DNA of 64,000 nucleotides from Candidatus Omnitrophota bacterium (GTDB taxonomy: Bacteria > Omnitrophota > Gorgyraeia > Zapsychrales > JBAZNR01), in contig JBAZNR010000001.1 in NCBI GenBank assembly GCA_041649175.1, positions 71,461 through 135,460 on the forward strand, given 5' to 3'. The translations under genes were made by a program, and so were the position numbers. The notes beneath the pieces are model-generated. The model did no database searches and had not been told where the DNA came from. It saw only the letters and a list, made by a program, of their open reading frames with translations. Within the stretch, counting starts at the first letter, position 1. The number at the start of each line of letters is the position of its first letter. Shown one piece after another: positions 1 to 64,000 of the stretch.

Positions 1-791
1 CAAGAAAACGCTGACTGAACAAATTCTCTTAAGCTGTGCGAAACCCCTGTCGCCACAATATAATCATCGGGCTTTTCTTGCTGAAGCATGAGCCACATCG
101 CCTGAACATATTCGGGAGCATAGCCCCAATCACGCGCAATATCAATATTTCCTAATCGCAATTTCTCTTTTGACCCCAAAGCAATGCGGACAACCGCAGA
201 AAGGATCTTTTTGGTGACAAAATTAGACGGCCGCAACACAGATTCATGATTGAACAATATTCCGCAGCAACAAAATAATTTATATGCCTCTCGGTAATTA
301 ACCGCCAGCCAATGTCCCGTAGCTTTTGAAATAGCATACGGGCTTACGGGATGTAAAACCGTCTCTTCTGTTGCCGGCAAACTTTTGACCGTACCGAACA
401 TCTCGCTTGAAGAAGCTTGATAAAATTTTGTCCTTGGAGATATTGTCCGTATGGTTTCTAAAATATTTAACGCGCTTTGAATATTGATATCTAAAGTACT
501 CATCGGCTCTTTAAATGAAAGCCCCACAGAACTTTGAGCTGCTAAATTATAGATTTCATCGGGACGAATTTGATCAATTGTTCTTTTAACTTTGGATAAG
601 CTCAGCAAATCAACTTTAACAAAGTCAATGTCGCGCGCGACATCTAAATATTTTAAATTCTTGATTTTCTCCGGTGACAAACTGCGCACAACACCGTAAA
701 CCTTATATCCTTTTTCTAACAAGATCCTGGAAAGATACGCGCCGTCTTGGCCGGTGATCCCCGTAATAAAAGCAATTTTATTTTTCTTCAT
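1..791 (-). CDS. gmd: GDP-mannose 4,6-dehydratase, truncated at its 3' end by the window edge (ATG at 789-791)
   Basis: Hand translation from 791 downwards gives MKKNKIAFITGITGQDGAYLSRILLEKGYKVYGV...YQASSSEMFG...SPYAISK...NHES, matching the Gmd short-chain dehydrogenase motifs (GxTGQDG, YxxxK). It is not in the ORF track because it runs off the window. Confidence 0.9.
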   Translation of the reverse strand, partial: MKKNKIAFITGITGQDGAYLSRILLEKGYKVYGVVRSLSPEKIKNLKYLDVARDIDFVKVDLLSLSKVKRTIDQIRPDEIYNLAAQSSVGLSFKEPMSTLDINIQSALNILETIRTISPRTKFYQASSSEMFGTVKSLPATEETVLHPVSPYAISKATGHWLAVNYREAYKLFCCCGILFNHESVLRPSNFVTKKILSAVVRIALGSKEKLRLGNIDIARDWGYAPEYVQAMWLMLQQEKPDDYIVATGVSHSLREFVQSAFS

Positions 792-799
792 AATTCAAC

Positions 800-1939
800 C
801 TAACTTTTGCTGTGTAGCAATTTTTTGTAAATATCCAAAGTTTTTTGGGCGGTCATATCCCAAGAAAAAAGCTTCGCCCGATCAAATCCATCCTGAATAC
901 GGCTGCTCTTACGGCTTTCTGATACAGCTTTGCCCAGCGATCTTATTAATTCGTCCTCATCATTGGGTGAAAAAAATATCGGGATATCTCCCGCTATTTC
1001 TATATTAGAAGGAATTGAAGATGCCACGATAGGACATCCACACGCCATAGCTTCAAGCAAAGGAATGCCAAATCCCTCGTACAAAGACGGATAAACGAGC
1101 GCAACCGCGCGATTATAGATCTGGCAAAGTTTCGCATCATCAATTCCGGATAACAGCTCGACCTTATCAAGAATCCCCATTTTTTTGTGCTGCATCTTTT
1201 CATCTTCGCTTAATGCCGGGCCGACCAATAAAAGATCGATATCATTTCGTAAAGACCATCGGGCATACGTCTTGATGAAAGTATCAAAATTCTTGTAATG
1301 CACCCGTGAGCCTATATAAAGCAGGAATGGTTTTTTTGTTTTCAATTCCGCGGAAATCACTTCAGAATTCAAAGGCTTGAAAATTTCACTACCAGCGAGC
1401 GGAACAACAAACGTCAATTCCTTTTTAACGTTGCAAAGCTTAATAACATCTTGCCGTGTTGTTTCGGAAATGCAAATAACCGCATCCGCCCGCTCCATAC
1501 ATAAACGTTTACGCCGGCAAAACTGTTCATTCATATGCCCTTTAAATAGTCCCGGAAAAAGCTCGTGGATCATATCAGCAGCGGTTACGGCCACCGGCCC
1601 CCGCCAAGAATGCGGCAACGTATAATAAGTAGAGTGCCAGATTTTATTTTTCGTATCGCTGATCCCCTTGGCTTTTAATAATCCATCCGCAATTATCCCC
1701 GCCATTGGCACAAGCGGTTTCCATAATCTCTGAGAGCGCAATAAACGAAATGCTTTAGTAATTTGACAATATTCGATACGTTCATGGATCAGCAATGGAG
1801 AGACTTTTTCGCTTAATAAAATTTGGATCATTAGGCGAGGATCCAACGAACACATGCGCGCCAGTGTTTCATGAAAAATACGCGAAATCCCTCCCTTGGC
1901 CTGTAGCTCGAATATCAATCCGTCGACCAGAACATTCAT
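800..1939 (-). CDS. GT4-family glycosyltransferase
   Basis: 379 aa with the EX7E-type motif EGFGIPLLEAMACGCPIV and a GT-B C-terminal domain. Confidence 0.8.
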   Translation of the reverse strand: MNVLVDGLIFELQAKGGISRIFHETLARMCSLDPRLMIQILLSEKVSPLLIHERIEYCQITKAFRLLRSQRLWKPLVPMAGIIADGLLKAKGISDTKNKIWHSTYYTLPHSWRGPVAVTAADMIHELFPGLFKGHMNEQFCRRKRLCMERADAVICISETTRQDVIKLCNVKKELTFVVPLAGSEIFKPLNSEVISAELKTKKPFLLYIGSRVHYKNFDTFIKTYARWSLRNDIDLLLVGPALSEDEKMQHKKMGILDKVELLSGIDDAKLCQIYNRAVALVYPSLYEGFGIPLLEAMACGCPIVASSIPSNIEIAGDIPIFFSPNDEDELIRSLGKAVSESRKSSRIQDGFDRAKLFSWDMTAQKTLDIYKKLLHSKS

Positions 1940-3168
1940 TGTTGGGATCCCTTTGCCGTTTTTAAAAGCGAATTTTCAATATTCTCGATCGCCTGTTTTA
2001 AATTGAGCTTCTTTTCAACGGTTTGCCGCGCATTAAGACGGATGTTTTCAAACAATTCCTGGTCGTGGAGCAGTCTTGATATTTGCCTCACACAATCACG
2101 CGCATTTTCTTTTGAGAAACACAAAGCATTTATTTCATCCGTTAATATTTCCGGAATTCCTCCGGTTTGCGTAGACACAATGCCTAAACCGCACGACATC
2201 GCCTCCAGTAAGGTAATGCCGAACGGCTCTTCCCAAATAGACGGAAAAACCAAAATATCATTTTGATGATAAATTCCGGGCAATTCCTCTTGCGCCACCG
2301 GGCCCAAAAAAGAAACGCGCTGGCTCAAGTTTAAATCAATAACCATCTGCCGCATTTGACGCTCGTATTCGGGCTGTGTAGAGCCGCCGACAACCTGAAG
2401 ATGAATAGCATCAGATGGATTTTCCCTTAAGAGCACGCCAAAGGCTTCTATGAGAGTGTGCAGGCCTTTGTGGCGCACGATCTGTCCGACATAAAGAATG
2501 CGCCGAGGCACTCGCTTAATAGCGTTATAGGAGAATTTTTCCTGGTCAATGCCCCAATAAATAACTTCAGCTCCTTCGGCTCCCATTTTGTGCGTTATGG
2601 CATTTCGTTTAAGATAATTGCTGGCAAATTGCACATAACGCAAATCCGGTGATTTTACACTCGTCTCTAAACTTAAGAGTCGAGCTATTGGACAAAGTAA
2701 GATTTTTGCTAATGCGACCATAAAGTTATTTTCAGTGTTCGCCCAGAAAGTGTTCCAGGGATTTTGTTGCCAATTTGCCAGCCAATCATCAAAGACGTAG
2801 TAGCAAATTGCCTTTTTCATGCGTTGAGCTACTGAGATCAGCGAAATGGAGATGTTCCCCATGTTCCAAAAATAAACAATATCAGGATCGAATTCGCCGC
2901 AAAGGCGCGAAAAAACGCTTTGATTATTTTTCTCCATACAAAACAACTTAAACAATTTCCCTATTTTACTCATTTCAAAAGGCGGCCGAAGATGTAACCG
3001 CCTTAAAACCTCATCTTGAAAAACCTGCCCGGAAACTCCGTAAGTGCTGGTTAAAACTTTAATGTGATGTCCGCGTTTTTTTAGCTGCTGAACAACATTA
3101 AAGCATCCTAATTCATATCCGCCAATGTGGTATGGCGGATAAAAATTTGAAACAACAAGTATTTTCAA
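1936..3168 (-). CDS. GT4-family glycosyltransferase (probable TTG start; the ORF extends to 3273)
   Basis: Motif EEPFGITLLEAMSCGLGIV. TTG-AAA-ATA-CTT (LKILVVSNF) starts right at the stop of the upstream methyltransferase and is preceded by GGGGA, which avoids a 109-nt overlap. Confidence 0.7.
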   Translation of the reverse strand: MKILVVSNFYPPYHIGGYELGCFNVVQQLKKRGHHIKVLTSTYGVSGQVFQDEVLRRLHLRPPFEMSKIGKLFKLFCMEKNNQSVFSRLCGEFDPDIVYFWNMGNISISLISVAQRMKKAICYYVFDDWLANWQQNPWNTFWANTENNFMVALAKILLCPIARLLSLETSVKSPDLRYVQFASNYLKRNAITHKMGAEGAEVIYWGIDQEKFSYNAIKRVPRRILYVGQIVRHKGLHTLIEAFGVLLRENPSDAIHLQVVGGSTQPEYERQMRQMVIDLNLSQRVSFLGPVAQEELPGIYHQNDILVFPSIWEEPFGITLLEAMSCGLGIVSTQTGGIPEILTDEINALCFSKENARDCVRQISRLLHDQELFENIRLNARQTVEKKLNLKQAIENIENSLLKTAKGSQQ

Positions 3169-3914
3169 GTGTTTTTCCCCGCGTCGATATAAACAGCTAG
3201 CCTCGTTCCCTGAATACGATAAATTTTCTTTTCGGATAATTTTTGATGTAAATAATCGGCAACCCCAGAGCACTCGGCGTGATCTGCCATCCAGATATAG
3301 TCATCCCAAATAATAACTCCGCCGGGACGGATCAACTTAAACGCATGTTCGGAATCAGATTTAACAAACTTGTACGTATGATCGGCATCCACAAAAACGA
3401 GATCCACCGTGCCATAGTAAGAAGAAAAATTAAATGTTCGGGAATCACCGAATAACTGCGTAATTTTTGGGGCAAACGGTGTTTTTAAAAAGAAATCTCC
3501 CGCCATATAGTCGGAAAATCCGCCAACACCTGTTCCGTGCTGATGTGTCGCTCGTGCTTCGGGAGCGATGTCTAATGTGAAGATCTTTGCCTGCGCGGAA
3601 ATATTCATCGCCATAATGAGCGTTGATGTTCCCCGGTAAGTTCCCATTTCAAAAATTTTATTCGGTGACAAGCGACGACAAACCGCGGCTAACGTTAATT
3701 GTCCGGCTAAAGACAAAACCATAGAATCCCCAGATAGAACTTGCGAAGCCGGAAGCTGAAGCGAGGAATCATTGATTCCTGGGAACAAATTCTCTATTGA
3801 TGCCGAAGACAGTAAAAAGCGTCTGTCGCCTTTTAAGTAATCGATCAACTTGCCGTAACGCAATAACTTTTTAACTCTTCGCAATGGCTTTTTTAATGAT
3901 GAGGCAATATTCAT
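3165..3914 (-). CDS. class I SAM-dependent methyltransferase (TylF/MycF-like sugar O-methyltransferase fold)
   Basis: LDIAPEA...VDLVFVDADH...GGVIIWDDY is typical of macrocin-O-MT-like enzymes. Start taken at the internal ATG (MNIASS...), 4 nt after the upstream stop. Confidence 0.6.
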   Translation of the reverse strand: MNIASSLKKPLRRVKKLLRYGKLIDYLKGDRRFLLSSASIENLFPGINDSSLQLPASQVLSGDSMVLSLAGQLTLAAVCRRLSPNKIFEMGTYRGTSTLIMAMNISAQAKIFTLDIAPEARATHQHGTGVGGFSDYMAGDFFLKTPFAPKITQLFGDSRTFNFSSYYGTVDLVFVDADHTYKFVKSDSEHAFKLIRPGGVIIWDDYIWMADHAECSGVADYLHQKLSEKKIYRIQGTRLAVYIDAGKNT

Positions 3915-3918
3915 TGAA

Positions 3919-4623
3919 TTATTCCTTTTGAAGCAATAAACATGCCAGGTGGTGTTTTTCATCCTTTAAAACTTTCTTAACCGGAAAAATGCGTTCTCCT
4001 GCTGACCAAAAGTCGCCCGAAAAGCATTGCCAATATTCCTGATCGATGATCTTCAATCCGCAATTTTTAACCCATCCTAAAACATTGTTCCTGGAAAACG
4101 ATTGCGTGATATACGTTCGGTTTGAACCTGCTGTTGATTCGGGTAGTTTGTAAACATTATCAATGTAGCGATTTTCCGTGTACGGACAGGTTAAAACTAA
4201 GAAACCTTTGGGTTCAAGCAGGTTAGCCATGTTTTTCATCGCGGAATTAAAATCACGGATATGCTCTAAAGTGCTGATACAGGTGATCAGATCAAATTTA
4301 TTTGCAAGTTTCGTATTAGCGATATCATCATTTATTACATAAAAGTGTTTATTGAACATGCCATATTTCGACCAGTATTCATAAATATTGTCAATGGCGG
4401 TAACTTTAAGCCCGCAAACCGACATGAGTTGCGGCAAAGATGATTTTCCAACTCCCACGTCCAAAACTGTTTTTGGGCAAACCTTCGCGATCGCATCAAA
4501 CACGAAACGATACTCAATACTGCGCTCATTGGGTTCAAATTGCTGCGCCTCATATTCTTTCTTGAGCATTTGACGGTAATAAGCTTTGCCGATTTTCTGG
4601 ATCCATGTTTTGAATATATTCAT
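3919..4623 (-). CDS. class I SAM-dependent methyltransferase (Methyltransf_11/12-like)
   Basis: LDVGVGKSSL...DLITCISTLEHI. Start chosen at MNIFKTW because an AGGAT sits 6 nt upstream; the longer ORF runs to 4674. Confidence 0.65.
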   Translation of the reverse strand: MNIFKTWIQKIGKAYYRQMLKKEYEAQQFEPNERSIEYRFVFDAIAKVCPKTVLDVGVGKSSLPQLMSVCGLKVTAIDNIYEYWSKYGMFNKHFYVINDDIANTKLANKFDLITCISTLEHIRDFNSAMKNMANLLEPKGFLVLTCPYTENRYIDNVYKLPESTAGSNRTYITQSFSRNNVLGWVKNCGLKIIDQEYWQCFSGDFWSAGERIFPVKKVLKDEKHHLACLLLQKE

Positions 4624-4636
4624 AACGTATCCTAAC

Positions 4637-5692
4637 TTATAAGTAGTTAACAATGCGTTGAGCAGCTTTTCCATCCCACAACGGCGGAATTCTTCCCTTT
4701 TTTACTTTTCCCGCAAGAATATTATCAACTTCGCGCTGTAATCGTTCGTAGGCAAATCCTATCAATTGATTTGTTCCCATATCAACCGTTACGGGGCGTT
4801 CGGTATTTTCTCTTAAGGTCAAACACGGCACATTAAGAAAAGTTGTTTCTTCCTGAATTCCTCCGGAATCCGTCACGACAACGGTAGCGCCTTTTTGTAG
4901 CTTTAGAAATTCTAAATATCCCAAGGGCTCAACGATCTGCAAAGCCGGATTGTTGGATAATAACTTTTCCATTCTTTGCCTGGTACGCGGATGAACGGGA
5001 AAAATGACCGGAATTTTCTGGCTGACAGCGGCCAGTGTTTTTATGATCTGCGAGAATATCTTTTCATCGTCGACATTGGAGGGGCGATGCAATGTCACTA
5101 AAGCATATTTTTGAGGAACTTTAAAATCTAAATCTTTTTTATCCGCTAATGGCAAAAGCTTAACTAAAGTATCGATCATGACATTGCCCACCAAATGTAT
5201 TTTACTTGCGCTGATTCCCTCTTTTTTTAAGTTTTCATCGGCATCGCTTGACGGCGTAAAAAGCAGGTCGGAAATTCGGTCGGTTACGATCCGATTCACT
5301 TCCTCGGGCATCGTTCGATCAAAAGATCTTAAGCCGGCTTCAACGTGTGCTACGGGAATTAATAACTTGGCGCACACTAAAGCCGCGGCAACGGTTGAGT
5401 TAACGTCACCGTAAACCAAAACCATATCCGGCTTTCTTTCTAAGGCAACTTTTTCAAAGCGCGTCATGATCTCAGCGGTTTGCGCGGCATGACTATTGGA
5501 GCCAACTTCCAGATTAATATCGGGTTTAGGCAGCCCTAACTGCTCGAAAAAGACTTCGGACATTTGCGCATCATAATGCTGACCGGTGTGCACTAAAAAC
5601 TGCTTAAAACCTTTTTGAGCACAAGCCTCGATGACCGGAGCTGCTTTCATAAAATTCGGCCTGGCGCCAACAACGTGTATGATATTTTTCAT
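4637..5692 (-). CDS. wecB: UDP-N-acetylglucosamine 2-epimerase (non-hydrolysing, WecB/MnaA family)
   Basis: MKNIIHVVGARPNFMKAAPV...HTGQHYD...PDINLEVGS...VHVEAGLRSFD...VHPRTR. Confidence 0.8.
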   Translation of the reverse strand: MKNIIHVVGARPNFMKAAPVIEACAQKGFKQFLVHTGQHYDAQMSEVFFEQLGLPKPDINLEVGSNSHAAQTAEIMTRFEKVALERKPDMVLVYGDVNSTVAAALVCAKLLIPVAHVEAGLRSFDRTMPEEVNRIVTDRISDLLFTPSSDADENLKKEGISASKIHLVGNVMIDTLVKLLPLADKKDLDFKVPQKYALVTLHRPSNVDDEKIFSQIIKTLAAVSQKIPVIFPVHPRTRQRMEKLLSNNPALQIVEPLGYLEFLKLQKGATVVVTDSGGIQEETTFLNVPCLTLRENTERPVTVDMGTNQLIGFAYERLQREVDNILAGKVKKGRIPPLWDGKAAQRIVNYL

Positions 5693-5693
5693 A

Positions 5694-6893
5694 TTATTTC
5701 TTTAGGGCGCGTTCAAAATCTTCGATATATCCTTGAGCAACCTTTTGCCAGGAGAATTTTTCCCGCATATTACGCACACCAACTTCTCCCATTTTACGTC
5801 GCACGTCTGCTTGCTGTAATTGCAACAACTTGCTGATCAAATCATCTAAATTATTTTCTTCGTAAAGCAAACCATTGCCGTTTACGCGCTCTACGACTTT
5901 GACACGATCGCTTAAAATTAAAGGCAAACCGCAAGAAGCCGCATCCAGCTGACTGGTTGATTCTTGCTTGGGCCACACCGCGATATCAGCAGCCTGATAA
6001 CACTGAGGAAGCTCATCGATCGTAACAAACGGGACAAAAACACATCCCTGATGTTTTTTTAATTGCTCACGATATTCCTCGGGTCCATCTCCAACAAAAA
6101 TAGCGCGATAAGGTTTCCCTTTTTTTACAAGTTGATCAATGGCCCGCGCTAAAATAAGCGGATCTTTACCTTCATGCAACCTTCCGGTATAAATACAAAC
6201 AATATGGTCGTCTTGAAAACCTAAACTGCGTCGAAAATTTAAACGCGCCTTCTGATCACATTCATACCAGGGTTTGAACATTTGCGTATCCGTTCCCAAA
6301 GAATGAACAACCGTTTTTTTATGGGAAAGCCCAAAATAATCCATAGCGATCTGAGCGGCATCAGTGCTGATCGCGATACAAAGTTCGCAAGTAGCATTTA
6401 ATAATTTTCCGCATAATAATTTATAAACCCGCCAATACAGCCAACGCTTAAGCGAACGTACCTTAACAAGCATCGGCGGAAATACCGACGCGTGAATATG
6501 GCATTCGGCAAATAATTTATATTTGAAAAATGGTTTGGCCAAAGCAAGCTCATAAGTCGGTTCAACCATAAGTCCAAAGCTATGAACAATATCAGGATTA
6601 ATTTCCTTGATCTTTCCGATAAGCCCGCGAATTCCTAAAGCCCGGCGTGGCCCCATGCGATACGGCAGGCGATGGAGCGTAAATCCCTTGTAAGGACGTA
6701 CACAACATTCCACAACCCCGGGACCAATGAACCGCTCAAAAATATCTTTGTAGTCCGGACTACCAAAATAAACTTGTGTATTGGATGTCACCAGATGAAC
6801 CTCATGGCCTAATTCCGCTAAAGCCTTCGGAAGAAAGCTAATGGAATAACCCATTTTTTCTGATAAGGACGCGGAAACAATAACGATCTTCAT
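5694..6893 (-). CDS. GT4-family glycosyltransferase
   Basis: 399 aa with GT-B architecture; C-terminal motifs AIFVGDGPEEY...ADIAVWPKQESTSQLDAASCGLPLI. Confidence 0.7.
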   Translation of the reverse strand: MKIVIVSASLSEKMGYSISFLPKALAELGHEVHLVTSNTQVYFGSPDYKDIFERFIGPGVVECCVRPYKGFTLHRLPYRMGPRRALGIRGLIGKIKEINPDIVHSFGLMVEPTYELALAKPFFKYKLFAECHIHASVFPPMLVKVRSLKRWLYWRVYKLLCGKLLNATCELCIAISTDAAQIAMDYFGLSHKKTVVHSLGTDTQMFKPWYECDQKARLNFRRSLGFQDDHIVCIYTGRLHEGKDPLILARAIDQLVKKGKPYRAIFVGDGPEEYREQLKKHQGCVFVPFVTIDELPQCYQAADIAVWPKQESTSQLDAASCGLPLILSDRVKVVERVNGNGLLYEENNLDDLISKLLQLQQADVRRKMGEVGVRNMREKFSWQKVAQGYIEDFERALKK

Positions 6894-6909
6894 TTAAACC
6901 CTTTATCTT

Positions 6910-7641
6910 TTACTTCTTAACCAGTAAAACATCTCGGCGCGTCAGAGAAAATGGCTGACGGATATCTTGGCGACACACTTTTCCTTCACAGCCCAATTTC
7001 ACTGCCTCACAAACGATATATTCGCAATCTAAAGCTAAATTATTATCCGCCGGTAGCTTTTTAACAAATTCCCTAAAGAGCCGGTCATATTCGCCGCGAT
7101 TCGCCTGAAATTGCTTTAGAATCTTTTCTTCCTCAGGTGTTTTTTTCTTTTGCTCAAATTCTTGACGGGCGCGGACATCGGGGATTTCCGCGATCAAAAC
7201 CCGTCCGCCGGGCTTACACACGCGGATCAATTCACTAACACATTGACTGATCTGTTTTTCATTTTCCAGATAATGGATAACCGCATACATAAGAACATGG
7301 TGAAAAGAATTATCTTCAAACGGCAATTGCAAAGCACTTCCCAAATGATATTCAATATTATTGATCTTCTCTAGGCGACAACGCTCTTTTGCCGCTTCGA
7401 TCACTTTTTGGGCCGCATCCAACGCGTGAATAAATTTACAGTGTTCGGAAAGCGGAATGGTCACAACTCCCGTGCCGCAACCGACGTCTAAAACAACATC
7501 ATTTTTCGTTACCGGTAATTTTGAACAAATATCGTCAATGATGATCTTTGATTCCACCGTAACCGGGCGTCCCGAATCATAATAAGCGCCCATCGCGACC
7601 ATTTGATTGAACATTTCAACCGCATCTCTATTGTCGTACAT
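6910..7641 (-). CDS. class I SAM-dependent methyltransferase
   Basis: VLDVGCGTGVVTIPL motif I, plus CKPGGRVLIAEIPD. Confidence 0.7.
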   Translation of the reverse strand: MYDNRDAVEMFNQMVAMGAYYDSGRPVTVESKIIIDDICSKLPVTKNDVVLDVGCGTGVVTIPLSEHCKFIHALDAAQKVIEAAKERCRLEKINNIEYHLGSALQLPFEDNSFHHVLMYAVIHYLENEKQISQCVSELIRVCKPGGRVLIAEIPDVRARQEFEQKKKTPEEEKILKQFQANRGEYDRLFREFVKKLPADNNLALDCEYIVCEAVKLGCEGKVCRQDIRQPFSLTRRDVLLVKK

Positions 7642-8690
7642 TAATACCTTCCTTTAAAATCCCGGATAAAATCATCAAAGATATGATCCGGCAAAGAAGC
7701 ATAAAGCGGAACGGGAACGCACTTTCTGTAATCAGGCTCAAACATATTGCGATTAACGTCAAAATGATAGATGCCGGTAAAGATATTTCGGGCCGACAAC
7801 CATCTTTGAACTTCTTTTAAGAATACCTCGTCTGAAGATAGGATCGGAAAGCACATCGGCGCCATCGTTTCTTCTTCGTCTAGCGGCAGGATGAAAAAAC
7901 GATGGCGCGCATTCTTTAACAGCGTTAAGAAATGTTTATTCTGCCTTTGAAAAACTTGTTGAATTTCTTGTGCACTGCGCGGCAGCCGGCCCCTGACAGT
8001 TGCCAGCGGAAAACTGACCAAAAGTGTTGCGTACCATTTTAATAGATCGATTTGCATGTCCTGATGTTCGCGATCTTTTAAAGGCGTATTGTAATAATTC
8101 AGATATTCCCACTCACCTAATAATGATTCACAACATTCTTTGACTGACGGTGCTCGGCTCAGCTCCTTCTCAATTACGCCAAGCAAAGAAACATCATTCA
8201 CCTTTAAAGCCCCGGCATAAGTCATCTCAAAGATCTTGGATAAAGAAAATATCGCGGTATCGCCGAAAGACCCCAGGGCTCTTCCCTGAGATTTTCCCCA
8301 TAAACCATGCGCGCAGTCTTCAATAATACGGATTTTCTTAGGGCGTAGAATATTTTCGGCTTTTGAATAGTTCTGTGGATAACCCCAGTGATGATAAAAT
8401 AAAACGGCTTTTGTGCGTTCTGTTAAATTTAACGACGGGCTAGCGATCTGATTCACAGAATCTAAGACGCACGTACTCATAAATCGCGGGACCAAAACTT
8501 CATCTTCTCGCCGAAGGCCAAAAGCTTTTAATGATAAAATAATTCCCGCGCGCCCTGCATTTGTTAGGAAAATGTTCTGGGATTGAAAATCATCCTTTAG
8601 CGCTTTAAGAAAGCGACCTTTATCCTGCCTAAAGAAATTTTTCCAATAAGTTACCCAATCAAGCGTCTCATAATAAAGATGTTGTTTCAT
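7641..8690 (-). CDS. DegT/DnrJ/EryC1-like PLP-dependent enzyme (divergent)
   Basis: FLTNAGRAGIILSLKAFGLRREDEVLVPRFMSTCV resembles the DegT N-terminus; FSLSKIF is a candidate PLP-lysine motif. Short (349 aa) and divergent. Confidence 0.45.
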   Translation of the reverse strand: MKQHLYYETLDWVTYWKNFFRQDKGRFLKALKDDFQSQNIFLTNAGRAGIILSLKAFGLRREDEVLVPRFMSTCVLDSVNQIASPSLNLTERTKAVLFYHHWGYPQNYSKAENILRPKKIRIIEDCAHGLWGKSQGRALGSFGDTAIFSLSKIFEMTYAGALKVNDVSLLGVIEKELSRAPSVKECCESLLGEWEYLNYYNTPLKDREHQDMQIDLLKWYATLLVSFPLATVRGRLPRSAQEIQQVFQRQNKHFLTLLKNARHRFFILPLDEEETMAPMCFPILSSDEVFLKEVQRWLSARNIFTGIYHFDVNRNMFEPDYRKCVPVPLYASLPDHIFDDFIRDFKGRY

Positions 8691-9634
8691 ATTTTTGGTC
8701 CTATTTTTTTGACTTGGAAATACGGAACAATACGCCCGCCATAACTTAATTTATAGGCAGCGCGTAGCGGACTATTGACACCAACCAGATCCAATTCTTT
8801 GCATCCCAACTGCTGGTTCAAGAAAACACAACTATCATGAAAATTCTTTGTCCCAACACCAAGCTCTCTAAATTTTAAATCCGTTCCCATGATCAAATGA
8901 TAGGCGCGATGACGATCATAAGCAAAAAAGCTTATCACCGCCGGCTCTTCATTGACGTAAGTGGCCAACAATTTCCCCGCTTTTACTTTTAGAAAATTCT
9001 CACAAGTTGAAATGAGGCTTTTGGCCTCCTCAGGTGAACGCTCAATCCCTTGGCGCTTAAAATTCATTTCGTGCAGATGATCCAACAATGGGATATCATT
9101 CGTTTCCTTTGTCGAAAATTGATACCCTTCATCTGTGCCTTTACGTAATTCGCGAATACGCAATCGTGCATAACCGTCCGTATTTTGAGGCTGCGAAATA
9201 TCTAACAAACTGGTATAACGGGTGGTGATCTGAAAGTATCCTTTTTCCCGTGTATGATAATTCACCCAGTCAAAGGGGCGCATATCAACAATATCCCAGT
9301 GATTAGGAAAATTAACTTCCTTGTAATGCTCAAAAAGATGATTCGCAAACGCCTCCAAAGCCAGGAAAACTGTTTCATTAAGACGGTACGGCGTATGTTC
9401 ACGTAGGTCTTTAAAGATAATTCCGCTCCAAACACCAAAAGGAGCTAATTTGATCCCTTCGTGGCTGTAAGCAAAACCAAACCCGGCAATAGCCTCCTCG
9501 CCTTTGTAGCAAATAAGATAATCCGTCGGAAGGCCGTCGCTGGACAAAGCAAAACTTTTGTTGAATACCGTGCCCTGCGGCGAGGCATCAACAAAGGCAT
9601 CCCAAAATTCTTGCGTGCATTTCTTAATTTCCAT
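8687..9634 (-). CDS. hypothetical; FemAB/GNAT-like acyltransferase fold suspected
   Basis: 315 aa with no strong motif. The two-lobed composition and its position in the glycan cluster suggest an Acetyltransf_6 (FemAB-like) type. Low confidence. Confidence 0.3.
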   Translation of the reverse strand: MEIKKCTQEFWDAFVDASPQGTVFNKSFALSSDGLPTDYLICYKGEEAIAGFGFAYSHEGIKLAPFGVWSGIIFKDLREHTPYRLNETVFLALEAFANHLFEHYKEVNFPNHWDIVDMRPFDWVNYHTREKGYFQITTRYTSLLDISQPQNTDGYARLRIRELRKGTDEGYQFSTKETNDIPLLDHLHEMNFKRQGIERSPEEAKSLISTCENFLKVKAGKLLATYVNEEPAVISFFAYDRHRAYHLIMGTDLKFRELGVGTKNFHDSCVFLNQQLGCKELDLVGVNSPLRAAYKLSYGGRIVPYFQVKKIGPKI

Positions 9635-9654
9635 AACTGAACCTTTTTTTGATA

Positions 9655-11268
9655 TTAATATTCCGCGCCCTTGCTCAAATAATATGTTTTTCCTGATTCA
9701 ATATATTTGGAGAACTTGGCGCATATGTCTTGATGCTTTTCTTCGCTCCAAGTCTCTAGAAAATATTTAAATATGCTGGTATCCGGATATCCGCTTTTCT
9801 TCATTTCTTCGATATATTGGCGATACGACTTTAAAAAAAGGCTGTCATCGCCCGTGTAATAATAATGCATAAAATAAAATTCGAGGACGCTTTCACGATT
9901 AATGTCTTTTTTAAGCCGCGGCAAGCTTTTAAGAAGATTTTCATATTCCATAACATCTTTCGGATGCCAATTAAAATCATAGGCATAATGAGGATTATAG
10001 CTGGCATTGATAACCTGAACGCCCAAAGCCGCTAACTCGTGGCCCACCGAACCATAAGCCGTTAAAACGAAATTGATCCCTTCTTTGATCAATTGAATAT
10101 GAGATGTTGCCGCCGGGATCATGGTGATCTTTGGATACTGAGCAATGATCTCTTGAATAATTTCTTCTGTTCCCGGCAAAGGATCCGGATGCATTTTAAT
10201 GTACCAGTCATAATCCGTTTGCTCCGATATCTTTCCTAAGAAATGCAGCCATTCGTAAAAATCCACAAAGAACATCTCTCCGTAGGCTTGAGGATTATCA
10301 TAAAAACAATGATTACAGACTAAAACCTTGATCTTGTCGCTTTGGCGCAAAACCGCTGTGTTATTTTCCGAAGATTGAAACGCCGATTTCGTTGAATACG
10401 GCATATCAACGCCAACTTCTCCTTTAAAACGACGTTCTAACTGCCTTCGGGCGATCTCTAAGCCCTGAACTTGTTCGGCCACCGATAGCTTTCTGAATTT
10501 TTTGGGATAATCTCTAAAAAGCGGGTCATAGATGGTATACGGTTTTTTAGCCAGACAAATGCTTTTGATATTAGGCAAATAAACGGGAATATTTTTCTGA
10601 TAGCTAAGCTTGCAGAGAATGTTTTCATAGATATAAGCATCATGTGTTGCGATGACCGCTTTGACATTGTTCTCTTTTAAATAATCCTGCCAAAAGATAA
10701 GGATCTCAACCGCTCTTTCGATCGTTTCAAAAAGTTTTGGATCTTTAAGATCAACGGTTGGCTTATTGAAAGCGCGCAGATATGTTTCATAAATATCAAC
10801 GCCCATCCAAATTCCGTCTACACGAATATCGTAAACATCTTTTTTTGTTTTTATACTCCCTAGAATGCCTTCTAAAATTTCTTTCTTGCGCAATGCTTGC
10901 GAACGATCGAGCGTTGTGACAATGAACTTTCGGATATTGAACGAACGGTAGATCTGATCCCTGGCCCAATAAAAAAGACTGCCCGGAAAACTCTTTCGGG
11001 TGGAAGAAAAAGAAACGATTGCGGCATTATGTTTTTTAGCAAGAATATTAACAAAATAACTTTGACTGATCCACACCGACGGCATTCCGCTGGAATAATA
11101 AAGCAAAATGGTCCCTTGAGGGTCTTCCCTATTCCAGTTTGCCCATACTTTACGGTTATGCTTAAGAAATTCCTGGCAATATTCATCCGGAAAAGCATTT
11201 TTAAGCACGCGATGAACTTTTGCTTTAAATAAGGCCAACTGTTGATTGAGATTCTTTAAAACAACCAT
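9655..11268 (-). CDS. hypothetical GT-B protein with HP motif (Capsule_synth/KpsS-like); candidate CMP-nonulosonate transferase
   Basis: 537 aa. VLVCNHCFYDNPQ...WYIKMHPD resembles the HP motif of KpsC/KpsS/TagF/sialyltransferase enzymes. Confidence 0.35.
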   Translation of the reverse strand: MVVLKNLNQQLALFKAKVHRVLKNAFPDEYCQEFLKHNRKVWANWNREDPQGTILLYYSSGMPSVWISQSYFVNILAKKHNAAIVSFSSTRKSFPGSLFYWARDQIYRSFNIRKFIVTTLDRSQALRKKEILEGILGSIKTKKDVYDIRVDGIWMGVDIYETYLRAFNKPTVDLKDPKLFETIERAVEILIFWQDYLKENNVKAVIATHDAYIYENILCKLSYQKNIPVYLPNIKSICLAKKPYTIYDPLFRDYPKKFRKLSVAEQVQGLEIARRQLERRFKGEVGVDMPYSTKSAFQSSENNTAVLRQSDKIKVLVCNHCFYDNPQAYGEMFFVDFYEWLHFLGKISEQTDYDWYIKMHPDPLPGTEEIIQEIIAQYPKITMIPAATSHIQLIKEGINFVLTAYGSVGHELAALGVQVINASYNPHYAYDFNWHPKDVMEYENLLKSLPRLKKDINRESVLEFYFMHYYYTGDDSLFLKSYRQYIEEMKKSGYPDTSIFKYFLETWSEEKHQDICAKFSKYIESGKTYYLSKGAEY

Positions 11269-11270
11269 TT

Positions 11271-12605
11271 TTATCCTTTAACGTTCTTTGCCCGATAACG
11301 CTTTGAAAGACTTTTTCTGCAATCCCATACTTTTTCAAACGCAGTAGCCACATCGCTTAGGTCTTTGCGACTCATCGGCGAGCGCATCAATTCATGAATA
11401 AAAAGTTCCGAATTGTGCACGCGCTCAGCCGTCGGACAAATCCCTTGTCTATAACTCACTTTTTTTGCTGATGCGGATGAGTTAAAAGGAAAACCTTTCT
11501 TTCCAAAAGCAATTCTTTTCTGATACATCGGCTGAAGATAAAGCGGTTTGACATAGCCGCAGCTTATCAAAACCCCTTCTTGTTCGCGCAACTGAGTGCA
11601 GGCAAGTTCCGCTTTCACTGCTTCGATAAAAATATCGCGGCCAAAACCGGCGATCTCTTCTTTAAATTTAAAAGGATGGACATAATACGCATGCGTACAT
11701 CCCGGCCTCATTTTTGGCGCAACGATACAGGGAATTTGAGAAAGCCTGTGCTCCAAATAACGGCAATTTTCTTGCCTCTCCTTAAGCAACTTTTTTAGCT
11801 TCTTTAATTGGCAACGCGTGATAGCCGCCTCAATTTCCGTCATACGAAAATTAAATCCCACCATATTGGAAATATCTTTGACTTTTTTATCAGCTACAAC
11901 CGCTTCCGCGTGATTACGGATAAGCTGCGTTCTTTCTGCCAGCTGAGCATTATTAGTAACAACAATCCCGCCTTCTCCGCAATGAATATGCTTATGATAA
12001 TTGAGCGAATAAACACCGATATCGGCTAAGGTTCCGGCGTACTTTTTCTTATATAAAGCGCCGGGTGCTTGCGCGCAATCCTCAATAACAAGCAAATGAT
12101 GTTTACGTGCGATTTTATTGATCGCCTCGGCATCGTAAGGCAAGCCAAACAGATCAACAACGATGATCGCCTTTGTTCTTGGTGTAATTTTTTGTTCAAC
12201 CGATTTTGGATCCAGACAAAAATAATCTTCTTCGATATCCGCAAAAACAGGTATTGCGCCATAGACAAGAGCCGCTGTTGCCGAAGCGCTCATGGTAAAT
12301 GGCGACACGATCACTTCATCGCCCGGACCAATACCCGCTGCTCCAACCGCCGCATACAATCCTGATGTGCAGGAATTAACTGCTACGGCATATCGAGCGC
12401 CGAAATAATTCGCCCACTCTTTTTCTAAAGCTTGGATTTGCGGCCCGCCGTAAAAATCTTTGTGCCAACACCCTAAAAACCGCGAAAGAATTCCGGAATC
12501 CAAAACATGGGCTACCGCACGTTTTTCTTCTGAGCCGATAACGCGATAAGCCGGAAAAGGTTTTTTGCGGACAGGTTTACCGCCGAAGATGGCTAATGTT
12601 TCCAT
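11271..12605 (-). CDS. DegT/DnrJ/EryC1/StrS-family sugar aminotransferase
   Basis: 444 aa; ...VNSCTSGLYAAVGAAGIGPGDEVIV...SLNYHKHI (PLP Lys region). Confidence 0.8.
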   Translation of the reverse strand: METLAIFGGKPVRKKPFPAYRVIGSEEKRAVAHVLDSGILSRFLGCWHKDFYGGPQIQALEKEWANYFGARYAVAVNSCTSGLYAAVGAAGIGPGDEVIVSPFTMSASATAALVYGAIPVFADIEEDYFCLDPKSVEQKITPRTKAIIVVDLFGLPYDAEAINKIARKHHLLVIEDCAQAPGALYKKKYAGTLADIGVYSLNYHKHIHCGEGGIVVTNNAQLAERTQLIRNHAEAVVADKKVKDISNMVGFNFRMTEIEAAITRCQLKKLKKLLKERQENCRYLEHRLSQIPCIVAPKMRPGCTHAYYVHPFKFKEEIAGFGRDIFIEAVKAELACTQLREQEGVLISCGYVKPLYLQPMYQKRIAFGKKGFPFNSSASAKKVSYRQGICPTAERVHNSELFIHELMRSPMSRKDLSDVATAFEKVWDCRKSLSKRYRAKNVKG

Positions 12606-13740
12606 GACGTTCTCCTATAAGCTTTTTAATAACCTGTTCAATATTTTGGACAGCATTCTCTAAGAAAGAAAAATCAACTTTATCAAACTGACCTTCACTA
12701 AAAAATGCGGATAAGCGCATTTTGAGATCATCAGCTGAAAGAACTCTTTTGACCTTATCCATTCTGCTTAAAATAAAGGGATCTTGCTGTTTTTGACCGA
12801 TCTGAACGCTTAGAAAAGGCTTTTGAGCAATGGCTGCCTCCAAAAGCAACATGGATGAAGCTCCGAGCAGAATATCCGCTCCACAAATTAGCTCTTCCGA
12901 GGAAGACCCGCGCTCTTTGACCACCTTAATAAAATCATTTTTCATGCCCGCGATCATGTCATCCAAAATATTTTCGTTGTCTTTAGGATGAAGACGGAAA
13001 ACAAGGCAAAAATTTTCTTGAGGAAATTCTTTGTGGATAGCGCATAAGGCATCAAAAGTGTTTTTCAGCAATGAAGCTTCGTCATATCCCCAGTGAGCTC
13101 GGCCTTTATCCCCATACATCGTTCGAACAGCCTCTGAAACAACAACCACAACGTGACAGCCCGAAGCTATGCCAAGTTTCTTCCGGTAATTTTTGTCATC
13201 TGTACTTACACGGGTTAGCCTTTGCCGCACTTCAGATAAATGCGGTTGGCCCGTGATCTCTAAAACATCCGAAGAAAATCCCTCTTTGATCATTTCTTTT
13301 TTCGCAAAATCATCCATGATACAAATTTTATCGGGAAGGCATTTCTTTACGCCGTCTTTTGCATCAACAGTGTCTGCGGCAGAAGAAAATCGTAAGCAAT
13401 AACTATTCCAATAATCGAGAATAGCAACGGAAGGAATTCCGGCCTCAGAGGCTGCCTTCCATAAATATTTCTCCGCTAGATCATCCTCACTTGTTCCCGT
13501 AACAATGCAGACAGGATTAATGCTGTGAACAAACTCGCGAATATGTTCATAGCTGATATTTTCTTTCAGCAAATCCTTAATATCCTTAAAATCTATTCCG
13601 GCTTGGGCGTAACGTTGGCACGCTTTATCTTTTCCAAATAGCAAAATACCATATTCTTTCTTCGCGATCATATGATGCGCGAGGGGAATAATGCAGTTAG
13701 CCCCGCCGGGGTCTCTTGAGAAAAATAATATCTTATCCAT
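12577..13740 (-). CDS. hypothetical GT-B fold protein with HP motif
   Basis: 387 aa; FRLHPKD motif plus a Rossmann-like N-terminus MDKILFFSRDPGGANCIIPL. Function not assignable from sequence alone. Confidence 0.3.
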   Translation of the reverse strand: MDKILFFSRDPGGANCIIPLAHHMIAKKEYGILLFGKDKACQRYAQAGIDFKDIKDLLKENISYEHIREFVHSINPVCIVTGTSEDDLAEKYLWKAASEAGIPSVAILDYWNSYCLRFSSAADTVDAKDGVKKCLPDKICIMDDFAKKEMIKEGFSSDVLEITGQPHLSEVRQRLTRVSTDDKNYRKKLGIASGCHVVVVVSEAVRTMYGDKGRAHWGYDEASLLKNTFDALCAIHKEFPQENFCLVFRLHPKDNENILDDMIAGMKNDFIKVVKERGSSSEELICGADILLGASSMLLLEAAIAQKPFLSVQIGQKQQDPFILSRMDKVKRVLSADDLKMRLSAFFSEGQFDKVDFSFLENAVQNIEQVIKKLIGERHGNISHLRR

Positions 13741-14710
13741 GATTAGCCTCTTGATACATTTTCAAAGCTTGCGCGCATAAACGCTGACTATGGACCCCTT
13801 CTGACAAAGAGCACAAAGAAACTGCCCGCGCCTCGGCCAGATCAGCAACGTGATCAAGAACAAATCCAAAGGCGGCGCCAAAGTTGATCTTTGTTTTCTT
13901 CTGACGCGCCCACTCTTGTTTGCCTTTCCATAATAAGCTTGGCTTCAAAGCAAACTCTTCAATGGACATCTTGATTTCGCTAATGCGAATTAATCTTTTC
14001 TCGAATAAAAGTTCTATTTCAAAAATCGAGCCGAATTTCTGATCAGCTTCCAGTAAATTAAAAACTCCGGACGGTTTAAATCCGACCGCAAACGTCAGCG
14101 TCGGATCTTCTTTAGAAAAATCAACACGTCCTGACGAAACCGAGATAACATGCCCTTCCCCTAAGAAAAACCGCACCAGGTCAACGGCATGCGAACCGTT
14201 ATTCAAAACTCCTTTTGAGTAATAACAATGCCCGGATATAAATGCTCCAAATTCTCCCTTAGAGATCTTTTCCTTGAGGCTTCTAAATTCCGGCATAAAG
14301 CGACGCGTGTAATGAATCAATATCCGATCATCCCAATTCTTGAACTGATCGGCTAATTTTTGTGATTCCTTTAAGTCGTTTGTCACGGGTTTTTCCAAAA
14401 GAATAACTTTAGGACTTTTCTCGATCACTTGCCTTAAGACTGCGGCATGTTCTTTTGTGGAAACACAAATAGAAACAACATCATACGTGAGGTCTCTCAT
14501 GGCATCATTAACCGAAGAAAAAACAGGAACCTTCCACTTCTTCGCCGCTGCCGCCGATTTGAGCGGATCAACATCAACAACTCCGCCAAGTGTAAAATTC
14601 GGGTGAGAAACATAGGCTTGCGCATGGCTAAGAATAGATTTCGTACCTGGTTTTCCGAAAACCGATCCAATGTTGCCGCAACCGACCACTAAGGCCTTAT
14701 ATTTTTTCAT
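13733..14710 (-). CDS. Gfo/Idh/MocA-family NAD(P)-dependent oxidoreductase
   Basis: MKKYKALVVGCGNIGSVFG Rossmann N-terminus and an EKP motif (VILLEKPV). Confidence 0.75.
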   Translation of the reverse strand: MKKYKALVVGCGNIGSVFGKPGTKSILSHAQAYVSHPNFTLGGVVDVDPLKSAAAAKKWKVPVFSSVNDAMRDLTYDVVSICVSTKEHAAVLRQVIEKSPKVILLEKPVTNDLKESQKLADQFKNWDDRILIHYTRRFMPEFRSLKEKISKGEFGAFISGHCYYSKGVLNNGSHAVDLVRFFLGEGHVISVSSGRVDFSKEDPTLTFAVGFKPSGVFNLLEADQKFGSIFEIELLFEKRLIRISEIKMSIEEFALKPSLLWKGKQEWARQKKTKINFGAAFGFVLDHVADLAEARAVSLCSLSEGVHSQRLCAQALKMYQEANHG

Positions 14711-15486
14711 CGTATGGATTTTTGTTGAACATGATTGTTTATTTGCGCTAATTCCGGAGATTTTGAGAATAATTCCAGAATATCTTCGAGACTAAAATTA
14801 GGATCTTTCGAATAAAGGCGGCGTACAACCTCATTTAAAAGACGCCAGTCATCCGCGGTATCTAAGGTTAATCGGATATTTTTTTCAGATTCTTTAAGGC
14901 CGCTTTCGATATTTTTAATGTTAAAGCGGCCTGGTTTTTCATAAAAATAAAGACTGACATGCTCGCGGTCTTTAGGATCAGACGTTTTTTGTTCAATTTC
15001 CCGCAACTTTCTCGCTGGAAAAACCTGAACGTCCATTCCTAAAGGATATGACTGCTGCACGCAATTAGAAACATAATCGTATTCGCCTTGCAGATAAACT
15101 TCAATTGTCTTATCAACAATACGATGATCGATTAGCGGGCAATCTCCGGTAACTTCCACAATAATATCAACATTATTTTTCTCGGCTGCCTCAACAACTC
15201 GCAATAAAACATCATCCTCGCTGCCGCGATAACATTTAACTCCGATTTTTTTAGCCAGTAATTCTATAGGATCGTCGGTTTTGTTTATAGTCGCGGCAAT
15301 AATAATTCCATTTAGATATTTCGAATATTTTAAACGCTCAACTAATAATTCTAAAGCAGGCTTATCCCCCAGCAACTTTAATACCTTGCCCGGTAATCGG
15401 CTTGATGTCATACGCGCTTCAATGACCGCGAAAATATTTTTCTTTATGGGTTGTTTCATGTTTTTTATCGATTCACCATCATCCAC
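14707..15486 (-). CDS. acylneuraminate cytidylyltransferase-family protein (CMP-nonulosonate synthetase / SpsF-like)
   Basis: IFAVIEARMTSSRLPGKVLK..LGDKPALELLVERL. Second cytidylyltransferase in the locus. Confidence 0.75.
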   Translation of the reverse strand: MDDGESIKNMKQPIKKNIFAVIEARMTSSRLPGKVLKLLGDKPALELLVERLKYSKYLNGIIIAATINKTDDPIELLAKKIGVKCYRGSEDDVLLRVVEAAEKNNVDIIVEVTGDCPLIDHRIVDKTIEVYLQGEYDYVSNCVQQSYPLGMDVQVFPARKLREIEQKTSDPKDREHVSLYFYEKPGRFNIKNIESGLKESEKNIRLTLDTADDWRLLNEVVRRLYSKDPNFSLEDILELFSKSPELAQINNHVQQKSIR

Positions 15487-16493
15487 TGAAGCGGCGTACC
15501 CGCTGCTATATCACACGTGGCTTTACGTCCTAAAACTTGCTTTAAGTGTTTTGGCGCAAGTCCATGCGAAGGACGTATCGAGCGGACATTTTCTTCAGAG
15601 AATTTTTCGTTTCTTTTGACATCTTTAACCACGAATAAAGAGCGCCTAAAAGTAACACTACTTTTTTCATCCGGCGTTAATCCATAATGAACTTCTCCTA
15701 TCGAAGATTCGGCCAGGCGAACATCTTCAACAAGTTTCTTAAGTTCCGCGGGTTCGATAGAGAAAAAACTATCCGGCGTTGACAATGTCCTGGAAAGCGT
15801 AAAATGTTTTTCAATGAAACACGCGCCTAAAGCGACCGCAGCCACGGGAACTTGCGTGCCCAGCGTATGGTCAGATAAACCTACCGGGCAATGGAATTTT
15901 CTCGACAAATCATAAATTGTTTTTAAATTCATCTCCTTCGGGCGAGCCGGATAACTACTCACACATTTCAGTAAGAGAATATCTTTGGTTCCGGATTTTC
16001 TTGCCGTGTCAACCGCATCACGGATCTCGCCAACAGTTGCCATTCCCGTTGATAGAATGAGCAGCTTTTTTGTTTTGGCCGCATATTCAATAAGCGGCAG
16101 ATCAACCAACTCAAAGGAAGCGATCTTATGGAAAGGAACTCGAAGGCCCTGTAAAAGGTCCACACCGGGCTTATCAAAAGCTGTAGCAAAGAAAATAATT
16201 CCCTCTTCATCCGCAACTTTCTTTAACTGTTTAAACCACGCAAAAGGCGTGTGCGCTTGTTTATAAAGCGAATAGAGCGTTTGTCCGCCCCATTTAGGAT
16301 GACGAATTTGGAAATATTTATTTTCACAATCAATGGTTAAAGAATCAGCCGAATACAATTGAAATTTAACGGCATCCGCCCCGCAGGCTTTAGCTTTTCT
16401 GATAAGATCGATAGCGCGTTTCAAACTGCCACCATGATTCGCGGAAATTTCCGCCGCAATAAAAACTTTTTTTGCCCATAAAAGTGTTTTCAT
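15465..16493 (-). CDS. pseI: NeuB-family nonulosonate synthase (pseudaminic acid synthase)
   Basis: SANHGGSLKRAIDLIRKAKACGADAVKFQ TIM-barrel motif plus a C-terminal SAF domain. Confidence 0.85.
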   Translation of the reverse strand: MKTLLWAKKVFIAAEISANHGGSLKRAIDLIRKAKACGADAVKFQLYSADSLTIDCENKYFQIRHPKWGGQTLYSLYKQAHTPFAWFKQLKKVADEEGIIFFATAFDKPGVDLLQGLRVPFHKIASFELVDLPLIEYAAKTKKLLILSTGMATVGEIRDAVDTARKSGTKDILLLKCVSSYPARPKEMNLKTIYDLSRKFHCPVGLSDHTLGTQVPVAAVALGACFIEKHFTLSRTLSTPDSFFSIEPAELKKLVEDVRLAESSIGEVHYGLTPDEKSSVTFRRSLFVVKDVKRNEKFSEENVRSIRPSHGLAPKHLKQVLGRKATCDIAAGTPLQWMMVNR

Positions 16494-16506
16494 TAAACAC
16501 CTGTCC

Positions 16507-17949
16507 TTATTTTTTGAGAGTAAATTGCATGCAAATCTTTTTCTTCAGATCTTCTCGGGATTTGATCCTCTCAAACCCAAGACTTTTAAAAAATTCTTGT
16601 GACGATGTATTGTCGCTTTTAATATAAGCAATGATCTTATCGATACGCTTTTGGTATAAAAAGCGAATGCCATCTTCAAAGATCTTTTTGCCGATGCCAC
16701 ACTGCTGGAATAAAGGATCTACACTAATACTGACAACGGCTTTTTTCTTTTGAATGCAAAATCGAATTTGCCCCAATAAGTCATCCTTCGCATAAGCAAC
16801 TAAAAAAAGTGTTTTTGGATCTGACAAGGTCTTTGCGAACCATTTTTGATGTTCCGGCCAGGTGATCTTGCGAGGTGCAAAAGAACCTTGACGGATCATA
16901 GGCTGATTTGACAGCTCGAAAATAGATTTGATATCTTTTTCTTCTACATGCCGAATTTTAATATGTTGTTCGACATAAGATTTCACGCATGCCGCTACGA
17001 TCCTTTTCGCTCCTTGCCCGTCAACCGTTTGTGGCCCTCTTTGCGCGGCTAAGCGGCGAAATGTAAGTGAAGATACTTTATTTAAGCCCAGATCTATCTG
17101 GCTTAAAAAATTCTTATCGTTCGCTTTCCCGACATAAAAAAAGCACTTTGTTTTCGCCCATGCCTTTGCATGTCGTTCTTGATTGTCCGCCACAACAACG
17201 ATAACAGCCGCACAACCACAGCGCGCCAATTCATTAAGGGTTTGTCCTCCGGCGGAAACAGCAAAATCCACATCCTGCATAATTCTTGACATTTGTTTGG
17301 CATTGGACTCAAAAACAAATTTAATATTTTTACTCTTTTGTTTTAAAATGTCTTTTTTGTGAATGAAGTTCTTGCCAATAATCACAATTTTCTGCAATAA
17401 AGGGTATTTTCTGTCAAAAATCCCTAATATCTTCGACGTCATATTTGCCTCATCCGTACCGCCAAACGTAATTAGGATTTTCTTTGCCTTTGCCCGTACT
17501 TTTTTTTCAGGAACATCCCAAAACTCCCGGCGCAAAGAAACATACTGAGGGCCTAACAAAGACTCGAAATGCTTAAATCCTCCATAATTCAATTGATCGG
17601 CATTGATCGCACCGTTAATAATAATTCCCTTGGGATATTTAATCCTGTTGTTATCGTCAAAATATAAAGACACAGCACTATTATTTTGTATTTTCTGAAA
17701 AATCTTTTTAGAAGCTAAGTACGAATCAACGATCGCAATATCGCACCTTGGTTGTTGTCTTTGAAAGGACATCCAGTTTTTATAATCGCCACCGTATACA
17801 TCAAGTTGGCGGGAAATATTCCGGTCGCCATAAACTAACAGTTGGCATTGAACGCCTCTTTCGCGAAAGGCTTGCGCCAAACCGGCACAACGAGACAAAT
17901 GCCCCATACCAATACCTCGCCCTGCCTCTGTAAAAATCGTGATTTTCAT
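16507..17949 (-). CDS. pseG/pseH: fused PseG (UDP-2,4-diacetamido-2,4,6-trideoxy-beta-L-altropyranose hydrolase) and PseH (GNAT N-acetyltransferase)
   Basis: The N-terminus MKITIFTEAGRGIGMGHLSRC is PseG/GT28-like. The C-terminal roughly 150 aa is GNAT-like (VAYAKDDLLGQIRF...QQCGIGKKIF). Start at MKITIF, which abuts the upstream stop; the ORF track extends to 17979. Confidence 0.7.
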   Translation of the reverse strand: MKITIFTEAGRGIGMGHLSRCAGLAQAFRERGVQCQLLVYGDRNISRQLDVYGGDYKNWMSFQRQQPRCDIAIVDSYLASKKIFQKIQNNSAVSLYFDDNNRIKYPKGIIINGAINADQLNYGGFKHFESLLGPQYVSLRREFWDVPEKKVRAKAKKILITFGGTDEANMTSKILGIFDRKYPLLQKIVIIGKNFIHKKDILKQKSKNIKFVFESNAKQMSRIMQDVDFAVSAGGQTLNELARCGCAAVIVVVADNQERHAKAWAKTKCFFYVGKANDKNFLSQIDLGLNKVSSLTFRRLAAQRGPQTVDGQGAKRIVAACVKSYVEQHIKIRHVEEKDIKSIFELSNQPMIRQGSFAPRKITWPEHQKWFAKTLSDPKTLFLVAYAKDDLLGQIRFCIQKKKAVVSISVDPLFQQCGIGKKIFEDGIRFLYQKRIDKIIAYIKSDNTSSQEFFKSLGFERIKSREDLKKKICMQFTLKK

Positions 17950-17950
17950 A

Positions 17951-18685
17951 TCAAATTGCCTTTTGCCGAACCGCTTCATTAATCTTGATCAGATCAGGGT
18001 TATCTTTAAGCAACGCAACAATATCGTTTAGAAAAAACTGTTCCTGGCCCCGTTTGAGCATCATTTGATAAATCTCTCTTACGAAACGCAAGTCATCCAC
18101 CTCATCAACAGTCCAGCGAAAATGAGATAGATCCTCATTGTTTTTCACGCTTTGCATTTTAAATAATTTGGGATGCTCATAAACAAAACTGGTCACATGT
18201 TCCCGATGATGCGGTTTTTGGGATTCTTTCCAGGATTTTTCTAAAGCATCCATCGAGATAACTTCCGTATCTAGGCCTCGGGGATAACTCCTCTCGATAA
18301 CATTGCTCGCGCCGGATGCATGAGAAACGTTTTTTTGATACGCGGCAATAACTTTGTCCACCACCTGTGGGTCAATGAGCGGACAATCCGAAGTGATTCG
18401 AACAACCGTCTGCGCCTTATATCGTAAAGCCGCTTGGTAATATCGGCCTAAAACATCCATTTCACTTCCCCGAAAACAAAGCGTATTTTGATTTTGGCAA
18501 AATTGTTCAATAAGATCATCTTCTGTTCTTTCCGTCGTTGCGACAACAATGTCTTCTATTAAAGAACATAATTTTAAGCGCGAAATAACTCTTCCTAACA
18601 TCGGCATTCCCAAAATATCCATCATGGCTTTACCGGGAAGCCTGGTTGAACCCATTCGAGCTTGAATGATAGCAATTGTTCTCAA
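17951..18685 (-). CDS. pseF: CMP-pseudaminic acid synthetase-like cytidylyltransferase
   Basis: MRTIAIIQARMGSTRLPGKAMMDILGMPML. Confidence 0.75.
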   Translation of the reverse strand: MRTIAIIQARMGSTRLPGKAMMDILGMPMLGRVISRLKLCSLIEDIVVATTERTEDDLIEQFCQNQNTLCFRGSEMDVLGRYYQAALRYKAQTVVRITSDCPLIDPQVVDKVIAAYQKNVSHASGASNVIERSYPRGLDTEVISMDALEKSWKESQKPHHREHVTSFVYEHPKLFKMQSVKNNEDLSHFRWTVDEVDDLRFVREIYQMMLKRGQEQFFLNDIVALLKDNPDLIKINEAVRQKAI

Positions 18686-19440
18686 ATCCGCACCTTGATC
18701 TCGTGATCAGTTAAATATTTTTTCACTTCCAACGGCGTTGTTTGCGTAAAGTGATACATGCTTGCCGCAGCCGCAGCCGAAGCTTTGCCTTCCTTAAGAA
18801 CATCAAAAACATGTTCCGGACTTCCTGCTCCTCCGGAGGCAATGACCGGAATAGAGACAGCATCGCTCACTTTTCGAGTCAATTCAACATCATAACCAAG
18901 CATAGTGCCGTCGCGATCAACAGATGTTAATAAGATCTCCCCCGCGCCTAAGTCTTGCATTTTCTTGGAAAATTCCACCGGGTCAAGCCCTGTTGTTTTA
19001 TTTCCTGACAATACAGCCGTTTCATATGTTCCCTTTGATGTTTTTTTGACATCAACGGAAACAATGATACACTGCGAGCCAAATTCTCTTGCGGATTCTT
19101 TAATAAGATCCGGCGTTAGAAATGCCGCCGTATTAATGGCTACTTTGTCAGCTCCGCAAGCCAAGAGGCGGCGCACATCTTCGACCGATCTTATTCCGCC
19201 GCCAACAGTCAAAGGCATAAAACATTCATCGGCAATATCATCAATGAGATGAAAATCAGGCATGCGATTTTGCTGCGACGCCGTAATATCTAAAAAGATG
19301 AGCTCGTCAACTTCCCTCACACAATACACCTTTACCGACTGCAGAACGTAACCCACGCAACGCCAGCTGTCAAAGCTCACACCTTTCACTAAAACAGTAT
19401 CTCGATATAAAAGTGTTGGAATAATTCTTGTTTTGATCAT
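18682..19440 (-). CDS. imidazole glycerol phosphate synthase cyclase-subunit homologue (HisF/WbuZ-like)
   Basis: IPTLLYRD...VGGGIRS... (beta/alpha)8 HisF motifs. Confidence 0.8.
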   Translation of the reverse strand: MIKTRIIPTLLYRDTVLVKGVSFDSWRCVGYVLQSVKVYCVREVDELIFLDITASQQNRMPDFHLIDDIADECFMPLTVGGGIRSVEDVRRLLACGADKVAINTAAFLTPDLIKESAREFGSQCIIVSVDVKKTSKGTYETAVLSGNKTTGLDPVEFSKKMQDLGAGEILLTSVDRDGTMLGYDVELTRKVSDAVSIPVIASGGAGSPEHVFDVLKEGKASAAAAASMYHFTQTTPLEVKKYLTDHEIKVRI

Positions 19441-19461
19441 TTGTTTTAGCTCCTGAAGCGG

Positions 19462-20085
19462 CTAACACATGGCAATAAAATTGCGTATTAAATTAAGCCC
19501 GACGGATAAACTTTTTTCCGGATGAAATTGCACGCCGAACACATTATCTTTTTGAACAGCAGAGACAAAATCATTTCCGTAACTCGTCGTTGCTAAAACA
19601 TCATCCCTTTCCCGGCAAACAACATGAAAGCTGTGGACAAAATAAAAATCTTTTCCGCTGGCAATGCCATTCCACAAAGAAGATGCCTTCGCGTGATGAA
19701 CTTCATTCCAACCCACATGAGGGATCTTTAGTGATTTTGACGAGAGCTCAAAGCGTTTTACATCCGCATTGATCCATCCAAGCCCTTTTGTCCGCCCGCC
19801 TTCTAAACCCAATGTCGCGATCAACTGCATCCCTAAACAAATCCCCAAAAATGGTATTTTATTATTTAAAACCTGCTCGTTTAAGATTTGATCGAGCCCT
19901 TTGGCGCGCAAATTATTCATTCCCGAAACAAAAGACCCCACCCCCGGCAAAACGATTCCCTGGCAAGTCGTAAAGTCTTCCGGCTTTGCCGTTATTTGCG
20001 GCTTGGCTCCGCCTTCTTCGATGGCGCGCGCAACCGAATCAATATTGCCCATTCCATAATCAACAATAACAATTCTTTTCATCAA
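19462..20085 (-). CDS. glutamine amidotransferase HisH/WbuY-like
   Basis: IVIVDYGMGN...GICLGMQ (catalytic Cys)...HPE (His/Glu). Confidence 0.8.
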   Translation of the reverse strand: MMKRIVIVDYGMGNIDSVARAIEEGGAKPQITAKPEDFTTCQGIVLPGVGSFVSGMNNLRAKGLDQILNEQVLNNKIPFLGICLGMQLIATLGLEGGRTKGLGWINADVKRFELSSKSLKIPHVGWNEVHHAKASSLWNGIASGKDFYFVHSFHVVCRERDDVLATTSYGNDFVSAVQKDNVFGVQFHPEKSLSVGLNLIRNFIAMC

Positions 20086-21240
20086 TTAGCTGGGATTATC
20101 ATAGTTGATCTTAGTTAAATTACCGTGGCGATCTTTGACCAAATGACCGCGCGCATCGCAAACAAACAATTTCTTGTTGGTAAAACGATCGCAAATACTT
20201 GTAAATTCTTCGACCGTCATATCCAATGGTTCTAGGATCGCTTCCAAAGAATACCCCAGATAAGATTTTGGAAATCTTCCGTCGTGACGGCGCACGAGCA
20301 TCATAGCCTCTTCACGCGTCAAACGTCCTCGACGCAAATGAAGGCAGGCCAGATCCGTCGCGCGGCCAAATCCGAACTTAAGGAACTTAAAATAATCGTG
20401 AATGCCCATCTGGCAATTATCCAAGTTTTCATAATTGACTAAAGCGCCTTCAATCGCCGAATGATAGGTTTGCATTCCATGGGCTTGCGCGATCAAAACA
20501 TTTGTATATCCGTCCCACGGCACGTAATATCCTAAAAATAAACCCGTCACGCCCACGCGTTTAAGCTCCTCGTCCGTCGGATAGGTATACTGGATAAGAT
20601 GCTTAGGTTCAATACCTTCCTGCCCGGTAAGATCGGTAACGCGTAAGCCCAGTAACCCTCCAAATTCCTCCAGCCATCTTCGGTCTAAAATATTATGCTC
20701 GGCTGCGGCCGCCGGCCCGCCATATTCGTTCTGAGAATTTTCTCCCCAGATCAAAAGCGGAATATTCATTTGCACGGCCACACGCACCGGAATCGTAAAA
20801 ATAGTTAAGTGTTCCGGCCAAGAAATATCTCCGATCTGTTTAAGCGCAAAACGGTTTATCCGGCGGCGGACAACCGGATTGGTCGTCACTTCGATATAGT
20901 CAACGCCGAGTTTCTTCATATTCTCGATATTTTTTCGCCCGATATCGGATAAATGATCGGTTGTTGCGGTCACGCACAAAGGATTCATTCCAAGTTCCAG
21001 CATTTTAATGACTTGGAAATGACTGTCTTTGCCGCCGGAAACCGGAACCAAACAATCGTAATTATTGCCGTTACGCGAGCGATAGCGCTCTAAAACATTC
21101 AAAAGTTCTTTTTTTCTTACGTTCCAGTCTACCTCTTTGCGTTTTTCAAATGAACGACAAGCATTGCAAATTCCCTGTTCATCGATTTTCAGGTCCGGGC
21201 GGGTTTCCGGCATAACACAGCGACGACAATAGCGCAACAT
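20086..21240 (-). CDS. N-acetyl sugar amidotransferase (WbuX/WbpG/PseA-like, PP-loop ATPase)
   Basis: MLRYCRRCVMPETRPDLKIDEQGICNACR zinc ribbon plus the PP-loop VPVSGGKDS. Confidence 0.75.
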   Translation of the reverse strand: MLRYCRRCVMPETRPDLKIDEQGICNACRSFEKRKEVDWNVRKKELLNVLERYRSRNGNNYDCLVPVSGGKDSHFQVIKMLELGMNPLCVTATTDHLSDIGRKNIENMKKLGVDYIEVTTNPVVRRRINRFALKQIGDISWPEHLTIFTIPVRVAVQMNIPLLIWGENSQNEYGGPAAAAEHNILDRRWLEEFGGLLGLRVTDLTGQEGIEPKHLIQYTYPTDEELKRVGVTGLFLGYYVPWDGYTNVLIAQAHGMQTYHSAIEGALVNYENLDNCQMGIHDYFKFLKFGFGRATDLACLHLRRGRLTREEAMMLVRRHDGRFPKSYLGYSLEAILEPLDMTVEEFTSICDRFTNKKLFVCDARGHLVKDRHGNLTKINYDNPS

Positions 21241-21244
21241 AGCG

Positions 21245-22402
21245 TTACCTCCGTATGTATTTTTTAAGAATGGAAAGAATGTTTAAAACTTTTCTTTTTT
21301 GGGATAAAGTCATGGACGCAAAAAGCGGAATGCTGAGTTCGCGCGCGTAAAAGTCTTCCGCCATAGGACACAATCCCTTTTGATAGCCCAGTTGTTGATA
21401 AAAGGGTTGCAGATAAACCGGAATATAGTGAACCTGAACACCTAAACCATTTTTACGCAGCAGATTAAAGATTTCCTTTTTCATCGTAATATCTTTGTTC
21501 TTAAAACGGATGGAATACAAATGCCAAGAAGAATGCGCGTCATTTTTTTCAACGGGTAAATCAAAGAATGGATTATTCCTAAATACTTGTGAATACTGTC
21601 TGGCTAAATTTCTACGCTTCTGGATAAAAGTATTAAGTTTTTTTAGTTGTGATATTCCTAAGGCGCATTGCAAGTCGGTTAATCGATAATTATATCCCAG
21701 TGTTTGCATTTCGTAATACCACGGCACATTAGACATGCCTTTTGTTTTGTAAAGTTTTCCATTACGTGTGACACCGTGGTGGCGGAACATGAGAAGCTTT
21801 TCATAATATTTCTTCTCATTTGTTAAAACCGCGCCGCCTTCCCCGGTTGTGATCGATTTGACGGGGTGAAAACTTAAAACAGTCATGTCCGAATAGCGGC
21901 AACAGCCGATCTTTTTGCCTTTATATTGCGCGCCCAAAGCGTGGGCGGCATCTTCGATCACAATAAGTTTATTTTTACGCGCAATGCGCGAGATCTTTTC
22001 CATATCACAGGAATGCCCCGCAAAGTGAACAGGAACAATACCTTTGGTTTTCTTCGAAATATTTTCTTGGATCAAATCGGCATTGATGTTCCCTGTTTCT
22101 TTTTCCACGTCGACAAAAACAGGTTTTGCACCGCAATAAAGCGCCGCATTGGTTGTTGCCAAAAATGTGATTGGTGACGTTATGACCTCGTCATCTTTTG
22201 AAAATCCGGCCGCCGTATAAGCCGCATGAAGCGCCGCTGTTCCGCTGGAAAGAACAACCGCATAACGCGACCCTGCATAGCGGCAAAGCGCCTTTTCAAG
22301 TTTTTGAACAGCAGGCCCCTGGGTTATTAGGTCAGATCTCAAAACCCGGGCAACCTGCGCAATATCTTTCTTGTCGATAGATTGACGGCTATAGGGAATC
22401 AC
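21245..22402 (-). CDS. pseC: UDP-4-amino-4,6-dideoxy-N-acetyl-beta-L-altrosamine transaminase
   Basis: MIPYSRQSIDKKDIAQVARVLRSDLITQGPAVQKLEKAL...SFHPVKSIT (PLP Lys). Confidence 0.85.
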   Translation of the reverse strand: MIPYSRQSIDKKDIAQVARVLRSDLITQGPAVQKLEKALCRYAGSRYAVVLSSGTAALHAAYTAAGFSKDDEVITSPITFLATTNAALYCGAKPVFVDVEKETGNINADLIQENISKKTKGIVPVHFAGHSCDMEKISRIARKNKLIVIEDAAHALGAQYKGKKIGCCRYSDMTVLSFHPVKSITTGEGGAVLTNEKKYYEKLLMFRHHGVTRNGKLYKTKGMSNVPWYYEMQTLGYNYRLTDLQCALGISQLKKLNTFIQKRRNLARQYSQVFRNNPFFDLPVEKNDAHSSWHLYSIRFKNKDITMKKEIFNLLRKNGLGVQVHYIPVYLQPFYQQLGYQKGLCPMAEDFYARELSIPLFASMTLSQKRKVLNILSILKKYIRR

Positions 22403-23375
22403 TTTTGATCACCTTTTGCAGATCTTTAATGGTTAGCCACTTTTCGTTTTTGTCGCTGCAATACACAAAGTTTTCCGGAACAAAAGGAAATTTATCGTAA
22501 ACTTTGTGGACATCTTCATTCTCGTAAAATTGCGGCATGATCACATAAGAGCCTTTAAAAATCTTTGTTTTTCTCGCCTCATCTTCCGAGACAAGCGTTT
22601 CGTGGATCTTTTCTCCGGGGCGGATACCGATTTTCTTGAACGTACATTTTGGCTCAATAGCCAAAGCCAGATCCGTGACCTTCATCGACGGGATCATCGG
22701 GACAAAGGTCTCACCGCCAACCGTATTTTCTAAAGCCTTCAAAACCAGATCAACGCCTTCTTCTAAGGTGATCCAGAACCGCGTCATTTTTTCATCCGTA
22801 ATAGGAAATTCTTTAATACCCTGCTTTTTAAAATTCAAAAATAGCGGGATGACACTTCCGCGCGAACCGACAACATTGCCATAACGGACAACGGAAAACT
22901 TCACCCGCCCGCCCGCATAGGCGTTAGCCGCAACAAAGGTTTTCTCGGCAACTAATTTCGTCGCGCCATAAAGATTGACCGGATTAACAGCCTTATCGGT
23001 CGAAAGCGCGATGACTTTTTTTACACCGACATCAATGGAAGCTTCCACGATATTGTCAGCACCCAAGATATTTGTTTTAACGGCTTCCATCGGATTATAT
23101 TCAAGTGCCGGCACTTGCTTTAAAGCCGCGGCATGAATTACATAATCCACACCTTCAAAGGCGCGAAATAAACGGCTTCGGTCTCGAATATCTCCGAGAA
23201 AATAACGAATGGGGTATTTTTTCTCCGGAAATTCTTTCGACATTTCACTTTGCTTAAATTCATCCCGGCTAAAAACAATAAGCTTCTTTGGTTTAAACTT
23301 CTTAAATATAACCTGCGTAAATTTCCGGCCGAATGACCCTGTCCCACCGGTTACTAAGATCGTCTTATCGTTCAT
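22389..23375 (-). CDS. pseB: UDP-N-acetylglucosamine 4,6-dehydratase (inverting)
   Basis: MNDKTILVTGGTGSFGRKF...LGDIRD...YGATKLVAEK. Confidence 0.85.
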   Translation of the reverse strand: MNDKTILVTGGTGSFGRKFTQVIFKKFKPKKLIVFSRDEFKQSEMSKEFPEKKYPIRYFLGDIRDRSRLFRAFEGVDYVIHAAALKQVPALEYNPMEAVKTNILGADNIVEASIDVGVKKVIALSTDKAVNPVNLYGATKLVAEKTFVAANAYAGGRVKFSVVRYGNVVGSRGSVIPLFLNFKKQGIKEFPITDEKMTRFWITLEEGVDLVLKALENTVGGETFVPMIPSMKVTDLALAIEPKCTFKKIGIRPGEKIHETLVSEDEARKTKIFKGSYVIMPQFYENEDVHKVYDKFPFVPENFVYCSDKNEKWLTIKDLQKVIKSDSL

Positions 23376-23406
23376 CGCTTACGCTCCTTTATTATTTCCT
23401 AAGAAA

Positions 23407-25251
23407 TTATTGTAAAGAATCTAGGTAATGGAATTTTCCCTTGCGCTCTAATAATTGCTGATAGCTTCCGGATTCGCACACCTTTCCATCGTCAATGACA
23501 TAGATCATATCAGCCAGCTTTACGGTTGATAGACGGTGCGCGACCATAATGATCGTTAATTCCTTTTTCAATTCACTGATAGTTGACTGAATCATCGCTT
23601 CCGATTCTAAGTCTAATTCGCTGGTCGCCTCATCAAGAATTAGTATCTTTGGCTTCATAAATAAAGACCGTCCTAAAACCAACCGTTGGCGCTGGCCGCC
23701 GGAAAGCTTAATGCCGTTTTCACCGATCAACGTGTTAAGCCCTTGCGGTAGTTGGTCAACAAATTGATCAATACGCACTTTACGGCAAACATCGAGGATC
23801 ACTTCATCAGTTACAGAAGATGCGCCGATCGTCAGATTTTCTTTGATCGTTCCGTCCAAAAGCGACGGCTGTTGATTGACGTAAGCAACGCCATTTCGAA
23901 ACAAATTCTTATCTAGCTCATCATGCCGGATATCCCCATAATAAATAGCGCCTTGGTTGGGTTGGATCAATCCTAAAAGCAGATCGAGCATCGTTGATTT
24001 TCCGACACCGGAACTTCCCACAAAAGCCACGGTTGTTTTAGGCTTAATCGAAAAATTAAGCCCTGTTAAAACCTGCTGTCCGGACGGGTAAGCAAAATGA
24101 ACATCTTGAAACACAATAGGCTGATCACAGAAGAATTTCTTAGAACCGCTTTTTTCTTTATGCTCATCGAGGTCACGCAAATGCTTTTGAAGAGATTTGT
24201 GCATCGGAATATTGCTATCGAGCGCGGCATAGATATCAGAGAGGGCAACAAATTGCGGCGCGATCCGCAAGAAAACAAATAAGATCAAAAGCAGTGTTGC
24301 ATAATTGAGCGAAAGTTGTTGATGGAAAAATAAAAGCCCTATTAAAAATAGCGACGTGCCTAAAACGCTCCAAGAACGCTGGATCTCGATCAAAACGCTT
24401 TGACGCTTGATCTGGCGGCATAGATTTCCGACGATCAAAGAAATCGCATCGGTTAATTTTCCGCTTAAAACGGAAGCCTTAAAGAATTTCTTATTCTGTT
24501 GAAATCCGATAATATCGTTGGAAAGTTTTTTATAATTCTCATTGTAGCTTTCTGCGACCTTTAAAACACGGTTTGAAATTAAAGCGCTCACCAGCAATAA
24601 AAAGGCATAAACAACTGTTGCGGTCATCGTAACAATAAAGGATAACTTCATGGCAATACCAAGAAACGTAATAACTTGAACGAAGTTGATGAAAACCCTT
24701 TGGGCATTGAGATTACATTCGCTGGCAAACTGCGCTTCCCGGATAATGGCATAATACATTCCGCCTGAGTGTTTATCGGTAAGCCACAACCAATCGGCGT
24801 CGGCATAAGCCTTAATGACCTTTTCTCGATACTTTAGCAATAATTCCTCTTTAGCAAAGGTGGCAATAAGCGAAGAAAGAAATACCAAAGCCTGCCCTAT
24901 CAAAATAAGGACGCCTGCTGTCAATAAAACCGAATGGAATGTTAGGTCAATACCTAGAAATTTTAAAGGCACGGCAATGACTTTTAGATAGCTTGTACTG
25001 TCCGCCGCAAAACTTTTTTCCTGCATAAATTCTAAAACCGGGATAAGGATTGGCAGCCCGATAAAACTGGCCAAACTACTGACGATCTGAAAGAAGATCA
25101 CCCAGCGGTAGTTAGGCGACGTCACAATAAGATAGGCGATATACTTAAGCTTAGCCGCCGTTATTTGGCACCCCTTTCGCAACAAAGCAAATAAGCTAAA
25201 AAATATATTAAAAGGTTTTTGAATGGCTTCCATATCGTTATGAGTCTTCAT
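23407..25251 (-). CDS. ABC exporter, fused transmembrane domain and ATPase (MsbA-like type I exporter)
   Basis: 614 aa; six-TM N-terminal half; Walker A GSSGVGKST; signature LSGGQRQRL; Walker B ILILDEAT. Confidence 0.8.
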   Translation of the reverse strand: MKTHNDMEAIQKPFNIFFSLFALLRKGCQITAAKLKYIAYLIVTSPNYRWVIFFQIVSSLASFIGLPILIPVLEFMQEKSFAADSTSYLKVIAVPLKFLGIDLTFHSVLLTAGVLILIGQALVFLSSLIATFAKEELLLKYREKVIKAYADADWLWLTDKHSGGMYYAIIREAQFASECNLNAQRVFINFVQVITFLGIAMKLSFIVTMTATVVYAFLLLVSALISNRVLKVAESYNENYKKLSNDIIGFQQNKKFFKASVLSGKLTDAISLIVGNLCRQIKRQSVLIEIQRSWSVLGTSLFLIGLLFFHQQLSLNYATLLLILFVFLRIAPQFVALSDIYAALDSNIPMHKSLQKHLRDLDEHKEKSGSKKFFCDQPIVFQDVHFAYPSGQQVLTGLNFSIKPKTTVAFVGSSGVGKSTMLDLLLGLIQPNQGAIYYGDIRHDELDKNLFRNGVAYVNQQPSLLDGTIKENLTIGASSVTDEVILDVCRKVRIDQFVDQLPQGLNTLIGENGIKLSGGQRQRLVLGRSLFMKPKILILDEATSELDLESEAMIQSTISELKKELTIIMVAHRLSTVKLADMIYVIDDGKVCESGSYQQLLERKGKFHYLDSLQ

Positions 25252-25804
25252 ATATCAGCTTCGATTTGTCTTTTACTAGGTTTTCAATGATATTAACTTG
25301 ATTGCGGCCAGAATATTTTCCGTTTTTTATGCCCTCTTTACAAATAAGAATGGTACCGATAACTTCTTGTTGAGGAAATTCTGCCAAGTGTTGTATCGTA
25401 TAGTCATGGATCTGCTTTTCTTTAAAAACCATTTCAATCAACAAGGTCAGATCGGATTCGCCGACAACAAAAAAATTCCGCTCTCCTTTTTCATAAAGCG
25501 GAATAACGATTCTTTTGATGGCTTCCTTGATAAGGCCGATAGACCTTAACGTTTTCATCGTGTAGTTCATGGATTTTTGCATCTTTTCGGAGAGCCCTTT
25601 AGAGGTAAGGATGTACTTGACTTTCTTTTGATTTAATTGCTTGATGCGGATAAAACCTTTGGCGATAAGCCGGCGCACCAGCATATTGACCATCCCTAAA
25701 GAAACCTTCATCTGAAGAGACAGATCACGCTGATTCGAAGCCAGATCGGCTCCGATGATATTGACAAGCTCAAATTCCCGTTCGTTGAGTGTGGGTTTAG
25801 GCAT
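25238..25804 (-). CDS. putative winged-helix transcriptional regulator
   Basis: 188 aa; the N-terminal roughly 70 aa are HTH-like (SLQMKVSLGMVNMLVRRLIAKGFI); the C-terminal domain is unknown. It sits directly downstream of a consensus promoter with a palindromic operator. Confidence 0.45.
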   Translation of the reverse strand: MPKPTLNEREFELVNIIGADLASNQRDLSLQMKVSLGMVNMLVRRLIAKGFIRIKQLNQKKVKYILTSKGLSEKMQKSMNYTMKTLRSIGLIKEAIKRIVIPLYEKGERNFFVVGESDLTLLIEMVFKEKQIHDYTIQHLAEFPQQEVIGTILICKEGIKNGKYSGRNQVNIIENLVKDKSKLIYEDS

Positions 25805-25808
25805 GGGT

Positions 25809-25857
25809 TATGTTCAATGAGTGAACATAATTATACAAAGGTCCTAATTTTTGTCAA
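25809..25857 (-). promoter_or_regulatory. sigma70-type promoter (TTGACA-16 nt-TATAAT) with an overlapping perfect 9-bp inverted repeat (TTATGTTCA-N5-TGAACATAA) operator
   Basis: The minus-strand read is ccTTGACAaaaattaggacctttgTATAATTATGTTCActcatTGAACATAAcccATG. The hexamers match consensus; the palindrome spans +1 and ends 5 nt before the regulator's start codon. Confidence 0.5.
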
Positions 25858-25923
25858 GGATAAAAGATGTTGCGGGGAAACGAGTTGCGGAAGCCTTTGA
25901 AGCTTAGATAAAGACAAGAACAA

Positions 25924-27069
25924 TCATTTTGTTTTAATTTTCTTGTAAAAAGTCTGCGCGGACACATCCCAACACCAGCCCAAAAAGAAAGCAAAAAGCG
26001 GCATTGTCCAGCCAAATTGTCGCTGAAGGAACCAATATTTATTAATCAAATCTATGGCAATAACACATCCTATTCCAAAAACAATAAAAACGGCGAAAAA
26101 AACGATCTGTGGCCATTTATCTTTATGCGGAATCAACAAGGAAGCCAACATGCCTAAAAGCAGGAAATATAAAGCCTTATTGCCTATCAAATTACCTAAA
26201 ATACCTTTTAGAAAGCCGACAAGATTAGTTACCGGGCTTGGGATAAATTCAAACGTCGGTACAGCGCCAAAGAAAATCCTTTTCTCTTGGGAAAACCCAA
26301 GATTAATAGACGCATACCACAGCCATATTGCAATGGCGAAAACAAAAAACACTCCGAAGAATTTAATGATCGGATAGATTATTTCTTTAGAAAGGTTGCC
26401 TTTATGCCAATTTAGAAATAATGCATAAATAACCGATAGGCCTATAAACAAAATCCCATAAACATGGAAAATGACGACAAAAATCAGAAAAGCACTGATC
26501 CAAAGCTTTCTCGACAAGCTCATTTCCTTATATTTTTCCATCAAAAGTTCAGTAAAATACAGCGTTCCTACGGCGAGTGCTGGCAAAACAGCATAAGATC
26601 TAAATTCAAAAGCCTGAAATATCAATGTCTGATTTAAACAAACAATGCTAAACGCAACCAAATATCCCCAGATTGTCCGATAATACCTATTGCAGAGCAA
26701 ATACAAGAAGTAAAACAGTAAAATGGCCGACAAGACATGTGGGATCGCTAAAAACCATTTGTTCGCCTCGGCAACACGCTCTGCGAGAGCATAATCACGG
26801 ATCAAGGCATCACCAGCAATTCCCTGTTGAGCAAAAATCTTGATAAAAGGATAGGTTAGGATATAGTCGCCGGGAAAACTCGAAAAATCACCATAATGAT
26901 GCCGCAACCAAAAAGGCTTAAACGGCCCTGCAGAAGATTGGAATTGATACATCTCATCATTGGACAGTGTCCGGGAATTCAATTCGTGAGCCCGTAGCCC
27001 CAAAGCCCCAATAAAAAGAAGCGCGCAGATCAGGATCTTTTTATATCGATCATTCCATTTCATAGCCAA
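25924..27069 (-). CDS. polytopic inner-membrane protein; GT-C-like glycosyltransferase or polymerase/ligase suspected
   Basis: 381 aa with at least 10 predicted TM segments; N-terminal periplasmic-loop acidic motif (NDEMYQ). Family not certain. Confidence 0.35.
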   Translation of the reverse strand: MAMKWNDRYKKILICALLFIGALGLRAHELNSRTLSNDEMYQFQSSAGPFKPFWLRHHYGDFSSFPGDYILTYPFIKIFAQQGIAGDALIRDYALAERVAEANKWFLAIPHVLSAILLFYFLYLLCNRYYRTIWGYLVAFSIVCLNQTLIFQAFEFRSYAVLPALAVGTLYFTELLMEKYKEMSLSRKLWISAFLIFVVIFHVYGILFIGLSVIYALFLNWHKGNLSKEIIYPIIKFFGVFFVFAIAIWLWYASINLGFSQEKRIFFGAVPTFEFIPSPVTNLVGFLKGILGNLIGNKALYFLLLGMLASLLIPHKDKWPQIVFFAVFIVFGIGCVIAIDLINKYWFLQRQFGWTMPLFAFFLGWCWDVSAQTFYKKIKTK

Positions 27070-27121
27070 TGCCTTCCTTGAAACTTTTTAGATAGATAAA
27101 GATTTTTACAAAGCTCTTTTC

Positions 27122-27149
27122 TTGCAGAAATGCGTCTTGTGTTATAATA
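27122..27149 (+). promoter_or_regulatory. sigma70-type promoter for metF (TTGCAG-16 nt-TATAAT)
   Basis: cTTGCAGaaatgcgtcttgtgtTATAATacaaccaatcATG. The -10 element ends about 9 nt before the ATG, so the mRNA is near-leaderless with no SD. Confidence 0.4.
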
Positions 27150-27158
27150 CAACCAATC

Positions 27159-28031
27159 ATGCGTAAACTAACAGATATTTTTAAAGAAAAACAGCAGACA
27201 TTCTCTTTTGAACTTTTTCCACCCAAGACGGAAGAAGGCTATCAGAAATTGCTTTCAACGATAAAGCAGCTTTCGGAACTTAAGCCGGATTTTATTTCTG
27301 TCACCTGCGGCGCCGGAGGCGGAACTCGCGCCCGGACTAAAGACATTGTTGACCACATTCAAGAAACCTACCAGATAACCGGCGTTGAGCATTTAACCTG
27401 CATCGGAAATACCAAGGCCGAGATCAAGAAATCACTAGATGATACACAAGCGCGCGGTATTTACAATATCCTAGCTCTTCGCGGCGATCCTCCTCCCAAT
27501 AGCCCGGCTGTTAAACTTGGGAAGGATAATTTTAAATACAGTTATCAGCTTTGTAAATTTATCCGAGCGACTTATGCGGATGATTTTTCAATAGGCGTTG
27601 CCGGCTTTCCGGAAGGACATGTTCTATGCCCGGACCGAGAGCTTGATGCCGATTACTTAAAGATCAAAATGGATGCCGGAGCTGATTATGTCATTACCCA
27701 GCTTTTCTTTAATAACAAAGATTACTTTGATTACGTTAAGCGTTTACGCCGACGAGGAATTTTTGCCCGCGTCATTCCCGGAATTATCCCCATCACGGAT
27801 TATCTCGGCATTTTAAGATTCTGCCAAAAATGTGGAACAAGCGTACCCAAAGAAGTTCAAGAAGTTTTTGCGCCGATCCAAACTGACCCGCAAGCTGTAA
27901 GCGAGGCCGGAATAAAATTTGCTATTCGTCAATGCCGTGAATTATTGGAAAATGGCGCTCCGGGTTTGCATTTTTACACGCTCAATAAGGCTTCACCGGT
28001 AGACATTATCTTAAAAGAAGTAAGAAAATAA
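27159..28031 (+). CDS. metF: 5,10-methylenetetrahydrofolate reductase
   Basis: MRKLTDIFKEKQQTFSFELFPPKTEEGYQKL...SVTCGAGGGTRA. Only plus-strand gene in the window. Confidence 0.9.
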   Translation: MRKLTDIFKEKQQTFSFELFPPKTEEGYQKLLSTIKQLSELKPDFISVTCGAGGGTRARTKDIVDHIQETYQITGVEHLTCIGNTKAEIKKSLDDTQARGIYNILALRGDPPPNSPAVKLGKDNFKYSYQLCKFIRATYADDFSIGVAGFPEGHVLCPDRELDADYLKIKMDAGADYVITQLFFNNKDYFDYVKRLRRRGIFARVIPGIIPITDYLGILRFCQKCGTSVPKEVQEVFAPIQTDPQAVSEAGIKFAIRQCRELLENGAPGLHFYTLNKASPVDIILKEVRK

Positions 28032-28041
28032 TTCTGAAAAC

Positions 28042-28082
28042 AAAAAAAGGCGCCCCGACATTTTGTCGGGGCGCCTTTTTCA
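28042..28082. terminator. bidirectional Rho-independent terminator (shared by metF and gap)
   Basis: aaaaaaaGGCGCCCCGACattttGTCGGGGCGCCttttt: an 11-bp GC-rich stem with an A-tract on one side and a T-tract on the other. Confidence 0.7.
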
Positions 28083-28094
28083 TTATTCCTTTTC

Positions 28095-29114
<1,020 letters not shown>

Positions 29115-29119
29115 TTACT

Positions 29120-30133
29120 TTAACTTTTGGTTTCTAAATTAACTTCCCGTAAATATTTTGCCGCCAAATCAGGCGATGTCGGTACCAGATAAAATCCCGT
29201 TCCCCATTCAAATCCGGCCACGCGTGTTAATTTCGGAATAATTTCAATATGCCAATGATAACTTTCGTTATTTTCATAACCGACCGGTGCCGTATGCAAA
29301 AAGAAATTATACGACGGATTATTTAACGCTACCTTCATCCGGCGCAGCACCTCGCCTAAACTGCAAGACAGATGATACTGCTCCTCTTCGGTAATGCTGT
29401 TAAACGGTGCGCTGTGTTTCTTGGGGATGATCCAGGTTTCAAAGGGATATCGCGGAACGTAGGGGCAGAAACAAATAAAATCCTTATTCTCGGCAACGAT
29501 CCTTTCTTTATCCTGATACTCCTGATTGATCATATCGCAGAAAATGCACCTCCCGCGATATTCATAATAATACTTCGAACCTTCCAATTCTTCAAGAACA
29601 TATTTGGGGACCATCGGAAGAGCGATGAGTTGTGTATGCCCATGCTCCAAGGAAGCACCGGCAGAATCGCCAAAATTCTTGAAAATAAGGATATATTTAA
29701 AACGTTTATCTTCGGCTAAGCTTTTAGACCGGCTTTGATATTTCTTAACAACCGATAAAATCTCTTCATTGGTAAGATCCGCCAAGCTTTTACGATGATT
29801 CGGTGTTTCAATGATGATCTCATGAGCCCCGATGCCGTTCATCGTATCAAAGATCCCAAGACCAGAACGTTTCAATTCCCCTTCGATCCTTAAAACCGGA
29901 AATTTATTAGGGATCACCCGAACCATCCAGCCTTGCGTATCCGCTTTTGTATTGTGCGGACGAACGGCTTCGATTTCCGACGGAGTTTGATGTTCCCGGC
30001 CATAGCAAAATTGACAGATCGCTTCCTGCTTATAGTGATGTTCTTCTTTGTCGAAGTCTTGCGGGCCCCAAGAATCTTTTGTGTTAACAACCACCCAGCG
30101 GCCGACAATGGGATCTTTGCGTAATTCCGCCAT
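29120..30133 (-). CDS. galT: galactose-1-phosphate uridylyltransferase-family HIT enzyme (paralogue A, catalytic motifs intact)
   Basis: CQFCYG zinc motif; FKNFGDSAGASLEHGHTQ aligns with E. coli FENKGAAMGCSNPHPHGQ (HxH nucleophile present). Confidence 0.8.
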   Translation of the reverse strand: MAELRKDPIVGRWVVVNTKDSWGPQDFDKEEHHYKQEAICQFCYGREHQTPSEIEAVRPHNTKADTQGWMVRVIPNKFPVLRIEGELKRSGLGIFDTMNGIGAHEIIIETPNHRKSLADLTNEEILSVVKKYQSRSKSLAEDKRFKYILIFKNFGDSAGASLEHGHTQLIALPMVPKYVLEELEGSKYYYEYRGRCIFCDMINQEYQDKERIVAENKDFICFCPYVPRYPFETWIIPKKHSAPFNSITEEEQYHLSCSLGEVLRRMKVALNNPSYNFFLHTAPVGYENNESYHWHIEIIPKLTRVAGFEWGTGFYLVPTSPDLAAKYLREVNLETKS

Positions 30134-31162
30134 TTAGATCTCTACCCTTCTTAGGAATTCCGCCGTCTTTTCCGGCGGAATTGAACAAATATAAAATCCG
30201 GTACCTTTTTCAAATCCGGCTACATGCGTTAAGCGAGGCATCACTTCAATGTGCCAATGATAATCTCCTTCAATGGTGTTCCACTCGGTGCTTTTTGATT
30301 TTCCTCGTCGAAACGGTGCTGAATGGATCACGTAATTGTAGGCCGGGTCATTTAATCCTATTTTTAATTTCTGTAAGACTTTTTTCATCATTTCGGCTAA
30401 ATCATATTCAAATCCAATGATCCCTTTGGAAAAATCACAACTATGTTTCTTGGGTAAGATCCATAGCTCGAACGGAAATCTGGCGGCAAAAGGCGAAATA
30501 GCCAAAAAATGGTCGGATTCTAAAACCACTCTGGCTTTAGACTCAAGTTCCTGCTTAATGAGATCGCAATAAACGCATCGTTCGTGGTAAGAGAAATACC
30601 GTCGAGCTCCGACCAATTCTTCTTTAACGCGCATCGGATTAACGGGAGTGGCGATGATCTGAGAACGCGTGTGGCGGATATTTCCTCCGCCGGCTGACCA
30701 TCCGTAATTTTTAAACGGCAGGACATATTTAAAACGCGGATCCTTTTCCAGATCGTTGATGCGCACAACATATGTTTCAAAAACAAGCTTGATCTGCGCG
30801 GCATCTAGATCAGCCATATTGGCAATGTGTTCGGGGGTTTCAATGATAACCTCATGTGCCCCGACATTATCCATCACATCATAAAGCCCATGGCCGCGGC
30901 GCTGAAGATTGCCTTCGATCTTTAAAGCCGGAGCTATGTTAGGGACAACACGGACTTTCCAGTGAGGACTGTTGGGCGCAAAATGGCTTCTGACCGCGTA
31001 AATCTCGGGGGGAGTTTTTGACTCTTTATGTTCGCAAAATGGGCATTCACCTTCATCGATGGTTTTATGATTAGAATCGATGAAGGTTCCCGGCCGACGG
31101 GCTCGTTCCGTGGAAACAATGATCCATCGTCCGATTATAGGGTCTTTGCGTAGTTCTGGCAT
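30134..31162 (-). CDS. GalT-family HIT protein (paralogue B, nucleophile motif altered)
   Basis: CPFCEH zinc motif; FKNYGWSAGGGNIRHTRSQ has only one His where HxH is expected. Directly abuts paralogue A. Confidence 0.75.
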   Translation of the reverse strand: MPELRKDPIIGRWIIVSTERARRPGTFIDSNHKTIDEGECPFCEHKESKTPPEIYAVRSHFAPNSPHWKVRVVPNIAPALKIEGNLQRRGHGLYDVMDNVGAHEVIIETPEHIANMADLDAAQIKLVFETYVVRINDLEKDPRFKYVLPFKNYGWSAGGGNIRHTRSQIIATPVNPMRVKEELVGARRYFSYHERCVYCDLIKQELESKARVVLESDHFLAISPFAARFPFELWILPKKHSCDFSKGIIGFEYDLAEMMKKVLQKLKIGLNDPAYNYVIHSAPFRRGKSKSTEWNTIEGDYHWHIEVMPRLTHVAGFEKGTGFYICSIPPEKTAEFLRRVEI

Positions 31163-31191
31163 AAATTTAGATGAAATGAATAATGTGATGG

Positions 31192-31219
31192 ATTATATCA
31201 CAAAGGGAGGGTGGTGCAA
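31192..31219 (-). promoter_or_regulatory. sigma70-type promoter upstream of the galT pair (TTGCAC-16 nt-TATAAT)
   Basis: The minus-strand read is gatTTGCACcaccctccctttgtgaTATAATccatcacattattcatttcatctaaatttATG. Confidence 0.4.
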
Positions 31220-31225
31220 ATCAAT

Positions 31226-32161
31226 TTATCCAAGTTTGAAGCCCTCTTTGATCCGCGACCCCATCAAAAAGCTTTGCGTACTCATCGGTTTTGCGGATTC
31301 AAGATGAACTTGGCGGACTAACAAAACCCCTTTTCCTGTCGCCACCGCAAAGTTTTCCTTTGCGATTGAGATAATTTTCCCGCAGTCAGCTTTTGAAAAA
31401 CTTCCCTCCCCGCAATCCGCCTCCAAAATCTTGAGGACTTTCCCGCTACAATGCGTAAATGCCGCCGGCCAAGGCAAAAGCCCGCGAACCAAACGATGAA
31501 TAGCCGCGGCATCCTTATTCCAATCAATCATCCCATGTTCTTTAGTTAATTTTGGCGCTAATGTCACTAATTTTTCATTTTGGGCAACACATTGATGAGC
31601 ATTATCCCTGATCTTTTCTATTATTTCACACAGAAGTTTAGAACCGAGAGAGACCATTTTAGCTCGAAGCGTTATGGATGTGTCTTTTGAGTCGATAGGA
31701 AGTTCTTTTTGCGCAATAATGTCACCGCCGTCCATTATTTCATTCATTTTTATAATGGAAATACCCGTTATCTCATCTCCGTTAACGATCGCCCAATTGA
31801 TAGGAGCCGCTCCGCGGTATTTAGGAAGAAGTGACCCGTGAACATTAACGCAGAATAATTTTGGCAGGACAAGAATTTCTCTAGGCAAGATCTTTCCATA
31901 AGCGACGACAACAAATAAGTCAGCTTCAAGATCTTTTAATTTCTTTTGAAAATGAATTTCCTTTAAATCGACAGGCTGGAGAACCGGAATATGATATTTT
32001 AAAGCGCATTCTTTCGTTGCCGGCGCCGCCACCTGAAGTCCTCTGCCCTTTGGTTTATCGGGCTGAGCAATGCAGGCAGCAACTTCATATCCGCGTTCGA
32101 CAAGCTCTTTTAAGTGAGCAACCGCAAAATCATCGCTTCCAAAAAAAATAATTCGCATCAA
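31226..32161 (-). CDS. fmt: methionyl-tRNA formyltransferase
   Basis: MMRIIFFGSDDFAVAHLKELV...NVHGSLLPKYRGAAPINWAIVNGD. Confidence 0.9.
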   Translation of the reverse strand: MMRIIFFGSDDFAVAHLKELVERGYEVAACIAQPDKPKGRGLQVAAPATKECALKYHIPVLQPVDLKEIHFQKKLKDLEADLFVVVAYGKILPREILVLPKLFCVNVHGSLLPKYRGAAPINWAIVNGDEITGISIIKMNEIMDGGDIIAQKELPIDSKDTSITLRAKMVSLGSKLLCEIIEKIRDNAHQCVAQNEKLVTLAPKLTKEHGMIDWNKDAAAIHRLVRGLLPWPAAFTHCSGKVLKILEADCGEGSFSKADCGKIISIAKENFAVATGKGVLLVRQVHLESAKPMSTQSFLMGSRIKEGFKLG

Positions 32162-32170
32162 TCATCACCT

Positions 32171-34024
32171 TTATGAATCTACATTAATACTGATATTAAC
32201 ATCTTTTTTTCGTTTAAATGATTTTAACGCTTTTTGAAGCACAAGCCGCATTTTTTTATGGGATTTTGATTTCAAAAGGATCGTAAACCGGTATTTGCCG
32301 CGCAACCTCGGAATAAAATCCGGTTGCGGATCCAAGATCTCAACTTGTTTTCCTTTATTGTGTTCATTCAACAACTCATGGAAAATTTGGATCTGTTCAC
32401 GGGCTATTTCTTCTTTAACCGCGCGCAACCCAACGGAAACAAAACAAAATAGCGGCGGAAACTTCAGTTCCTTACGAAATTTGATCTCTTCTTTGTAAAA
32501 TTTATCAAAATCTGACTTTAAAGCCGCCTGTAGGCAATAGTTATCCGGAACATGCGTTTGAACGATCAGCTTTTCTTTTGCCATGTGCCGAAAATCCATC
32601 AGCAAGGCAAATGTTTTTTGGCCAGAGCGAAAATCCGCACGGTTTAATTCCGCATCAAGCTGCATAATGCCGATCAAATCAACCGATAATGCGTCATGCA
32701 TTTTTAAAACCGCTTGAGTCGCGATAAGAATATCAAAATCTTGTGGAAATATCGCTGATTCCTTGTCAAAATGCGCCACCTTAGAGCCCGGAAAAAGACG
32801 GGCGATCTCGCTTTCCAACTTCTCAATTCCCATCCCGCTATAACGCAAATAAGAAGTATTACAGCTCGGACAAATGGTCGGCGCGGCGGCTGTAAACTGG
32901 CAATAACGGCAAATCATTTTCTTTTCTTCGAAAAGATAAGTTAAATGCGTATCGCACCTTCGGCATTTCATGGTATATCCACACTTGGTGCAACGGATAA
33001 GCGTGCTAAAACCTTTGCGATTCATAAAAAGAACGGTCTTGCCTTTTTTGCTTAAGATTTTCTCAATAGCCGCTCGCAGAGGAAAAGAGATCAGAGAAGT
33101 TTTTCGCGGATTAAACGCCGACATATCAACAACTTGTACCGGCGTCAAAGGTAAATTCTGAGCGGAAAGATCGACAAATCTTATCTTCTCTTTTGATGCT
33201 TGATAAAGCATTTCTACCGATGGGACCCGGCTTACGAAAAGAATATCCGCGTTCTCAATATCTGAGCGCATAAAAGCGATTTGGCTTACATGATAAAACG
33301 GCGATTGATCCTGCTTATAGGCCGCATTATTTTCATCCATAATGACAATAAGCCCTAAATTGACAACAGGAGCAAAAATGGTGGAACGCACACCAACGGC
33401 AACTTTAACTTTTCCTTCTTTGATCTTGGTCCACTTTTCCAGCTCTGCTTTGGGCGTTGAAGCGCGGTCTAAAACAACGATTTCTTCGGTCAAATTCTCT
33501 TTTAATACCCTCACCGCATCATCTAAAAGCCAATTTTCTGGAACGAGAAGAATAATGCCTTTTTTATTAAGTAATGTTTTTTGAATATTTTCCAAGACAA
33601 AGGCCCAGGTTTTGTTTTGATCCTGGCCGCGCAAAAGAATAATTTCTTTTTCTTTTGAAACAACCGGAGGATTTTCACCGCCGATCATTTCCGTCGGTTT
33701 AGGTTTTCGCAAAGCAACCGGAAGGCTTAATTCGATCGCTTCGCCCCAAGAACAAAAATAATATTCGGCCATCTGTTTTGCCAAAAGAAGGTGCGAAGGG
33801 CCCAGAAGTGGGGTTACATCCAGCAGAGAAAGGATTGGCTTTAAGAATTTAAATTTACTTTTTTGGGATAATCCGACAATGAATCCAACCCGCTTTGTCT
33901 TTCCGAAAGAAACGACAACACGTTTTCCGACGGAAATTCCCTGAGAAAGAGATTCGGGAATTGAATAGTCAAACGGGCCTTCCACCGGAAGGCCGACTGT
34001 AACCTGGGCTACCGCATACTTCAT
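32171..34024 (-). CDS. priA: primosomal protein N' homologue (PriA) with degenerate helicase motifs
   Basis: N-terminal 3'-DNA-binding domain; Cys4-Cys4 zinc region (CTKCG...CRRC...CRYC...CPSC). Walker A is replaced by LLRGQDQNKTW, DExH by IMDENNAAY, motif III by FVSRVPS, and the motif VI arginines are absent. Confidence 0.85.
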   Translation of the reverse strand: MKYAVAQVTVGLPVEGPFDYSIPESLSQGISVGKRVVVSFGKTKRVGFIVGLSQKSKFKFLKPILSLLDVTPLLGPSHLLLAKQMAEYYFCSWGEAIELSLPVALRKPKPTEMIGGENPPVVSKEKEIILLRGQDQNKTWAFVLENIQKTLLNKKGIILLVPENWLLDDAVRVLKENLTEEIVVLDRASTPKAELEKWTKIKEGKVKVAVGVRSTIFAPVVNLGLIVIMDENNAAYKQDQSPFYHVSQIAFMRSDIENADILFVSRVPSVEMLYQASKEKIRFVDLSAQNLPLTPVQVVDMSAFNPRKTSLISFPLRAAIEKILSKKGKTVLFMNRKGFSTLIRCTKCGYTMKCRRCDTHLTYLFEEKKMICRYCQFTAAAPTICPSCNTSYLRYSGMGIEKLESEIARLFPGSKVAHFDKESAIFPQDFDILIATQAVLKMHDALSVDLIGIMQLDAELNRADFRSGQKTFALLMDFRHMAKEKLIVQTHVPDNYCLQAALKSDFDKFYKEEIKFRKELKFPPLFCFVSVGLRAVKEEIAREQIQIFHELLNEHNKGKQVEILDPQPDFIPRLRGKYRFTILLKSKSHKKMRLVLQKALKSFKRKKDVNISINVDS

Positions 34025-35109
34025 ATGATGAGTTTAATAATATCGCTGGTCGCAAAGGGACGCGCCAGACTTTTGGTTCGCCCTTTCGCAGAGAGAAGAT
34101 ATTCCGGATTAGAGCTGAGTTTTTTTAATTCGGCGATAACATCCTTTAGCTGAGTACTGCTGCTGCCGATCCCATAACTGCGCAAGACCAAAACATTGTT
34201 CATTTCCTGCCCCGGAATAGGGCAAATTAAAATAAGAGGAAGTTTGCTAACTAACGCCTCGCAAATGGATAAGCCGCCGGGCTTTGTCACCATAACATCG
34301 GCAACTGCCATTAATTCATTCATATTATTGACCAGGCCGAATACTTTAACGCCCGGAAGATTTTTTTTGCTCAAGCGTTCAAATAATTCCTGATTTCGCC
34401 CGCATACCACAAGCACCTGGTAATCACAAAGCGCTTGCGCGATCTCTTCTAAGGGGCCCATCCCAAAAGAGCCCGTCGCTAATAAAACGGTAAAAACACC
34501 TTTTTTGATCTGTAGTTTATCTTTAAGTGCCTCGCGGTCAGGATGATTTGAGAATTTATCATCCGTCGGGATCCCCGTCACAAAGATCTTTTCTCGCTCA
34601 ACGCCTAATTCCAAAAGTTTGTTTTGAGTATATTCGCAGGCTACCGCGTACTTGTCAACTCCATCAGCTAACCAAATTCTGTGCGCGTCAAAATCCGTCA
34701 CCACGCAGATGATCTTTGATTTGATCAAGCCTTGTTTTTTTAAAGAGCTTGCAACTTCATGAGGGAAAAAATGAGTTGATACGATGTAATCAAATTGCTC
34801 CGCAATGAGAAAGCGGTTCAACTTCTTGGCATTGATCTCATTAAAGATCCGTCGTGACGCTCTTACAAAGGATTGCATGCACGGCAGGTCCGTTAACCAA
34901 AAAACAAATCCCCAGGCCCAAGGAAATTTGGTAACAAGAATAGTGTATGTTTTCTGATAAGAGTTCTTATAAAATTGGCTGGTATAATCCAAGGCATCGG
35001 CAAAAACAACTTGCGGACCACCGGGTGAGGCTTTAAGAAGATTGGCGACAGCTTCAGCAGCTTTAGTGTGCCCTGCTCCCGCAGCAGCATGAATGGCAAG
35101 TATTTTCAT
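34021..35109 (-). CDS. GT28-family glycosyltransferase (MGDG synthase/UgtP/MurG-like)
   Basis: MKILAIHAAAGAGHTKAAEAVANLL N-terminus plus a C-terminal GT-B domain. Confidence 0.65.
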   Translation of the reverse strand: MKILAIHAAAGAGHTKAAEAVANLLKASPGGPQVVFADALDYTSQFYKNSYQKTYTILVTKFPWAWGFVFWLTDLPCMQSFVRASRRIFNEINAKKLNRFLIAEQFDYIVSTHFFPHEVASSLKKQGLIKSKIICVVTDFDAHRIWLADGVDKYAVACEYTQNKLLELGVEREKIFVTGIPTDDKFSNHPDREALKDKLQIKKGVFTVLLATGSFGMGPLEEIAQALCDYQVLVVCGRNQELFERLSKKNLPGVKVFGLVNNMNELMAVADVMVTKPGGLSICEALVSKLPLILICPIPGQEMNNVLVLRSYGIGSSSTQLKDVIAELKKLSSNPEYLLSAKGRTKSLARPFATSDIIKLII

Positions 35110-35653
35110 TGAGAATAATCCTGGTTGCTTCCAAAAGGTTTTTAACCGTGTAATCGGGCTTGACGCCTAGTTTTTTCATTTCTCGTCGGTGGTCAATACC
35201 CGATAAAACAAGGATCGTTTTTAATCCCGCGTTGCGCCCGGCTTGCATATCAAAGTGAGCATCCCCGACAAAGAAACTTTTGTCGGCACTGCGGATATCC
35301 TTGTTGATCATTCCAAATGCACGTTTAATGGAGCCGATCTTGGGCTTACGGCAATCGCAATTTTGTTCGGAGGTATGCGTACAATAAAATATCTTTTTAA
35401 TTCGGCCGCCTGTTTTCTTAATTTCTTTAAGCATATGTGCGGTGATCTGATCAAGCTTAGCCTTTGTATAGACGCCACGGGCAACGCCGGCTTGATTAGA
35501 AACAATAAAGATCATATATCCGGCATCAGTTAAATCTTTGATAGCCTTTAAAGCCCCTGGAATAAAATGGAAATCCTTCACCTTCGTCACATATTTTCCA
35601 AGCCCGGGAAATTTATTAATAACGCCATCTCTATCTAAAAAAATGATTTTCAT
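35063..35653 (-). CDS. gmhB: D-glycero-D-manno-heptose 1,7-bisphosphate phosphatase (HAD-IIIA)
   Basis: MKIIFLDRDGVIN...SNQAGVARG...GDAHFDMQAG...CDCRKPK zinc site. Confidence 0.75.
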   Translation of the reverse strand: MKIIFLDRDGVINKFPGLGKYVTKVKDFHFIPGALKAIKDLTDAGYMIFIVSNQAGVARGVYTKAKLDQITAHMLKEIKKTGGRIKKIFYCTHTSEQNCDCRKPKIGSIKRAFGMINKDIRSADKSFFVGDAHFDMQAGRNAGLKTILVLSGIDHRREMKKLGVKPDYTVKNLLEATRIILNENTCHSCCCGSRAH

Positions 35654-35656
35654 CGC

Positions 35657-36418
35657 CTATTGTTTAATTCCCTTTTTGATTTCCCAATATTTCGCGTAGC
35701 TCATAATTTGATAAAGGGAAGCAAAAAACGCGATCATAAAACCAATAAAGCCGTCCTTGTATCCTTTTTTACCAAAGAAACTTCTGGGAAAACGGTCGAT
35801 GGTGCGCCAAACGGCTTTTCCTAAAGACATTTCGCGCCCTGTTTCAATCCATTTCTTCGCTTCCAAAGTTGTTTGCCGGTTTAAACTTGCCAGAAAATGT
35901 TCAAAATCAGGATAACCTTTATGAATAATATCTTTGGTCAAATGGCCTGTCTGTCCGTCCAGGAAAACTTTCGGATGGACACCAACTTCTTCATACTTGA
36001 ACCGGCTTTTCATAAAAAGCCGCAATTTTCCCGCCGGATACCAGCCGCCATGCTTCACCCAATAATTTCCGATGTAATTACGTAGAGGAATGGAAAACGC
36101 GTGAAACGTTGTTGCCGGTAAAATAGCCGAAATCTCACTCTTTAGCTCGCTGCTGGCAATTTCGTCGGCATCTAGGCTTAAAACCCATTCGTTTTTTGCT
36201 TGGAGATACGCCCAATTACGATGCGAGCCTTCATTATCCATTTTACGATGAAAGATTTTTCCGGCATAAGACTTGGCTAATTCAACCGTGCGGTCCTTAC
36301 TTTCATCGTCGACAACAATGATCTCATCCGCCCAGCCATAAACACTTCCTAGGCAGTCTTTGATATTATTTTCTTCGTTTTTCGTGATAACGACAACGGA
36401 TAGCGCGAGTTTACTCAT
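35657..36418 (-). CDS. GT2-family glycosyltransferase (WaaE/KdtX-like)
   Basis: LSVVVITKNEENNIKDCLGSV...IIVVDDESKD...SLDADE. Confidence 0.75.
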   Translation of the reverse strand: MSKLALSVVVITKNEENNIKDCLGSVYGWADEIIVVDDESKDRTVELAKSYAGKIFHRKMDNEGSHRNWAYLQAKNEWVLSLDADEIASSELKSEISAILPATTFHAFSIPLRNYIGNYWVKHGGWYPAGKLRLFMKSRFKYEEVGVHPKVFLDGQTGHLTKDIIHKGYPDFEHFLASLNRQTTLEAKKWIETGREMSLGKAVWRTIDRFPRSFFGKKGYKDGFIGFMIAFFASLYQIMSYAKYWEIKKGIKQ

Positions 36419-36426
36419 AGGTAAAA

Positions 36427-37539
36427 TTATTTTGCTTTCACAAGTTCTTTGATGGAGCTTGCAACCGCTTCGATCTGTTCTTTTTTCATATGTGGGAACA
36501 TCGGTAACGATAAAATTTCATCCGCCACTTGTTCGGATACGGGAAAATCACCTTTTTTATGTTTCAACTCTTGATAGGCTTCCTGTAAATGTAACGGGAT
36601 CGGATAATGGATAAGGACGCCAATTCCTTTTTTGCGCAGCTCATCATGAATTTGGTTACGGTTTTCCTTGATGCGGATAGCGAATGTTTGATAGACATGC
36701 GTACGCCCCTCTTTGGTAATTGGAGTCACAATGCCATCAACATCTTTAAGAAGTTTGCCGTAATATTCAGCGTGCTGGGCGCGCATTTTATTCCATTTAT
36801 CCAAGCGCTTCAATTTGGCGCTTAAAACAACCGCTTGAAGCGTATCAAGTCGGGAGTTATAACCTTTAATTTTGTGATTGTATCGCCCGACCCGTCCGTA
36901 ATCGCGCAACATCAGGCATTTTTCATAAAGGTCTTTATTGGCGGTGACGATCATCCCTCCATCGCCAAAAGCCCCTAAGCCTTTGGTCGGATAAAAACTA
37001 AAACAAGCGATATCCCCCAGAGAGCCTATTCTTTTGCCGTTATACGCCGCGCCGTGTGCCTGTGCCGCGTCTTCGATCACTTTAAGGTTGTGTTTTTTGG
37101 CAATCTGATTGATCTCATCCATATTGGCGGCTTGTCCATAAATATGGACCGGGATAATGGCTTTTGTTTTCTTAGTGATGGCTTTTTCGATCTTTTTAGG
37201 GTCAAGATTGTAAGTGTCTTTTTCAATGTCGACAAAAACAGGTGTGGCACCGGTGTAAGAAATGCACAGGGCTGTGGCGATAAATGTGAACGTCGGAATA
37301 ATAACTTCGTCGCCTACACCGATATCGAGAGAATCTACGGCTAAATATAAGGCATCCGTGCCGGAGTTAACACCAACGCCATATTTAGATTCACAAAACT
37401 TAGAGAATTCTACCTCAAACTCTTCTTCTTCTTTGCCTAGAACAAAATCTCCGTGCTTGAAAACTGTTTTAAATCCAACGTCGATCTCGTTTTTAATTTC
37501 TTCATATTGCTCGCTAAAATCAAGAAACGGAACCTTCAT
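36427..37539 (-). CDS. DegT/DnrJ/EryC1/StrS-family sugar aminotransferase
   Basis: VNSGTDALYLAVDSLDIGVGDEVIIPTFTFIATA...FSFYPTKGLGAFGDGG. Confidence 0.85.
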   Translation of the reverse strand: MKVPFLDFSEQYEEIKNEIDVGFKTVFKHGDFVLGKEEEEFEVEFSKFCESKYGVGVNSGTDALYLAVDSLDIGVGDEVIIPTFTFIATALCISYTGATPVFVDIEKDTYNLDPKKIEKAITKKTKAIIPVHIYGQAANMDEINQIAKKHNLKVIEDAAQAHGAAYNGKRIGSLGDIACFSFYPTKGLGAFGDGGMIVTANKDLYEKCLMLRDYGRVGRYNHKIKGYNSRLDTLQAVVLSAKLKRLDKWNKMRAQHAEYYGKLLKDVDGIVTPITKEGRTHVYQTFAIRIKENRNQIHDELRKKGIGVLIHYPIPLHLQEAYQELKHKKGDFPVSEQVADEILSLPMFPHMKKEQIEAVASSIKELVKAK

Positions 37540-38630
37540 AAAATGCTCTCCACCTTTCTTAAAACTTCATCAACGGTAATAAGATTTAAGCAGCTGTGAT
37601 GTTCGCAGCGTGCCATTCTAAACTGCCGGTAACATGGCCGACAAACTAAATCCTTTGTTACGATCTCATGGCCTTGCGCCGGATACGGCCCATAAACTTT
37701 TTCATCTACAGGTCCAAAAATAGAAACTGTTTTAGCCCTGACGGCAACGGCCACATGTAAAGGTCCGCCGTCGTTGGCAACAACTAAGGAGCTTCGCGCC
37801 AAAAGAGCCGCGCATTGAGTTATGGTTATTTCATTGCAAATTGCGGCTGGGGCATTTTTCATGGTTTGCGCGATATGATCGCACAAACTTTTTTCTTTTA
37901 AGTCACCCAACAGTATAACGGCCGCAGAAAATTTTTCAATCATTTTGTCGGCTAAAATAGCGAAGTTTTCTGATGTCCAGCGTTTAAAAGAAGCATCCTT
38001 GCCCCAGCTGGCCCCACCACCCGGGATAATCACGATCAAAGGTTTTTTAGGGCTTATGTTAGCTTTGCTAAGAAACTCCTCCGCCCATATTTTATCCGAA
38101 TCCGACAAAACAAGCTCGAATTCCTTATACGGCGTTGGAATTCCAAGCTCTTTAAGCAGATCTAAATAATATTCAGCGACGTGGCGGCCTTCATATCCAT
38201 TTCTTAAAAAAATTTTCCTTGTTAAAAACCAGCTTCGGTTACGATAGTTAAAACCAACCCGTTTTTTGATTCCGGCGGCCCACAATAAAAAAGAGGTCGA
38301 GTTATTAAACGACAAGTTGATGGCTAGATCAAAATTCTCTTTTTTGATCTCGCGCAAAAATGAGATCATTTTCTTCAAAAAAGCTATTTTTGATCGGCGA
38401 TACACAGCCTGAAATTCATCCCGCTCATAAATAAATAATTTATCAATTCTAGTATTCTCGCTTAATAGAGGTGCCGTCCTTTTATTGCACACATAACCGA
38501 CAAAAGAATCAGGATCGTGGCTCTTAATATTTTTTAGTAGTGGCGTAGTGAATAAAATATCGCCGATGCCAAAAATATTAATGATAAGGATTTTATTTTT
38601 TGAAGGATTGTTTTGCGCAGTTGCCATCAT
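37536..38630 (-). CDS. GT9-family ADP-heptose:LPS heptosyltransferase
   Basis: KILIINIFGIGDILFTTPLLKNIK...GGGASWGKDASFKRW...GPLHVAVAV. Confidence 0.8.
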   Translation of the reverse strand: MMATAQNNPSKNKILIINIFGIGDILFTTPLLKNIKSHDPDSFVGYVCNKRTAPLLSENTRIDKLFIYERDEFQAVYRRSKIAFLKKMISFLREIKKENFDLAINLSFNNSTSFLLWAAGIKKRVGFNYRNRSWFLTRKIFLRNGYEGRHVAEYYLDLLKELGIPTPYKEFELVLSDSDKIWAEEFLSKANISPKKPLIVIIPGGGASWGKDASFKRWTSENFAILADKMIEKFSAAVILLGDLKEKSLCDHIAQTMKNAPAAICNEITITQCAALLARSSLVVANDGGPLHVAVAVRAKTVSIFGPVDEKVYGPYPAQGHEIVTKDLVCRPCYRQFRMARCEHHSCLNLITVDEVLRKVESIL

Positions 38631-38635
38631 GGATT

Positions 38636-39478
38636 TTATATGATCTTTTCTTTCACACGGCGAAATGTTTTCGCCCGGACCTTAAGGATGCGAAACGGAT
38701 GCCACCAATATTTTCCTCGAATACTGTCAAGGTCTTTACGACTTAGCTCATGGCTTGAAACTCTTTTGTTCATAACACACGGATGTGATCCAAAGTAAAC
38801 CGGAAAGCGATTTAAATCGCCGTACGAGTAGCTCGCTTGGCGCTCTTGATCTGTCAATGAGGCAAAGCCGATCTGTTCGGCATTTTTCCGGCGCTGACTC
38901 ATGACTTCCTGCGGATGGACCCAGCCGTAATGATATAGTAATTTCCCTGTGTTGATCCTTCGCATAGGTGCGAGGTCTTTGCGCCGAAATCCATAGGCAT
39001 CATCGTAGGATTCCATCTGACGATTATTTTTAATGATCCTATCTTGTTTTTGGAACCATCCGCTATCAATGCGATAGCGATAATAGCTTCCATAAAAATG
39101 CATCCAGGCAAAGCGTAGCGCATCAACTTTCTCGCTATGCTGATATTTCTGCATGTATTTTCTTAAGGGCCCTAGATCTTTTTCATGGATCACTTCATCT
39201 GCTTGCAGATAAAAAGCCCAATCTCCTTTACATTCTTTCAAAGCTAAATTCGTTTCTGCGGATAAAACAGACTTACCTTGAGAAAAATCCCATTTGCGCT
39301 GGATGATCTTTATTTTGGGATCACGCAGCGATCTGATCATGCTTAGCGTCTCATCTTCCCCTTCTCCAACATTAACAATAAATTCATCACAGATCGGTAA
39401 AATCGATTTGATCGATTCAAGGGCTGGATAATTGAATTTGACGGCATTGCGGACAATGGTAAAGCCACTGACTTTCAT
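38636..39478 (-). CDS. putative GT-A-fold glycosyltransferase
   Basis: MKVSGFTIVRNAVKFNYPALESIKSILPICDEFIVNVG...YLQADEV (DxD-like). Weak assignment. Confidence 0.4.
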   Translation of the reverse strand: MKVSGFTIVRNAVKFNYPALESIKSILPICDEFIVNVGEGEDETLSMIRSLRDPKIKIIQRKWDFSQGKSVLSAETNLALKECKGDWAFYLQADEVIHEKDLGPLRKYMQKYQHSEKVDALRFAWMHFYGSYYRYRIDSGWFQKQDRIIKNNRQMESYDDAYGFRRKDLAPMRRINTGKLLYHYGWVHPQEVMSQRRKNAEQIGFASLTDQERQASYSYGDLNRFPVYFGSHPCVMNKRVSSHELSRKDLDSIRGKYWWHPFRILKVRAKTFRRVKEKII

Positions 39479-39487
39479 TAAATTACG

Positions 39488-40606
39488 CTAACCTTTCGAA
39501 TGATAAACTTCACCATAAACTTTTAATGTCTCTTCGGCTGTTTTCAAAAAAGAAAAATCTTTTGCCCGCACCCTTGCTTTTTGCTGAAGGTTTTCTTTTA
39601 AGCGTTGATCACCGATAGTCTGGGCCATCGCATCCGCGATGGCCCGAGGATCCATAGGATCTACGGTTAAAGCAGCACCGCCAGCAATTTCCGGGCAAGA
39701 AGACACATTAGACGTAATAACCGCCGCGCCGCAACTAAACGCTTCCACAATAGGAAATCCAAAACCTTCATAGAGAGATGGAAAAACAAATACTTCCGCT
39801 AAATTATAAAGATATCTAAGTTCTTCGTCGGTCAAATAGCCCAAAAAGACTACATCATTTTTTAGTTTCAGATGATCAACGAAATAATAAATACTTTCAT
39901 TCATCCAGCCTGACATTCCGGCAATCACCAGCTTTCCGTTAAATTGTTTCTTTTCCTTAAGAAAGAAAAAAGCGCGAATAAGATTGTTAAGATTTTTTCT
40001 AGGTTCAATGGTCCCGACAAAAAATATGAACGGATCGCTGATCCCCTTTTCTTCGATCACCTTTTTTGCTTTTTGCCTTTGTTCGCTATCAAGAGGGTAA
40101 AAAATATTCTTATCAACACCTTGATGGACCATGCAAATCTTACTTTTATCAACAGAAAAATAACGCTCTAGATCATCCATGGTGCTTTGCGAGCAACAGA
40201 TGATCTTTGAGGCCTTTAAAACAGCTTCGTGAATATGGCGATCTGTTATTTCAATGGTGCTCTGCGTATGACTTTGTGGAAAGGCCTTATAAATAAGATC
40301 ATGGACGGTAACAACAATTTTGGCTTTCTCGATCGGAAGACTGTCGGGGCTGGGTGAATGATAAATATCAATGGCGCCTAAAGTCTCTTGAAGGCCACGA
40401 TTGAACCGGTCGATCTTAACAGAGAAATTCTTTTGGGTAAAAACGGGGGTCTTTCTTTTTGTGTCGAAGAGTTTCTTTTGAACGTAAAGCAGATATTCGT
40501 TTTGAGGATCGATCTGGCTTAAAGTATTCACCAGATTGTGCGCATAGCGGCCGATGCCGGTATATTTCTTATTTAAAAAGGAGCGGCAGTTGATCGCCAC
40601 GCGCAT
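39488..40606 (-). CDS. GT4-family glycosyltransferase
   Basis: EGFGFPIVEAFSCGAAVITSNVSSCPEIAG. Confidence 0.8.
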   Translation of the reverse strand: MRVAINCRSFLNKKYTGIGRYAHNLVNTLSQIDPQNEYLLYVQKKLFDTKRKTPVFTQKNFSVKIDRFNRGLQETLGAIDIYHSPSPDSLPIEKAKIVVTVHDLIYKAFPQSHTQSTIEITDRHIHEAVLKASKIICCSQSTMDDLERYFSVDKSKICMVHQGVDKNIFYPLDSEQRQKAKKVIEEKGISDPFIFFVGTIEPRKNLNNLIRAFFFLKEKKQFNGKLVIAGMSGWMNESIYYFVDHLKLKNDVVFLGYLTDEELRYLYNLAEVFVFPSLYEGFGFPIVEAFSCGAAVITSNVSSCPEIAGGAALTVDPMDPRAIADAMAQTIGDQRLKENLQQKARVRAKDFSFLKTAEETLKVYGEVYHSKG

Positions 40607-40610
40607 ACGG

Positions 40611-41753
40611 CTATTTTCCTTTTGATTTTAGGAATTTTTTAATTACTTCGATGACATATTTAAGATTTTCAATGCCTAAATCTTGGTGAACACCGATATG
40701 AAAACCATAATTGCCGAAATATTCAGCCTGAGGAAAATCACCCAATTTATAGCCTAAGAATTTATACCCCGGACATTGGGTCGGCATGGAATAAAAAAGA
40801 TTGCGGGAATCAATTCCGGCTTTATCAATATACGCGACAATTTCATCTCTGGTAAATGGCGCTTCTTCCGTTAAAGTCACCGGAAAAGCATGCGGCCCAA
40901 GCTTCTCATAGGGCTCTTCTTGAATAGAAAAAAGATAACGGTCAAATTGCTTGAAATTCTCGATAAGAAATTTCATATTCCGACGGCGCTTAGCGAGGAT
41001 CTTCGAAAATATCTTTATATTGCCCAGCCCAACAGCCGCTTCGATCTCATTCATTTTCGAAGAAAATCCCACGCGCTTAAAAACAAATTTATGTTCCATG
41101 CCGTGATTGCGCAGTGACCTTAAAATTCCCGCCAAACGGCTGTCATTGGTTGTGATGATCCCGCCTTCAATGGTCGTAACAATGTGCGCCGCATAAAGGC
41201 TAAACGCCGCCATATCCCCAATTGAGCCTATCAATTGGCCGCGATACTCGGCTCCATGAGCCTCCGCGGCATCTTCGATAACGAAAAGTTTATATTTCTT
41301 AGCGAGCGCCATGATCTTGCCCATGTCAGCGGGTTTTCCCATCAAATGAACCGGCATAATAGCTCTTGTCTTGGGCGTGATCGCGGCTTCGATTTTTTCG
41401 GGATTAATATTAAGTGTTTTTCGCTCAACATCCACAAAAACCGGATTAAATCCCGCGTTTAAAACAGCATTGCCGGTGGCTATAAAAGATAGCGCCGGAA
41501 TAATGACCTCATCTCCTCGTTTGGCTCCAAAATCATAAAGTGTCGCCAAAGCTAAAGTATCGGCGTCGGTTCCACTACTGACCGCAACGGCTTCTTTGAC
41601 GCCGAAAAGTTTCGCGAATTTTTCTTCAAAAGAGCGAACGTATTGCCCTTGCGTCACCCACTTTGTTTTTAAAGCTTTGTCGATAAGTTTACGTGCATCA
41701 CTGGTGACCGAAACAGTTCCGAAAGGAACTCGATAATTTGTTTTATGCGCCAT
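40611..41753 (-). CDS. DegT/DnrJ/EryC1/StrS-family sugar aminotransferase
   Basis: VSSGTDADTLALATLYDFGAKRGDEVIIPALSFIATGNAV...AAFSLYAAHIVTTIEGG. Confidence 0.8.
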   Translation of the reverse strand: MAHKTNYRVPFGTVSVTSDARKLIDKALKTKWVTQGQYVRSFEEKFAKLFGVKEAVAVSSGTDADTLALATLYDFGAKRGDEVIIPALSFIATGNAVLNAGFNPVFVDVERKTLNINPEKIEAAITPKTRAIMPVHLMGKPADMGKIMALAKKYKLFVIEDAAEAHGAEYRGQLIGSIGDMAAFSLYAAHIVTTIEGGIITTNDSRLAGILRSLRNHGMEHKFVFKRVGFSSKMNEIEAAVGLGNIKIFSKILAKRRRNMKFLIENFKQFDRYLFSIQEEPYEKLGPHAFPVTLTEEAPFTRDEIVAYIDKAGIDSRNLFYSMPTQCPGYKFLGYKLGDFPQAEYFGNYGFHIGVHQDLGIENLKYVIEVIKKFLKSKGK

Positions 41754-42468
41754 GGATACCTGCTTTTCTTAGGAATTGTTGTACTTGGTTATAACGTTCG
41801 GGGGTCCCAATATCGATAAATTCCCCTTTGGCCATATAGGCGAAAAATTCTTCACCGATCAGCTTCGGGAAAAAATCATATTCAATGGAAAATTGTTCGC
41901 TTGTTTTCACAGAAGAGAAGATGTTCTTGTTCAAACAATACGTCCCGGTGTTTACGTAAGCGGATTTACCGGAGGCTATTTTTTCCTTAAAAGCTAAGAT
42001 CCGATTGTTGTGATCAAATTCAATGGTCCCAAAATCACCGCTTTCCAGAACCTTATTAACGGCAATCGTTGCTACAGCTTTATGGCTTTCATGAAACTTG
42101 GCCAGATCCTTGTACTCTAAAGTGCAAAAACAATCCCCGTTCATGGCGATAAAATGTTCGCTTTGAACAAGCGATGCTCCCTTTTTGATAGCACCGCCTG
42201 TCCCCAGGGGGCTTTCTTCTCGAGAAAAAACAATATCTAAATGTTGAAATGTTTTTTTAAAATACGCTTCAATGACATCAGCGCCGTATCCGGTGCATAA
42301 AATAAACCGCTTCCCGCCTTGCGCGGCAATATAGTCGATCAGGACATTTAAAAATGGTTTTCCGTTAACCTCGGCAAGAACCTTGGGCGCATCGCCTGTC
42401 ACAGAGCGCAGGCGCTTTCCCAGTCCACCGCAAAGAATAACAAAATCTATTTTTGATAAATTGTTCAC
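41743..42468 (-). CDS. hddC: sugar-1-phosphate nucleotidyltransferase (HddC-like, D-glycero-D-manno-heptose-1-P guanylyltransferase suspected)
   Basis: IDFVILCGGLGKRLRSVTGDAPKVLAEVNGKPFL. It lies next to the GHMP heptose kinase and gmhB. Confidence 0.65.
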   Translation of the reverse strand: MNNLSKIDFVILCGGLGKRLRSVTGDAPKVLAEVNGKPFLNVLIDYIAAQGGKRFILCTGYGADVIEAYFKKTFQHLDIVFSREESPLGTGGAIKKGASLVQSEHFIAMNGDCFCTLEYKDLAKFHESHKAVATIAVNKVLESGDFGTIEFDHNNRILAFKEKIASGKSAYVNTGTYCLNKNIFSSVKTSEQFSIEYDFFPKLIGEEFFAYMAKGEFIDIGTPERYNQVQQFLRKAGIHGA

Positions 42469-42479
42469 AGGAAAGTTTT

Positions 42480-43484
42480 TTAGCGAACCTTGCCGCTATC
42501 GGGCTGATAGAAGATGATCTGACTTCCTAAGCTTTCAAAGCGAAAAGGAATTTCTAAATATTTCTTTAGCTTTTCTCGGATCTTTTTTTGTTTTTCAGGC
42601 TGTGCGAACAGAAGAACGAAGCCGCCGCCGCCAGCGCCTAATAATTTTCCACCCAAAGCCCCTGCCCGGCGAGCTGTATTGTATAATTCATCAATTTGAG
42701 GAGTGGTGATCTTATCGGAAAGGCTGCGCTTCAATTTCCAGCTTTCATGAAGAAGTTTTCCGAAACGCGAAAGATCTTTTCCCTCCACAATATCAAACGC
42801 CTCTTTGACCATCTCTTGCATGGCCCCCAGCTCTTTTCTTTTACTAGGGATATTTTTTATTTGATGTTCGGCGATCTCGGAGGCCATCCGCGAAAATCCC
42901 GTAAAAAACATCATCAAATGATCTTGCAAAGACTGCAGCCGTTCTTGCGGAATAGTGATCTTTCGGACAGACAAGTGACTGCTTCCGCCAAATTCAATAT
43001 AGTTAAATCCGCCATAAGCCGCTAATGTTTGATCTTGGCATCCGACATTTTCTTTGCATTTTTTCTGCTCGATATAGATCGCCTCTTTGGCTAAACGCTC
43101 TTTGGTCGGCATGGTTCCTTTAAGAGCATACAAGGCATTCAGAAGCCCAACGGTAAACGATGAGCTGGAACCGAGTCCAGTGCGCGCCGGTAAATCACCG
43201 TCGTGATGGATTTCGATCCCTTCTTTGATCTTTAAGAATTTTAAAACTTCACGAACCGCCGGATGGCGAATATCTTCAGTTTCCTGAATATGTTCAATCA
43301 CAGAATAAATAATGCGGGATTTGTGCTCAAAAAATGGCGGTAAATGGCGGCATGTAATATAACAATATTTATCAATGGTGGTCGCTAAAACAGCGCCTTT
43401 ATTTTCCTTGAACCAATCAGGATAATCGGTGCCGCCGCCAAAAAAAGAAACACGAAAAGGTGTCCGGCTAATGATCATACACAA
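42480..43484 (-). CDS. hddA: GHMP-family sugar kinase (HddA-like, D-glycero-D-manno-heptose-7-P kinase)
   Basis: ISRTPFRVSFFGGGTDYPDW...PARTGLGSSSSF (GHMP motif II). Confidence 0.7.
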   Translation of the reverse strand: MCMIISRTPFRVSFFGGGTDYPDWFKENKGAVLATTIDKYCYITCRHLPPFFEHKSRIIYSVIEHIQETEDIRHPAVREVLKFLKIKEGIEIHHDGDLPARTGLGSSSSFTVGLLNALYALKGTMPTKERLAKEAIYIEQKKCKENVGCQDQTLAAYGGFNYIEFGGSSHLSVRKITIPQERLQSLQDHLMMFFTGFSRMASEIAEHQIKNIPSKRKELGAMQEMVKEAFDIVEGKDLSRFGKLLHESWKLKRSLSDKITTPQIDELYNTARRAGALGGKLLGAGGGGFVLLFAQPEKQKKIREKLKKYLEIPFRFESLGSQIIFYQPDSGKVR

Positions 43485-44986
43485 ACCCTTTCTTCAAGAA
43501 TTTTACGGCGTAATTTTATTTTGGTTGATTTTAACGTTTCGTCGACGGCTGTTTGTCCAAATTTGTCTTTGAGTAAAGCGAGAAATTTTGGGTTGGTATG
43601 GTAAGTATGCCACGCTTTATCACGAAATTCCAAAACCTGTTCGGCGCTTAAATATTTTGTCGGCAAAGGCTGGCACGCATAAGAATGTTGGGAAAATCCC
43701 GCGTATGTATCAGGCAATTTCCACCCTTCTTTCTTGGCAATTCCATATAAAGGGCTGCCCGGATAAGCCATGGCAGAGTAAAAGTTCGCCATTTCCGTAT
43801 TAAGCTCAAGGGCTAGGTCAAGTGTCGCTTGCATGGTTTCAAGATTATCCTCGGGAAGTCCAAAAATATAATTCGCGGCAACATTGATGCCGTGATCGCG
43901 GATCTTTTTGACAATACCTCGGATATCAACATCTTCGAACCGCCCCTTAGTGACATCTTTTCTTACCTTAGTATTGCCGCTTTCAATGCCGAGTGCCAGA
44001 TAATTAATGCCGGCTTTTTTAAGAGTTTCCAAATACTGTTCTTTGACCGTATCAATACGCGAATAACACCAAATATTAAACTGATAATCACGCTCAATAA
44101 GCAGTTCACATAAACGCATAAAATGATTCGTGTTTAAAACAAAAAGTTCGTCAGCGATCTTAATATTTCGAATGCCAAGTGTTTGCAGTTTATCAAATTC
44201 CTTAACAATGAATTCCGGATCCCAATACCTAAAAACCGCGCTTCCATCGGAATATTCATTTTCCTGCCGATTGATGATGTTGATCATGCAAAAAGAACAT
44301 TTCATCGGGCAACCCAAGCTCGTATAGATCGCCCCGAAAGGTTCCCGGTCGGCGCTATTAGGAAGCGAGTGCCAAAGCGCCGTGCGATATCTGGACATAG
44401 ATAATTTATCCCAGGCAACGCCGGGCAATTCAGTTGCCAGATCTTCCTTGGACACGATCGGCGACGGGCTATTAAGAACGATTTTCCCATCTTGACGATA
44501 CCCTAGCCCAAGAACTTGGTCCAACTTATCTTCCAAATTAGTTTTAAGAAGATTGGAAATAGTGTAGACGCCTTCATTCTGGCAAACCATATCAATATAG
44601 GGATGTTTTTCAAGGACTTCGCGCGATAAAGCGCTGACATGCCCGCCGACAAAAAGTATTTTGATTTCCGGAGAATTTTTCTTGAGCTCTTCCGCTAAAG
44701 AAACAGCCCCATCCATATTTTGCGAACTGGCGCTGGGTTGTTGCCCGTAAACAACAAAACAGGCAACCTTGGGGTTAAAACCTTTGATCATCATCGCCGC
44801 GTGAAAATCATCCAGGCGCAAGGCTTCACAGTCTAAAATCTCGGCGCTAAACCCTTTTTTAAGGCAATGATTGGCTAACATCCCCGCCCAAATAGGCGGC
44901 TCAATGGCGGAATAATATTTGCTAAGCCCCTGATAAATTTTCTCGGAGGCATTAGGCTGGATAAAAAGAATATCGAGTTGCTTCAT
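43475..44986 (-). CDS. B12-binding radical SAM enzyme (class B; methyltransferase-like)
   Basis: N-terminal Rossmann-like B12-binding domain (ILFIQPNA...EILDCEA); TSLGCPMKCSFCMI CxxxCxxC; 503 aa. Confidence 0.8.
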   Translation of the reverse strand: MKQLDILFIQPNASEKIYQGLSKYYSAIEPPIWAGMLANHCLKKGFSAEILDCEALRLDDFHAAMMIKGFNPKVACFVVYGQQPSASSQNMDGAVSLAEELKKNSPEIKILFVGGHVSALSREVLEKHPYIDMVCQNEGVYTISNLLKTNLEDKLDQVLGLGYRQDGKIVLNSPSPIVSKEDLATELPGVAWDKLSMSRYRTALWHSLPNSADREPFGAIYTSLGCPMKCSFCMINIINRQENEYSDGSAVFRYWDPEFIVKEFDKLQTLGIRNIKIADELFVLNTNHFMRLCELLIERDYQFNIWCYSRIDTVKEQYLETLKKAGINYLALGIESGNTKVRKDVTKGRFEDVDIRGIVKKIRDHGINVAANYIFGLPEDNLETMQATLDLALELNTEMANFYSAMAYPGSPLYGIAKKEGWKLPDTYAGFSQHSYACQPLPTKYLSAEQVLEFRDKAWHTYHTNPKFLALLKDKFGQTAVDETLKSTKIKLRRKILEERVCV

Positions 44987-44998
44987 GAATTAAAAACC

Positions 44999-45931
44999 TT
45001 ATATATTGGCGTATTGGTTACGTTTGATGACCTGATAACCCTTAATAAGCTCTTGAATACCTTTAGAGATCGAAACATCCGGTTTAAAACCGGTTTTTTC
45101 GATCTTTTCGTTACTGACGATGTAATCACGTTTATCGGGATCTTCGCCTATTTTAGATTCAACAAAATAGAATTCCTTAACATGTTTCTTGATCTCTTCG
45201 CAAAGTTCTAATTTACTTAAATTCGCATCACTTAAGCCAACATTGTAAGGCTCATTTTTCATCTTGTCAAAATTGTTAAGTGAATGGATAAAGGCTTTAG
45301 TGATATCGCGCACATGAATATAGTTACGCTTAAAATGGGCTTCGAATAAAACGACAAAACGGTCAAAAACCGCGCGATAAACAAAATCATTCACCAGTAA
45401 ATCCAAGCGCATGCGCGGACTAACGCCAAAGGCCGTTGCTAAACGCAATGTAATTCCATGGCCGGAATTAAGGATCGTTTCTTCTGCCTGAACTTTAAGC
45501 TTTCCATATAAAGAAACAGGACGAAGCGGAGTTTGCTCGGTGCAAAACTTTCCTTTTTCTCCGATGCCATAACCGCTATTGGTCGTCGGAAAAATAAGGA
45601 TTTGATTTTTACTTGTCATGTCGACGATCGTTTTAACGGCATCCGCTAAAATAGTTTGCGCACCAACGGGGTCTTTGGCGCATAACGGCGCGCCTGTCAA
45701 GCAGGCCAAGGGGAAAATAGCGTCAGATTGCTTAACCAATTTCTCCATTAAATTCTTATCGCGCGTATCACCGCGAATGATCGTTAAATTGTCGCTATGA
45801 CAACAATCTAAAAGCGACGGTTGATTATACATAAAATTATCCAAGGCAATGACTTGATGATTTTCCTTGAGCAAGGCCGGTGTTAAAACCGAGCCGATGT
45901 ACCCCGCTGCGCCTGTTACCAAGATTTTCAT
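44999..45931 (-). CDS. NAD-dependent nucleotide-sugar epimerase/dehydratase (SDR)
   Basis: MKILVTGAAGYIGSVL...YGKLKVQAE (YxxxK). Start at MKILVTG, making an ATGA overlap with the fcl stop; the longer ORF runs to 45967. Confidence 0.75.
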   Translation of the reverse strand: MKILVTGAAGYIGSVLTPALLKENHQVIALDNFMYNQPSLLDCCHSDNLTIIRGDTRDKNLMEKLVKQSDAIFPLACLTGAPLCAKDPVGAQTILADAVKTIVDMTSKNQILIFPTTNSGYGIGEKGKFCTEQTPLRPVSLYGKLKVQAEETILNSGHGITLRLATAFGVSPRMRLDLLVNDFVYRAVFDRFVVLFEAHFKRNYIHVRDITKAFIHSLNNFDKMKNEPYNVGLSDANLSKLELCEEIKKHVKEFYFVESKIGEDPDKRDYIVSNEKIEKTGFKPDVSISKGIQELIKGYQVIKRNQYANI

Positions 45932-46872
45932 TTTTTTAACTCCGCTGTTTTTTGTTTTAAATACCAATCGTATGTTTTTGTGATGCCTTCTTTTAAATCG
46001 ACCTTTGGTTTCCAGCCTAATTTTTCAATCTTTTGATTATCCAACAATTTACGCATCGTTCCATCGGGCTTCGTCTTGTCAAAAATAATCTCCCCTTTAA
46101 ACCCGGATATATCCGCGATCAACGAAGCTAGCTCTTTGATGGAAACATCTCTCCCGCAACCAATATTGATCGGCTCCTCATCTTTGTATTTTTCCATTAA
46201 AAATAAACAGCTTTCAACAAAATCATCCGCGTAAATAAATTCCCGTTGTGGTTTTCCCGTCCCCCAGACTACAACGCTTTTTTCATTACGCAATTTGGCT
46301 TCGGTAAATTTCCCGATGAGCGCCCCAATAACATGCGCTGTTTCTTGATTGGCATCACTTCCGGGGCCGTAAATCGTCGCTGGAATTGCAACGATCGCGT
46401 CAAATTTGTATTGCCGCTGATAAGCTTGACAAAGCTTTATTCCGGCGATCTTGGCCACCGAATAGGCTTCACTCGTTTCTTCCAGGGGTCCTGTTAACAA
46501 ATATTTTTCTTTGATGGGCTGTAAACTTTCTTTAGGGTAAACGCAAGAGCCAGCCAAAAACAAAAGCTTTTTAACTCCAAAAGTATACGCCGCATGAACG
46601 ATATTGTTCTGAGCTTCTAGATTTTCGTAAATAAATTCGGCGGAAAATTTTTGATTAGCGGCAATTCCACCGGAACGCACCGAGCCCAAGAAAACATATT
46701 CCGGCCTTTTTTCTTCAAAGAACTTTTTTACGTTTGCCTGATTTAAAACATCCCACCCGATCATCCCGGATAAAAAAACATGATCAAATCCCTGTCGGGC
46801 AAAATACGACCCTAAGGAGTTTTCAATAACGTCTTGATGGCCGATAACTAGGATTTTACTACTTTTTTGCAT
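45928..46872 (-). CDS. fcl: GDP-L-fucose synthase (GDP-4-keto-6-deoxy-D-mannose 3,5-epimerase/4-reductase)
   Basis: KILVIGHQDVIENSLGSY...LFLAGSCVYPK...YSVAKIAG is the typical Fcl/WcaG signature. Confidence 0.8.
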   Translation of the reverse strand: MQKSSKILVIGHQDVIENSLGSYFARQGFDHVFLSGMIGWDVLNQANVKKFFEEKRPEYVFLGSVRSGGIAANQKFSAEFIYENLEAQNNIVHAAYTFGVKKLLFLAGSCVYPKESLQPIKEKYLLTGPLEETSEAYSVAKIAGIKLCQAYQRQYKFDAIVAIPATIYGPGSDANQETAHVIGALIGKFTEAKLRNEKSVVVWGTGKPQREFIYADDFVESCLFLMEKYKDEEPINIGCGRDVSIKELASLIADISGFKGEIIFDKTKPDGTMRKLLDNQKIEKLGWKPKVDLKEGITKTYDWYLKQKTAELKK

Positions 46873-46875
46873 GAA

Positions 46876-47412
46876 CTACTTTTGATTATAGAAGTTTCCG
46901 TGTTCTATCAGAAGAGTGGATTTATTATCTTTGCGCTCAAAGGCATGTTTGTAGGCCGGAAAAATATCTTCCGGTTCATTGAGCTCAACAACATCAATGG
47001 TGGTAAACATTTTTCTAAAGGCATCCGCGTAGTTTCCGACGTGCTGATGGCCGGGATGCACGGGGCTATCGGGTCCGGTTGCCACCCGAATTAAGACTTT
47101 AGGAATCAACTGATTAGCGCTGATCGCCGGTATTTTATCCAGCATATTGACCATATCTGAAACCGCAATGAGCAGAAAATTTTGCCGCGGATAAACCGAG
47201 ATAGGAATATACCCCGCTAGGGATAATCCGATCGTAAATTGCATTTGAAAACTTTCATTGATCGGCATTTCTAAAGTCCGCTCGGGCGATACATCGCGAA
47301 GCGTTTGGAACATAAAAGTCCCTGGCCCGGCAACAGTTTGCCCGACAAAAATAGACTTAGGCTGCTGGGCCAACCATTCCATCGTGCGTTTTAATTCGTC
47401 AAAATATTTCAT
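46876..47412 (-). CDS. thiamine-diphosphate enzyme, pyrimidine-binding subunit (E1-beta / transketolase C-section-like, minimal)
   Basis: 178 aa; Pyr-domain-like; lacks the C-terminal TK_C domain of canonical E1-beta. Confidence 0.6.
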   Translation of the reverse strand: MKYFDELKRTMEWLAQQPKSIFVGQTVAGPGTFMFQTLRDVSPERTLEMPINESFQMQFTIGLSLAGYIPISVYPRQNFLLIAVSDMVNMLDKIPAISANQLIPKVLIRVATGPDSPVHPGHQHVGNYADAFRKMFTTIDVVELNEPEDIFPAYKHAFERKDNKSTLLIEHGNFYNQK

Positions 47413-47413
47413 A

Positions 47414-48025
47414 TTAAAATTTAATGAGTTTTCCTAGCCCAGAATGCGGATAACCGTTTAGATATTTAAAATAGATGATCTTGGATTCAAATTTTGTATC
47501 TTTAAACCACGGCTCAGCGCAATTCCAGACTTCTCTGGTTTTTGTCATAACGCTAAGCCCATTATCGCAAACAATGAATTTAACCGGCAGGTCAAAGTGG
47601 ACGGCGTATTTCACCGATTCGTGAAAAATCCCCGTTTCAGCTGACATATCACCGCAAAAAATGTAGGCTTTTCCTTTTTTTCCTTGGCGTTTTAAAGCCC
47701 ATGCAACGCCGACCGCTGTTCCTAAAAGGCTTCCGACAATACCTGAACAGAGAATTTTCTGCCCCGGAAAACACAAAGAAATGCTTTTGCCTTCCTGAAT
47801 AGCCTTCTTAAGCTCTTCGCGCCCAACCCCTTTTAGAAGAGCCAGTTCGTGAGAATCCCAGAAGCCGAAGACATAGTCATCCGAGCCAATGGCATTTTCC
47901 TTAAAAATCCGGATGAGCTCGTCTTCCCGCCCGGCACGTAAATGGACAGGAGCCCGAATACTGCCAGTGGCAAAAATGTCGGCTATTTCCTTCTCAAAGC
48001 TGATGATTTCTTCTTTGGTAACCAT
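47414..48025 (-). CDS. thiamine-diphosphate enzyme, PP-binding subunit (E1-alpha-like, minimal)
   Basis: CGDMSAETGIFHESVKYAVHFDLPVKFIVCDNGLSV matches the GDG-X25-30-NN TPP motif and aligns with E1-alpha GDGA...FVCENNQYAM. The printed sequence has an extra C at 48000/48001 relative to the ORF track. Confidence 0.65.
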   Translation of the reverse strand: MVTKEEIISFEKEIADIFATGSIRAPVHLRAGREDELIRIFKENAIGSDDYVFGFWDSHELALLKGVGREELKKAIQEGKSISLCFPGQKILCSGIVGSLLGTAVGVAWALKRQGKKGKAYIFCGDMSAETGIFHESVKYAVHFDLPVKFIVCDNGLSVMTKTREVWNCAEPWFKDTKFESKIIYFKYLNGYPHSGLGKLIKF

Positions 48026-48058
48026 AGCAATTTAGACGTTTTAATGAAACGATAGTGT

Positions 48059-48087
48059 AGTATAGCGAAAACTTATCCTAAACTCAA
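48059..48087 (-). promoter_or_regulatory. candidate internal sigma70-type promoter (TTGAGT-17 nt-TATACT) upstream of the E1-alpha-like gene
   Basis: The minus-strand read is TTGAGTttaggataagttttcgcTATACTacactatcg..., 27 nt upstream of the ATG. It lies in the only large gap (about 270 bp) of the glycan operon. Confidence 0.3.
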
Positions 48088-48111
48088 ATAATAATATTTG
48101 GATTTTAGGGC

Positions 48112-48270
48112 CTAAAATAAGGCGTAGATAAACGGAGCTACGGCCGAACTTTGGGCCAAGATCATTAGCGATCCTAGCAGAATAAGGACTACAACGATCG
48201 GCATCAGCCAATACTTCTTTCTCACGCTTAAAAATTCCCATAATTCTTTCAGAATAGACAACTTCGACAT
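48112..48270 (-). CDS. small membrane protein, DUF5989/SxtK-like (52 aa; below the ORF-track length cut-off)
   Basis: Hand-translated as MSKLSILKELWEFLSVRKKYWLMPIVVVLILLGSLMILAQSSAVAPFIYALF*. AGGAGA sits 7 nt upstream of the ATG. There is one TM helix and a C-terminal APFIY(T/A)LF-type motif recalled from DUF5989 proteins. Coordinates are within 1 nt. Confidence 0.55.
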   Translation of the reverse strand: MSKLSILKELWEFLSVRKKYWLMPIVVVLILLGSLMILAQSSAVAPFIYALF

Positions 48271-48293
48271 GAATAGCTCTCCTTTTTTATTTC

Positions 48294-49925
48294 CTACTGG
48301 GCTAGTTTTTCTAAAATAACATCCGCCAACCGATCAGCGATCAGCTGATTACCCTTACGCGTACAATGCCCAAAATCTCCGGCAAATTGATCCACAAAAT
48401 ACTCATCATAACGCCCTGTTTTTAAGGCTTTCTCAAATACTTCTTTATTTTCAACAAAGATTATATTACGTTTCTGACCTAACATTTCCTTCAACGGCAG
48501 GATATCGCGCAAAGGATACTGCATACAGATCAGTTTCACCCTACTGCGTAAAATGCGGTCGACAATGTCGAGATAATGTTTGACGGTGAATGAATTATAC
48601 GTCCGAGAAGATGTCACTTTGCTTTTTTCGGCATATTCTTTGGCTAAATCGGATTTTCCTTGTCTTTCGTAACATCGAATCAAATATTCATAAAGACGCA
48701 CATCTTTGGGATTCAGCGCGATCGCTTTTAAATAAAGGCTTTCTGCTTTCGCATATTGCTGTTCCTCCTCGTAAAGAGAACCGAGCTGTTGATAGACCCA
48801 GTGATTTTGCGGATTGATCTCAAGAGACCTCAAGAAAGCTTCTTTAGCTTGGGCGTTTTGCCCCTGAATCTTTAGCCATTGGCCCATTTCGCCGTACGCC
48901 CAAAAGTTATTTGGATCTATTTTTAGTAAATCGCGATAAACCACAATGGCCTTTTCATGATTTCCCACTTCGTTATTGCATCGGCCTAATTCAAGGCGAG
49001 CCCAAAATAATTCCGGATCAAGCGCGATCGCTTTTTCAAAGACCGTTATTGCTTGATCAAATTTTCTTTGAACCTTATAACAACGGCCCAAGCCCGCATA
49101 GGCAACCGCATCTTGCGGGCTGATCTCGATCGCTTTTTGATAAGCACTTTCAGACTGGAGGAATTCTTCACGCTCCCGATGCCAGCGCCCTAACTCTGAA
49201 TAAAGATCTCCCAGGGCAAGATTAAGCTTCTGCTCTTGTTCTTGCGCTTTCTCAACACCTGCCAAATTTCCGCGTTTTTCATAAGCCTTTTTGATCTCTT
49301 GAATTAATTGATGGTTCTTTGTTATCTGCGTTATTTGGAAACGAATGACCGCGATCTCTTTAACTGGCACAACATCTTCCGGAATGTCGGAATATTGCTT
49401 TGGCCTCGTCTTAAATCCAAATCTAATTTTATGAGATACGTGCAATGCGAGAAGCTTGGCAAGTTTATAAACACGCAGGTCTCCCGCAAGAGAACGAATT
49501 GGTGCTTTTCTGTCCTGGCCGGCAAGGCCGTCATATTTGTCATCATTGATCCCCATCATCACAATGACTGCCTGCGGTTTGTACTTGGCCAAATTGGCTT
49601 CGAGCTGCGCGGCGATATCGCCCGAGTCTTTAGCCGGAAGTCCCTTATTGATAATTTTAAATTTAATTTTTCTGCTTCTTTCATTGAGAGTTTCTTCAAG
49701 CAAAAAAGGATAGGCATATTCTCCGCCTAAGGCTGTTGTTGATTCTCCTAAGCATAAAATACGATATTCGCTGTCACCTTGAAGAGAAATCTTATTTGAC
49801 CGCTCCTGCAGATAAAAGAATGCCGCGCCGCTTAAGCGCAATCCTGACTCCAAAAGAATAACGGATAAAGCTAGGCCTAAAAAAATGAGGGATATTTTCT
49901 GGATCAATGTTGTTTTCATGATCAT
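48294..49925 (-). CDS. membrane-anchored SGNH/GDSL-family hydrolase interrupted by a TPR-repeat domain (paralogue 1)
   Basis: N-terminal TM anchor; block I ILCLGESTT (Ser nucleophile); block III MMGINDD; about 280 aa of TPR repeats (AYAGLGRCY, WARLELGRC, WAYGEMGQW, WVYQQLGSLY...); C-terminal block V DFGHCT (DxxH). Confidence 0.7.
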   Translation of the reverse strand: MIMKTTLIQKISLIFLGLALSVILLESGLRLSGAAFFYLQERSNKISLQGDSEYRILCLGESTTALGGEYAYPFLLEETLNERSRKIKFKIINKGLPAKDSGDIAAQLEANLAKYKPQAVIVMMGINDDKYDGLAGQDRKAPIRSLAGDLRVYKLAKLLALHVSHKIRFGFKTRPKQYSDIPEDVVPVKEIAVIRFQITQITKNHQLIQEIKKAYEKRGNLAGVEKAQEQEQKLNLALGDLYSELGRWHREREEFLQSESAYQKAIEISPQDAVAYAGLGRCYKVQRKFDQAITVFEKAIALDPELFWARLELGRCNNEVGNHEKAIVVYRDLLKIDPNNFWAYGEMGQWLKIQGQNAQAKEAFLRSLEINPQNHWVYQQLGSLYEEEQQYAKAESLYLKAIALNPKDVRLYEYLIRCYERQGKSDLAKEYAEKSKVTSSRTYNSFTVKHYLDIVDRILRSRVKLICMQYPLRDILPLKEMLGQKRNIIFVENKEVFEKALKTGRYDEYFVDQFAGDFGHCTRKGNQLIADRLADVILEKLAQ

Positions 49926-49939
49926 AAAAGCGCTTTAAC

Positions 49940-51559
49940 TTATTTAATATTTTTTAGTATGGCTTTAGAAATATTTTCAGCCAATAATTTATTTCCCTGG
50001 GCCGTGCAATGGCCAAAATCACCGGCAAAACGATCGTAGAAATACTGGTCATATCCGTTTTTGTTAACAGCGTCCTGAAAAACTGCCCGATTATCAACAA
50101 AAATAATTCCCGTGGAAGATAGATCTTTTCTCAATAGCGCAATATCGCGCAAAGGATACTGAGCGCAGATAAGCTTTATTCCTTTTTTAAGGACAATTTC
50201 TTTTAATTGTTGGTAGTTGGACATCGTTGGAGAATCATGTTTGACCAGCCTTTTCTGCCGTAAATTGATCAATTGGTTTGCCAAATCTTTCTTTCCCTGA
50301 GACTCATAATAGGAAGCCAGCCGCGCATAGATATCGGCCGACGAACCGGAAAACTGCCCGGACGTTAACCTCAAAAAAAGATCCTGAAAAACTTTTTGCG
50401 CTTCTTCCGGTTTATTATTTTCCTGCAAAATAAAACCTAGTTCCAAAATCCAGACCGGAACCTGTACAGATTCGGGATTAGCATCAATGGCTTTTTTAAA
50501 TAAATCCTCCAGGAGATCTTCTTTGGCGTTTTTCCGATAACAATAGGCTATCTTGCCGTAAACCCAAACATTTTCAGGATTAGTTTCCAGTTGTTTTTGG
50601 TACATCAGTTCTGCTTCATGATATCTTTGCTGTTCTAAATAAACATCGGCCAAATTACCGTAAATCTCTAAATTATCCGGAACAACAGCCAAGATCCGCT
50701 TATAAAGATTTTCGGCTTGAGAATATTTCGCCTGCATTTTATAGCAGTTTGCTAATTGATACGTTGCCACGAACTGATGTTCATCCGAGAGCTTTCCCAA
50801 TTCGATGACTTTTTTAAACGCGTCTTCACCTTTTTTGTAATCCGCCCATTCACGATAATAAAGGCCTAAATAAAAGTAGGCTTGCGCATTATTGCCATCC
50901 AGCTCGATTGCTCTTAAATAAGCTTCTTTCTCCTTGTCGAACTTTTGGACCATTTTATACATACGCCCTAATTCCATGTATTTTTCTGATGATGGAGACA
51001 GAGAGATCTTTTTTTCAAAATCTTTGACTTTTCTCTCCAATGTTTCCATAATCAATTCCTCTTTTTTGTGCTCCGCATGAGACCAGATCAACCTAGCCAA
51101 CTTATAAACCTTCAATCCATCCAAGAAAGACCTCTGCAGATTTTTCTCTTGAGCTTTAAATCGCAAGGTATCCGAAGAGTCATTAATGCCCATCATCGTA
51201 ACGATCATCTTTGGATGATATTCGTCGATCCAGGTTTCCAAATACGAAACGATATCGTATGTATTCATCGCCGGGACACCTTTATTGATAACGGAAAAAC
51301 GAACGGAAGGATTTTTGGCATTGAGGATTTCTTCTAATTGCCGAGGATACGCGTGCGCGCCGCCCAAAGCCGTGGTAGATTCTCCCAGACAAAGGATCCG
51401 GTATTCTCCGTTGCCGCAGGCAGAAGCACGGTTAAGGCTTTCCTGAAAGAACAGAAAAGCAAATCCGCCGATCCTTAAAGCTATTTCAAGGAAAGCAATA
51501 GCTAAGAAAAGGCCGAAACATATAAGGAATAACTTTTGTCTTAAAGTAGTTTGAGGCAT
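49940..51559 (-). CDS. membrane-anchored SGNH/GDSL-family hydrolase interrupted by a TPR-repeat domain (paralogue 2)
   Basis: Same architecture: YRILCLGESTTALGG, MMGINDS, central TPR repeats, FAGDFGHCTAQGN. The catalytic segments are about 55% identical to paralogue 1. Confidence 0.7.
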   Translation of the reverse strand: MPQTTLRQKLFLICFGLFLAIAFLEIALRIGGFAFLFFQESLNRASACGNGEYRILCLGESTTALGGAHAYPRQLEEILNAKNPSVRFSVINKGVPAMNTYDIVSYLETWIDEYHPKMIVTMMGINDSSDTLRFKAQEKNLQRSFLDGLKVYKLARLIWSHAEHKKEELIMETLERKVKDFEKKISLSPSSEKYMELGRMYKMVQKFDKEKEAYLRAIELDGNNAQAYFYLGLYYREWADYKKGEDAFKKVIELGKLSDEHQFVATYQLANCYKMQAKYSQAENLYKRILAVVPDNLEIYGNLADVYLEQQRYHEAELMYQKQLETNPENVWVYGKIAYCYRKNAKEDLLEDLFKKAIDANPESVQVPVWILELGFILQENNKPEEAQKVFQDLFLRLTSGQFSGSSADIYARLASYYESQGKKDLANQLINLRQKRLVKHDSPTMSNYQQLKEIVLKKGIKLICAQYPLRDIALLRKDLSSTGIIFVDNRAVFQDAVNKNGYDQYFYDRFAGDFGHCTAQGNKLLAENISKAILKNIK

Positions 51560-51579
51560 TTAAACTGTGGGATGCTTTT

Positions 51580-52536
51580 CTAAGCTAACGGCCGGCTGTG
51601 ATCTTTAAACCACTGTACCGTTTCTTTTATTCCGTCTTCCAGACCGATCTTGGGTTGCCAACCAAGTTTTGTTTTCGCCAGGGCAATGTCCGGCCGACGC
51701 TGCTTGGGATCATCGATAGGAAGCGGTTTATAAACGATCTTGGCTTTAGCCTTAGAAAACTTTACTATCAGTTTGGCAAATTCTAAAATAGTAAACTCGT
51801 TAGGATTACCGATATTAACTGGGCCGGGAAGTTTAGAAAACAAAAGCCGAGTGATCCCTTCAACCAAGTCAGAGACATAACAAAACGACCTGGTTTGCTT
51901 ACCATTGCCATAAACAGTTAGCGGCTTGTTGTGCAACATTTGGTATATAAAATTCGGGACAACACGTCCGTCAAGCATACGCATGCGAGGGCCATAGGTA
52001 TTAAAGATCCGGACGATCTTAGTATCGATTTTGTGAACGCGCCGATATGCCATGGTAATGGCTTCGGCAAACCGCTTGGCTTCATCATAAACTCCGCGCG
52101 GGCCGATGGGATTAACGTGTCCCCAGTAAGTCTCTTTTTGCGGATGAACCAGCGGATCGCCATAAACCTCTGACGTCGACGCTAAAAGGAACTTTGCTTT
52201 CTTCGCTTTTGCCAGCCCTAATGCATTATGTGTCCCTAACGCGCCAACCTTAAGTGTTGGGATAGGAAAATTGAGATAGTCAACCGGGCTTGCCGGTGAC
52301 GCAAAATGCAGGACATAATGAACAGCTCCCTCGATATGAAGAGGCTTTGAAACATCATGATGAACAAATTCAAAGCTCTTGTTATCCAACAGATGTTTAA
52401 TATTGTCCTTGGAACCGGTGATCAAATTATCAACGCACAAGACCTTAAATCCGGATGAAATAAAACGGTCGCATAAATGACTTCCTAAAAATCCCGCCCC
52501 GCCGGTGATCAATATCGTTTTTTTCTGTTTTGACAT
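51580..52536 (-). CDS. UDP-glucuronate decarboxylase (UDP-xylose synthase, UXS/ArnA-C-like)
   Basis: [20 protein letters not shown]...[16 protein letters not shown]...YDEAKRFAE is the UXS signature. Confidence 0.85.
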
Positions 52537-52553
52537 TTATTTTCGCCTTTTGA

Positions 52554-53855
52554 TTAAAATTTAATGATTTTAGAACTTTTTTCTTTTTGATAAATATTTC
52601 GGATATCAAAGATATTCTTGGAACACTTTAAGATCAAAGAGTAATCAACGCCATCATGATCAACGGCAATAACAACACAATCAAATTGAGATAAGGTATC
52701 TTTGTTCAAAATGACCGATCTCAGGTCGATCGTCCCAATTTTTAAATACGGAACAATGGGGTCAAAATATTTCACGTTGCACTTTGCCTTCTGCAGAAGT
52801 TCAATGAGGGTCAGCGGCGGAGATTTCCGCAAGTCTTTTACGTTCTTTTTATAAGTAGCGCCCACAACCAAAACCTTAGATTTATTTAAAGCTTTCCCCT
52901 GCTTTCGAAGGATATCCTCAATTCGATGCAAAGCAAAAAGCGGCATATGGGAATTAATGTCAGCGGCAAGTTTTATGAATTTAGATGAAAATCCATGCAG
53001 TTTAGCTTTCCAATACAAATAGATCGGATCATCGGGAATACAGTGCCCTCCGACGCCCAAACCCGGATAAAACGGCATAAAACCAAACGGCTTTGTTTTC
53101 GCCGCATCAATCACTTCCCAAATATCAATACCAAGCTTATGGCACATCATAGCGATCTCATTGATCCAGCCGACATTAACAATGCGAAAAGAATTTTCCA
53201 AAAGCTTGGTCATTTCTGCCGCGCGTGCCGATGAGACTGAATGCACATTTCTAATAATTTGGCGGTATAACGCTTGCGCCAGTTCGCCGGAGACACTGCT
53301 TAAGCCCCCAACGATCTTCGGAATGCGCGTTACCGGATATTTCTTATTGCCGGGATCAATGCGCTCCGGAGAAAACGCCAAAAAGAAATCCCGCTCGGCC
53401 TTGAGCCCGCTTTTTTCTAATTCAGGACAGATAAGCTCTTCGGTCGTTCCGGGATAGGTTGTACTTTCCAGAACGATCAGCATATCTTTTCTTAAAAACT
53501 GCCGAATAGTGCGCACGGCTTTTAAAATGAAAGAAATATCCGGCGTATATTTACGCTTTAACGGCGTGGGAACACAAATAATGATAACATCCGAAGATGC
53601 CAAAAGACGAAAATCATTAGAGGGTTTAAATCGATTTTTTGCGATCAACTTTGATACAAGCGTCGACGGAATATCTAAGATATAGCTCTTTTTTTCTTGA
53701 AGCCTTTTGACACGGTCATGATCGCTGTCTAAGCCAAAAACTTTAAAACCGGCTTTGGCAAAATTAACCGCCAAAGGGAGCCCCACATAACCTAATCCCA
53801 CAATCGCGATATTAGCTTTTTTATGCTGAATTTTTTCGAGCAAGATTTTACTCAT
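52554..53855 (-). CDS. nucleotide-sugar dehydrogenase (UDP-glucose/GDP-mannose dehydrogenase family; WbpA/TuaD-like)
   Basis: IAIVGLGYVGLPLAVNFAKAGFKV Rossmann N-terminus; central catalytic Cys region GGHCIPDDP. Confidence 0.8.
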   Translation of the reverse strand: MSKILLEKIQHKKANIAIVGLGYVGLPLAVNFAKAGFKVFGLDSDHDRVKRLQEKKSYILDIPSTLVSKLIAKNRFKPSNDFRLLASSDVIIICVPTPLKRKYTPDISFILKAVRTIRQFLRKDMLIVLESTTYPGTTEELICPELEKSGLKAERDFFLAFSPERIDPGNKKYPVTRIPKIVGGLSSVSGELAQALYRQIIRNVHSVSSARAAEMTKLLENSFRIVNVGWINEIAMMCHKLGIDIWEVIDAAKTKPFGFMPFYPGLGVGGHCIPDDPIYLYWKAKLHGFSSKFIKLAADINSHMPLFALHRIEDILRKQGKALNKSKVLVVGATYKKNVKDLRKSPPLTLIELLQKAKCNVKYFDPIVPYLKIGTIDLRSVILNKDTLSQFDCVVIAVDHDGVDYSLILKCSKNIFDIRNIYQKEKSSKIIKF

Positions 53856-53870
53856 ATCATTTCCTCAGAT

Positions 53871-54830
53871 TTAGCGACTGTTTCTTTTCTTCCACCACGA
53901 TTGATTTTCACCATACCACGAAATTGTTCGGCCTAAACCCTCAACAAAAGAAATCTTTGGGCTAAATCCAAGTTTACGGATCTTGGCGCAATTGATCGCG
54001 TAACGAAAATCATGCCCCGGTCGATCTTGAACATGCTGGATCATAGATATAGGCTTTTTCATGGCCCGTAAAATAGCCTTGGTCAGAAAAGCATTCGTTA
54101 AATAATTTTCTGCGGCAATATTGTAAATTTCGCCGATTGTTCCCTTGCGCAAGGCTAAGTCGATCGCCCGGCAATTATCTTCCACATAGATCCAATCACG
54201 GATATTTGATCCATCCGCATAAAGAGGAACTTTCTTCCCTTTTAATAAACGGGTAATAAAAAGCGGAATTACTTTTTCCGGATATTGATTAGGCCCAAAA
54301 TTATTGGAACTGCGCGTAATAATAACCGGCAAGCCATACGTTGTAAAATATGACTTAACGAGGAGGTCGGCTGAGGCTTTGCTGGCTGAATAAGGACTGC
54401 TGGGAGAAAGCGAATCTTCTTCTTTGAAAAACCCTTTTCGCCTGCTGCCGTAAACCTCATCGGTACTCACATGTACAAAACGCTTGATCTTTTCCTTCCG
54501 GGCCGCTTCTAAAAGAACATGTGTTCCCAAAATATTTGTCTCGATAAAATTGTTCGCATTTTTTATAGACCGGTCGACATGCGTCTCGGCGGCAAAATGG
54601 ACAACACTGTCACATCCGGCCATTGCCTTTTTAACTTGCTGGGCGTTTCTGACATCTCCTTTGATAAAACGATAATTCTTTAACGATGAAACTTCTTTGA
54701 GATTATCTCGTCCGCCAGCATACGTCAACAGGTCAAAGTTAATAACCTTGCCATTGGGATGAGCCTTAACAAGAAGCTTGATGAAATGAGAGCCAATAAA
54801 CCCTGCGCCGCCGGTAACAAAAATCTTCAT
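53871..54830 (-). CDS. rfbB: dTDP-glucose 4,6-dehydratase
   Basis: MKIFVTGGAGFIGSHFIKLL...VSTDEVYG...YSASKASAD. Confidence 0.85.
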   Translation of the reverse strand: MKIFVTGGAGFIGSHFIKLLVKAHPNGKVINFDLLTYAGGRDNLKEVSSLKNYRFIKGDVRNAQQVKKAMAGCDSVVHFAAETHVDRSIKNANNFIETNILGTHVLLEAARKEKIKRFVHVSTDEVYGSRRKGFFKEEDSLSPSSPYSASKASADLLVKSYFTTYGLPVIITRSSNNFGPNQYPEKVIPLFITRLLKGKKVPLYADGSNIRDWIYVEDNCRAIDLALRKGTIGEIYNIAAENYLTNAFLTKAILRAMKKPISMIQHVQDRPGHDFRYAINCAKIRKLGFSPKISFVEGLGRTISWYGENQSWWKKRNSR

Positions 54831-54837
54831 AGGTAAA

Positions 54838-55572
54838 TCACAGATTGGGATTTTGGGGAAATTTCTTCGCCATCAGGCGATTGGCGCGATAAAGTGATGC
54901 AAACGTGCCGCAATCCGTCCAATTGCCCTCTAAGATATTAAACCGAAGCTCATTTTTCTTAAGATACATATTATTGACATCTGTGATTTCTAATTCACCG
55001 CGCTTAGAAGGCTTCAATTTTCGAATAAAATTAAAAACTAAGCTGTCATACATATAAATACCGGTCACGATATAATCCGAGGGAGGATTTTTCGGCTTTT
55101 CGACAATGGCGGTAATTTTATCGCCGTTGAAGCGCACAACACCAAAACGCTTAGGATCAGGAACCTTTTTAACTAAGATCCGAGCACCTGTTTTTTGCTT
55201 AGAAAATTCTTTCACGTAAGGCCGAATGGAAACATCAATAACATTATCTCCTAGCATAACAACAAACCGGTCTTTGCCGATGAAGTTCTCCGCCAAGCGA
55301 AGCGCATCGGCAATGCCGCCTTCACCTTGTTGATAGGCATAATGAATGTCATGAATACCGAATTCTTCTCCGTTACCTAAAAGCTTTAAGAAATCCCCCG
55401 CATTATTGCCGCCGGTAACGATCAAAATCTTTGTGATCCCGGCGTCAACAAGTGTTCGAATGGGATAATAGATCATCGGTTGATTATAAACAGGCAAAAG
55501 ATGCTTGTTAGTAACTCGCGTGAGCGGTTCCAACCGCGTTCCCAAGCCACCGGCTAAAATAACACCTTTCAT
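54838..55572 (-). CDS. rfbA: glucose-1-phosphate thymidylyltransferase-like nucleotidyltransferase (short form)
   Basis: MKGVILAGGLGTRLEPLTRVTNKHLLPVYNQPMIYYPI. Confidence 0.75.
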   Translation of the reverse strand: MKGVILAGGLGTRLEPLTRVTNKHLLPVYNQPMIYYPIRTLVDAGITKILIVTGGNNAGDFLKLLGNGEEFGIHDIHYAYQQGEGGIADALRLAENFIGKDRFVVMLGDNVIDVSIRPYVKEFSKQKTGARILVKKVPDPKRFGVVRFNGDKITAIVEKPKNPPSDYIVTGIYMYDSLVFNFIRKLKPSKRGELEITDVNNMYLKKNELRFNILEGNWTDCGTFASLYRANRLMAKKFPQNPNL

Positions 55573-55575
55573 AAA

Positions 55576-56025
55576 TTAGTCCTTATTCCAATCATAAGAA
55601 ATATTCGCATCAAAGGCATCAGCTCTAAATTCGTCGGGATTTTGATGATCATACGCTTTAGTAACGGTATTAATGACCATGGCTTCAGTCTTGCTGACAC
55701 ATTTAAATCCATGGTAAACCATTTTAGGGATGTGAACTAACTTGGGCTCGTCCAAGCTCAAGTAAAACTCATTTACTTCACCCTTGGTAGGAGAATTTTC
55801 TCGCGGGTCATAAAGGGCAACTTTGACTTTTCCCAGAATACAAACAAAGTTGTCGTCTTGGTAGCGATGATAGTGCCAAGCCTTGATAACGCCCGGAAAA
55901 GCCGTGGTAAAATAAACCTGGCCGAAAGATTCTAGAAGATTATCGTCGCAACGAAGCATTTCCATTAATCGACCGCGTTGATCAGCAATGATCTTGAGCG
56001 ATTTAATGCTGACACCTTTGATCAT
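55576..56025 (-). CDS. cupin-fold dTDP-4-keto-6-deoxyhexose epimerase/isomerase (RmlC/FdtA-like)
   Basis: 149 aa; FGQVYFTTAFPGVIKAWHYHRYQDDNFVCILGKVKVALYD. Shorter than canonical RmlC, and no RmlD is present in the window. Confidence 0.6.
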   Translation of the reverse strand: MIKGVSIKSLKIIADQRGRLMEMLRCDDNLLESFGQVYFTTAFPGVIKAWHYHRYQDDNFVCILGKVKVALYDPRENSPTKGEVNEFYLSLDEPKLVHIPKMVYHGFKCVSKTEAMVINTVTKAYDHQNPDEFRADAFDANISYDWNKD

Positions 56026-57329
56026 ACTCCCCCTCGCCCTACGCCAAAATATTCAAATCCCGCTTTTTGAGCCGCTTCTTTATTTAAGAAATTCCTTCCG
56101 TCAAAAATAACAGGCTGTTTGACAGCCCTTTTCAATTTTCCATAATCTATTCTTTTAAATTCACTCCATTCGGTCAAAAGCAAAAGACAATCACAACCAT
56201 CGGCTGTTTTGTAAACATCCTTGCAGAAAGAAACGCCTTTTAAAACTTCTTTTGCTTTTTCGACCGCTTGAGGGTCATAAGCTTTTATCTTCGCCCCTTC
56301 TGCCTGCAAAACCTCAATGATCTCCACCGAAGAGGCATTGCGCATATCATCTGTTTCCGGCTTAAAAGCTAACCCTAAAACGCCGATGGTCTTTCCTTTT
56401 AAGATCCATAATTTGTCTTCGATCAATTTAAGAAAAGATCTCTTTTGCTCAGCATTGACTTCGCGGACAGCCTTTAGGATCGTAAAATCATAGCCGCTTT
56501 TTTCGCTTAGACGGATAAAGGCGTCCACATCTTTAGGAAAACAGCTTCCACCAAAACCGATACCGGCATTTAGAAATTCCCGGCCGATCCTTTTATCATA
56601 GCCCATGCCTTCAGCTACTTTTAAAACATCCGCTCCAACCCGGTCGCAAATTTGCCCTACCGCGTTAATAAAAGAAATCTTTGTCGCCAGGAAAGAATTT
56701 GAGGCGTGTTTGATCATTTCCGCCGAATTGATATCCGTGACGATAACATGAGCGCTTTTAAGGGGTTTGTAAATATCTCGCAAAATTGATTCTGCTCTTT
56801 GAGATTCAACGCCGATAACGATCCGATCAGGGTTCATAAAATCATGGACCGCGGATCCTTCGCGCAAGAATTCGGGATTGGAAGCGACGTCAAATCCGTA
56901 AATATTTTTTTTAGGCATATTGAGGCGAATGGTGCGCTCAATGCGCTTTCCGGTGGCCGCCGGAACAGTGGATTTCTCAACGACAAGCTTATAACTATCC
57001 ATACTACGCGCGATTTCCCGAGCGACATTTTCGACATAGGTTAAGTCGGCATCGCCATTTTCCTTGGAAGGAGTCCCCACCGCAATAAAAATAACCGTGG
57101 AACGCTTGGCGGCCTCGGCAATTGATGAATTAAAACTTAAGCGCTTACGTTCAACATTACGTTTTAAAAGCTCTTCTAATCCTGGCTCAAAAATCGGCAT
57201 TTTAAGCTTTTTGAGCGAAGCAATCTTTTCGCGGTCATTATCCACGCAAATAACTTTATGCCCTATCTCCGCCAAGCAAACTCCGGTCACCAGGCCAACA
57301 TATCCTGAACCAACAATAGCAATATTCAC
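56022..57329 (-). CDS. ugd: UDP-glucose 6-dehydrogenase (GTG start)
   Basis: GTG-AAT-ATT-GCT (VNIAIVGSGYVGLV) preceded by AGGAGA at 7 nt. The ATG-initiated ORF to 57389 would overlap lptD. Confidence 0.85.
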   Translation of the reverse strand: MNIAIVGSGYVGLVTGVCLAEIGHKVICVDNDREKIASLKKLKMPIFEPGLEELLKRNVERKRLSFNSSIAEAAKRSTVIFIAVGTPSKENGDADLTYVENVAREIARSMDSYKLVVEKSTVPAATGKRIERTIRLNMPKKNIYGFDVASNPEFLREGSAVHDFMNPDRIVIGVESQRAESILRDIYKPLKSAHVIVTDINSAEMIKHASNSFLATKISFINAVGQICDRVGADVLKVAEGMGYDKRIGREFLNAGIGFGGSCFPKDVDAFIRLSEKSGYDFTILKAVREVNAEQKRSFLKLIEDKLWILKGKTIGVLGLAFKPETDDMRNASSVEIIEVLQAEGAKIKAYDPQAVEKAKEVLKGVSFCKDVYKTADGCDCLLLLTEWSEFKRIDYGKLKRAVKQPVIFDGRNFLNKEAAQKAGFEYFGVGRGGV

Positions 57330-57333
57330 GTTT

Positions 57334-59478
57334 TTATTCTCCTGCTTGCGATCCGGCTTTTCTTTTATTAAAACCATTTCCAAAATCAATAGATAAATCC
57401 GGAAAAGCTTTTAAGCGAAAGACAAACCAAATTTCGCTACCCGAACCGCGCGTTTCGTTAAAATTAATATCCATTTCCCAACAATGCAAATCCCGCGTCA
57501 CCCTAAACTCTTGTTCTTTTAATGAACCGCTATTAATGTCATGCCGCTCATAAATACTGAATTTCCATTTTGGGTTGATCACATAGTTAAACCCTGTTGT
57601 GATCTGGTCATCAACATCTAAGGCATAACGCTTCCCAAAATCAAGAGACCATTTGTGGCCGGTAAGATAAATGTCAAAATTAGCCGAGATCAATTTATCT
57701 TTCGTAGTATCAAAATTGGCATCGGAATTAAATGTCAGCCAATCGTTGGGCTTAAATTCAATATCGGAAGCAATGCTACCAAACCCGCCGGTCCCGCTAT
57801 GCTCCTTAAGAAAGAAATCTGTGCTGGTAAGAACCCGCAACAAATCTACGGCAATGCCTTTGCGTTTTGTTTGTAGTTTATTTTCCAGAGAAAAATGAAT
57901 CTTGTGATCATTGGTAATAGCGTCAATATCGTCAAAATAATCTAATGAAGACGCCGGGATCGTCGGGTCATGCCGATACTCATAAGCAACACTTGGCGTA
58001 ACAACATGTCTGAGGCGATTAATATCCATCCCCCAATAATGCCCTTGGACATCGAACATCCGGAAAAATCTAGTACTAAGATCCGCGCCTGTCCTGAAAA
58101 TTCCCCGCATAACGCTATACTGAGAAGCATTCATCGTTTTTGTATAATAAGTCTCCCGGCCGCCGACAAAAGGTTTAAATTCTAAAAAGCTGATCTTCAT
58201 CGGGTAAGAGATCTCATTATTCGTGTCAAAACGTTTGGTTTCTTTTCTTACCTCAGTCGGCGACGGGTCTTTCTTCGAGAAATTATCAAATCCGTTTTCA
58301 CTTTTTAGATAAAATCCGCTGTTACCAATCTCTTGGCTGGTAACGTCGTAACGGATCCCCGGAAGCCGCTCAACAGTCGAAGTAAAACGATTCACCCGAA
58401 CATCACTGCGAAAGCTGAACGTTCCATTAGATAAATTTCTAGTTAAAAGGAAATAACTGGTAGGATCTTGGTCCTTCTGGTATTCCCGCTTAAGATAATC
58501 TTTAACGACGCCCGCATCACTCAACTTATAAAATTGCCAAATGGCCTCTGTCTTGTTATCAATGCTCCATTTATGACGCCACTGAGCTCTAAACCGTTCC
58601 CGTTCGATCGTCGGGCTTGGCCTCTCTTGCCAAGCATATTTTGACGTAATATTGCGTTCGTTCATATAATAGGTTCGGATAGAACCGCCGCCCATATTTT
58701 TCGTGTTATAGTTTAAATCAACACCGGAAGCAAAATCTTTTCGTTCGCGATAATCTAAATGAATGATACCTTTAAAATCCTCGCTAAAATAATATCGCCA
58801 TGATTGAAGTAAAAACGCGCCCCATTCCCTGTCGAAACCGGGCGTATAAGTAACACGAGGCTTATCATTAAGGATCTGAGAATATTTAGGAATATACATA
58901 ACCGGTACTTTACCAAAACGCATAGTGACATTGCGCGCAACAGCCTTTTTCCCGGGATAAATATCAAGCTTCTTCGATGCTAATTTGAAATGCGGTTTTT
59001 CAAGATCGCAGGTCGTTAAATAACCTTTTTTCATTTGGATTTGATTCTCAGCAACCTTGGAAACAGATTCTCCAGCGCCGTAATACGGGTGAGACGCGAT
59101 TGTCGCCCCGTGAAAATCCCCCGTCATCGTTTCGAAATTATAAACCAGTTGGTCTCCGGAAATACTTCCCTGTGGCGTTCTTAAAACGACATGCCCCTGG
59201 GCGGTGGCAAGATTCGTATCGCGGGAAAATTCAACCCGGTCACAGGTTAGTTTTGTATCATTCTGAAGAATAGAAACATTTCCGGTGGCAATGACCATAT
59301 TTTTTTCCACAATGAACTCGACCTGGTCGCCGTTAATTTCAACCGGAGTTTTGGACTCTTGCGCAAAAGCCTGAGTTGAAACCAAAAACAAGAAACAGGC
59401 TACCCAGCAACCCTTGCCAAGAAATTGATGCAGAAGATTAGACATAAAATTAGAAATCTTACTTTGCCGAAACAGCAT
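57334..59478 (-). CDS. lptD: LPS-assembly outer-membrane protein LptD (OstA family)
   Basis: Signal peptide; OstA N-terminal domain (VEINGDQVEF...ATGNVSI...LTCDRVEF...AQGHVVL...GDQLVYNF); about 550-aa beta-barrel. Confidence 0.8.
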   Translation of the reverse strand: MLFRQSKISNFMSNLLHQFLGKGCWVACFLFLVSTQAFAQESKTPVEINGDQVEFIVEKNMVIATGNVSILQNDTKLTCDRVEFSRDTNLATAQGHVVLRTPQGSISGDQLVYNFETMTGDFHGATIASHPYYGAGESVSKVAENQIQMKKGYLTTCDLEKPHFKLASKKLDIYPGKKAVARNVTMRFGKVPVMYIPKYSQILNDKPRVTYTPGFDREWGAFLLQSWRYYFSEDFKGIIHLDYRERKDFASGVDLNYNTKNMGGGSIRTYYMNERNITSKYAWQERPSPTIERERFRAQWRHKWSIDNKTEAIWQFYKLSDAGVVKDYLKREYQKDQDPTSYFLLTRNLSNGTFSFRSDVRVNRFTSTVERLPGIRYDVTSQEIGNSGFYLKSENGFDNFSKKDPSPTEVRKETKRFDTNNEISYPMKISFLEFKPFVGGRETYYTKTMNASQYSVMRGIFRTGADLSTRFFRMFDVQGHYWGMDINRLRHVVTPSVAYEYRHDPTIPASSLDYFDDIDAITNDHKIHFSLENKLQTKRKGIAVDLLRVLTSTDFFLKEHSGTGGFGSIASDIEFKPNDWLTFNSDANFDTTKDKLISANFDIYLTGHKWSLDFGKRYALDVDDQITTGFNYVINPKWKFSIYERHDINSGSLKEQEFRVTRDLHCWEMDINFNETRGSGSEIWFVFRLKAFPDLSIDFGNGFNKRKAGSQAGE

Positions 59479-60403
59479 GATTAACTAAAACTTGCGCGCC
59501 GATAATTCCGGCGTCTTCCCCTAATTGAGCTTTTACGATTTTTGCCATCCGCGCCGGGATTTTCATGGCGCGCTGAAGGATCGTTTTTTTGATGGCAGGA
59601 AAAAGATAACGGTGATTATTCGAAACGCCTCCGCCTATCACAATGCGATCCGGATTTAGGATGTTGACCACACCGGTTAACCCGATCCCTAAATGAAAGC
59701 CGACTTCTTCCCAAAATGCAATGGCCTTTCTGTTGCCTTTCGCCGCAAGCCGTGTTATTTCCGGAAAGGAAATTGTTTTGCCACGAAATATTTTTTTCGA
59801 TTTTTCTAATAGATATTTGTTGCCAACATAACGCTCTAGACACCCCGTTCCGCCGCAATTACAACGCGGGCCATTTTCATTGATCGGGGTATGCCCAATT
59901 TCTCCGGCCGAAAATCCTTCCCCGCGATAAAGAGCATTATTGATAATAAGGCCGCCGCCAACACCTGTTCCAAGCGTAATACATACAACATTTTTTACAC
60001 CGCGTCCCGCGCCAAATTTCCATTCGCCTAAGGCCATAAGATTGACATCATTGTCAACAAATGTAGGAATTCCAATTTCTTGTTGAATGATCTTTTTTAC
60101 AAAAACATTTTTCCATCCGGGAATGTTCACCAAGCAATGCACCATCCCTTTTGGGAAATCAACTAACCCGGGAAAACCAATACCGATCCCTAGAATATCT
60201 TTCTTGCCAATGTCGTTTTGGGTTATTGTTTTTTGAGCGCAAGACACCAAGGCCTTGATCAAAGCGCTTTTGCTTTGCGCAAAACTCTTTGTAGGGAAAG
60301 CAGTTCGAAGAGATATCTTGCCGGAAGGATCAACCAACCCGCATTTGATATTCGTTCCGCCAACATCAATTCCTAAAACAAATCGGCTCATAAACGGGTT
60401 CAT
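59459..60403 (-). CDS. ROK-family sugar kinase (glucokinase/GlcNAc kinase-like)
   Basis: LGIDVGGTNIKCGLVD...zinc motif CNCGGTGCLE. Confidence 0.8.
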   Translation of the reverse strand: MNPFMSRFVLGIDVGGTNIKCGLVDPSGKISLRTAFPTKSFAQSKSALIKALVSCAQKTITQNDIGKKDILGIGIGFPGLVDFPKGMVHCLVNIPGWKNVFVKKIIQQEIGIPTFVDNDVNLMALGEWKFGAGRGVKNVVCITLGTGVGGGLIINNALYRGEGFSAGEIGHTPINENGPRCNCGGTGCLERYVGNKYLLEKSKKIFRGKTISFPEITRLAAKGNRKAIAFWEEVGFHLGIGLTGVVNILNPDRIVIGGGVSNNHRYLFPAIKKTILQRAMKIPARMAKIVKAQLGEDAGIIGAQVLVNHAVSAK

Positions 60404-60515
60404 TCTACATCAAAACCCCAAGGGATTCAAGAAGTTGTGCGAGTTTTGCTCTTATAAGAAAAGTCATCTGGAGGGTTGTGAAAAAAACGGGAAAATGTCT
60501 TAAAGCGGTTTGATT

Positions 60516-61529
60516 TTAATACAGCCCGAACGTACAAATGCAATTACGCCCTTTTTTCTTAGCCCGGTACAAAGCCCAATCAGCTTTGTCAATAAGCTCC
60601 GCGACTAGCTTCCCATCTGAAGGGAATGTGGAAACACCGATGCTCACGGTCACCTTCACATTCGCATCATAGGCTTTGATGTTCTCCCCCGCTACGGCCG
60701 AACGGATACGTTCTGCCGCAAATTGCGCTCCGTCTTGATCGGTATCGGGCAAAACAACCGTAAGCTCTTCTCCTCCGTAACGGCCTACAATATCGATCTC
60801 TCGAATATTATCCTTCACGATACCGCCAATGGTGCGTAAAATTTGATCACCCACCAAATGCCCGTATTTATCATTAAAACTTTTGAAGTGGTCAACATCG
60901 ATCATAAGAAATGACAGATTTATTTTTCGCGTTATGGAACGCTTCAATTCTTCTTCAAACCGCTCCAAAAAATACCGGCGCGTATGAACTCCTGTCAAAC
61001 TATCTGTGATCGCCGATTCTTCGATCTCTTGATAAAGCTTAACGCGGCGCAATGCCAAGGCAAATTGATGGCCTAGAATAGCCAGCTTATCTTTATCTTT
61101 CGCGGATAAACCCTTAACCACAAGATACCCGAGTTTACGATTTTTCTCCTGGAGAGGAAAAACAAAATGCCTTTCGGATAAAATATGGATCTCATGTTCA
61201 CTGGACAGCGCGTCAATAAACTGACAATCTTCGAAGACGATATTTTCTTTTAATTTTTCTTTAAAGATCTCAAAGGCTTCTTCTTCATTGAGCTTTTTGG
61301 TGATCTCTCTGGTCATTTCATACAAGATGAAGATCTCTCTGGCCGAATGCTCAAGCTGGCTGCGTTCTTGGAGTATTTGGTTTCGCTTTTCTAGCAGATC
61401 TTCATGCCGGTTTATCACCTGAGACGTGGCCTCATCAGCCGCGAACTCTAGGCTGTAAGAAACTTTCTTAAGCCCGTAGATAACGGCTCCGACAAATAGC
61501 GCCAAACAAAATGTCATTCCATAAAACAT
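60516..61529 (-). CDS. membrane-anchored diguanylate cyclase (GGDEF; GGEEL variant)
   Basis: N-terminal TM, coiled coil, GAF-like region, RYGGEELTVVL. Confidence 0.8.
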   Translation of the reverse strand: MFYGMTFCLALFVGAVIYGLKKVSYSLEFAADEATSQVINRHEDLLEKRNQILQERSQLEHSAREIFILYEMTREITKKLNEEEAFEIFKEKLKENIVFEDCQFIDALSSEHEIHILSERHFVFPLQEKNRKLGYLVVKGLSAKDKDKLAILGHQFALALRRVKLYQEIEESAITDSLTGVHTRRYFLERFEEELKRSITRKINLSFLMIDVDHFKSFNDKYGHLVGDQILRTIGGIVKDNIREIDIVGRYGGEELTVVLPDTDQDGAQFAAERIRSAVAGENIKAYDANVKVTVSIGVSTFPSDGKLVAELIDKADWALYRAKKKGRNCICTFGLY

Positions 61530-62818
61530 ACGCGATTTCTTCCCTTGGCTTTTGCCCGGTACATGGCATTATCCGCAACTGCGATCAATTCTTCGCGTAA
61601 ACGAGCATCCGATGGAAATGTCGCCACCCCGATCGAAACAGTAATACGCGTTTTTTGCTTGCGCAGAATGATCTCTTGTTTCTGAATTCGTTTGCGCACT
61701 TCGTCTGCCAGTTCAATGGCTTTTTCCTTCGAACAATCCGGCAAAAGGACGGCAAACTCTTCCCCGCCAAAACGCGATACCAAATCTCCGGGATTTTTGA
61801 ACGTTTCCTGTAAGATCATCGCCACGGTCCTTAGCAAAATATCTCCGGCCATATGCCCATAGTGATCGTTGTAATCTTTGAACTTGTCTAAGTCAACCAT
61901 CAAAAATGACAGCTCTCTTTTACTGCGGAATTCCCGGCTGATCTCTTCGGTCATACGCGCTAAAAGATAACGGCGAAGATATAATCCCGTTAATCCATCT
62001 TTGATAGCCAGTTCTTCAACGCGCTCATAAAGTTGCGCATTTTCAATAGCCACCGCCCCTAAATCACCGATCGTCGATAGAAACCGCAGATCATCCGACT
62101 TAAAACAATTTTCTTGGGGCGTATCAACGCGGAGGATCCCTAAGGCCTTATTGCCGATCATCAAAGGCGTGCTGATCAAAGAACCGATGGCGCGAGCTTC
62201 TTCAGAGACTGCCTTGTCCATATCAAAACGAAAATCGTTTTTTGCGGCTTCGACCAAAAGCGGCTGCAAGGTCTTGACCACCCAGCCGTCAAAGAGATCG
62301 CCTTTCTTAGATTTGATATTGATCCGCATTTGCCCTTTTTGAGAAGATGTTAACCCTAGCTCACCGGTGCGGGAATGAAAAAGATAAAGGATCGTAGTGA
62401 TATCGCCATCGCCAAACAAGCGGTCTGTTTCGGCAGAAAGCGTTTCGGAAGTGTCTTCCAGGGAAAGACAGCGGCTTAATTTCTCCGTCAAGTCCTTAAG
62501 CTTAGAATAGTTGATGATCTTTTCTTGGAAGGCTTTTAAAACGGATGTTTCGGTTTCAATTTCGGCCTCCAGCAGATTATTCTTTTCCAAATAATCTTGG
62601 CGCTTGACCTCAGCTTCCGCCCGCTTCTTTTGAATACGCAAACGAACGGCAAAAAGAAACGCGATCAGAATGATCTGCGCAATGGCAACAAAAAATAAAA
62701 ACCCGGTGTGGGCACGAAGAGAAAAACTAAAGAAAAAGATCTGGAAGAAAATAAAAAAGAAGAAAAAGAGAGGCAAAAGCGCGGAGTTAGATAATTGTTT
62801 TTTCGGTTTCCTTGTCAA
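61514..62818 (-). CDS. membrane-anchored GAF-GGDEF diguanylate cyclase (GGEEF)
   Basis: Poly-Phe TM N-terminus, coiled coil, GAF-like region, SRFGGEEFAVLL, RAKAKGRNR. Confidence 0.8.
   Translation of the reverse strand: MTRKPKKQLSNSALLPLFFFFFIFFQIFFFSFSLRAHTGFLFFVAIAQIILIAFLFAVRLRIQKKRAEAEVKRQDYLEKNNLLEAEIETETSVLKAFQEKIINYSKLKDLTEKLSRCLSLEDTSETLSAETDRLFGDGDITTILYLFHSRTGELGLTSSQKGQMRINIKSKKGDLFDGWVVKTLQPLLVEAAKNDFRFDMDKAVSEEARAIGSLISTPLMIGNKALGILRVDTPQENCFKSDDLRFLSTIGDLGAVAIENAQLYERVEELAIKDGLTGLYLRRYLLARMTEEISREFRSKRELSFLMVDLDKFKDYNDHYGHMAGDILLRTVAMILQETFKNPGDLVSRFGGEEFAVLLPDCSKEKAIELADEVRKRIQKQEIILRKQKTRITVSIGVATFPSDARLREELIAVADNAMYRAKAKGRNRVCFME
62700..62790. repeat. A/G-rich low-complexity tract (encodes the poly-Phe N-terminus of the GGDEF protein on the minus strand)
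   Basis: The plus strand reads aaaaataaaaacccggtgtgggcacgaagagaaaaactaaagaaaaagatctggaagaaaataaaaaagaagaaaaagagaggcaaaag. Confidence 0.4.
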
Positions 62819-63890
62819 AAAAGTGCACCTTGCTCATGTCAAACACAAGATCCATATCACGGTTAACTTCAGGCCTGTCGTGAGCGCCGACGCGGGCAAT
62901 AAAGGTATGCCGGCCGGTATTCAAATAAAGATAAACTTCCGATCCCATCGGCTCTACGACTTCACAAGTTGCCCGGGCTGTATTTTCCGGGGAGGCCTCA
63001 GAGGCAAACAACTTATCATAAATATCCTCGGGCCGAATGCCAAAAGTAACCTCTTTACCTTCAAAAGGAGCGATAGCGTCAAACATCTCCTCTATAAGCT
63101 TAACCTGAAATTTACCTTCGTCAAAGTAGTATTTTCGCTCTTTTTTGATGATTCGGCCGTTTAGAAAATTGATCGGCGGCGACCCGATAAACCCGGCAAC
63201 AAACTTATTGGCCGGATTATCATAAACCGCGATAGGGTCATCACATTGCTGGATCTTGCCGTCTTTCATGACCACAATACGGTCCCCCATGGTCATGGCT
63301 TCGGTTTGATCATGAGTAACGTAAATGAACGTCGTCTGAAGGCGTAAGCGAAGTTTGTGGATTTCGGTGCGCATTTGTACGCGCATTTTAGCGTCTAAAT
63401 TACTCAATGGTTCATCGAATAAAAACACCATTGGCTTACGGATAATGGCGCGTCCAACCGCCACGCGCTGTCGTTCGCCTCCGGACAATTCCCGCGGACG
63501 GCGGCCTAAGAATTTCTTGATCCCTAAGATCTCCGCCGCTTCTTGAACGCGGCGGACAATTTCAGCTTTTGGATAACCGCGCAACTTTAATCCAAAGGCC
63601 ATATTCTCAAAAACGGTCATATGGGGATATAAAGCATAATTCTGAAAAACCATGGCGATATTTCTATCTTTGGCAGGAGTATCATTGACAACGCGATCTC
63701 CAATAGAGATCGTCCCTTGAGTCGCTTCTTCTAATCCGGCGATCATGCGAAGCGTCGTCGATTTACCGCAACCCGACGGGCCAACGAGGACTAAAAACTC
63801 TTTATTTTCAACGCTTAAGTTGACGTTGTCGACGGCCTTAACACCGCCTTTGTAGATCTTGCTGACATTTTTTAAGCTAACTTGGGCCAT
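62787..63890 (-). CDS. ABC transporter ATP-binding protein (MalK/UgpC-type sugar importer ATPase)
   Basis: LVGPSGCGKSTTLRMIAGLEE...LSGGERQRVAVGRAI...VFLFDEPLSNLDA plus a C-terminal TOBE-like domain. Confidence 0.85.
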   Translation of the reverse strand: MAQVSLKNVSKIYKGGVKAVDNVNLSVENKEFLVLVGPSGCGKSTTLRMIAGLEEATQGTISIGDRVVNDTPAKDRNIAMVFQNYALYPHMTVFENMAFGLKLRGYPKAEIVRRVQEAAEILGIKKFLGRRPRELSGGERQRVAVGRAIIRKPMVFLFDEPLSNLDAKMRVQMRTEIHKLRLRLQTTFIYVTHDQTEAMTMGDRIVVMKDGKIQQCDDPIAVYDNPANKFVAGFIGSPPINFLNGRIIKKERKYYFDEGKFQVKLIEEMFDAIAPFEGKEVTFGIRPEDIYDKLFASEASPENTARATCEVVEPMGSEVYLYLNTGRHTFIARVGAHDRPEVNRDMDLVFDMSKVHFFDKETEKTII

Positions 63891-64000
63891 GAGTTTATTT
63901 TTCTTTTCGCGAGAATTCTAAAACGACGGCTTATTATAACAAAACTGACTCTTAGCGTAAAAATAAATTCTCAAAGGCGAACAATTTATGAGGGACGGGT

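Follow-up and report, generated by a model that had tools for sequence, protein, structure and literature searches.

The pseudaminic acid (Pse) locus of a Candidatus Omnitrophota MAG encodes two GT-B proteins, here called ProtA and ProtB (deposited as hypothetical proteins WC676_00395 and WC676_00405), that had been proposed as Pse transferases. Sequence comparison and structure modelling support this assignment well for ProtA, which appears to be a KpsS-like nonulosonate transferase, whereas for ProtB it is plausible but contested. A joint explanation, in which ProtA is a KpsC/KpsS-type nonulosonate transferase, ProtB a second transferase, and the genes around ProtB a cassette for modified Pse, has in our estimate an even chance of being correct. 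Within the window (the whole 64,000-nucleotide stretch analysed) both reading frames were recovered with exactly the boundaries and lengths given in a preliminary description of this DNA, among the following genes.

6910–7641, minus strand: methyltransferase, from profile matches
7641–8690, minus strand: PLP_IMCC1989-type PLP enzyme, from profile matches
8687–9634, minus strand: Acetyltransf_6 (FemAB-like GNAT), from profile matches
9655–11268, minus strand: ProtA, 537 aa, GT-B, distantly placed in the KpsC/KpsS (Capsule_synth) superfamily, candidate for a retaining CMP-nonulosonate transferase
11271–12605, minus strand: DegT-family aminotransferase, 444 aa, cassette member (Pfam DegT, 3.6e-87)
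12577–13740, minus strand: ProtB, 387 aa, HP-type GT-B, candidate second (inverting-type) nonulosonate transferase
13733–14710, minus strand: Gfo/Idh/MocA oxidoreductase, cassette member (Pfam GFO_IDH_MocA, 3.6e-17)
14707–15486, minus strand: second cytidylyltransferase (CTP_transf_3), head of the cassette (Pfam, 9.1e-28)
15465–23375, minus strand: the whole Pse biosynthesis gene block
15465–16493, minus strand: PseI (NCBIfam PseI, 447.8 bits, above cutoff)
16507–17979, minus strand: PseG-PseH fusion (PseG, 142 bits)
17951–18685, minus strand: first cytidylyltransferase
18682–21240, minus strand: HisF/HisH/WbuX amidotransferase set (WbuX, 339 bits)
21245–22402, minus strand: PseC (NCBIfam, 521 bits, above cutoff)
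22389–23375, minus strand: PseB (NCBIfam, 484 bits, above cutoff)
23407–25251, minus strand: MsbA/PglK-like ABC exporter, head of the gene string (NCBIfam matches)

The locus makes CMP-pseudaminic acid, and very probably a further-modified Pse derivative as well. The preliminary description had taken plain CMP-Pse as the donor; we depart from it here, as the donor is probably the further-modified derivative rather than plain CMP-Pse5Ac7Ac. The two cytidylyltransferases are 36% identical to each other. Between 1 and 51.5 kb of the window the GTs are GT4, GT2, GT9 and GT28-like only, with no Capsule_synth, polyST or Maf, nor any other sialyltransferase-type GT, and the earlier remark that no recognisable sialyltransferase-type GT lies nearby is true for this part; the stretch from 51.5 to 64 kb was searched with profiles A1, A2 and A3 only.

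Both proteins fall under every Pfam and NCBIfam threshold, in keeping with the earlier observation that they lack a strong family match. ProtA gave no Pfam match, staying below threshold for the Capsule_synth model itself, and a single NCBIfam match at chance level (E 0.09); its 81 aligned relatives had no meaningful match to either collection. The family is large and widespread, its homologues making up about 3,550 clusters when grouped at 50% identity, and has no Pfam or NCBIfam model. Judged by sequence profiles, ProtA is distantly related to the KpsC/KpsS (Capsule_synth) superfamily, by way of a bridging family of 560 aa, A3, that is itself uncharacterised. The ProtA profile (A1) aligned with A3 over 348 columns in hhalign (99.1%, E 8.7e-19), and HMMER recovers the link both ways, A1 finding proteins of a Babeliales locus (L085) at 1e-12 and 4.5e-9 and the A3 HMM finding ProtA at E 2.6e-15 as the only ORF matched in the window. 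Pfam Capsule_synth is matched above threshold by 17 of 22 A3 members, and KpsC provides the sole PDB hits of the A3 profile. The AF2 model of ProtA (pLDDT 94.2) has a GT-B fold; within its top 50 Foldseek hits the best TM-score belongs to KpsC 6mgb (TMt 0.47, rmsd 6.8), and TagF, TarL and UDP-GlcNAc 2-epimerases are also found. The C (donor) domain is far better conserved than the N domain (0.62 versus 0.43), as expected of a GT with a common donor.

The motifs quoted in the preliminary description, NHCFYDNPQ and WYIKMHPD in ProtA and FRLHPKD in ProtB, are all present. Those of ProtA, counted over 79 homologues with identity down to 28%, are as follows.

10297–10311, minus strand: H320-C-F-Y-D324 (HxxxD), at the place of the QXXXD motif (H320 in 77/79, D/E324 in 79/79)
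10183–10197, minus strand: K358-M-H360-P361-D362, HP motif, putative CMP-phosphate binding (K358 in 79/79, H360 in 77/79, P361 in 75/79)
10036–10053, minus strand: G406-S-V-G-H-E411, GT-B nucleotide-binding helix motif (G406, S/T407 and E411 each in 79/79)

HxxxD, KxHP and G(S/T)xxxE are thus all near-invariant. The first lines up with an NxxxD that is invariant in the Capsule_synth-like A3, the HP with the HP of A3 (hhalign), and the G406–E411 segment, through A3, with 'TS.fGfE' of KpsC. A bare HP dipeptide is within chance (ProtA holds two, at residues 360 and 435, against about 0.5 per protein by our own estimate), but the flagged HP of each protein is conserved among its orthologues far above chance.

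In retaining Kdo/Pse transferases, QXXXD supplies a carboxylate-binding residue and the nucleophilic Asp (PMC12887879). The Pse transferase of Acinetobacter baumannii, KpsS1, is indeed KpsS-like, as had been claimed; it is a retaining Pse5Ac7Ac transferase and the founder of GT118 (PMC12887879). KpsS and KpsC (GT107, Pfam Capsule_synth) are retaining beta-Kdo transferases; WbbB (GT99) and KrkA (GT140) are likewise among the known systems closest to ProtA. Like KpsS1, KpsS and KpsC, ProtA is a GT-B protein adjoining CMP-ulosonic-acid synthesis genes, the likeness to KpsS1 being one of fold and gene setting; like KpsS and KpsC, it is homologous to a Capsule_synth-bearing family. It differs from the latter two in matching no Capsule_synth model, in carrying His instead of Gln in the motif, and in adding an N-terminal helical hairpin and a C-terminal helical extension of ~90 residues. 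The KpsS/KpsC likeness originally drawn for both proteins therefore stands for ProtA, through the profile-profile link to A3 and the HxxxD at the QXXXD position, and falls for ProtB, which has no QXXXD-type motif, a fold nearest UDP-sugar 2-epimerases, and profile hits of the TagB/BFO_1060/LIC12162 type. Maf (flagellin nonulosonate transferases) and FlmG (Caulobacter, TPR + GT-B) transfer Pse from CMP-Pse, the same job as proposed here; unlike these, neither ProtA nor ProtB has a Maf/DUF115 domain or TPR repeats, and their homologues extend to organisms not known to bear flagella, Pelagibacteraceae for example.

In many different phyla, the ProtA and ProtB genes form an integral part of Pse/nonulosonate clusters. 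NeuB (nonulosonate synthase) or CTP_transf_3 lies within 10 kb in 37 of 45 fully flanked ProtA loci, and some loci with either gene nearby are without the cassette. ProtB has a fixed place in a conserved cassette of cytidylyltransferase, Gfo oxidoreductase, ProtB, KdnA-like aminotransferase and N-acyltransferase; at L085 the position after it is held by two Capsule_synth proteins instead. In the window the ProtB reading frame overlaps the DegT gene by 29 nt and the Gfo gene by 8 nt, and 2 nt separate the DegT gene end from the ProtA start. The cassette DegT retains about 50% identity across phyla; its closest solved structure is an uncharacterised DegT-family chain (8gyh, E 2.6e-67), and the next-closest include the Kdo8N transaminase KdnA (5k8b, 7e-52) and inosose aminotransferases. 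Among PDB structures, the Gfo oxidoreductase comes nearest to DgpA and inositol 2-dehydrogenase (sugar/inositol dehydrogenases).

These comparisons establish gene linkage, fold, homology and conserved motifs; for donor, mechanism and acceptor we infer the following scheme. The Gfo oxidoreductase would oxidise a nonulosonate hydroxyl, the KdnA-like DegT would transaminate the product, the new amine would be acylated (by the FemAB-like acetyltransferase here, by a small GNAT in other loci), and the second cytidylyltransferase would activate the result. By analogy with retaining ulosonic-acid transferases, ProtA would be a cytoplasmic GT-B that installs the nonulosonate by double displacement: K358 and H360-P361 would hold the CMP phosphate, G406-S407 and E411 the nucleotide, H320 would stand in for the Gln to which the sugar carboxylate binds, and D324 would attack C2, giving a covalent adduct of sugar and enzyme that the acceptor resolves. 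Less certainly, ProtB would most likely be a dedicated inverting-type transferase for the cassette product, without the nucleophile motif of ProtA, in which D143 may serve as base and H251 as acid.

Every Pfam/NCBIfam hit of ProtB is sub-threshold: Epimerase_2 scores 18 bits (cutoff 30.6), Glyphos_transf 15.7 (22.1) and NF046086 28.7 (200). Its AF2 model (pLDDT 94.0) has, like that of ProtA, the GT-B fold originally proposed. Conservation was counted in 120 sequences, among which S/T296 is also invariant or nearly so.

12985–12996, minus strand: ProtB R249-L-H251-P252, HP motif (H251 and P252 in 120/120, R/K249 in 118/120)
13312–13314, minus strand: ProtB D143, candidate catalytic base at the end of an N-domain strand (120/120; secondary structure from the AF2 model)
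13414–13416, minus strand: ProtB D109, near-invariant (119/120)
13390–13392, minus strand: ProtB R117, near-invariant (118/120)

In its C-terminal domain ProtB is similar to polysialyltransferases, to LIC12162/TagF-like proteins and to the Pse/Leg transferase family of Tannerella. Tanf_01245, TFUB4_00887 and BFO_1060 of Tannerella forsythia (NF046086) were shown genetically to be Pse- and Leg-derivative transferases; ProtB residues 227–381 match their C-terminal, HP-bearing part, as do 73 of 89 relatives (best E 6e-16), and TIGR04396 is matched by 74 of 89. ProtB shares with them a gene directly beside nonulosonate synthesis genes and a resemblance to TagB; unlike them, it stays far below the family cutoff, its N-terminal domain is unmatched, and of their D/E-D/E-G motif it has just D143-D/E144, the Gly missing. 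TagF/TagB (Glyphos_transf), polysialyltransferases (GT38) and LIC12162-type proteins, HP-type GT-Bs with CMP/CDP donors, are weakly matched by ProtB relatives (polyST in 15/89), always sub-threshold, and ProtB lacks their extra domains. In hhalign it reached 97.4% to a LIC12162/Glyphos_transf-like protein and 81% to A3.

The main rival for ProtB, which we think unlikely though worth serious consideration, is that it processes a nucleotide sugar within the cassette, as a GT-B resembling epimerases or hydrolases and comparable to WbpI, NeuC/LegG or PseG. It would then supply or convert an intermediate for oxidation, transamination and acylation, leaving ProtA as the sole nonulosonate transferase. 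The closest Foldseek matches of ProtB are UDP-GlcNAc 2-epimerases (E 1e-15, TM 0.6–0.7), the top 50 are all UDP-sugar 2-epimerases, WbpI-type included, and the top TM-scores go to UDP-2,3-diacetamido-2,3-dideoxy-glucuronate 2-epimerase (8sxw, TMt 0.71). The ProtB profile matches the 4neq epimerase (E 4e-4), Epimerase_2 is weakly matched by 65 of 89 relatives, and the UDP-GlcNAc 2-epimerases (Epimerase_2, including the hydrolysing NeuC/LegG and the WbpI type) carry HP at the equivalent topological position; both ProtA and ProtB nonetheless fall below that family's threshold. The N and C domains of ProtB are equally conserved, and it is found, with overlapping reading frames, in 26 of the 28 loci where the 440-aa DegT and the Gfo oxidoreductase occur together, which makes a biosynthetic role conceivable; yet the nearest ProtA locus, L001/L020, lacks ProtB although it carries both oxidoreductase and aminotransferase. 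PseC, PseG and PseH homologues were not found at L085 by phmmer with the window's proteins, so that the cassette DegT, GNAT and ProtB could form the core pathway there, but most loci, the window included, already own a bona fide PseG, and a GT-B enzyme is superfluous to a scheme of oxidation, transamination and acylation. In the M. jannaschii epimerase a Thr is aligned with the invariant D143, at a position that we take to be non-catalytic in 2-epimerases, going by the active site of the E. coli enzyme; D143 and R117 presumably stand outside the epimerase catalytic set, and in a by-eye motif comparison the place of the first catalytic Asp of epimerases is apparently taken by a near-invariant Thr (T83). 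The NF046086 matches among ProtB relatives are also stronger and commoner (73) than those to NeuC (10) or PseG (3), which argues for the transferase reading.

That ProtA uses a different donor, either CMP-Kdo or another sugar (such as a C-methylated deoxyhexose) added onto the nonulosonate, seems to us improbable. Those Capsule_synth enzymes that have been characterised transfer Kdo (PMC12887879), but neither cytidylyltransferase reached the KdsB threshold in the NCBIfam search. The remaining 8 of the 45 fully flanked loci have no NeuB or CTP_transf_3 within 10 kb, and in 26 of the 45 C-methyl-deoxyhexose genes (NTP-transferase, 4,6-dehydratase, RmlC-like, C-methyltransferase) lie directly downstream of ProtA, which together make it conceivable that ProtA uses another donor or glycosylates the nonulosonate. 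Pfam/NCBIfam annotation shows no such genes next to ProtA in the window, however, Lachnospiraceae and Pelagibacteraceae homologues adjoin NeuB and CTP_transf_3 without them, and the pair of HP and (Q/H)xxxD has been described to date for CMP-ulosonic-acid donors only (PMC12887879). Far less probable still is that either or both proteins are TagF-like phosphotransferases, for which a CDP compound would donate a phospho-alditol or a phospho-sugar instead of a glycosyl group. The Foldseek hits of ProtA include TagF and TarL, Glyphos_transf is weakly matched by 27 of 89 ProtB relatives, and ProtB is homologous to proteins with faint hits to that model; these matches are all sub-threshold, though, the two cytidylyltransferases each belong to CTP_transf_3, the ulosonic acid type, and Pfam/NCBIfam annotation found no CDP-glycerol/CDP-ribitol synthesis genes (TagD/TarI/TarJ type) in the locus.

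In favour of ProtB as a transferase, the Pfam table for one further locus (L086) has within 10 kb no additional GT of sialyltransferase or Capsule_synth type, although an unannotated 331-aa protein and one GT4 are found there. The Acetyltransf_6, PLP enzyme and methyltransferase trio (6910–9634) is kept beside ProtA homologues, and is also present in L001 and L003.

The gene for ProtA, a 537-aa protein encoded at 9655-11268, and that for ProtB, a 387-aa protein encoded at 12577-13740, lie in this Candidatus Omnitrophota MAG within one tightly packed gene string that also holds the pseudaminic acid (Pse) cluster, all on the minus strand; the reading frames and motif strings reported in the preliminary description match the sequence exactly. 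The string opens with an exporter, followed by PseB, PseC, a WbuX/HisH/HisF amidotransferase set, a cytidylyltransferase, a PseG-PseH fusion and PseI, and continues with a second cytidylyltransferase, a Gfo/Idh/MocA oxidoreductase, ProtB, a 444-aa DegT aminotransferase and ProtA. Downstream of ProtA are a FemAB-like Acetyltransf_6 protein, a PLP_IMCC1989-type enzyme, methyltransferases, a UDP-GlcNAc 2-epimerase and three GT4 glycosyltransferases. The ProtB gene overlaps its upstream neighbour by 8 nt and its downstream neighbour by 29 nt, and ProtA starts 2 nt past the end of the aminotransferase gene.

Selected genes of the string
23407-25251, minus strand, MsbA/PglK-like ABC exporter, first gene of the string
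17951-18685, minus strand, CTP_transf_3 cytidylyltransferase
16507-17979, minus strand, PseG-PseH fusion of 490 aa, with an N-terminal PseG-like UDP-sugar hydrolase (142 bits to TIGR03590) and a C-terminal PseH-like GNAT acetyltransferase
14707-15486, minus strand, CTP_transf_3 cytidylyltransferase, paralogous to the one at 17951-18685 (36% identity)

The Pse locus has a single NeuB-type synthase against these two cytidylyltransferases, which is consistent with the activation of two different nonulosonates.

ProtA and 81 aligned relatives have no meaningful match in Pfam or NCBIfam: PF05159 (Capsule_synth) matches none of them at E<=0.05, and PF02350 matches three of the 81 relatives, all at E values of at least 0.0026. 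A sequence-profile search of the PDB with the ProtA alignment likewise returned no match, and neither protein had a tblastn match among PLSDB plasmids. Scanned exhaustively with HMMER, 1.84 billion cluster representatives yielded 3,550 at E<=0.001 and 1,077 at E<=1e-30, a family of approximately 3,550 clusters at 50% identity that ranges from SAR11 and Lachnospiraceae to Methanoperedens.

The relationship of ProtA to described glycosyltransferases emerged through a bridging family. A Babeliales locus with a ProtB homologue encodes, downstream of its ProtB-containing cassette, two ~560-aa proteins with Pfam Capsule_synth matches. The ProtA profile matched one of these at 93%; compared with an alignment of the family to which that protein belongs (A3), it matched at 99.1% (E 8.7e-19), and the 348 aligned columns cover both Rossmann domains. 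Capsule_synth matches were found in 17 of 22 A3 members (34.6 bits for the query protein, against a cutoff of 20), and the PDB matches of A3 are KpsC structures only. Plain HMMER reproduced the link in both directions, and the A3 profile, run over the ORFs of the window, matched ProtA alone. These profile comparisons place ProtA as a predicted member of the KpsC/KpsS (Capsule_synth) superfamily, through a link that is indirect, via A3.

Structure prediction gave a ProtA model with a pLDDT of 94.2 (AlphaFold2). Among its best 50 Foldseek matches, whole-chain GT-B hits were many but weak (rmsd 14-19 Å), to epimerases, TagF, TarL, a polysialyltransferase and OGT/SPY; the one compact match, to KpsC (6mgb; TMt 0.47, rmsd 6.8 Å, 294 columns), had the best TM-score. 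An unrelated fold, named beforehand as a refutation of the transferase proposal, did not arise for either protein, as models and structure search gave a GT-B fold for both. Fold and HP motif alone do not decide function, because HP is common to epimerases and to CMP/CDP-dependent GT-B transferases. The Maf domain (MAF_flag10/DUF115) and the TPR plus GT-B architecture of FlmG are absent from both proteins in Pfam searches, and identification of either as Maf or FlmG was ruled out for lack of DUF115 or TPR. Profile comparison of ProtA with ProtB was not significant, although their HP motifs align, and ProtA showed no relation to the 625-aa and 628-aa proteins of two comparison loci (L084 and L088, respectively).

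In retaining ulosonic-acid transferases, the QXXXD motif comprises a carboxylate-binding Gln and a nucleophilic Asp. ProtA H320-C-F-Y-D324 aligns with an invariant N-x-x-x-D of A3, K-M-H360-P with its K-x-H-P, and G406-S-V-G-H-E411 with the 'TS.fGfE' segment of KpsC. Among ProtA homologues, H320 is found in 77/79 and D/E324 in 79/79, such that the acidic residue of QXXXD is retained and its Gln replaced by His. Retaining Kdo transferases of GT99, GT107 and GT140 have three conserved elements, and KpsS1 (GT118), the Acinetobacter Pse5Ac7Ac transferase, is a related retaining enzyme (PMC12887879). The HP feature of these families (GT99/107/118/140) is present in ProtA, in register with its counterpart in the Capsule_synth-like family. 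Conservation of HP among orthologues, on which the original proposal depended, was borne out for both proteins, with H360 in 77/79 and P361 in 75/79 ProtA homologues and H251 and P252 in 120/120 ProtB sequences. In the N domain of ProtA, Y160 (65/79) and an acidic residue at 161 (64/79) might correspond to the YE general base of KpsS1 and KrkA, a likeness that is one of resemblance only.

We then considered genomic context, using 80 species-level loci with ProtA homologues, 45 of them fully flanked (at least 8 kb on both sides). The loci span Methanoperedens, Dehalococcoidia, Scalindua, Bdellovibrionota, many Proteobacteria, Pelagibacteraceae, Lachnospiraceae, Treponema and Selenomonadales. 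Of the 45 fully flanked loci, 37 place a gene for a NeuB-type synthase or for a CTP_transf_3 protein no more than 10 kb from the ProtA homologue, and 21 contain a ProtB homologue. A recurrent block has the order NeuB, cytidylyltransferase, Gfo, DegT (~440 aa), GNAT or Acetyltransf_6, ProtB and ProtA, usually with complete Pse genes upstream. Its carriers include cultured bacteria such as Propionivibrio dicarboxylicus DSM 5885 (L024), Devosia alba RY10 (L039) and Pusillimonas minor (L032). ProtA also adjoins NeuB and cytidylyltransferase genes in Lachnospiraceae and Pelagibacteraceae loci that are free of the block's oxidoreductase-aminotransferase cassette; ProtA therefore tracks nonulosonate synthesis in general. 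A C-methyl-deoxyhexose gene set, absent from the window, occurs in 26/45 fully flanked loci, where ProtA is followed by genes for an NTP_transferase, a 4,6-dehydratase, an RmlC-like protein, a Methyltransf_13/14 C-methyltransferase and a CmcI-type O-methyltransferase. Such a set would make a C-methylated, O-methylated deoxyhexose and may point to one glycan motif that recurs across phyla.

ProtB is bound more closely to the cassette, being present in 26 of the 28 loci that have both the Gfo oxidoreductase and the 440-aa DegT. Five independent ProtB-centred loci keep the fixed order cytidylyltransferase, Gfo, ProtB, DegT; a small GNAT directly follows in four and lies a few genes further downstream in the fifth, and a WbuX-like amidotransferase comes next in most, after which the glycosyltransferases differ. 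In one Pelagibacteraceae locus with Gfo and DegT (L064, 8936-9848), the ProtB profile matches a pair of short neighbouring ORFs (37 and 21 bits), which looks like a split or decayed gene.

The ProtB model (AlphaFold2, pLDDT 94.0) superposes on UDP-sugar 2-epimerases with E values to 3e-15 and TM 0.6-0.7. All Pfam and NCBIfam matches of ProtB fall below threshold: Epimerase_2 (PF02350, UDP-GlcNAc 2-epimerase) at 18.0 bits against 30.6, with a similar fold nevertheless; Glyphos_transf (PF04464, TagF/TagB) at 15.7 against 22.1; the BFO_1060 glycosyltransferase family NF046086 at 28.7 against 200, in the C-terminal domain only; and TIGR04396. ProtB is therefore a relative of these families and not a member. 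Among 89 ProtB relatives, 74 match TIGR04396, 73 NF046086 (E<=0.01, best 6e-16), 65 Epimerase_2, 27 Glyphos_transf (weakly) and 15 a polysialyltransferase family. BFO_1060 was aligned with Tanf_01245 and TFUB4_00887, the genetically demonstrated transferases of Pse and Leg derivatives in Tannerella forsythia; both resemble TagB and have an HP motif (Tomek et al., PMC5420450). The ProtB C domain is also homologous (97.4%) to a 628-aa protein of a Collierbacteria nonulosonate locus that itself has weak LIC12162 and faint Glyphos_transf matches in Pfam; the relation to A3 is more distant (81%), and none was found to the 'u329' family that often follows ProtA.

Across 120 ProtB sequences, H251, P252 and D143 are invariant and D109, R117, R/K249 and S/T296 nearly so. 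No QXXXD-like motif follows the first strand of the C domain in this set; the consensus there, F-A-S-E-P, resembles the Y-A-P-T segment of TagF-type enzymes. Compared with the D/E-D/E-G, HP and S-S/T motifs of bacterial sialyltransferases (GT38/52/80), ProtB has the HP, S/T296 in 120/120 and an invariant D143 followed by D/E144 in 91/120, but lacks the Gly. In a motif-level comparison of ProtB with the acidic triad of 2-epimerases (E. coli D95/E117/E131), T83 falls at the expected site of the first Asp and D109 at that of the Glu.

The cassette around ProtB comprises five to six genes and was found at 11271-15486 of the window, in five further loci (L084-L088) and in approximately 26 of the L004-L083 loci, in Omnitrophota, Babeliales, Collierbacteria, Proteobacteria and others. 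It contains a CTP_transf_3 protein, a Gfo/Idh/MocA oxidoreductase, ProtB, a DegT protein of 435-448 aa and a small GNAT or Acetyltransf_6 protein, often followed by a WbuX-like amidotransferase. The closest solved relatives of the 444-aa DegT are an uncharacterised DegT (8gyh), then the Kdo8N transaminase KdnA (5k8b, E 7e-52) and inosose aminotransferases, the latter two being enzymes whose substrate we take to be a free ulosonic acid or a cyclitol, as opposed to an NDP-4-keto sugar; those of the oxidoreductase are DgpA and inositol 2-dehydrogenase. These similarities suggest that the cassette adds an extra amino group to Pse. By analogy with KdnB/KdnA in Kdo8N synthesis, the most likely scheme has four steps: a hydroxyl of Pse would be oxidised, the resulting carbonyl transaminated, the new amine acylated, and the product activated by the cassette's own cytidylyltransferase. 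The literature on TIGR04396/LIC12162, 8GYH and Gfo-type enzymes in nonulosonate pathways yielded nothing usable, and the Acinetobacter aci/ela/lga papers do not clarify the role of the oxidoreductase. In several phyla a trio of methyltransferase, PLP_IMCC1989-type PLP enzyme and FemAB-like Acetyltransf_6 (window 6910-9634; L001 7239-9985; L003 7091-9871) directly adjoins ProtA homologues, standing in for the small GNAT found elsewhere; the group that it attaches may be an aminoacyl or an acyl other than acetyl.

The preliminary description had proposed both proteins as candidate CMP-Pse transferases, a reading that is supported in part. For ProtA it gained support: the protein is probably a glycosyltransferase with a CMP-nonulosonate donor, of the retaining KpsS/KpsC type, a candidate role on which Capsule_synth homology, the motif pair, stronger conservation of the donor than of the acceptor domain (0.62 versus 0.43), gene linkage and the lack of any other candidate besides ProtA and ProtB in 1-51.5 kb of the window converge. 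The A3 bridge is itself uncharacterised, however, His stands in place of Gln, and many loci have the C-methyl-deoxyhexose pathway; on these grounds ProtA might handle another donor, or the nonulosonate might be its acceptor.

ProtB is left between two readings. That it is a transferase is a candidate view to which we give somewhat less than even chances; that it is a nucleotide-sugar-processing enzyme appears somewhat less likely still. The second reading is favoured by the fold, which is nearest to 2-epimerases (the WbpI type among them), by equal conservation of the two domains, and by an almost obligatory link to the oxidoreductase and aminotransferase. The first is favoured by four points: true PseG genes coexist with ProtB, the closest relative of the window locus (L001/L020) keeps those two enzymes and lacks ProtB, the strongest profile matches are to a proven nonulosonate transferase family, and the invariant D143, whose counterpart in the M. 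jannaschii epimerase is a Thr, lies off what we take to be the catalytic positions of 2-epimerases. Substitution for PseG was rejected, as true PseG genes coexist with ProtB in most loci, the window included; so was a hydrolysing epimerase supplying NeuB with a 2,3-diacetamido sugar, a chemistry that is unworkable because the hexose C3 ends up in the nonulosonate as C6, where the ring oxygen sits. We infer that a dedicated transferase is preferable to a biosynthetic enzyme mainly because none of the four cassette steps needs a GT-B enzyme.

Only a handful of enzymes have been described that place pseudaminic, legionaminic and related acids on bacterial surfaces (Maf, FlmG, KpsS1 and the Tannerella enzyme), and most genomes making these sugars have no identifiable transferase. 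KpsS-like Pse transferases are already established as an idea (GT118). The novelty lies in a putative sister family, large and unmodelled, whose motif is the variant HxxxD, and in a conserved cassette suggestive of a Pse derivative not yet described. One may tentatively combine these into a fuller scenario, on balance doubtful, in which ProtA founds a new and very widespread glycosyltransferase family acting by KpsC-like double displacement with HxxxD in place of QXXXD, and the neighbouring cassette makes and installs a Pse derivative with a third amino group, ProtB being its dedicated transferase. Were the ProtA family such a transferase, a function could be assigned to unannotated genes in their thousands, from environmental, gut and marine bacteria as well as some archaea, and the variant nucleophile motif would mark a new GT family; the ProtA idea would be directly testable by the D-to-C trapping that has served for KpsC, WbbB and KrkA. 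An undescribed Pse modification around ProtB would bear on glycan structure prediction and on antibody or phage-receptor work.

The window also holds a second glycan cluster at 34021-47412, with an MGDG-synthase-like GT28, a HAD phosphatase, two GT2, two DegT aminotransferases, a GT9 heptosyltransferase-like protein, a GT4, an NTP_transferase, a GHMP kinase, a B12-binding radical SAM enzyme and two SDR epimerases. A short E1_dh fragment (47414-48025) follows, then two adjacent ~540-aa proteins (48294-51559), each with an N-terminal GDSL/SGNH lipase-like domain and TPR repeats. Between the two glycan clusters, two tandem galactose-1-phosphate uridylyltransferase-like genes lie beside GAPDH at 29120-31162.

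Follow-up and report, generated by a model that had tools for sequence, protein, structure and literature searches.

We analysed a 64,000-nucleotide stretch of DNA from a Candidatus Omnitrophota bacterium (hereafter the window) and found two abutting genes of the galactose-1-phosphate uridylyltransferase (GalT) family whose products have lost complementary parts of the active site. The upstream paralogue, B, carries an arginine at the position of the nucleophilic histidine and retains two further active-site arginines, while the downstream paralogue, A, retains the nucleophile and has lost those arginines. The reciprocity of the loss speaks for an obligate heterodimer with a single composite site rather than for a change of specificity, and on the sequences we think it probable that A and B together form one working site and one degenerate site.

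Results

A Tandem Pair of GalT-Like Genes Upstream of gap

Both genes lie on the minus strand. Gene B (positions 30134..31162; 342 aa) encodes a GalT/ADP-glucose-phosphorylase-like subunit without the nucleophile, and gene A (29120..30133; 337 aa) the putative catalytic subunit, in which HxHxQ is intact; in both products PF01087 and PF02744 score above the gathering threshold. The first-pass annotation had described two abutting galT-like genes of about 340 aa with the same domain layout, and the open reading frames agree with this, the TAA stop codon of B abutting the ATG of A with zero gap. The tandem arrangement thus stands, with the gene order corrected to B upstream and A downstream. The glyceraldehyde-3-phosphate dehydrogenase gene gap (28095..29096, minus strand; Gp_dh_N and Gp_dh_C) lies 23 nt downstream of A, probably as third gene of the same operon. 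A consensus scan predicted a promoter-like site (TTTGCA-17-TATAAT with a TG, scoring 10/12; 31192..31220, minus strand) in the spacer between fmt and B, and a strong terminator-like hairpin (18 bp stem, then a T run) is found after gap (28043..28081, minus strand). The earlier remark that the pair sits beside gap and not with galK/galE was also correct: no true galK or galE adjoins it, and the only related matches in the 64-kb window are weak ones to GHMP kinases and SDR proteins, more than 10 kb away.

The two proteins share 45% identity across their full length (E 1e-110). Both pass the TIGR00209 cut-off of 102.1 (125.6 and 105.5), while their scores against the Leloir GalT equivalog PRK11720 (NF008724), 140 and 114 bits, fall far below its cut-off of 448. 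The best PDB match of each is 1Z84, the Arabidopsis thaliana protein At5g18200, again over the full length (E 6e-68 for A and 1.2e-67 for B), and at E 1e-67 the fold identity is unambiguous from sequence comparison. At5g18200, for which the structures 1Z84, 1ZWJ and 2H39 (the H186G mutant) are available, is said to have been described as an ADP-glucose phosphorylase by McCoy et al. in 2006; enzymes of its type reversibly convert ADP-glucose and phosphate to glucose-1-phosphate and ADP via a His-AMP intermediate. At5g18200, rather than a Leloir GalT, is the closest characterized homologue, which the first-pass annotation had partly foreseen. By these comparisons, A is a full member of the class I GalT family (HIT superfamily, GalT branch; IPR001937), and B is a member by descent that lacks the catalytic hallmark HxHxQ. 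An identical copy of B (100%) is found in one Ca. Omnitrophota MAG.

Loss of the Nucleophile in B

The A motif LEHGHTQ contains His164-Gly-His166 (29636..29644, minus strand), with the zinc ligand His164 encoded at 29642-29644 and the nucleophile His166 at 29636-29638. The corresponding B motif, IRHTRSQ, keeps His164 and has Arg166, encoded by CGT at 30665..30667 (minus strand), in place of the nucleophile (E. coli His166, At5g18200 His186). In the HMMER alignment, B Arg166 falls exactly on At5g18200 His186, both flanking residues are identical and there is no indel nearby, which confirms the register of the original reading, EHGHTQ in A and arginine for the nucleophilic histidine in B. The alignments hold no alternative histidine of B at the nucleophile position, the objection that the first-pass annotation had foreseen, and as the anchors His164 and Ser167-Gln168 fix the register, no other histidine of B can take the role.

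The substitution is characteristic of the B clade (n=57), which has arginine at position 166 in 46 sequences, histidine in 7, lysine in 2 and tyrosine and cysteine in 1 each; all 57 A-clade sequences have histidine. None of the best 120 database homologues of B has histidine at the nucleophile position, which is occupied by arginine in 115, lysine in 3 and threonine in 1; in 1 the preceding histidine is replaced by glutamine. The four zinc ligands (equivalents of Cys52, Cys55, His115 and His164) occur in both window proteins and, across each clade, in 96-100% of the sequences. A second Cys/Cys/His/His quartet (At5g18200 Cys216, Cys219, His255 and His310) is retained to the same extent (96-100%) by A and B. 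Retention of the CxxC zinc site and of the C-terminal half in B, as proposed from the sequence alone, is thus evident in the alignment, where both proteins have them.

Conservation and Evolution of the Pair

Wherever the flanking DNA sufficed, in 57 species-level pairs and 6 metagenome loci, the order was B-then-A: in all 57 Omnitrophota species-level loci, in all three A-clade metagenome loci with upstream DNA and in three divergent loci. In 45 of 53 loci, the A start lies –17 to +6 nt from the B stop, and at about 40 of the 57 Omnitrophota loci the pair is followed by gap. One apparent B without an A (L083, carrying P0129) was rejected as a chimeric, inverted Logan contig in which a truncated priA runs into the 3' end of B.

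Computed over the same species pairs, the ratio of B–B to A–A distances is 0.99, and B has evolved as slowly as A. In a neighbor-joining (NJ) tree of the full data, all 57 A tips fall into one group and all 58 B tips into another, and the branching order among A, B and the single-copy clade is a near-trichotomy. The bootstrap is valid for the A clade only (23/50), the B tally of 0/50 being spoilt by a mislabelled B-type sequence (L014). The B copies that bear His166 nest within the Arg166 clade of this tree, which is too weak to call reversion.

The loss of the nucleophile and other active-site residues could suggest that B is a decaying, functionless duplicate and A the sole enzyme, but the reading frame is intact in at least 57 species, the rate ratio is 0.99, the zinc ligands are kept and the equivalents of E. 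coli Arg28 and Arg31 are found in 96-98% of B sequences. Given this conservation and the equal evolutionary rates, we rejected decay or artefact as an explanation and give it next to no probability.

Reciprocal Loss of Active-Site Residues

To define a reference, we took the approximately 78 columns conserved at 80% or more in 148 single-copy HxH relatives. Among these, only Arg28, Arg31 and At-Ala241 have been lost specifically in A, and only Asn77, At-Gly120 and His166 specifically in B. The arginines of the first set are kept in B as Arg20-Ala-Arg-Arg23 (31094..31105, minus strand), which we propose are donated in trans to the A site, and are replaced in A by Asp20-Ser-Trp-Gly23 (30065..30076, minus strand). 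Across the clades, the Arg28 column has arginine in 56 of 57 B vs. 5 of 57 A sequences and the Arg31 column in 55 of 57 B vs. 11 of 57 A sequences. The equivalents of His166, Asn77, Lys78 and Phe79 are invariant or almost so across the 57 A sequences, and those of Lys78 and Phe79 vary in B. The reciprocal pattern is seen in every pair. Even the most degenerate B (P0131), in which both CxxC and HxH are gone, keeps RARRP and the C-terminal GFEKGT loop. The B clade also has a specific insertion of about nine residues (the RRGKSKSTEWNTIEGD region; 30262..30306, minus strand) before the HWHIE motif, and this holds one of only three B-specific signature columns.

In class I GalTs and in At5g18200, the neighboring subunit is required to complete the active site. 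We take Arg28 to lie on the opposite chain in the E. coli structures. In human GALT, the equivalent Arg48 is placed on the opposite chain to Gln188, in one sentence that cites earlier homology models, and Asn97 (E. coli Asn77) on the same chain as Gln188 (PMC5081055). Both Arg28 and Arg31 of the E. coli enzyme contact UDP-glucose (PMC5081055), although the trans position is documented for Arg28 only and not for Arg31.

The strong conservation of B, with its own insertion and signature residues, could also be expected if B were a neofunctionalized independent enzyme, acting alone or as B:B, perhaps as a hydrolase or as a transferase that works by direct displacement with an arginine-stabilized transition state, and A formed a separate homodimer; some relatives lacking RxxR apparently do stand alone. 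However, B has lost the nucleotide-binding Asn77 and varies at the Lys78 and Phe79 equivalents, and the elements that it keeps are exactly the trans-acting ones that its paired A has lost. The two genes, moreover, co-occur strictly and mostly overlap, and the most degenerate copies have neither the zinc site nor HxH. We consider an independent B quite improbable.

A different reading draws on the rest of the second site. B retains Asn153 at 100% and Ser167 and Gln168 at 96% each, together with the zinc ligands, and A keeps the Gly-Phe-Glu of the C-terminal loop, the trans element of that site, at 98%. These residues and Arg166 could form a degenerate, non-catalytic site for a phosphate or sugar-phosphate effector that tunes the A site, making B an allosteric subunit of the heterodimer, much like the non-catalytic paralogues in ADP-glucose pyrophosphorylases. 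The preference for arginine at position 166 (81%) speaks against free drift, and in human GALT the glucose-1-phosphate site is built from the counterparts of Asn153 and Gln168 and the partner's loop (PMC5081055). The conservation could, however, be purely structural; histidine, lysine, cysteine and tyrosine are also tolerated at position 166, two B proteins (P0131 and P0129) lack most of the site and are still paired, and the sequence identifies no effector. A regulatory role of this kind for B appears unlikely to us.

Two features of B sit less easily with the heterodimer: a wholly functionless site would not need residues kept at 96-100%, and His166 is present in seven B sequences. Overall, the view of the first-pass annotation, a catalytic subunit with a pseudoenzyme or altered-specificity partner, draws support from the conserved pairing, the equal constraint on the two proteins and the reciprocal loss, which we interpret as pointing to an obligate A:B heterodimer.

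Single-Copy Relatives and a Probable Link to Glycogen

Conserved gene neighbors comprise fmt, gap, pgk, glgA and GH57 genes. Single-copy relatives from other phyla adjoin glgA in 27 of 36 metagenome loci, and among genomes 12 of the 23 loci place them next to GlgA or GH57 genes; in seven Omnitrophota pairs, glgA or GH57 genes come right after gap. Given the neighborhood of the single-copy relatives and the homology to At5g18200, the substrate is likely ADP- or NDP-glucose in glycogen metabolism and not galactose. Within the 64-kb window, a search for glgA and GH57 genes found none, an observation that counts against the link.

Some of the single-copy HxH relatives, among them P0122, P0200 and P0251 (beside glgA), lack RxxR and have no adjoining partner. 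Such cases imply that the arginines are dispensable within the family, and some activity might remain in an A:A homodimer.

Discussion

Proposed Mechanism

In the heterodimer that we favour, A would provide the cis half of the working site, with Asn76-Lys77-Phe78 (E. coli 77-79) for nucleotide binding, the zinc ligand His164, the nucleophile His166 and Gln168, and B would provide the trans half, with Arg20 and Arg23 contacting the sugar phosphate and the C-terminal GFEKGTG loop binding the sugar. By the ping-pong route usual in the family, A His166 would attack an NDP-glucose, ADP-glucose being the likeliest, at its alpha-phosphate to form a covalent NMP-enzyme and release glucose-1-phosphate; phosphate would then accept the NMP to give NDP, the reaction being reversible. 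The second site, combining the HxR of B with the arginine-less arm of A, would be incapable of catalysis. Co-transcription of B, A and gap and translational coupling of B and A would supply the two subunits in equal amounts.

Implications

GalT-family enzymes are textbook homodimers, best known for the defects that cause galactosemia. Our search of the literature for a heteromeric GalT-like enzyme returned nothing relevant, with no report of a paired arrangement with one site in the GalT family, and searches for GalT-like genes in glycogen clusters, bacterial ADP-glucose phosphorylases and Omnitrophota glycogen genes were equally unproductive. If our reading is right, the reduction of two composite sites to one provides a clean case of a homodimer turning into an obligate heterodimer and a natural half-of-sites enzyme for mechanistic studies. 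For annotation, it would mean that hundreds of Omnitrophota proteins labelled as galactose-1-phosphate uridylyltransferase are probably non-catalytic partners. The family itself appears tied to glycogen synthase and not to galactose use, and may represent an unstudied bacterial step in the supply or turnover of ADP- or NDP-glucose.

A bolder scenario, to which we attach little expectation, has the Omnitrophota heterodimer running in reverse, from ADP and glucose-1-phosphate to ADP-glucose and phosphate, to feed glycogen synthase, with the dead site serving as an allosteric sensor. If true, the reverse reaction would replace or bypass GlgC and save one ATP equivalent, and the dead B site (Arg166, Asn153 and Gln168 with the A loop) would give the regulation by sugar phosphate or phosphate otherwise provided by GlgC. 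The adjacency of At5g18200-like genes to glgA in many phyla would then indicate that a GlgC-independent route to ADP-glucose is widespread and so far undescribed.

Comparison with Known Systems

Of the characterized systems, At5g18200 is the closest. It shares with the pair the family fold of two half-barrels of the HIT type, the GFExGTG sugar loop, the first zinc site (equivalents of Cys63, Cys66, His133 and His184), the second Cys/Cys/His/His quartet and, in A only, HxHxQ. At5g18200 is, however, a homodimer with two equivalent sites, whereas each Omnitrophota paralogue appears from its sequence to carry half of the catalytic machinery, with arginine at His186 and serine or another residue at Asn94 in B, and with Arg41 and Arg44 missing in A. 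The class I GalTs of the Leloir pathway in E. coli and human have the same Pfam domains and dimer sites built from both chains. They differ in identity (approximately 27%), in gene context, which here is gap, pgk and glycogen genes with no galK/galE neighbors, and in being homodimers, whereas A and B are predicted to be heteromeric.

The pairing of catalytic and non-catalytic paralogues has a precedent in the ADP-glucose pyrophosphorylases, with GlgC/GlgD in Firmicutes and the small and large subunits in plants. By analogy, GlgC/GlgD also goes back to the duplication of a sugar-nucleotide enzyme, with one paralogue keeping catalysis and the other serving as a non-catalytic partner; the genes are in tandem in bacteria, and the pathway is glycogen synthesis. 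Its fold is unrelated to that of the HIT pair, being a nucleotidyltransferase domain with a left-handed beta-helix, and it uses ATP and glucose-1-phosphate with no covalent intermediate. A further difference may lie in the "dead" subunit, as B would contribute site residues in trans and not regulation alone.

The B-A tandem and its conservation

Gene B (342 aa; 30134-31162, minus strand) lies immediately upstream of gene A (337 aa; 29120-30133, minus strand), the ATG of A directly abutting the TAA stop of B. Their products share 45% identity over the full length (E 1e-110), contain the N- and C-terminal GalT Pfam domains and pass the TIGR00209 galT cut-off, but score far too low for the PRK11720 (NF008724) equivalog model. 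A 1.2-Mb contig of a Candidatus Omnitrophota MAG encodes a protein with 100% identity to B. Given a predicted promoter-like site (TTTGCA-17-TATAAT) in the fmt-B spacer, the start of gap 23 nt past A and a strong hairpin, predicted to be terminator-like, after gap, the local transcription unit is probably B-A-gap.

We scanned one genome per species and obtained 80 loci, of which 56, in addition to the window, contained a B-type gene followed immediately on the same strand by an A-type gene. The tandem loci are labelled Omnitrophota or, in some third-party assemblies, "uncultured Planctomycetales/-ia", and have a synteny in common; the conserved Omnitrophota order is priA-fmt-B-A-gap. A single HxH gene was found in 23 loci of other phyla (Binatia, Nitrospirota, Acidobacteriota, Myxococcota, Desulfobacterota and others). 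When metagenomes were scanned independently with A as the seed, five A-clade loci came up, with B directly upstream in all three that had upstream DNA. The priA-fmt-B-A context was likewise seen for three B-like cluster representatives of high divergence. One candidate for a B without A (L083, Logan contig SRR6487168_63) was rejected: the contig appears chimeric or inverted, fmt-B being followed by an opposite-strand priA fragment that overlaps the 3' end of B. The distance from B stop to A start was –17 to +6 nt in 45 of the 53 measurable loci, TAATG-type overlaps being commonest, a spacing that, as read from sequence, typically marks translationally coupled genes. The ratio of B-B to A-A distances, taken over identical species pairs, was 0.99, which argues that purifying selection is as strong on B as on A.

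Nucleophile position and zinc ligands

The first-pass annotation had described tandem GalT paralogues, B carrying Arg for the nucleophilic His and retaining the CxxC zinc site, and the alignments bore this out. The top solved-structure match for both proteins was Arabidopsis At5g18200, an ADP-glucose phosphorylase (1Z84, E about 1e-67), whose nucleophile, His186 (E. coli GalT His166), is marked by the H186G mutant structure 2H39. Both His166 of A (HGHTQ) and Arg166 of B (HTRSQ; codon CGT, 30665-30667) aligned on this residue. Another His of B might have occupied the position, as the annotation had noted, but the residues flanking Arg166 are identical in At5g18200, so no other His fits. Both A and B keep the zinc-binding first His, His115 and the CxxC pair, along with a second Cys/Cys/His/His quartet. 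None of the 120 database homologues nearest to B (63-76% identity, mostly labelled Omnitrophota) had the nucleophile His: the column held Arg in 115, Lys in 3 and Thr in 1, and one sequence had Gln at the preceding His.

In one divergent lineage, the first CxxC zinc site is gone in both the A-type (L087:6013-7020) and the B-type protein (P0131, L087:5001-5999), the region now reading SPFIYE and ISFTE, respectively; the A-type still has HAHSQ. Since both partners lack CxxC, the first zinc site appears dispensable in at least one lineage.

Reciprocal loss of active-site residues

We aligned 57 A-clade and 57 B-clade sequences with 148 single-copy HxH relatives, At5g18200 and E. coli GalT and asked which of the roughly 78 columns with 80% or higher conservation among the single-copy enzymes had been lost in one paralogue only (E. 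coli numbering; At-, Arabidopsis). A had specifically lost Arg28, Arg31 and At-Ala241, the A of the window having Asp20 and Gly23 at the two arginine positions; Arg was found there in just 5 and 11 of the 57 A sequences, and was kept in 56 and 55 of the B sequences. Lost specifically in B were Asn77 (Ser in 52 of 57), At-Gly120 and His166 (Arg in 46, His in 7, Lys in 2, Tyr and Cys in 1 each); Asn77, Lys78, Phe79 and His166 are kept in all or nearly all of the 57 A sequences. The pattern was reciprocal in every pair, including the seven whose B retains His166.

Every lineage sampled has the reciprocal loss, which therefore goes back to the base of these Omnitrophota; later, B position 166 toggled between R, H, K, C and Y, which are single-nucleotide neighbours. 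In a neighbour-joining tree, A and B each formed a single clade (bootstrap 23/50, a value for the A clade only), and A, B and the single-copy clade formed an unresolved trichotomy. A had no signature column of its own, and B only three: Ser77, Arg166 and a Thr that falls in an insertion unique to B. This insertion (RRGKSKSTEWNTIEGD; 30262-30306, B residues about 286-300) is about 9 residues long and precedes HWHIE; A, At5g18200 and E. coli GalT all lack it, and it might lie at a heterodimer-specific interface.

A proposed composite active site

In the E. coli GalT structures, Arg28 is presumably placed in trans. The human GALT structure paper (PMC5081055) builds the glucose-1-phosphate site from the C-terminal loop of one chain and the Gln188 and Asn173 residues of its partner. 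It puts Asn97 (E. coli Asn77) on the chain that bears Gln188 and, in a sentence itself citing earlier homology models, Arg48 (E. coli Arg28) on the opposite one; it also gives the E. coli residues Arg28 and Arg31 as UDP-glucose contacts. The trans position is documented for Arg28 only, by that one sentence on the human enzyme; none of the sources consulted assigns Arg31 to a chain. In class I GalTs and At5g18200, the neighbouring subunit is strictly needed to complete the pocket (2026 preprint).

Combining the residue losses with this geometry, an A:B dimer would have one complete site, made of the cis residues of A and the arginines and C-terminal loop of B, and one site defective on both sides. 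An A:A dimer would lack the arginines, and a B:B dimer the nucleophile and Asn77, at both sites. In P0131, the most degenerate B found, CxxC and HxH are wholly lost while RARRP and the GFEKGT loop are kept, exactly the parts that we propose would act in trans. The conservation of the pair, its translational coupling and its complementary half-sites are best explained, in our judgement with good probability, by obligate heterodimerisation that leaves a single composite active site. The earlier suggestion of a catalytic subunit with a pseudoenzyme or altered-specificity partner is supported and sharpened by the conserved coupled tandem and the complementary losses, from which we infer the heterodimer.

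The second site may not be inert, as Asn153, Ser167 and Gln168 are 96-100% conserved in B and Arg is preferred at position 166; it could be a regulatory pocket binding phosphate or sugar phosphate, making B an allosteric subunit. For the composite site, the exceptions to a partner supplying the arginines are P0122 (L084/L085), P0200 (L130) and P0251 (L131), single-copy HxH proteins without the RxxR arginines or an adjacent paralogue. Such members are a minority of the single-copy relatives; P0122, encoded between lptD and ruvX, is 53% identical to B vs. 43% to A and keeps His166 and Asn77. Their existence indicates that the arginines are not absolutely required in the family and that A alone may retain some activity.

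Gene neighbourhood and likely function

As the first reading had it, the pair sits near gap and apart from galK/galE: no true galK or galE was found near it in the window, which together with the failed Leloir GalT equivalog model argues against a Leloir GalT. A sugar-nucleotide/glycosyltransferase cluster at 36-55 kb contains several SDR epimerase-like genes and one GHMP-kinase-like gene.

In the tandem loci, gap is followed by pgk in nine and by glgA and/or GH57 genes in seven. The single-copy relatives adjoin a GT5 glycogen synthase gene (glgA) on the same strand in 27 of 36 metagenome loci (L094-L126) and, in 12 of the 23 genome loci from other phyla (L052-L078), have GlgA or GH57 branching/glucanotransferase genes next to them, often as GH57 branching enzyme–galT-like–glgA clusters; glgC was not noted among their annotated neighbouring gene families. 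This adjacency, for which literature searches found no describing paper, suggests that these genes help to supply or turn over ADP-/NDP-glucose for glycogen synthesis. Homology to At5g18200 and the glycogen-gene linkage point to the reaction ADP-/NDP-glucose + Pi <-> glucose-1-phosphate + ADP/NDP, by which the enzyme would either replenish or deplete the substrate pool of glycogen synthase. That the pair itself acts on ADP-/NDP-glucose in glycogen metabolism we regard as evenly balanced; Omnitrophota MAGs are predicted glycogen makers (PMC8542988).

Two genes upstream of the pair, a PriA-like gene (32171-34024, minus strand) matched only the PriA 3'-DNA-binding and C-terminal domains in Pfam and no helicase domains, its Walker A reading RGQDQNKT (canonical GVTGSGKT) and its DExH box DENN (canonical DEEH). 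The motifs are canonical in 24 of 36 homologues from related loci and degenerate in about eight, from the window's own lineage, and one Omnitrophota lineage may have an ATPase-dead PriA. Across the window (1-64000), 57 of the 59 ORFs of at least 150 aa are on the minus strand, and the cumulative GC skew falls steadily.

Comparison with known systems

Our literature searches found no description of a heteromeric GalT-family enzyme, nor of a pseudoenzyme partner for the GalT/HIT family. Pseudoenzyme partners as such are common in biology.

Follow-up and report, generated by a model that had tools for sequence, protein, structure and literature searches.

PriA is the initiator protein of replication restart. 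Can a PriA whose ATP site has eroded still take part in this process, and if so, how? This question is raised by a gene in the 64-kb stretch of DNA analysed here (the window), which comes from a member of the Candidatus Omnitrophota, a phylum of mostly ultra-small, probably host-dependent bacteria. The host belongs to the PVC group and not to Deinococcus-Thermus; the first-pass annotation was thus right to treat it as unrelated to Deinococcus. The open reading frame lies exactly where that annotation had placed a PriA homologue (Table 1), and its product is 100% identical to NCBI entry MFA5059093.1, "primosomal protein N'" [Candidatus Omnitrophota bacterium]. The whole protein passes the NCBIfam priA equivalog model TIGR00595 (354.4 bits; cut-off 230.35), and every score against the longer PRK05580 sub-models is under the cut-off. 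Pfam models detect the two ends of the protein readily (PriA_3primeBD, PF17764, E = 7.6e-25, residues 7-102; PriA_C, PF18074, E = 6.9e-16, residues 529-616). The middle is detected poorly: Zn_ribbon_PriA (PF18319) scores 22.1 bits, under its gathering cut-off of 26, DEAD reaches just 17 bits where 26 are required, and the Pfam search returned no Helicase_C match in the 617-aa protein.

Table 1. Features of the priA locus (positions in the window; residues of the 617-aa product)
Feature	Residues	Position	Strand	Remarks
MGDG-synthase-like glycosyltransferase		34021..35109	-	PF06925 + PF04101; directly upstream of priA
Putative priA pseudohelicase gene		32171..34024	-	617 codons; ATG start; TAA stop at 32171-32173
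3'-DNA-end-binding domain (3'BD)	1-107	33704..34024	-	PF17764; pocket D19, Y20, K62
19-residue linker	108-126	33647..33703	-	Replaces WH and Q-motif segment; joins 3'BD to strand beta-1 of lobe 1
RecA-like lobe 1	127-302	33119..33646	-	Predicted to have no ATP site; AF2 secondary structure and residue map
Walker A remnant GQDQNKTW	133-140	33605..33628	-	Alignment to E. coli
Motif II remnant MDEN	229-232	33329..33340	-	Alignment to E. coli
Aromatic-rich loop / motif IIa YKQDQSPFYH	236-245	33290..33319	-	Kept
Motif III remnant SRV	265-267	33224..33232	-	E. coli S356-A-T aligns with S265-R-V
RecA-like lobe 2	303-519	32468..33118	-	Motif VI arginine fingers deleted at 32567-32605
Motif IV MNRKGF		33008-33025	-	Retained in lobe 2
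Cysteine-rich region (CRR)	C345 to C388	32861..32992	-	Eight predicted Zn-ligand Cys
TQ of motif V		32693-32719	-	Retained in lobe 2
PriA C-terminal domain (CTD)	520-617	32174..32467	-	PF18074
fmt, methionyl-tRNA formyltransferase		31226..32161	-	Formyl_trans_N + Formyl_trans_C; directly downstream of priA

Structure comparisons point the same way. PriA proteins from K. pneumoniae and E. coli are the top relatives of solved structure (E about 5e-70), and the AF2 model of the protein has a pLDDT of 92.9 and a pTM of 0.91. In a Foldseek search with this model, PDB matches 1 to 9 are all PriA, led by 8FAK (TM 0.89) and then apo 6DCR (TM 0.79); the next match is Mfd (TM 0.35). As modelled, the gene product keeps the overall PriA fold: a 3'BD, two RecA-like lobes, the CRR and the CTD. 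The 19-residue linker is the block of lowest pLDDT in the model (73).

We mapped the residues of the query PriA onto E. coli PriA by alignment, and the motor motifs are eroded one after another. The Walker A motif G224-VTGSG-K230-T231 faces G133-QDQNK-T139-W140, as the first-pass annotation had read from the DNA, and its report that the SAT of motif III has become SRV holds as well. For motif II it was correct that the motif is lost, but not in the letters: E. coli D320-E-E-H323 aligns with M229-D-E-N232, so that the Walker B aspartate D320 is replaced by M229, and the DENN given in place of DEEH is the result of a one-residue shift. The arginine fingers reported as absent are indeed deleted: motif VI (QVAGRAGR) aligns with D477..H480-M481 and a 5-aa gap. 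Two further losses had been overlooked, namely the adenine-recognising Q-motif segment (E. coli 199-206), which is deleted, and the winged-helix (WH) domain (E. coli ~110-198), which is missing; in the alignment, E. coli residues ~110-218 face gaps. Taken motif by motif, the query lacks the SF2 motifs Q, I, II, III and VI, and motif V is present only in part (its TQ). An intact P-loop elsewhere had been named beforehand as grounds for refuting a degenerate site. None was found: neither the whole protein nor the other frames of positions 33300-33900 contain [AG]xxxxGK[ST], DExH or GRxGR. The ATP site has thus disappeared and is not just mutated, and the protein is predicted to be no longer able to bind or hydrolyze ATP.

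Unusual motifs in a gene taken from a metagenome-assembled genome could in principle reflect an artefact or a decaying pseudogene, and a sequencing or assembly error in this region had also been raised as a possible refutation. Hundreds of independent assemblies, however, carry full-length orthologues in the same degenerate state, which rules out a local sequencing error. The state is common to all 120 of the closest database relatives, to 93 representatives of 50%-identity clusters and to 76/76 orthologues recovered from Omnitrophota species genomes. At least 561 Omnitrophota species genomes encode a relative of the query PriA. The 617-codon frame is intact, its product is modelled with the high confidence given above, and the translational coupling of priA with the neighboring genes is conserved (the stop of the MGDG synthase gene overlaps the priA start as ATGA). 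Selection has also been acting on the gene: dN/dS is far below 1, at 0.06-0.21 for the whole gene, 0.07-0.33 for lobe 1 alone (10 pairs) and 0-0.10 for the CRR in most pairs. The artefact or pseudogene reading is already refuted, and degenerate PriA characterizes a large Omnitrophota clade and is not a quirk of one genome.

Conservation within this clade is distributed unevenly. Columns of the ATP site that are 100% conserved in 30 canonical PriAs have a commonest residue at only 15-55% in the degenerate clade, whereas positions with DNA-contact or structural roles (Y20, D19, P162, F217, E231, YKQ, P242, Y244 and T436) are 80-100% conserved. The first-pass annotation had described the 3'-DNA-binding domain, the zinc region and the C-terminal domain as intact, and this is borne out in all three. 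In the 3'BD, the E. coli pocket residues D17, Y18 and K61 align with D19, Y20 and K62, and across the 93 degenerate representatives the pocket Tyr is conserved in 100% and the Asp in 97%. In the CRR, C345, C348, C354, C357, C372, C375, C385 and C388 all align with E. coli C436...C479; the eight cysteines are invariant in alignment A1 and conserved at 92% across the 93 representatives. The CTD is the domain matched by PF18074. Between these modules, the aromatic-rich loop, for which E. coli PriA gives crosslinks with DNA (PMC5175346), is kept in the degenerate clade (Y/K/Q 80-85%, P 100%, Y 97%). Motif IV is kept too: the R336 position is Arg or Lys in 76/76 orthologues, and in E. coli R427/R428 of this motif bind lagging-strand ssDNA in the PriA pore (PMC13594977). 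The site of H455, which in E. coli stabilizes the CRR-UP state, is Leu in the query and in 32/76 orthologues, so CRR dynamics may differ from those of E. coli. Overall, the gene evolves under purifying selection, with its DNA-recognition and zinc modules preserved.

The old nucleotide pocket nevertheless retains some order. In the motif II remnant only E231 (E. coli E322) is conserved, at 97%; the T231 position is Trp in 67/76 orthologues (88%; W140 in the query), and the K230 position is Arg in 50/76 (T139 in the query). These three preferences imply that the pocket is not drifting wholly freely. The nearly invariant Trp, where the Mg-Thr used to be, and the Arg that has taken the place of the Lys may fill an empty pocket and make it rigid. 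A rival reading is that the protein is still an NTPase with a non-canonical site, either the second, weaker nucleotide site that was suggested for E. coli PriA and never located (PMC5778457) or a site completed by a partner. We regard this rival reading as very improbable: the protein has lost the Q motif, the P-loop glycines, the Walker B Asp, motif III and both arginine fingers, most of the columns concerned drift in the clade, and the single K230R substitution is already enough to kill the activity of the E. coli enzyme (PMC4504706, PMC5778457). No P-loop pattern is conserved in the clade either; the chance matches found in 4/120 relatives each lie at a different position.

A PriA of this kind has a precedent. 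In D. radiodurans PriA the Walker motifs are degenerate; the protein shows neither ATPase nor helicase activity, yet it binds forks and DnaB (PMC4504706). The Omnitrophota protein resembles it in its poor match to Walker A and B and in the replacement of the catalytic Lys (Lopper, Boone & Morrow 2015, PMC4504706), which in Deinococcus-Thermus has become Arg, as in the 50 orthologues mentioned above. Both keep the DNA-binding architecture. Loss of ATPase and helicase activity was shown for the Deinococcus protein and is predicted from sequence for ours; binding of forks and DnaB was measured there, and retained binding of ssDNA, forks and DnaB is predicted here from the conserved DNA-contact motifs, the CRR and the CTD; and the role in reloading DnaB is presumed to be kept. 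The first-pass proposal of a helicase-dead, loader-only PriA like that of Deinococcus is thus supported as far as sequence goes, with both the loss of ATPase and the loader role being predictions. The erosion appears much deeper than in Deinococcus: here the Q-motif segment and motif VI are deleted, the P-loop has lost its glycines, and motifs III and V have changed. Moreover, the Omnitrophota form is short (617 aa) and has no WH.

The second precedent comes from the laboratory. The K230R form of E. coli PriA, which carries the substitution found in 50/76 Omnitrophota orthologues, lacks ATPase and helicase activity but still assembles primosomes, with restart through the PriA-PriB pathway (PMC5778457, PMC13594977). 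In the K230R/A/D mutants (priA300) the motor is abolished in all respects (ATPase, helicase and translocase) while primosome assembly and restart in vivo are kept, which makes the loader function separable from the motor (PMC5778457, PMC13594977). These mutants, however, are point changes in an otherwise intact helicase, and the helicase-dead E. coli protein works only via PriA-PriB-DnaT and fails with PriC. The WH deletion of E. coli PriA (PDB 6DCR) likewise folds without this domain, as the query is predicted to do, but it is engineered and its ATPase core is intact. A lock of the query in the CRR-UP, pore-closed state, as its closer fit to 8FAK than to 6DCR might suggest, was considered and rejected: the model of a canonical Omnitrophota PriA also prefers 8FAK (0.87 versus 0.75), so the preference is not specific.

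Such canonical proteins show that the degenerate state is not phylum-wide: other Omnitrophota retain canonical PriA at the same locus. Examples are P0356 (GCA_028715645.1), P0312 (GCA_042567545.1) and P0187. They share with the query the locus, the domain order, the lack of a WH and the best-matching structure (8FAK) at ~36-38% identity, and they differ in length (~665 aa) and in having LTxEQ, GxTGSGKT, DEEH, SAT, TQMxxKGxDFP and QVxGRAGRG all intact. The P-loop, DExH and GRxGR are present in 118/118 canonical PriAs. Canonical Omnitrophota PriAs keep LTxEQ though they have no WH, and the degenerate clade has neither. The WH occurs in E. coli and Klebsiella PriA but is not universal, and since it is also missing from the canonical Omnitrophota proteins it does not define the PriA family.

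The gene order is the same around both forms: HAD, MGDG synthase, (UDG), priA, (def), fmt, two copies of GalT and gap. The MGDG synthase gene is the upstream neighbor in 69/71 degenerate loci and fmt is the next gene in 58/60; fmt also follows canonical priA at loci L082, L086 and L087. UDG and def, which flank canonical priA, are absent from degenerate loci (0/71 and 0/60, respectively). Degenerate priA is therefore the positional orthologue of canonical priA: the two forms occupy the same locus in different genomes and are orthologues, not paralogues. No second priA-like gene was found within the window or within 80 loci (~1.1 Mb in total). Locus L048, whose PriA is 36% identical to the query, was considered as a second priA of the same genome and rejected: its GC content is 50% versus 42%, its tetranucleotide correlation is 0.72 versus 0.99 within the window, nucleotide comparison gave no match, and it is a syntenic orthologue of the query locus.

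This bears on whether the degenerate protein works alone. It could be the fork sensor only, one half of a two-protein restart initiator in which another protein supplies the helicase. The E. coli helicase makes at least 9-11 nt of lagging-strand ssDNA for CRR closing and partner docking (PMC13594977), an organism without helicase activity would be expected to compensate, and canonical PriAs do exist in the phylum. However, the orthology of the two forms and the absence of a second priA-like gene from the loci surveyed speak against such a division of labor, as does, in a weak test, the finding that no long contig carrying a degenerate PriA is equal in bp to a contig carrying a canonical one. 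Compensation is perhaps unneeded in any case, as E. coli cells with priA300 differ little from the wild type (PMC5778457). We therefore think this arrangement unlikely.

Since this locus holds an intact PriA of ~665 aa in other Omnitrophota, the motor was lost inside the phylum, independently of Deinococcus. The nearest relatives of the degenerate proteins are canonical Omnitrophota PriAs, and the alignment contains no Deinococcus sequence. The degenerate state is ancestral to a large clade and arose from a canonical short PriA without WH. How the decay proceeded is less clear from the trees. A first neighbor-joining tree gave a single stepwise ladder (canonical proteins, then intermediates, then the degenerate clade), but once the motif columns were taken out, most of the intermediates dispersed over different canonical groups. 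The ladder was therefore rejected, as it came in part from those columns and from choosing sequences that resemble the query. With the motif columns removed, bootstrap support for the degenerate clade (together with P0170) is 24/60. What we keep from the trees is that the degenerate sequences group together and that Omnitrophota PriAs of the P0187 type are their nearest canonical relatives. Of the intermediates, P0156 and the P0240 cluster alone bear an Omnitrophota label. The partly decayed PriAs that group with several canonical lineages suggest that motor loss has been recurrent in uncultivated bacteria and is not a Deinococcus oddity. On the evidence of the sequences, the Omnitrophota PriA would be a second, independent and more extreme natural loss of the motor after Deinococcus.

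Has the protein then left replication restart altogether? Its fork and 3'-end binding might have been turned to protecting or marking abandoned forks, or to blocking illegitimate loading of DnaB. Plain inactivation would not have required deletion of the Q-motif segment or shorter motifs V and VI, and the absence of UDG and def indicates that the locus was remodelled. Yet the regions by which E. coli PriA docks its partners, the CRR and CTD (PMC13594977), rank here with the best conserved, the gene replaces the lineage's only known priA locus, and the Deinococcus pseudohelicase still binds DnaB (PMC4504706). Such a change of function seems to us improbable, more so than a division of labor.

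We propose instead, with a probability of roughly 0.7, that the gene is a priA orthologue turned pseudohelicase, whose product would act as an ATP-independent scaffold for fork recognition and DnaB loading. In this scheme, the pocket formed by D19, Y20 and K62 would catch the nascent leading-strand 3' end at an abandoned fork or D-loop. The dead lobes and the CRR would passively clamp the ssDNA of the lagging-strand template through motifs Ia and Ib, the aromatic-rich loop, motif IV and the TQ of motif V, and the surfaces of the CRR and CTD would recruit the replicative helicase DnaB, directly or via a loader or SSB. Because there would be no motor, the protein should be able to act only on forks with a single-stranded gap on the lagging arm, unless another helicase made the gap.

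We found no earlier report in the literature of a motor-less PriA in Omnitrophota. Annotation pipelines assign the name "primosomal protein N'" or "replication restart helicase" to the degenerate forms, with no warning that they are predicted non-helicases. The pattern of selection amounts to a residue-level map of the motor-independent functions of PriA: the 3'-end pocket, motifs Ia, Ib and IV, the aromatic-rich loop, the CRR and the CTD are kept, whereas the Q motif and motifs I, II, III and VI are drifting or deleted. The intact orthologues at the same locus in sister lineages provide a natural before-and-after comparison. The only characterized route for a helicase-dead PriA is through PriB and DnaT, which raises the question of how DnaB is reloaded in Omnitrophota; as the helicase-dead E. 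coli protein depends on PriB, Omnitrophota would load DnaB either directly or via an undiscovered PriB-like adaptor. Whether a major Omnitrophota clade runs replication restart with a permanently motor-less PriA and no second copy is a more tentative matter, to which we would give somewhat less than an even chance. If this is true, fork recognition and partner docking would be the indispensable core of PriA, shown in nature.

The priA gene of the window is a single unbroken open reading frame with an ATG start, and its 617-residue product is a 100% match to MFA5059093.1 from a Candidatus Omnitrophota MAG. This product is a PriA: it reaches 354 bits with NCBIfam TIGR00595 ('replication restart helicase PriA'; cut-off 230), the solved structures closest to it are PriA of Klebsiella and of E. 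coli (E ~5e-70), and the top nine PDB matches to an AF2 model (pLDDT 92.9, pTM 0.91) are all PriA (8FAK, TM 0.89). The 3'-DNA-end-binding domain (3'BD) and the C-terminal domain (CTD), which the first-pass annotation had called intact, are both detected by Pfam (PriA_3primeBD, 7.6e-25; PriA_C, 6.9e-16); the PriA zinc ribbon (22 bits) and DEAD (17 bits) models match below threshold.

We aligned the protein with PriA of E. coli MG1655; positions are given in full-protein numbering. Walker A, DEEH, SAT and the motif VI arginine fingers are degenerate, whereas all eight zinc-ligand cysteines of this protein (C345 to C388) align. The patterns [AG]xxxxGK[ST], DExH and GRxGR occur nowhere in the protein or in the other reading frames of the region; thus, no intact P-loop lies elsewhere. 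Motif alignment, pattern search and aligned cysteines show that the first-pass description was accurate; however, it overlooked the deletion of the adenine-recognising Q-motif segment (E. coli L199 to A206) and the absence of the winged-helix domain, which leaves a 19-residue linker between the 3'BD and strand beta-1 of lobe 1.

Coordinates of features in the window and in fetched loci (L-numbers)
Feature	Position	Remark
ORFs without Pfam match	8687-9634, 9655-11268, 12577-13740, 20086-21240, 25238-25804, 25924-27069, 46876-47412	E <= 1e-6
MTHFR	27159-28031 (+)	
GalT/HIT-like tandem paralogues	29120-30133, 30134-31162	GalP_UDP_transf, DUF4921, DUF4931; between fmt and gap
fmt	31226-32161	downstream of priA
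priA	32171-34024 (-)	
Motif VI	32567-32605	QVAGRAGR replaced, 5-residue deletion
Motif V	32693-32719	TQMLAKGHH to TQAVLKMHD
Motif III	33224-33232	SAT to S265-R-V
Motif II	33329-33340	D320-EE-H323 to M229-DE-N232
Walker A	33605-33628	G224-VTGSG-K230-T231 to G133-QDQNK-T139-W140
K230, T231 positions	33605-33610	residues 139-140
MGDG-synthase-like glycosyltransferase	34021-35109	directly upstream of priA; stop overlaps priA start (ATGA)
HAD phosphatase	35063-35653	upstream, first of the neighbourhood
TPR-repeat proteins	48294-49925, 49940-51559	
LptD-like gene	57334-59478	
GGDEF proteins	60516-61529, 61514-62818	
UDG (PF03167)	L082:5294-5986, L084:5330-5998, L085:643-1359, L086:5326-5997, L087:5319-5996, L088:14-856	

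The degenerate gene is neither a sequencing error nor a pseudogene. Among database relatives, the best 120 (44-55% identity, ~615 aa) have the same degenerate motifs without exception; their consensus reads LLHDQSRDKRW at the site of LLAGVTGSGKT in E. coli. HMMER was also run exhaustively against 1.84 billion cluster representatives, and the 150 top matches kept from it include 93 full-length ones, with identity as low as 32%, that lack the P-loop and GRxGR and have the deletion in motif VI. Scanning GTDB species genomes located at least 561 loci encoding a relative, and among the best 80, which were kept, every full-length priA gene is degenerate (76/76). An assembly error, the alternative raised in the first-pass annotation, fails on these counts. 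Purifying selection is evident in ten closely related pairs (Nei-Gojobori), with dN/dS of 0.06-0.21 for the whole gene and 0.07-0.33 for the dead lobe 1; the latter is above lobe 2 in all pairs but one, yet still far below 1. Of the best 80 loci, most have Omnitrophota or Omnitrophica in their titles, the others generic names (e.g., 'uncultured Planctomycetales', 'uncultured bacterium'). Many co-assembly bins from ENA that go by the name 'uncultured Planctomycetales bacterium' (L004-L006, L011, L014-L017, L019, L022, L023, L028 and others; CAY*/CAZ*) carry the typical Omnitrophota locus of HAD, MGDG synthase, degenerate priA and fmt, and are probably Omnitrophota under a default or misassigned label.

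Column-by-column comparison of 30 canonical and 93 degenerate representatives separates what was released from what was kept. At the ATP site (G224, G229, K230, T231, D320, E321, A357, T358, Q580, G583, R584, G586 and R587), canonical proteins are invariant, whereas the commonest residue in degenerate ones reaches only 15-55%. Y18 is invariant in both sets, and the position of D17, mostly Thr in canonical proteins (40%), is 97% Asp in degenerate ones. Columns that are 100% conserved in canonical PriA also remain in the motif Ia Pro (91%), motif Ib Phe (97%), motif V Thr (90%) and eight cysteines (92%), and the aromatic-rich loop YKQ...P.Y is kept at 80-100% (canonical 93-97%). The motif IV position whose arginine binds lagging-strand ssDNA in the pore of E. 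coli PriA (PMC13594977) is Arg or Lys in 76/76 orthologues. The former nucleotide pocket has gained new conservation: among these orthologues (L002-L081), the K230 position is Arg in 50/76, the same substitution as in E. coli priA300 and Deinococcus, and the T231 position is Trp in 67/76. Together with the second Glu of DEEH (97% in the degenerate clade), these residues may stabilise an empty nucleotide cleft.

The window order is HAD, glycosyltransferase, priA, fmt, two GalT/HIT-like genes and gap. Among the best 80 degenerate loci, the glycosyltransferase lies directly upstream of priA in 69/71 and fmt directly downstream in 58/60. The nearest canonical PriA, P0187 (678 aa), has relatives (120 best, ~665 aa) with P-loop, DExH and GRxGR in 118/118; those with a named source are Omnitrophota or Omnitrophica, plus one Desantisbacteria. 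These canonical Omnitrophota PriAs also lack the winged-helix domain, yet keep LTxEQ. Three canonical priA genes (L082, L086, L087) share the neighbourhood: HAD, MGDG synthase, UDG, priA, (def), fmt, (x), two GalT, gap. By its location, then, the degenerate gene is orthologous to canonical priA, and the motor was lost within Omnitrophota, independently of Deinococcus-Thermus. The GalT/HIT-like pair is kept between fmt and gap in most Omnitrophota loci, degenerate and canonical. In 6/6 fetched loci whose priA is canonical or partly decayed, a gene of the uracil-DNA glycosylase (UDG) family immediately precedes priA; it adjoins priA in 0/71 fully degenerate loci, nor is it present in the window (compare 34021-35109). 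Peptide deformylase lies between priA and fmt at L082 and L086, and is adjacent in 0/60 degenerate loci.

Eighteen representatives have partly decayed motifs (e.g., GVGGSGKT with motif VI lost; GVRGSGKS with DQEH; GKPGSGKM; GITDQAKI; GGSENSKM). Three were looked up; each adjoins a UDG gene, and one has the full fmt, two GalT, gap and pgk context. A first NJ tree gave a neat ladder of decay, which we rejected, as most intermediates scatter among canonical groups once motif columns are masked. Partly decayed P0200, P0213, P0218, P0261, P0263, P0206, P0239 and P0245 then group with several canonical lineages, which suggests that partial ATPase decay happened several times in uncultivated lineages. 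Under the same masking, degenerate sequences remain one group that includes the representative P0170, and the fully degenerate form probably arose once, on weak support (bootstrap 24/60). The canonical PriAs closest to this form are those of Omnitrophota.

Screening the complete 64-kb window with Pfam and NCBIfam turned up no gene for replication, repair or a helicase besides priA. Most of the window is taken up by a long cluster for envelope polysaccharide (pseudaminic or nonulosonic-acid genes, numerous glycosyltransferases) with an LptD-like protein and an MsbA-like exporter. This cluster and the LptD-like gene are flanked by a pair of neighbouring TPR-repeat proteins (~540 aa) and a pair of neighbouring diguanylate cyclases, of which one carries a GAF domain. 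Seven ORFs of 178-537 aa in or beside the cluster have no Pfam match, and the 537-aa one has no NCBIfam match either. Gene-like ORFs of at least 110 aa across 1-64000 lie nearly all on the minus strand, MTHFR being the clear exception, and all 2-kb bins have negative GC skew; these 64 kb form one co-oriented block, which probably reflects replication direction.

The K230R form of E. coli PriA has no ATPase, helicase or translocase activity; it nevertheless assembles primosomes and supports restart via PriA-PriB, not PriA-PriC (PMC5778457, PMC13594977). D. radiodurans PriA also has no ATPase or helicase activity but does bind ssDNA, forks and DnaB (PMC4504706). When the cysteine-rich region (CRR) of E. 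coli PriA swings up, a pore closes on 9 nt of lagging-strand ssDNA and docking sites are exposed; according to the authors' proposal, a duplex lagging arm calls for the helicase to make that ssDNA (PMC13594977). Judging from its motifs, the Omnitrophota protein very probably lacks ATPase activity. It would recognise forks through the conserved 3'-end pocket, clamp lagging-strand ssDNA passively with the CRR and with motifs Ia, Ib, IIa, IV and V, which it retains, and then recruit DnaB via CRR and CTD; it would act only on forks whose lagging strand already has a gap, or rely on another helicase. We give this full loader-scaffold reading a probability of roughly 0.7. Preference of the AF2 model for the CRR-UP pose was rejected as a pseudohelicase trait, because a control shows the same preference.

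Full-text literature searches turned up PriA pseudohelicases in Deinococcus alone and no publication that connects PriA to Omnitrophota, and the Omnitrophota genomics papers searched are silent on such a protein. On the one hand, the degenerate PriA shares its principle with the Deinococcus pseudohelicase, and the first-pass proposal that this principle recurs in an unrelated organism appears sound at the level of sequence. On the other hand, its origin is independent and its erosion much deeper, and this degenerate PriA is widely spread across Omnitrophota species genomes.
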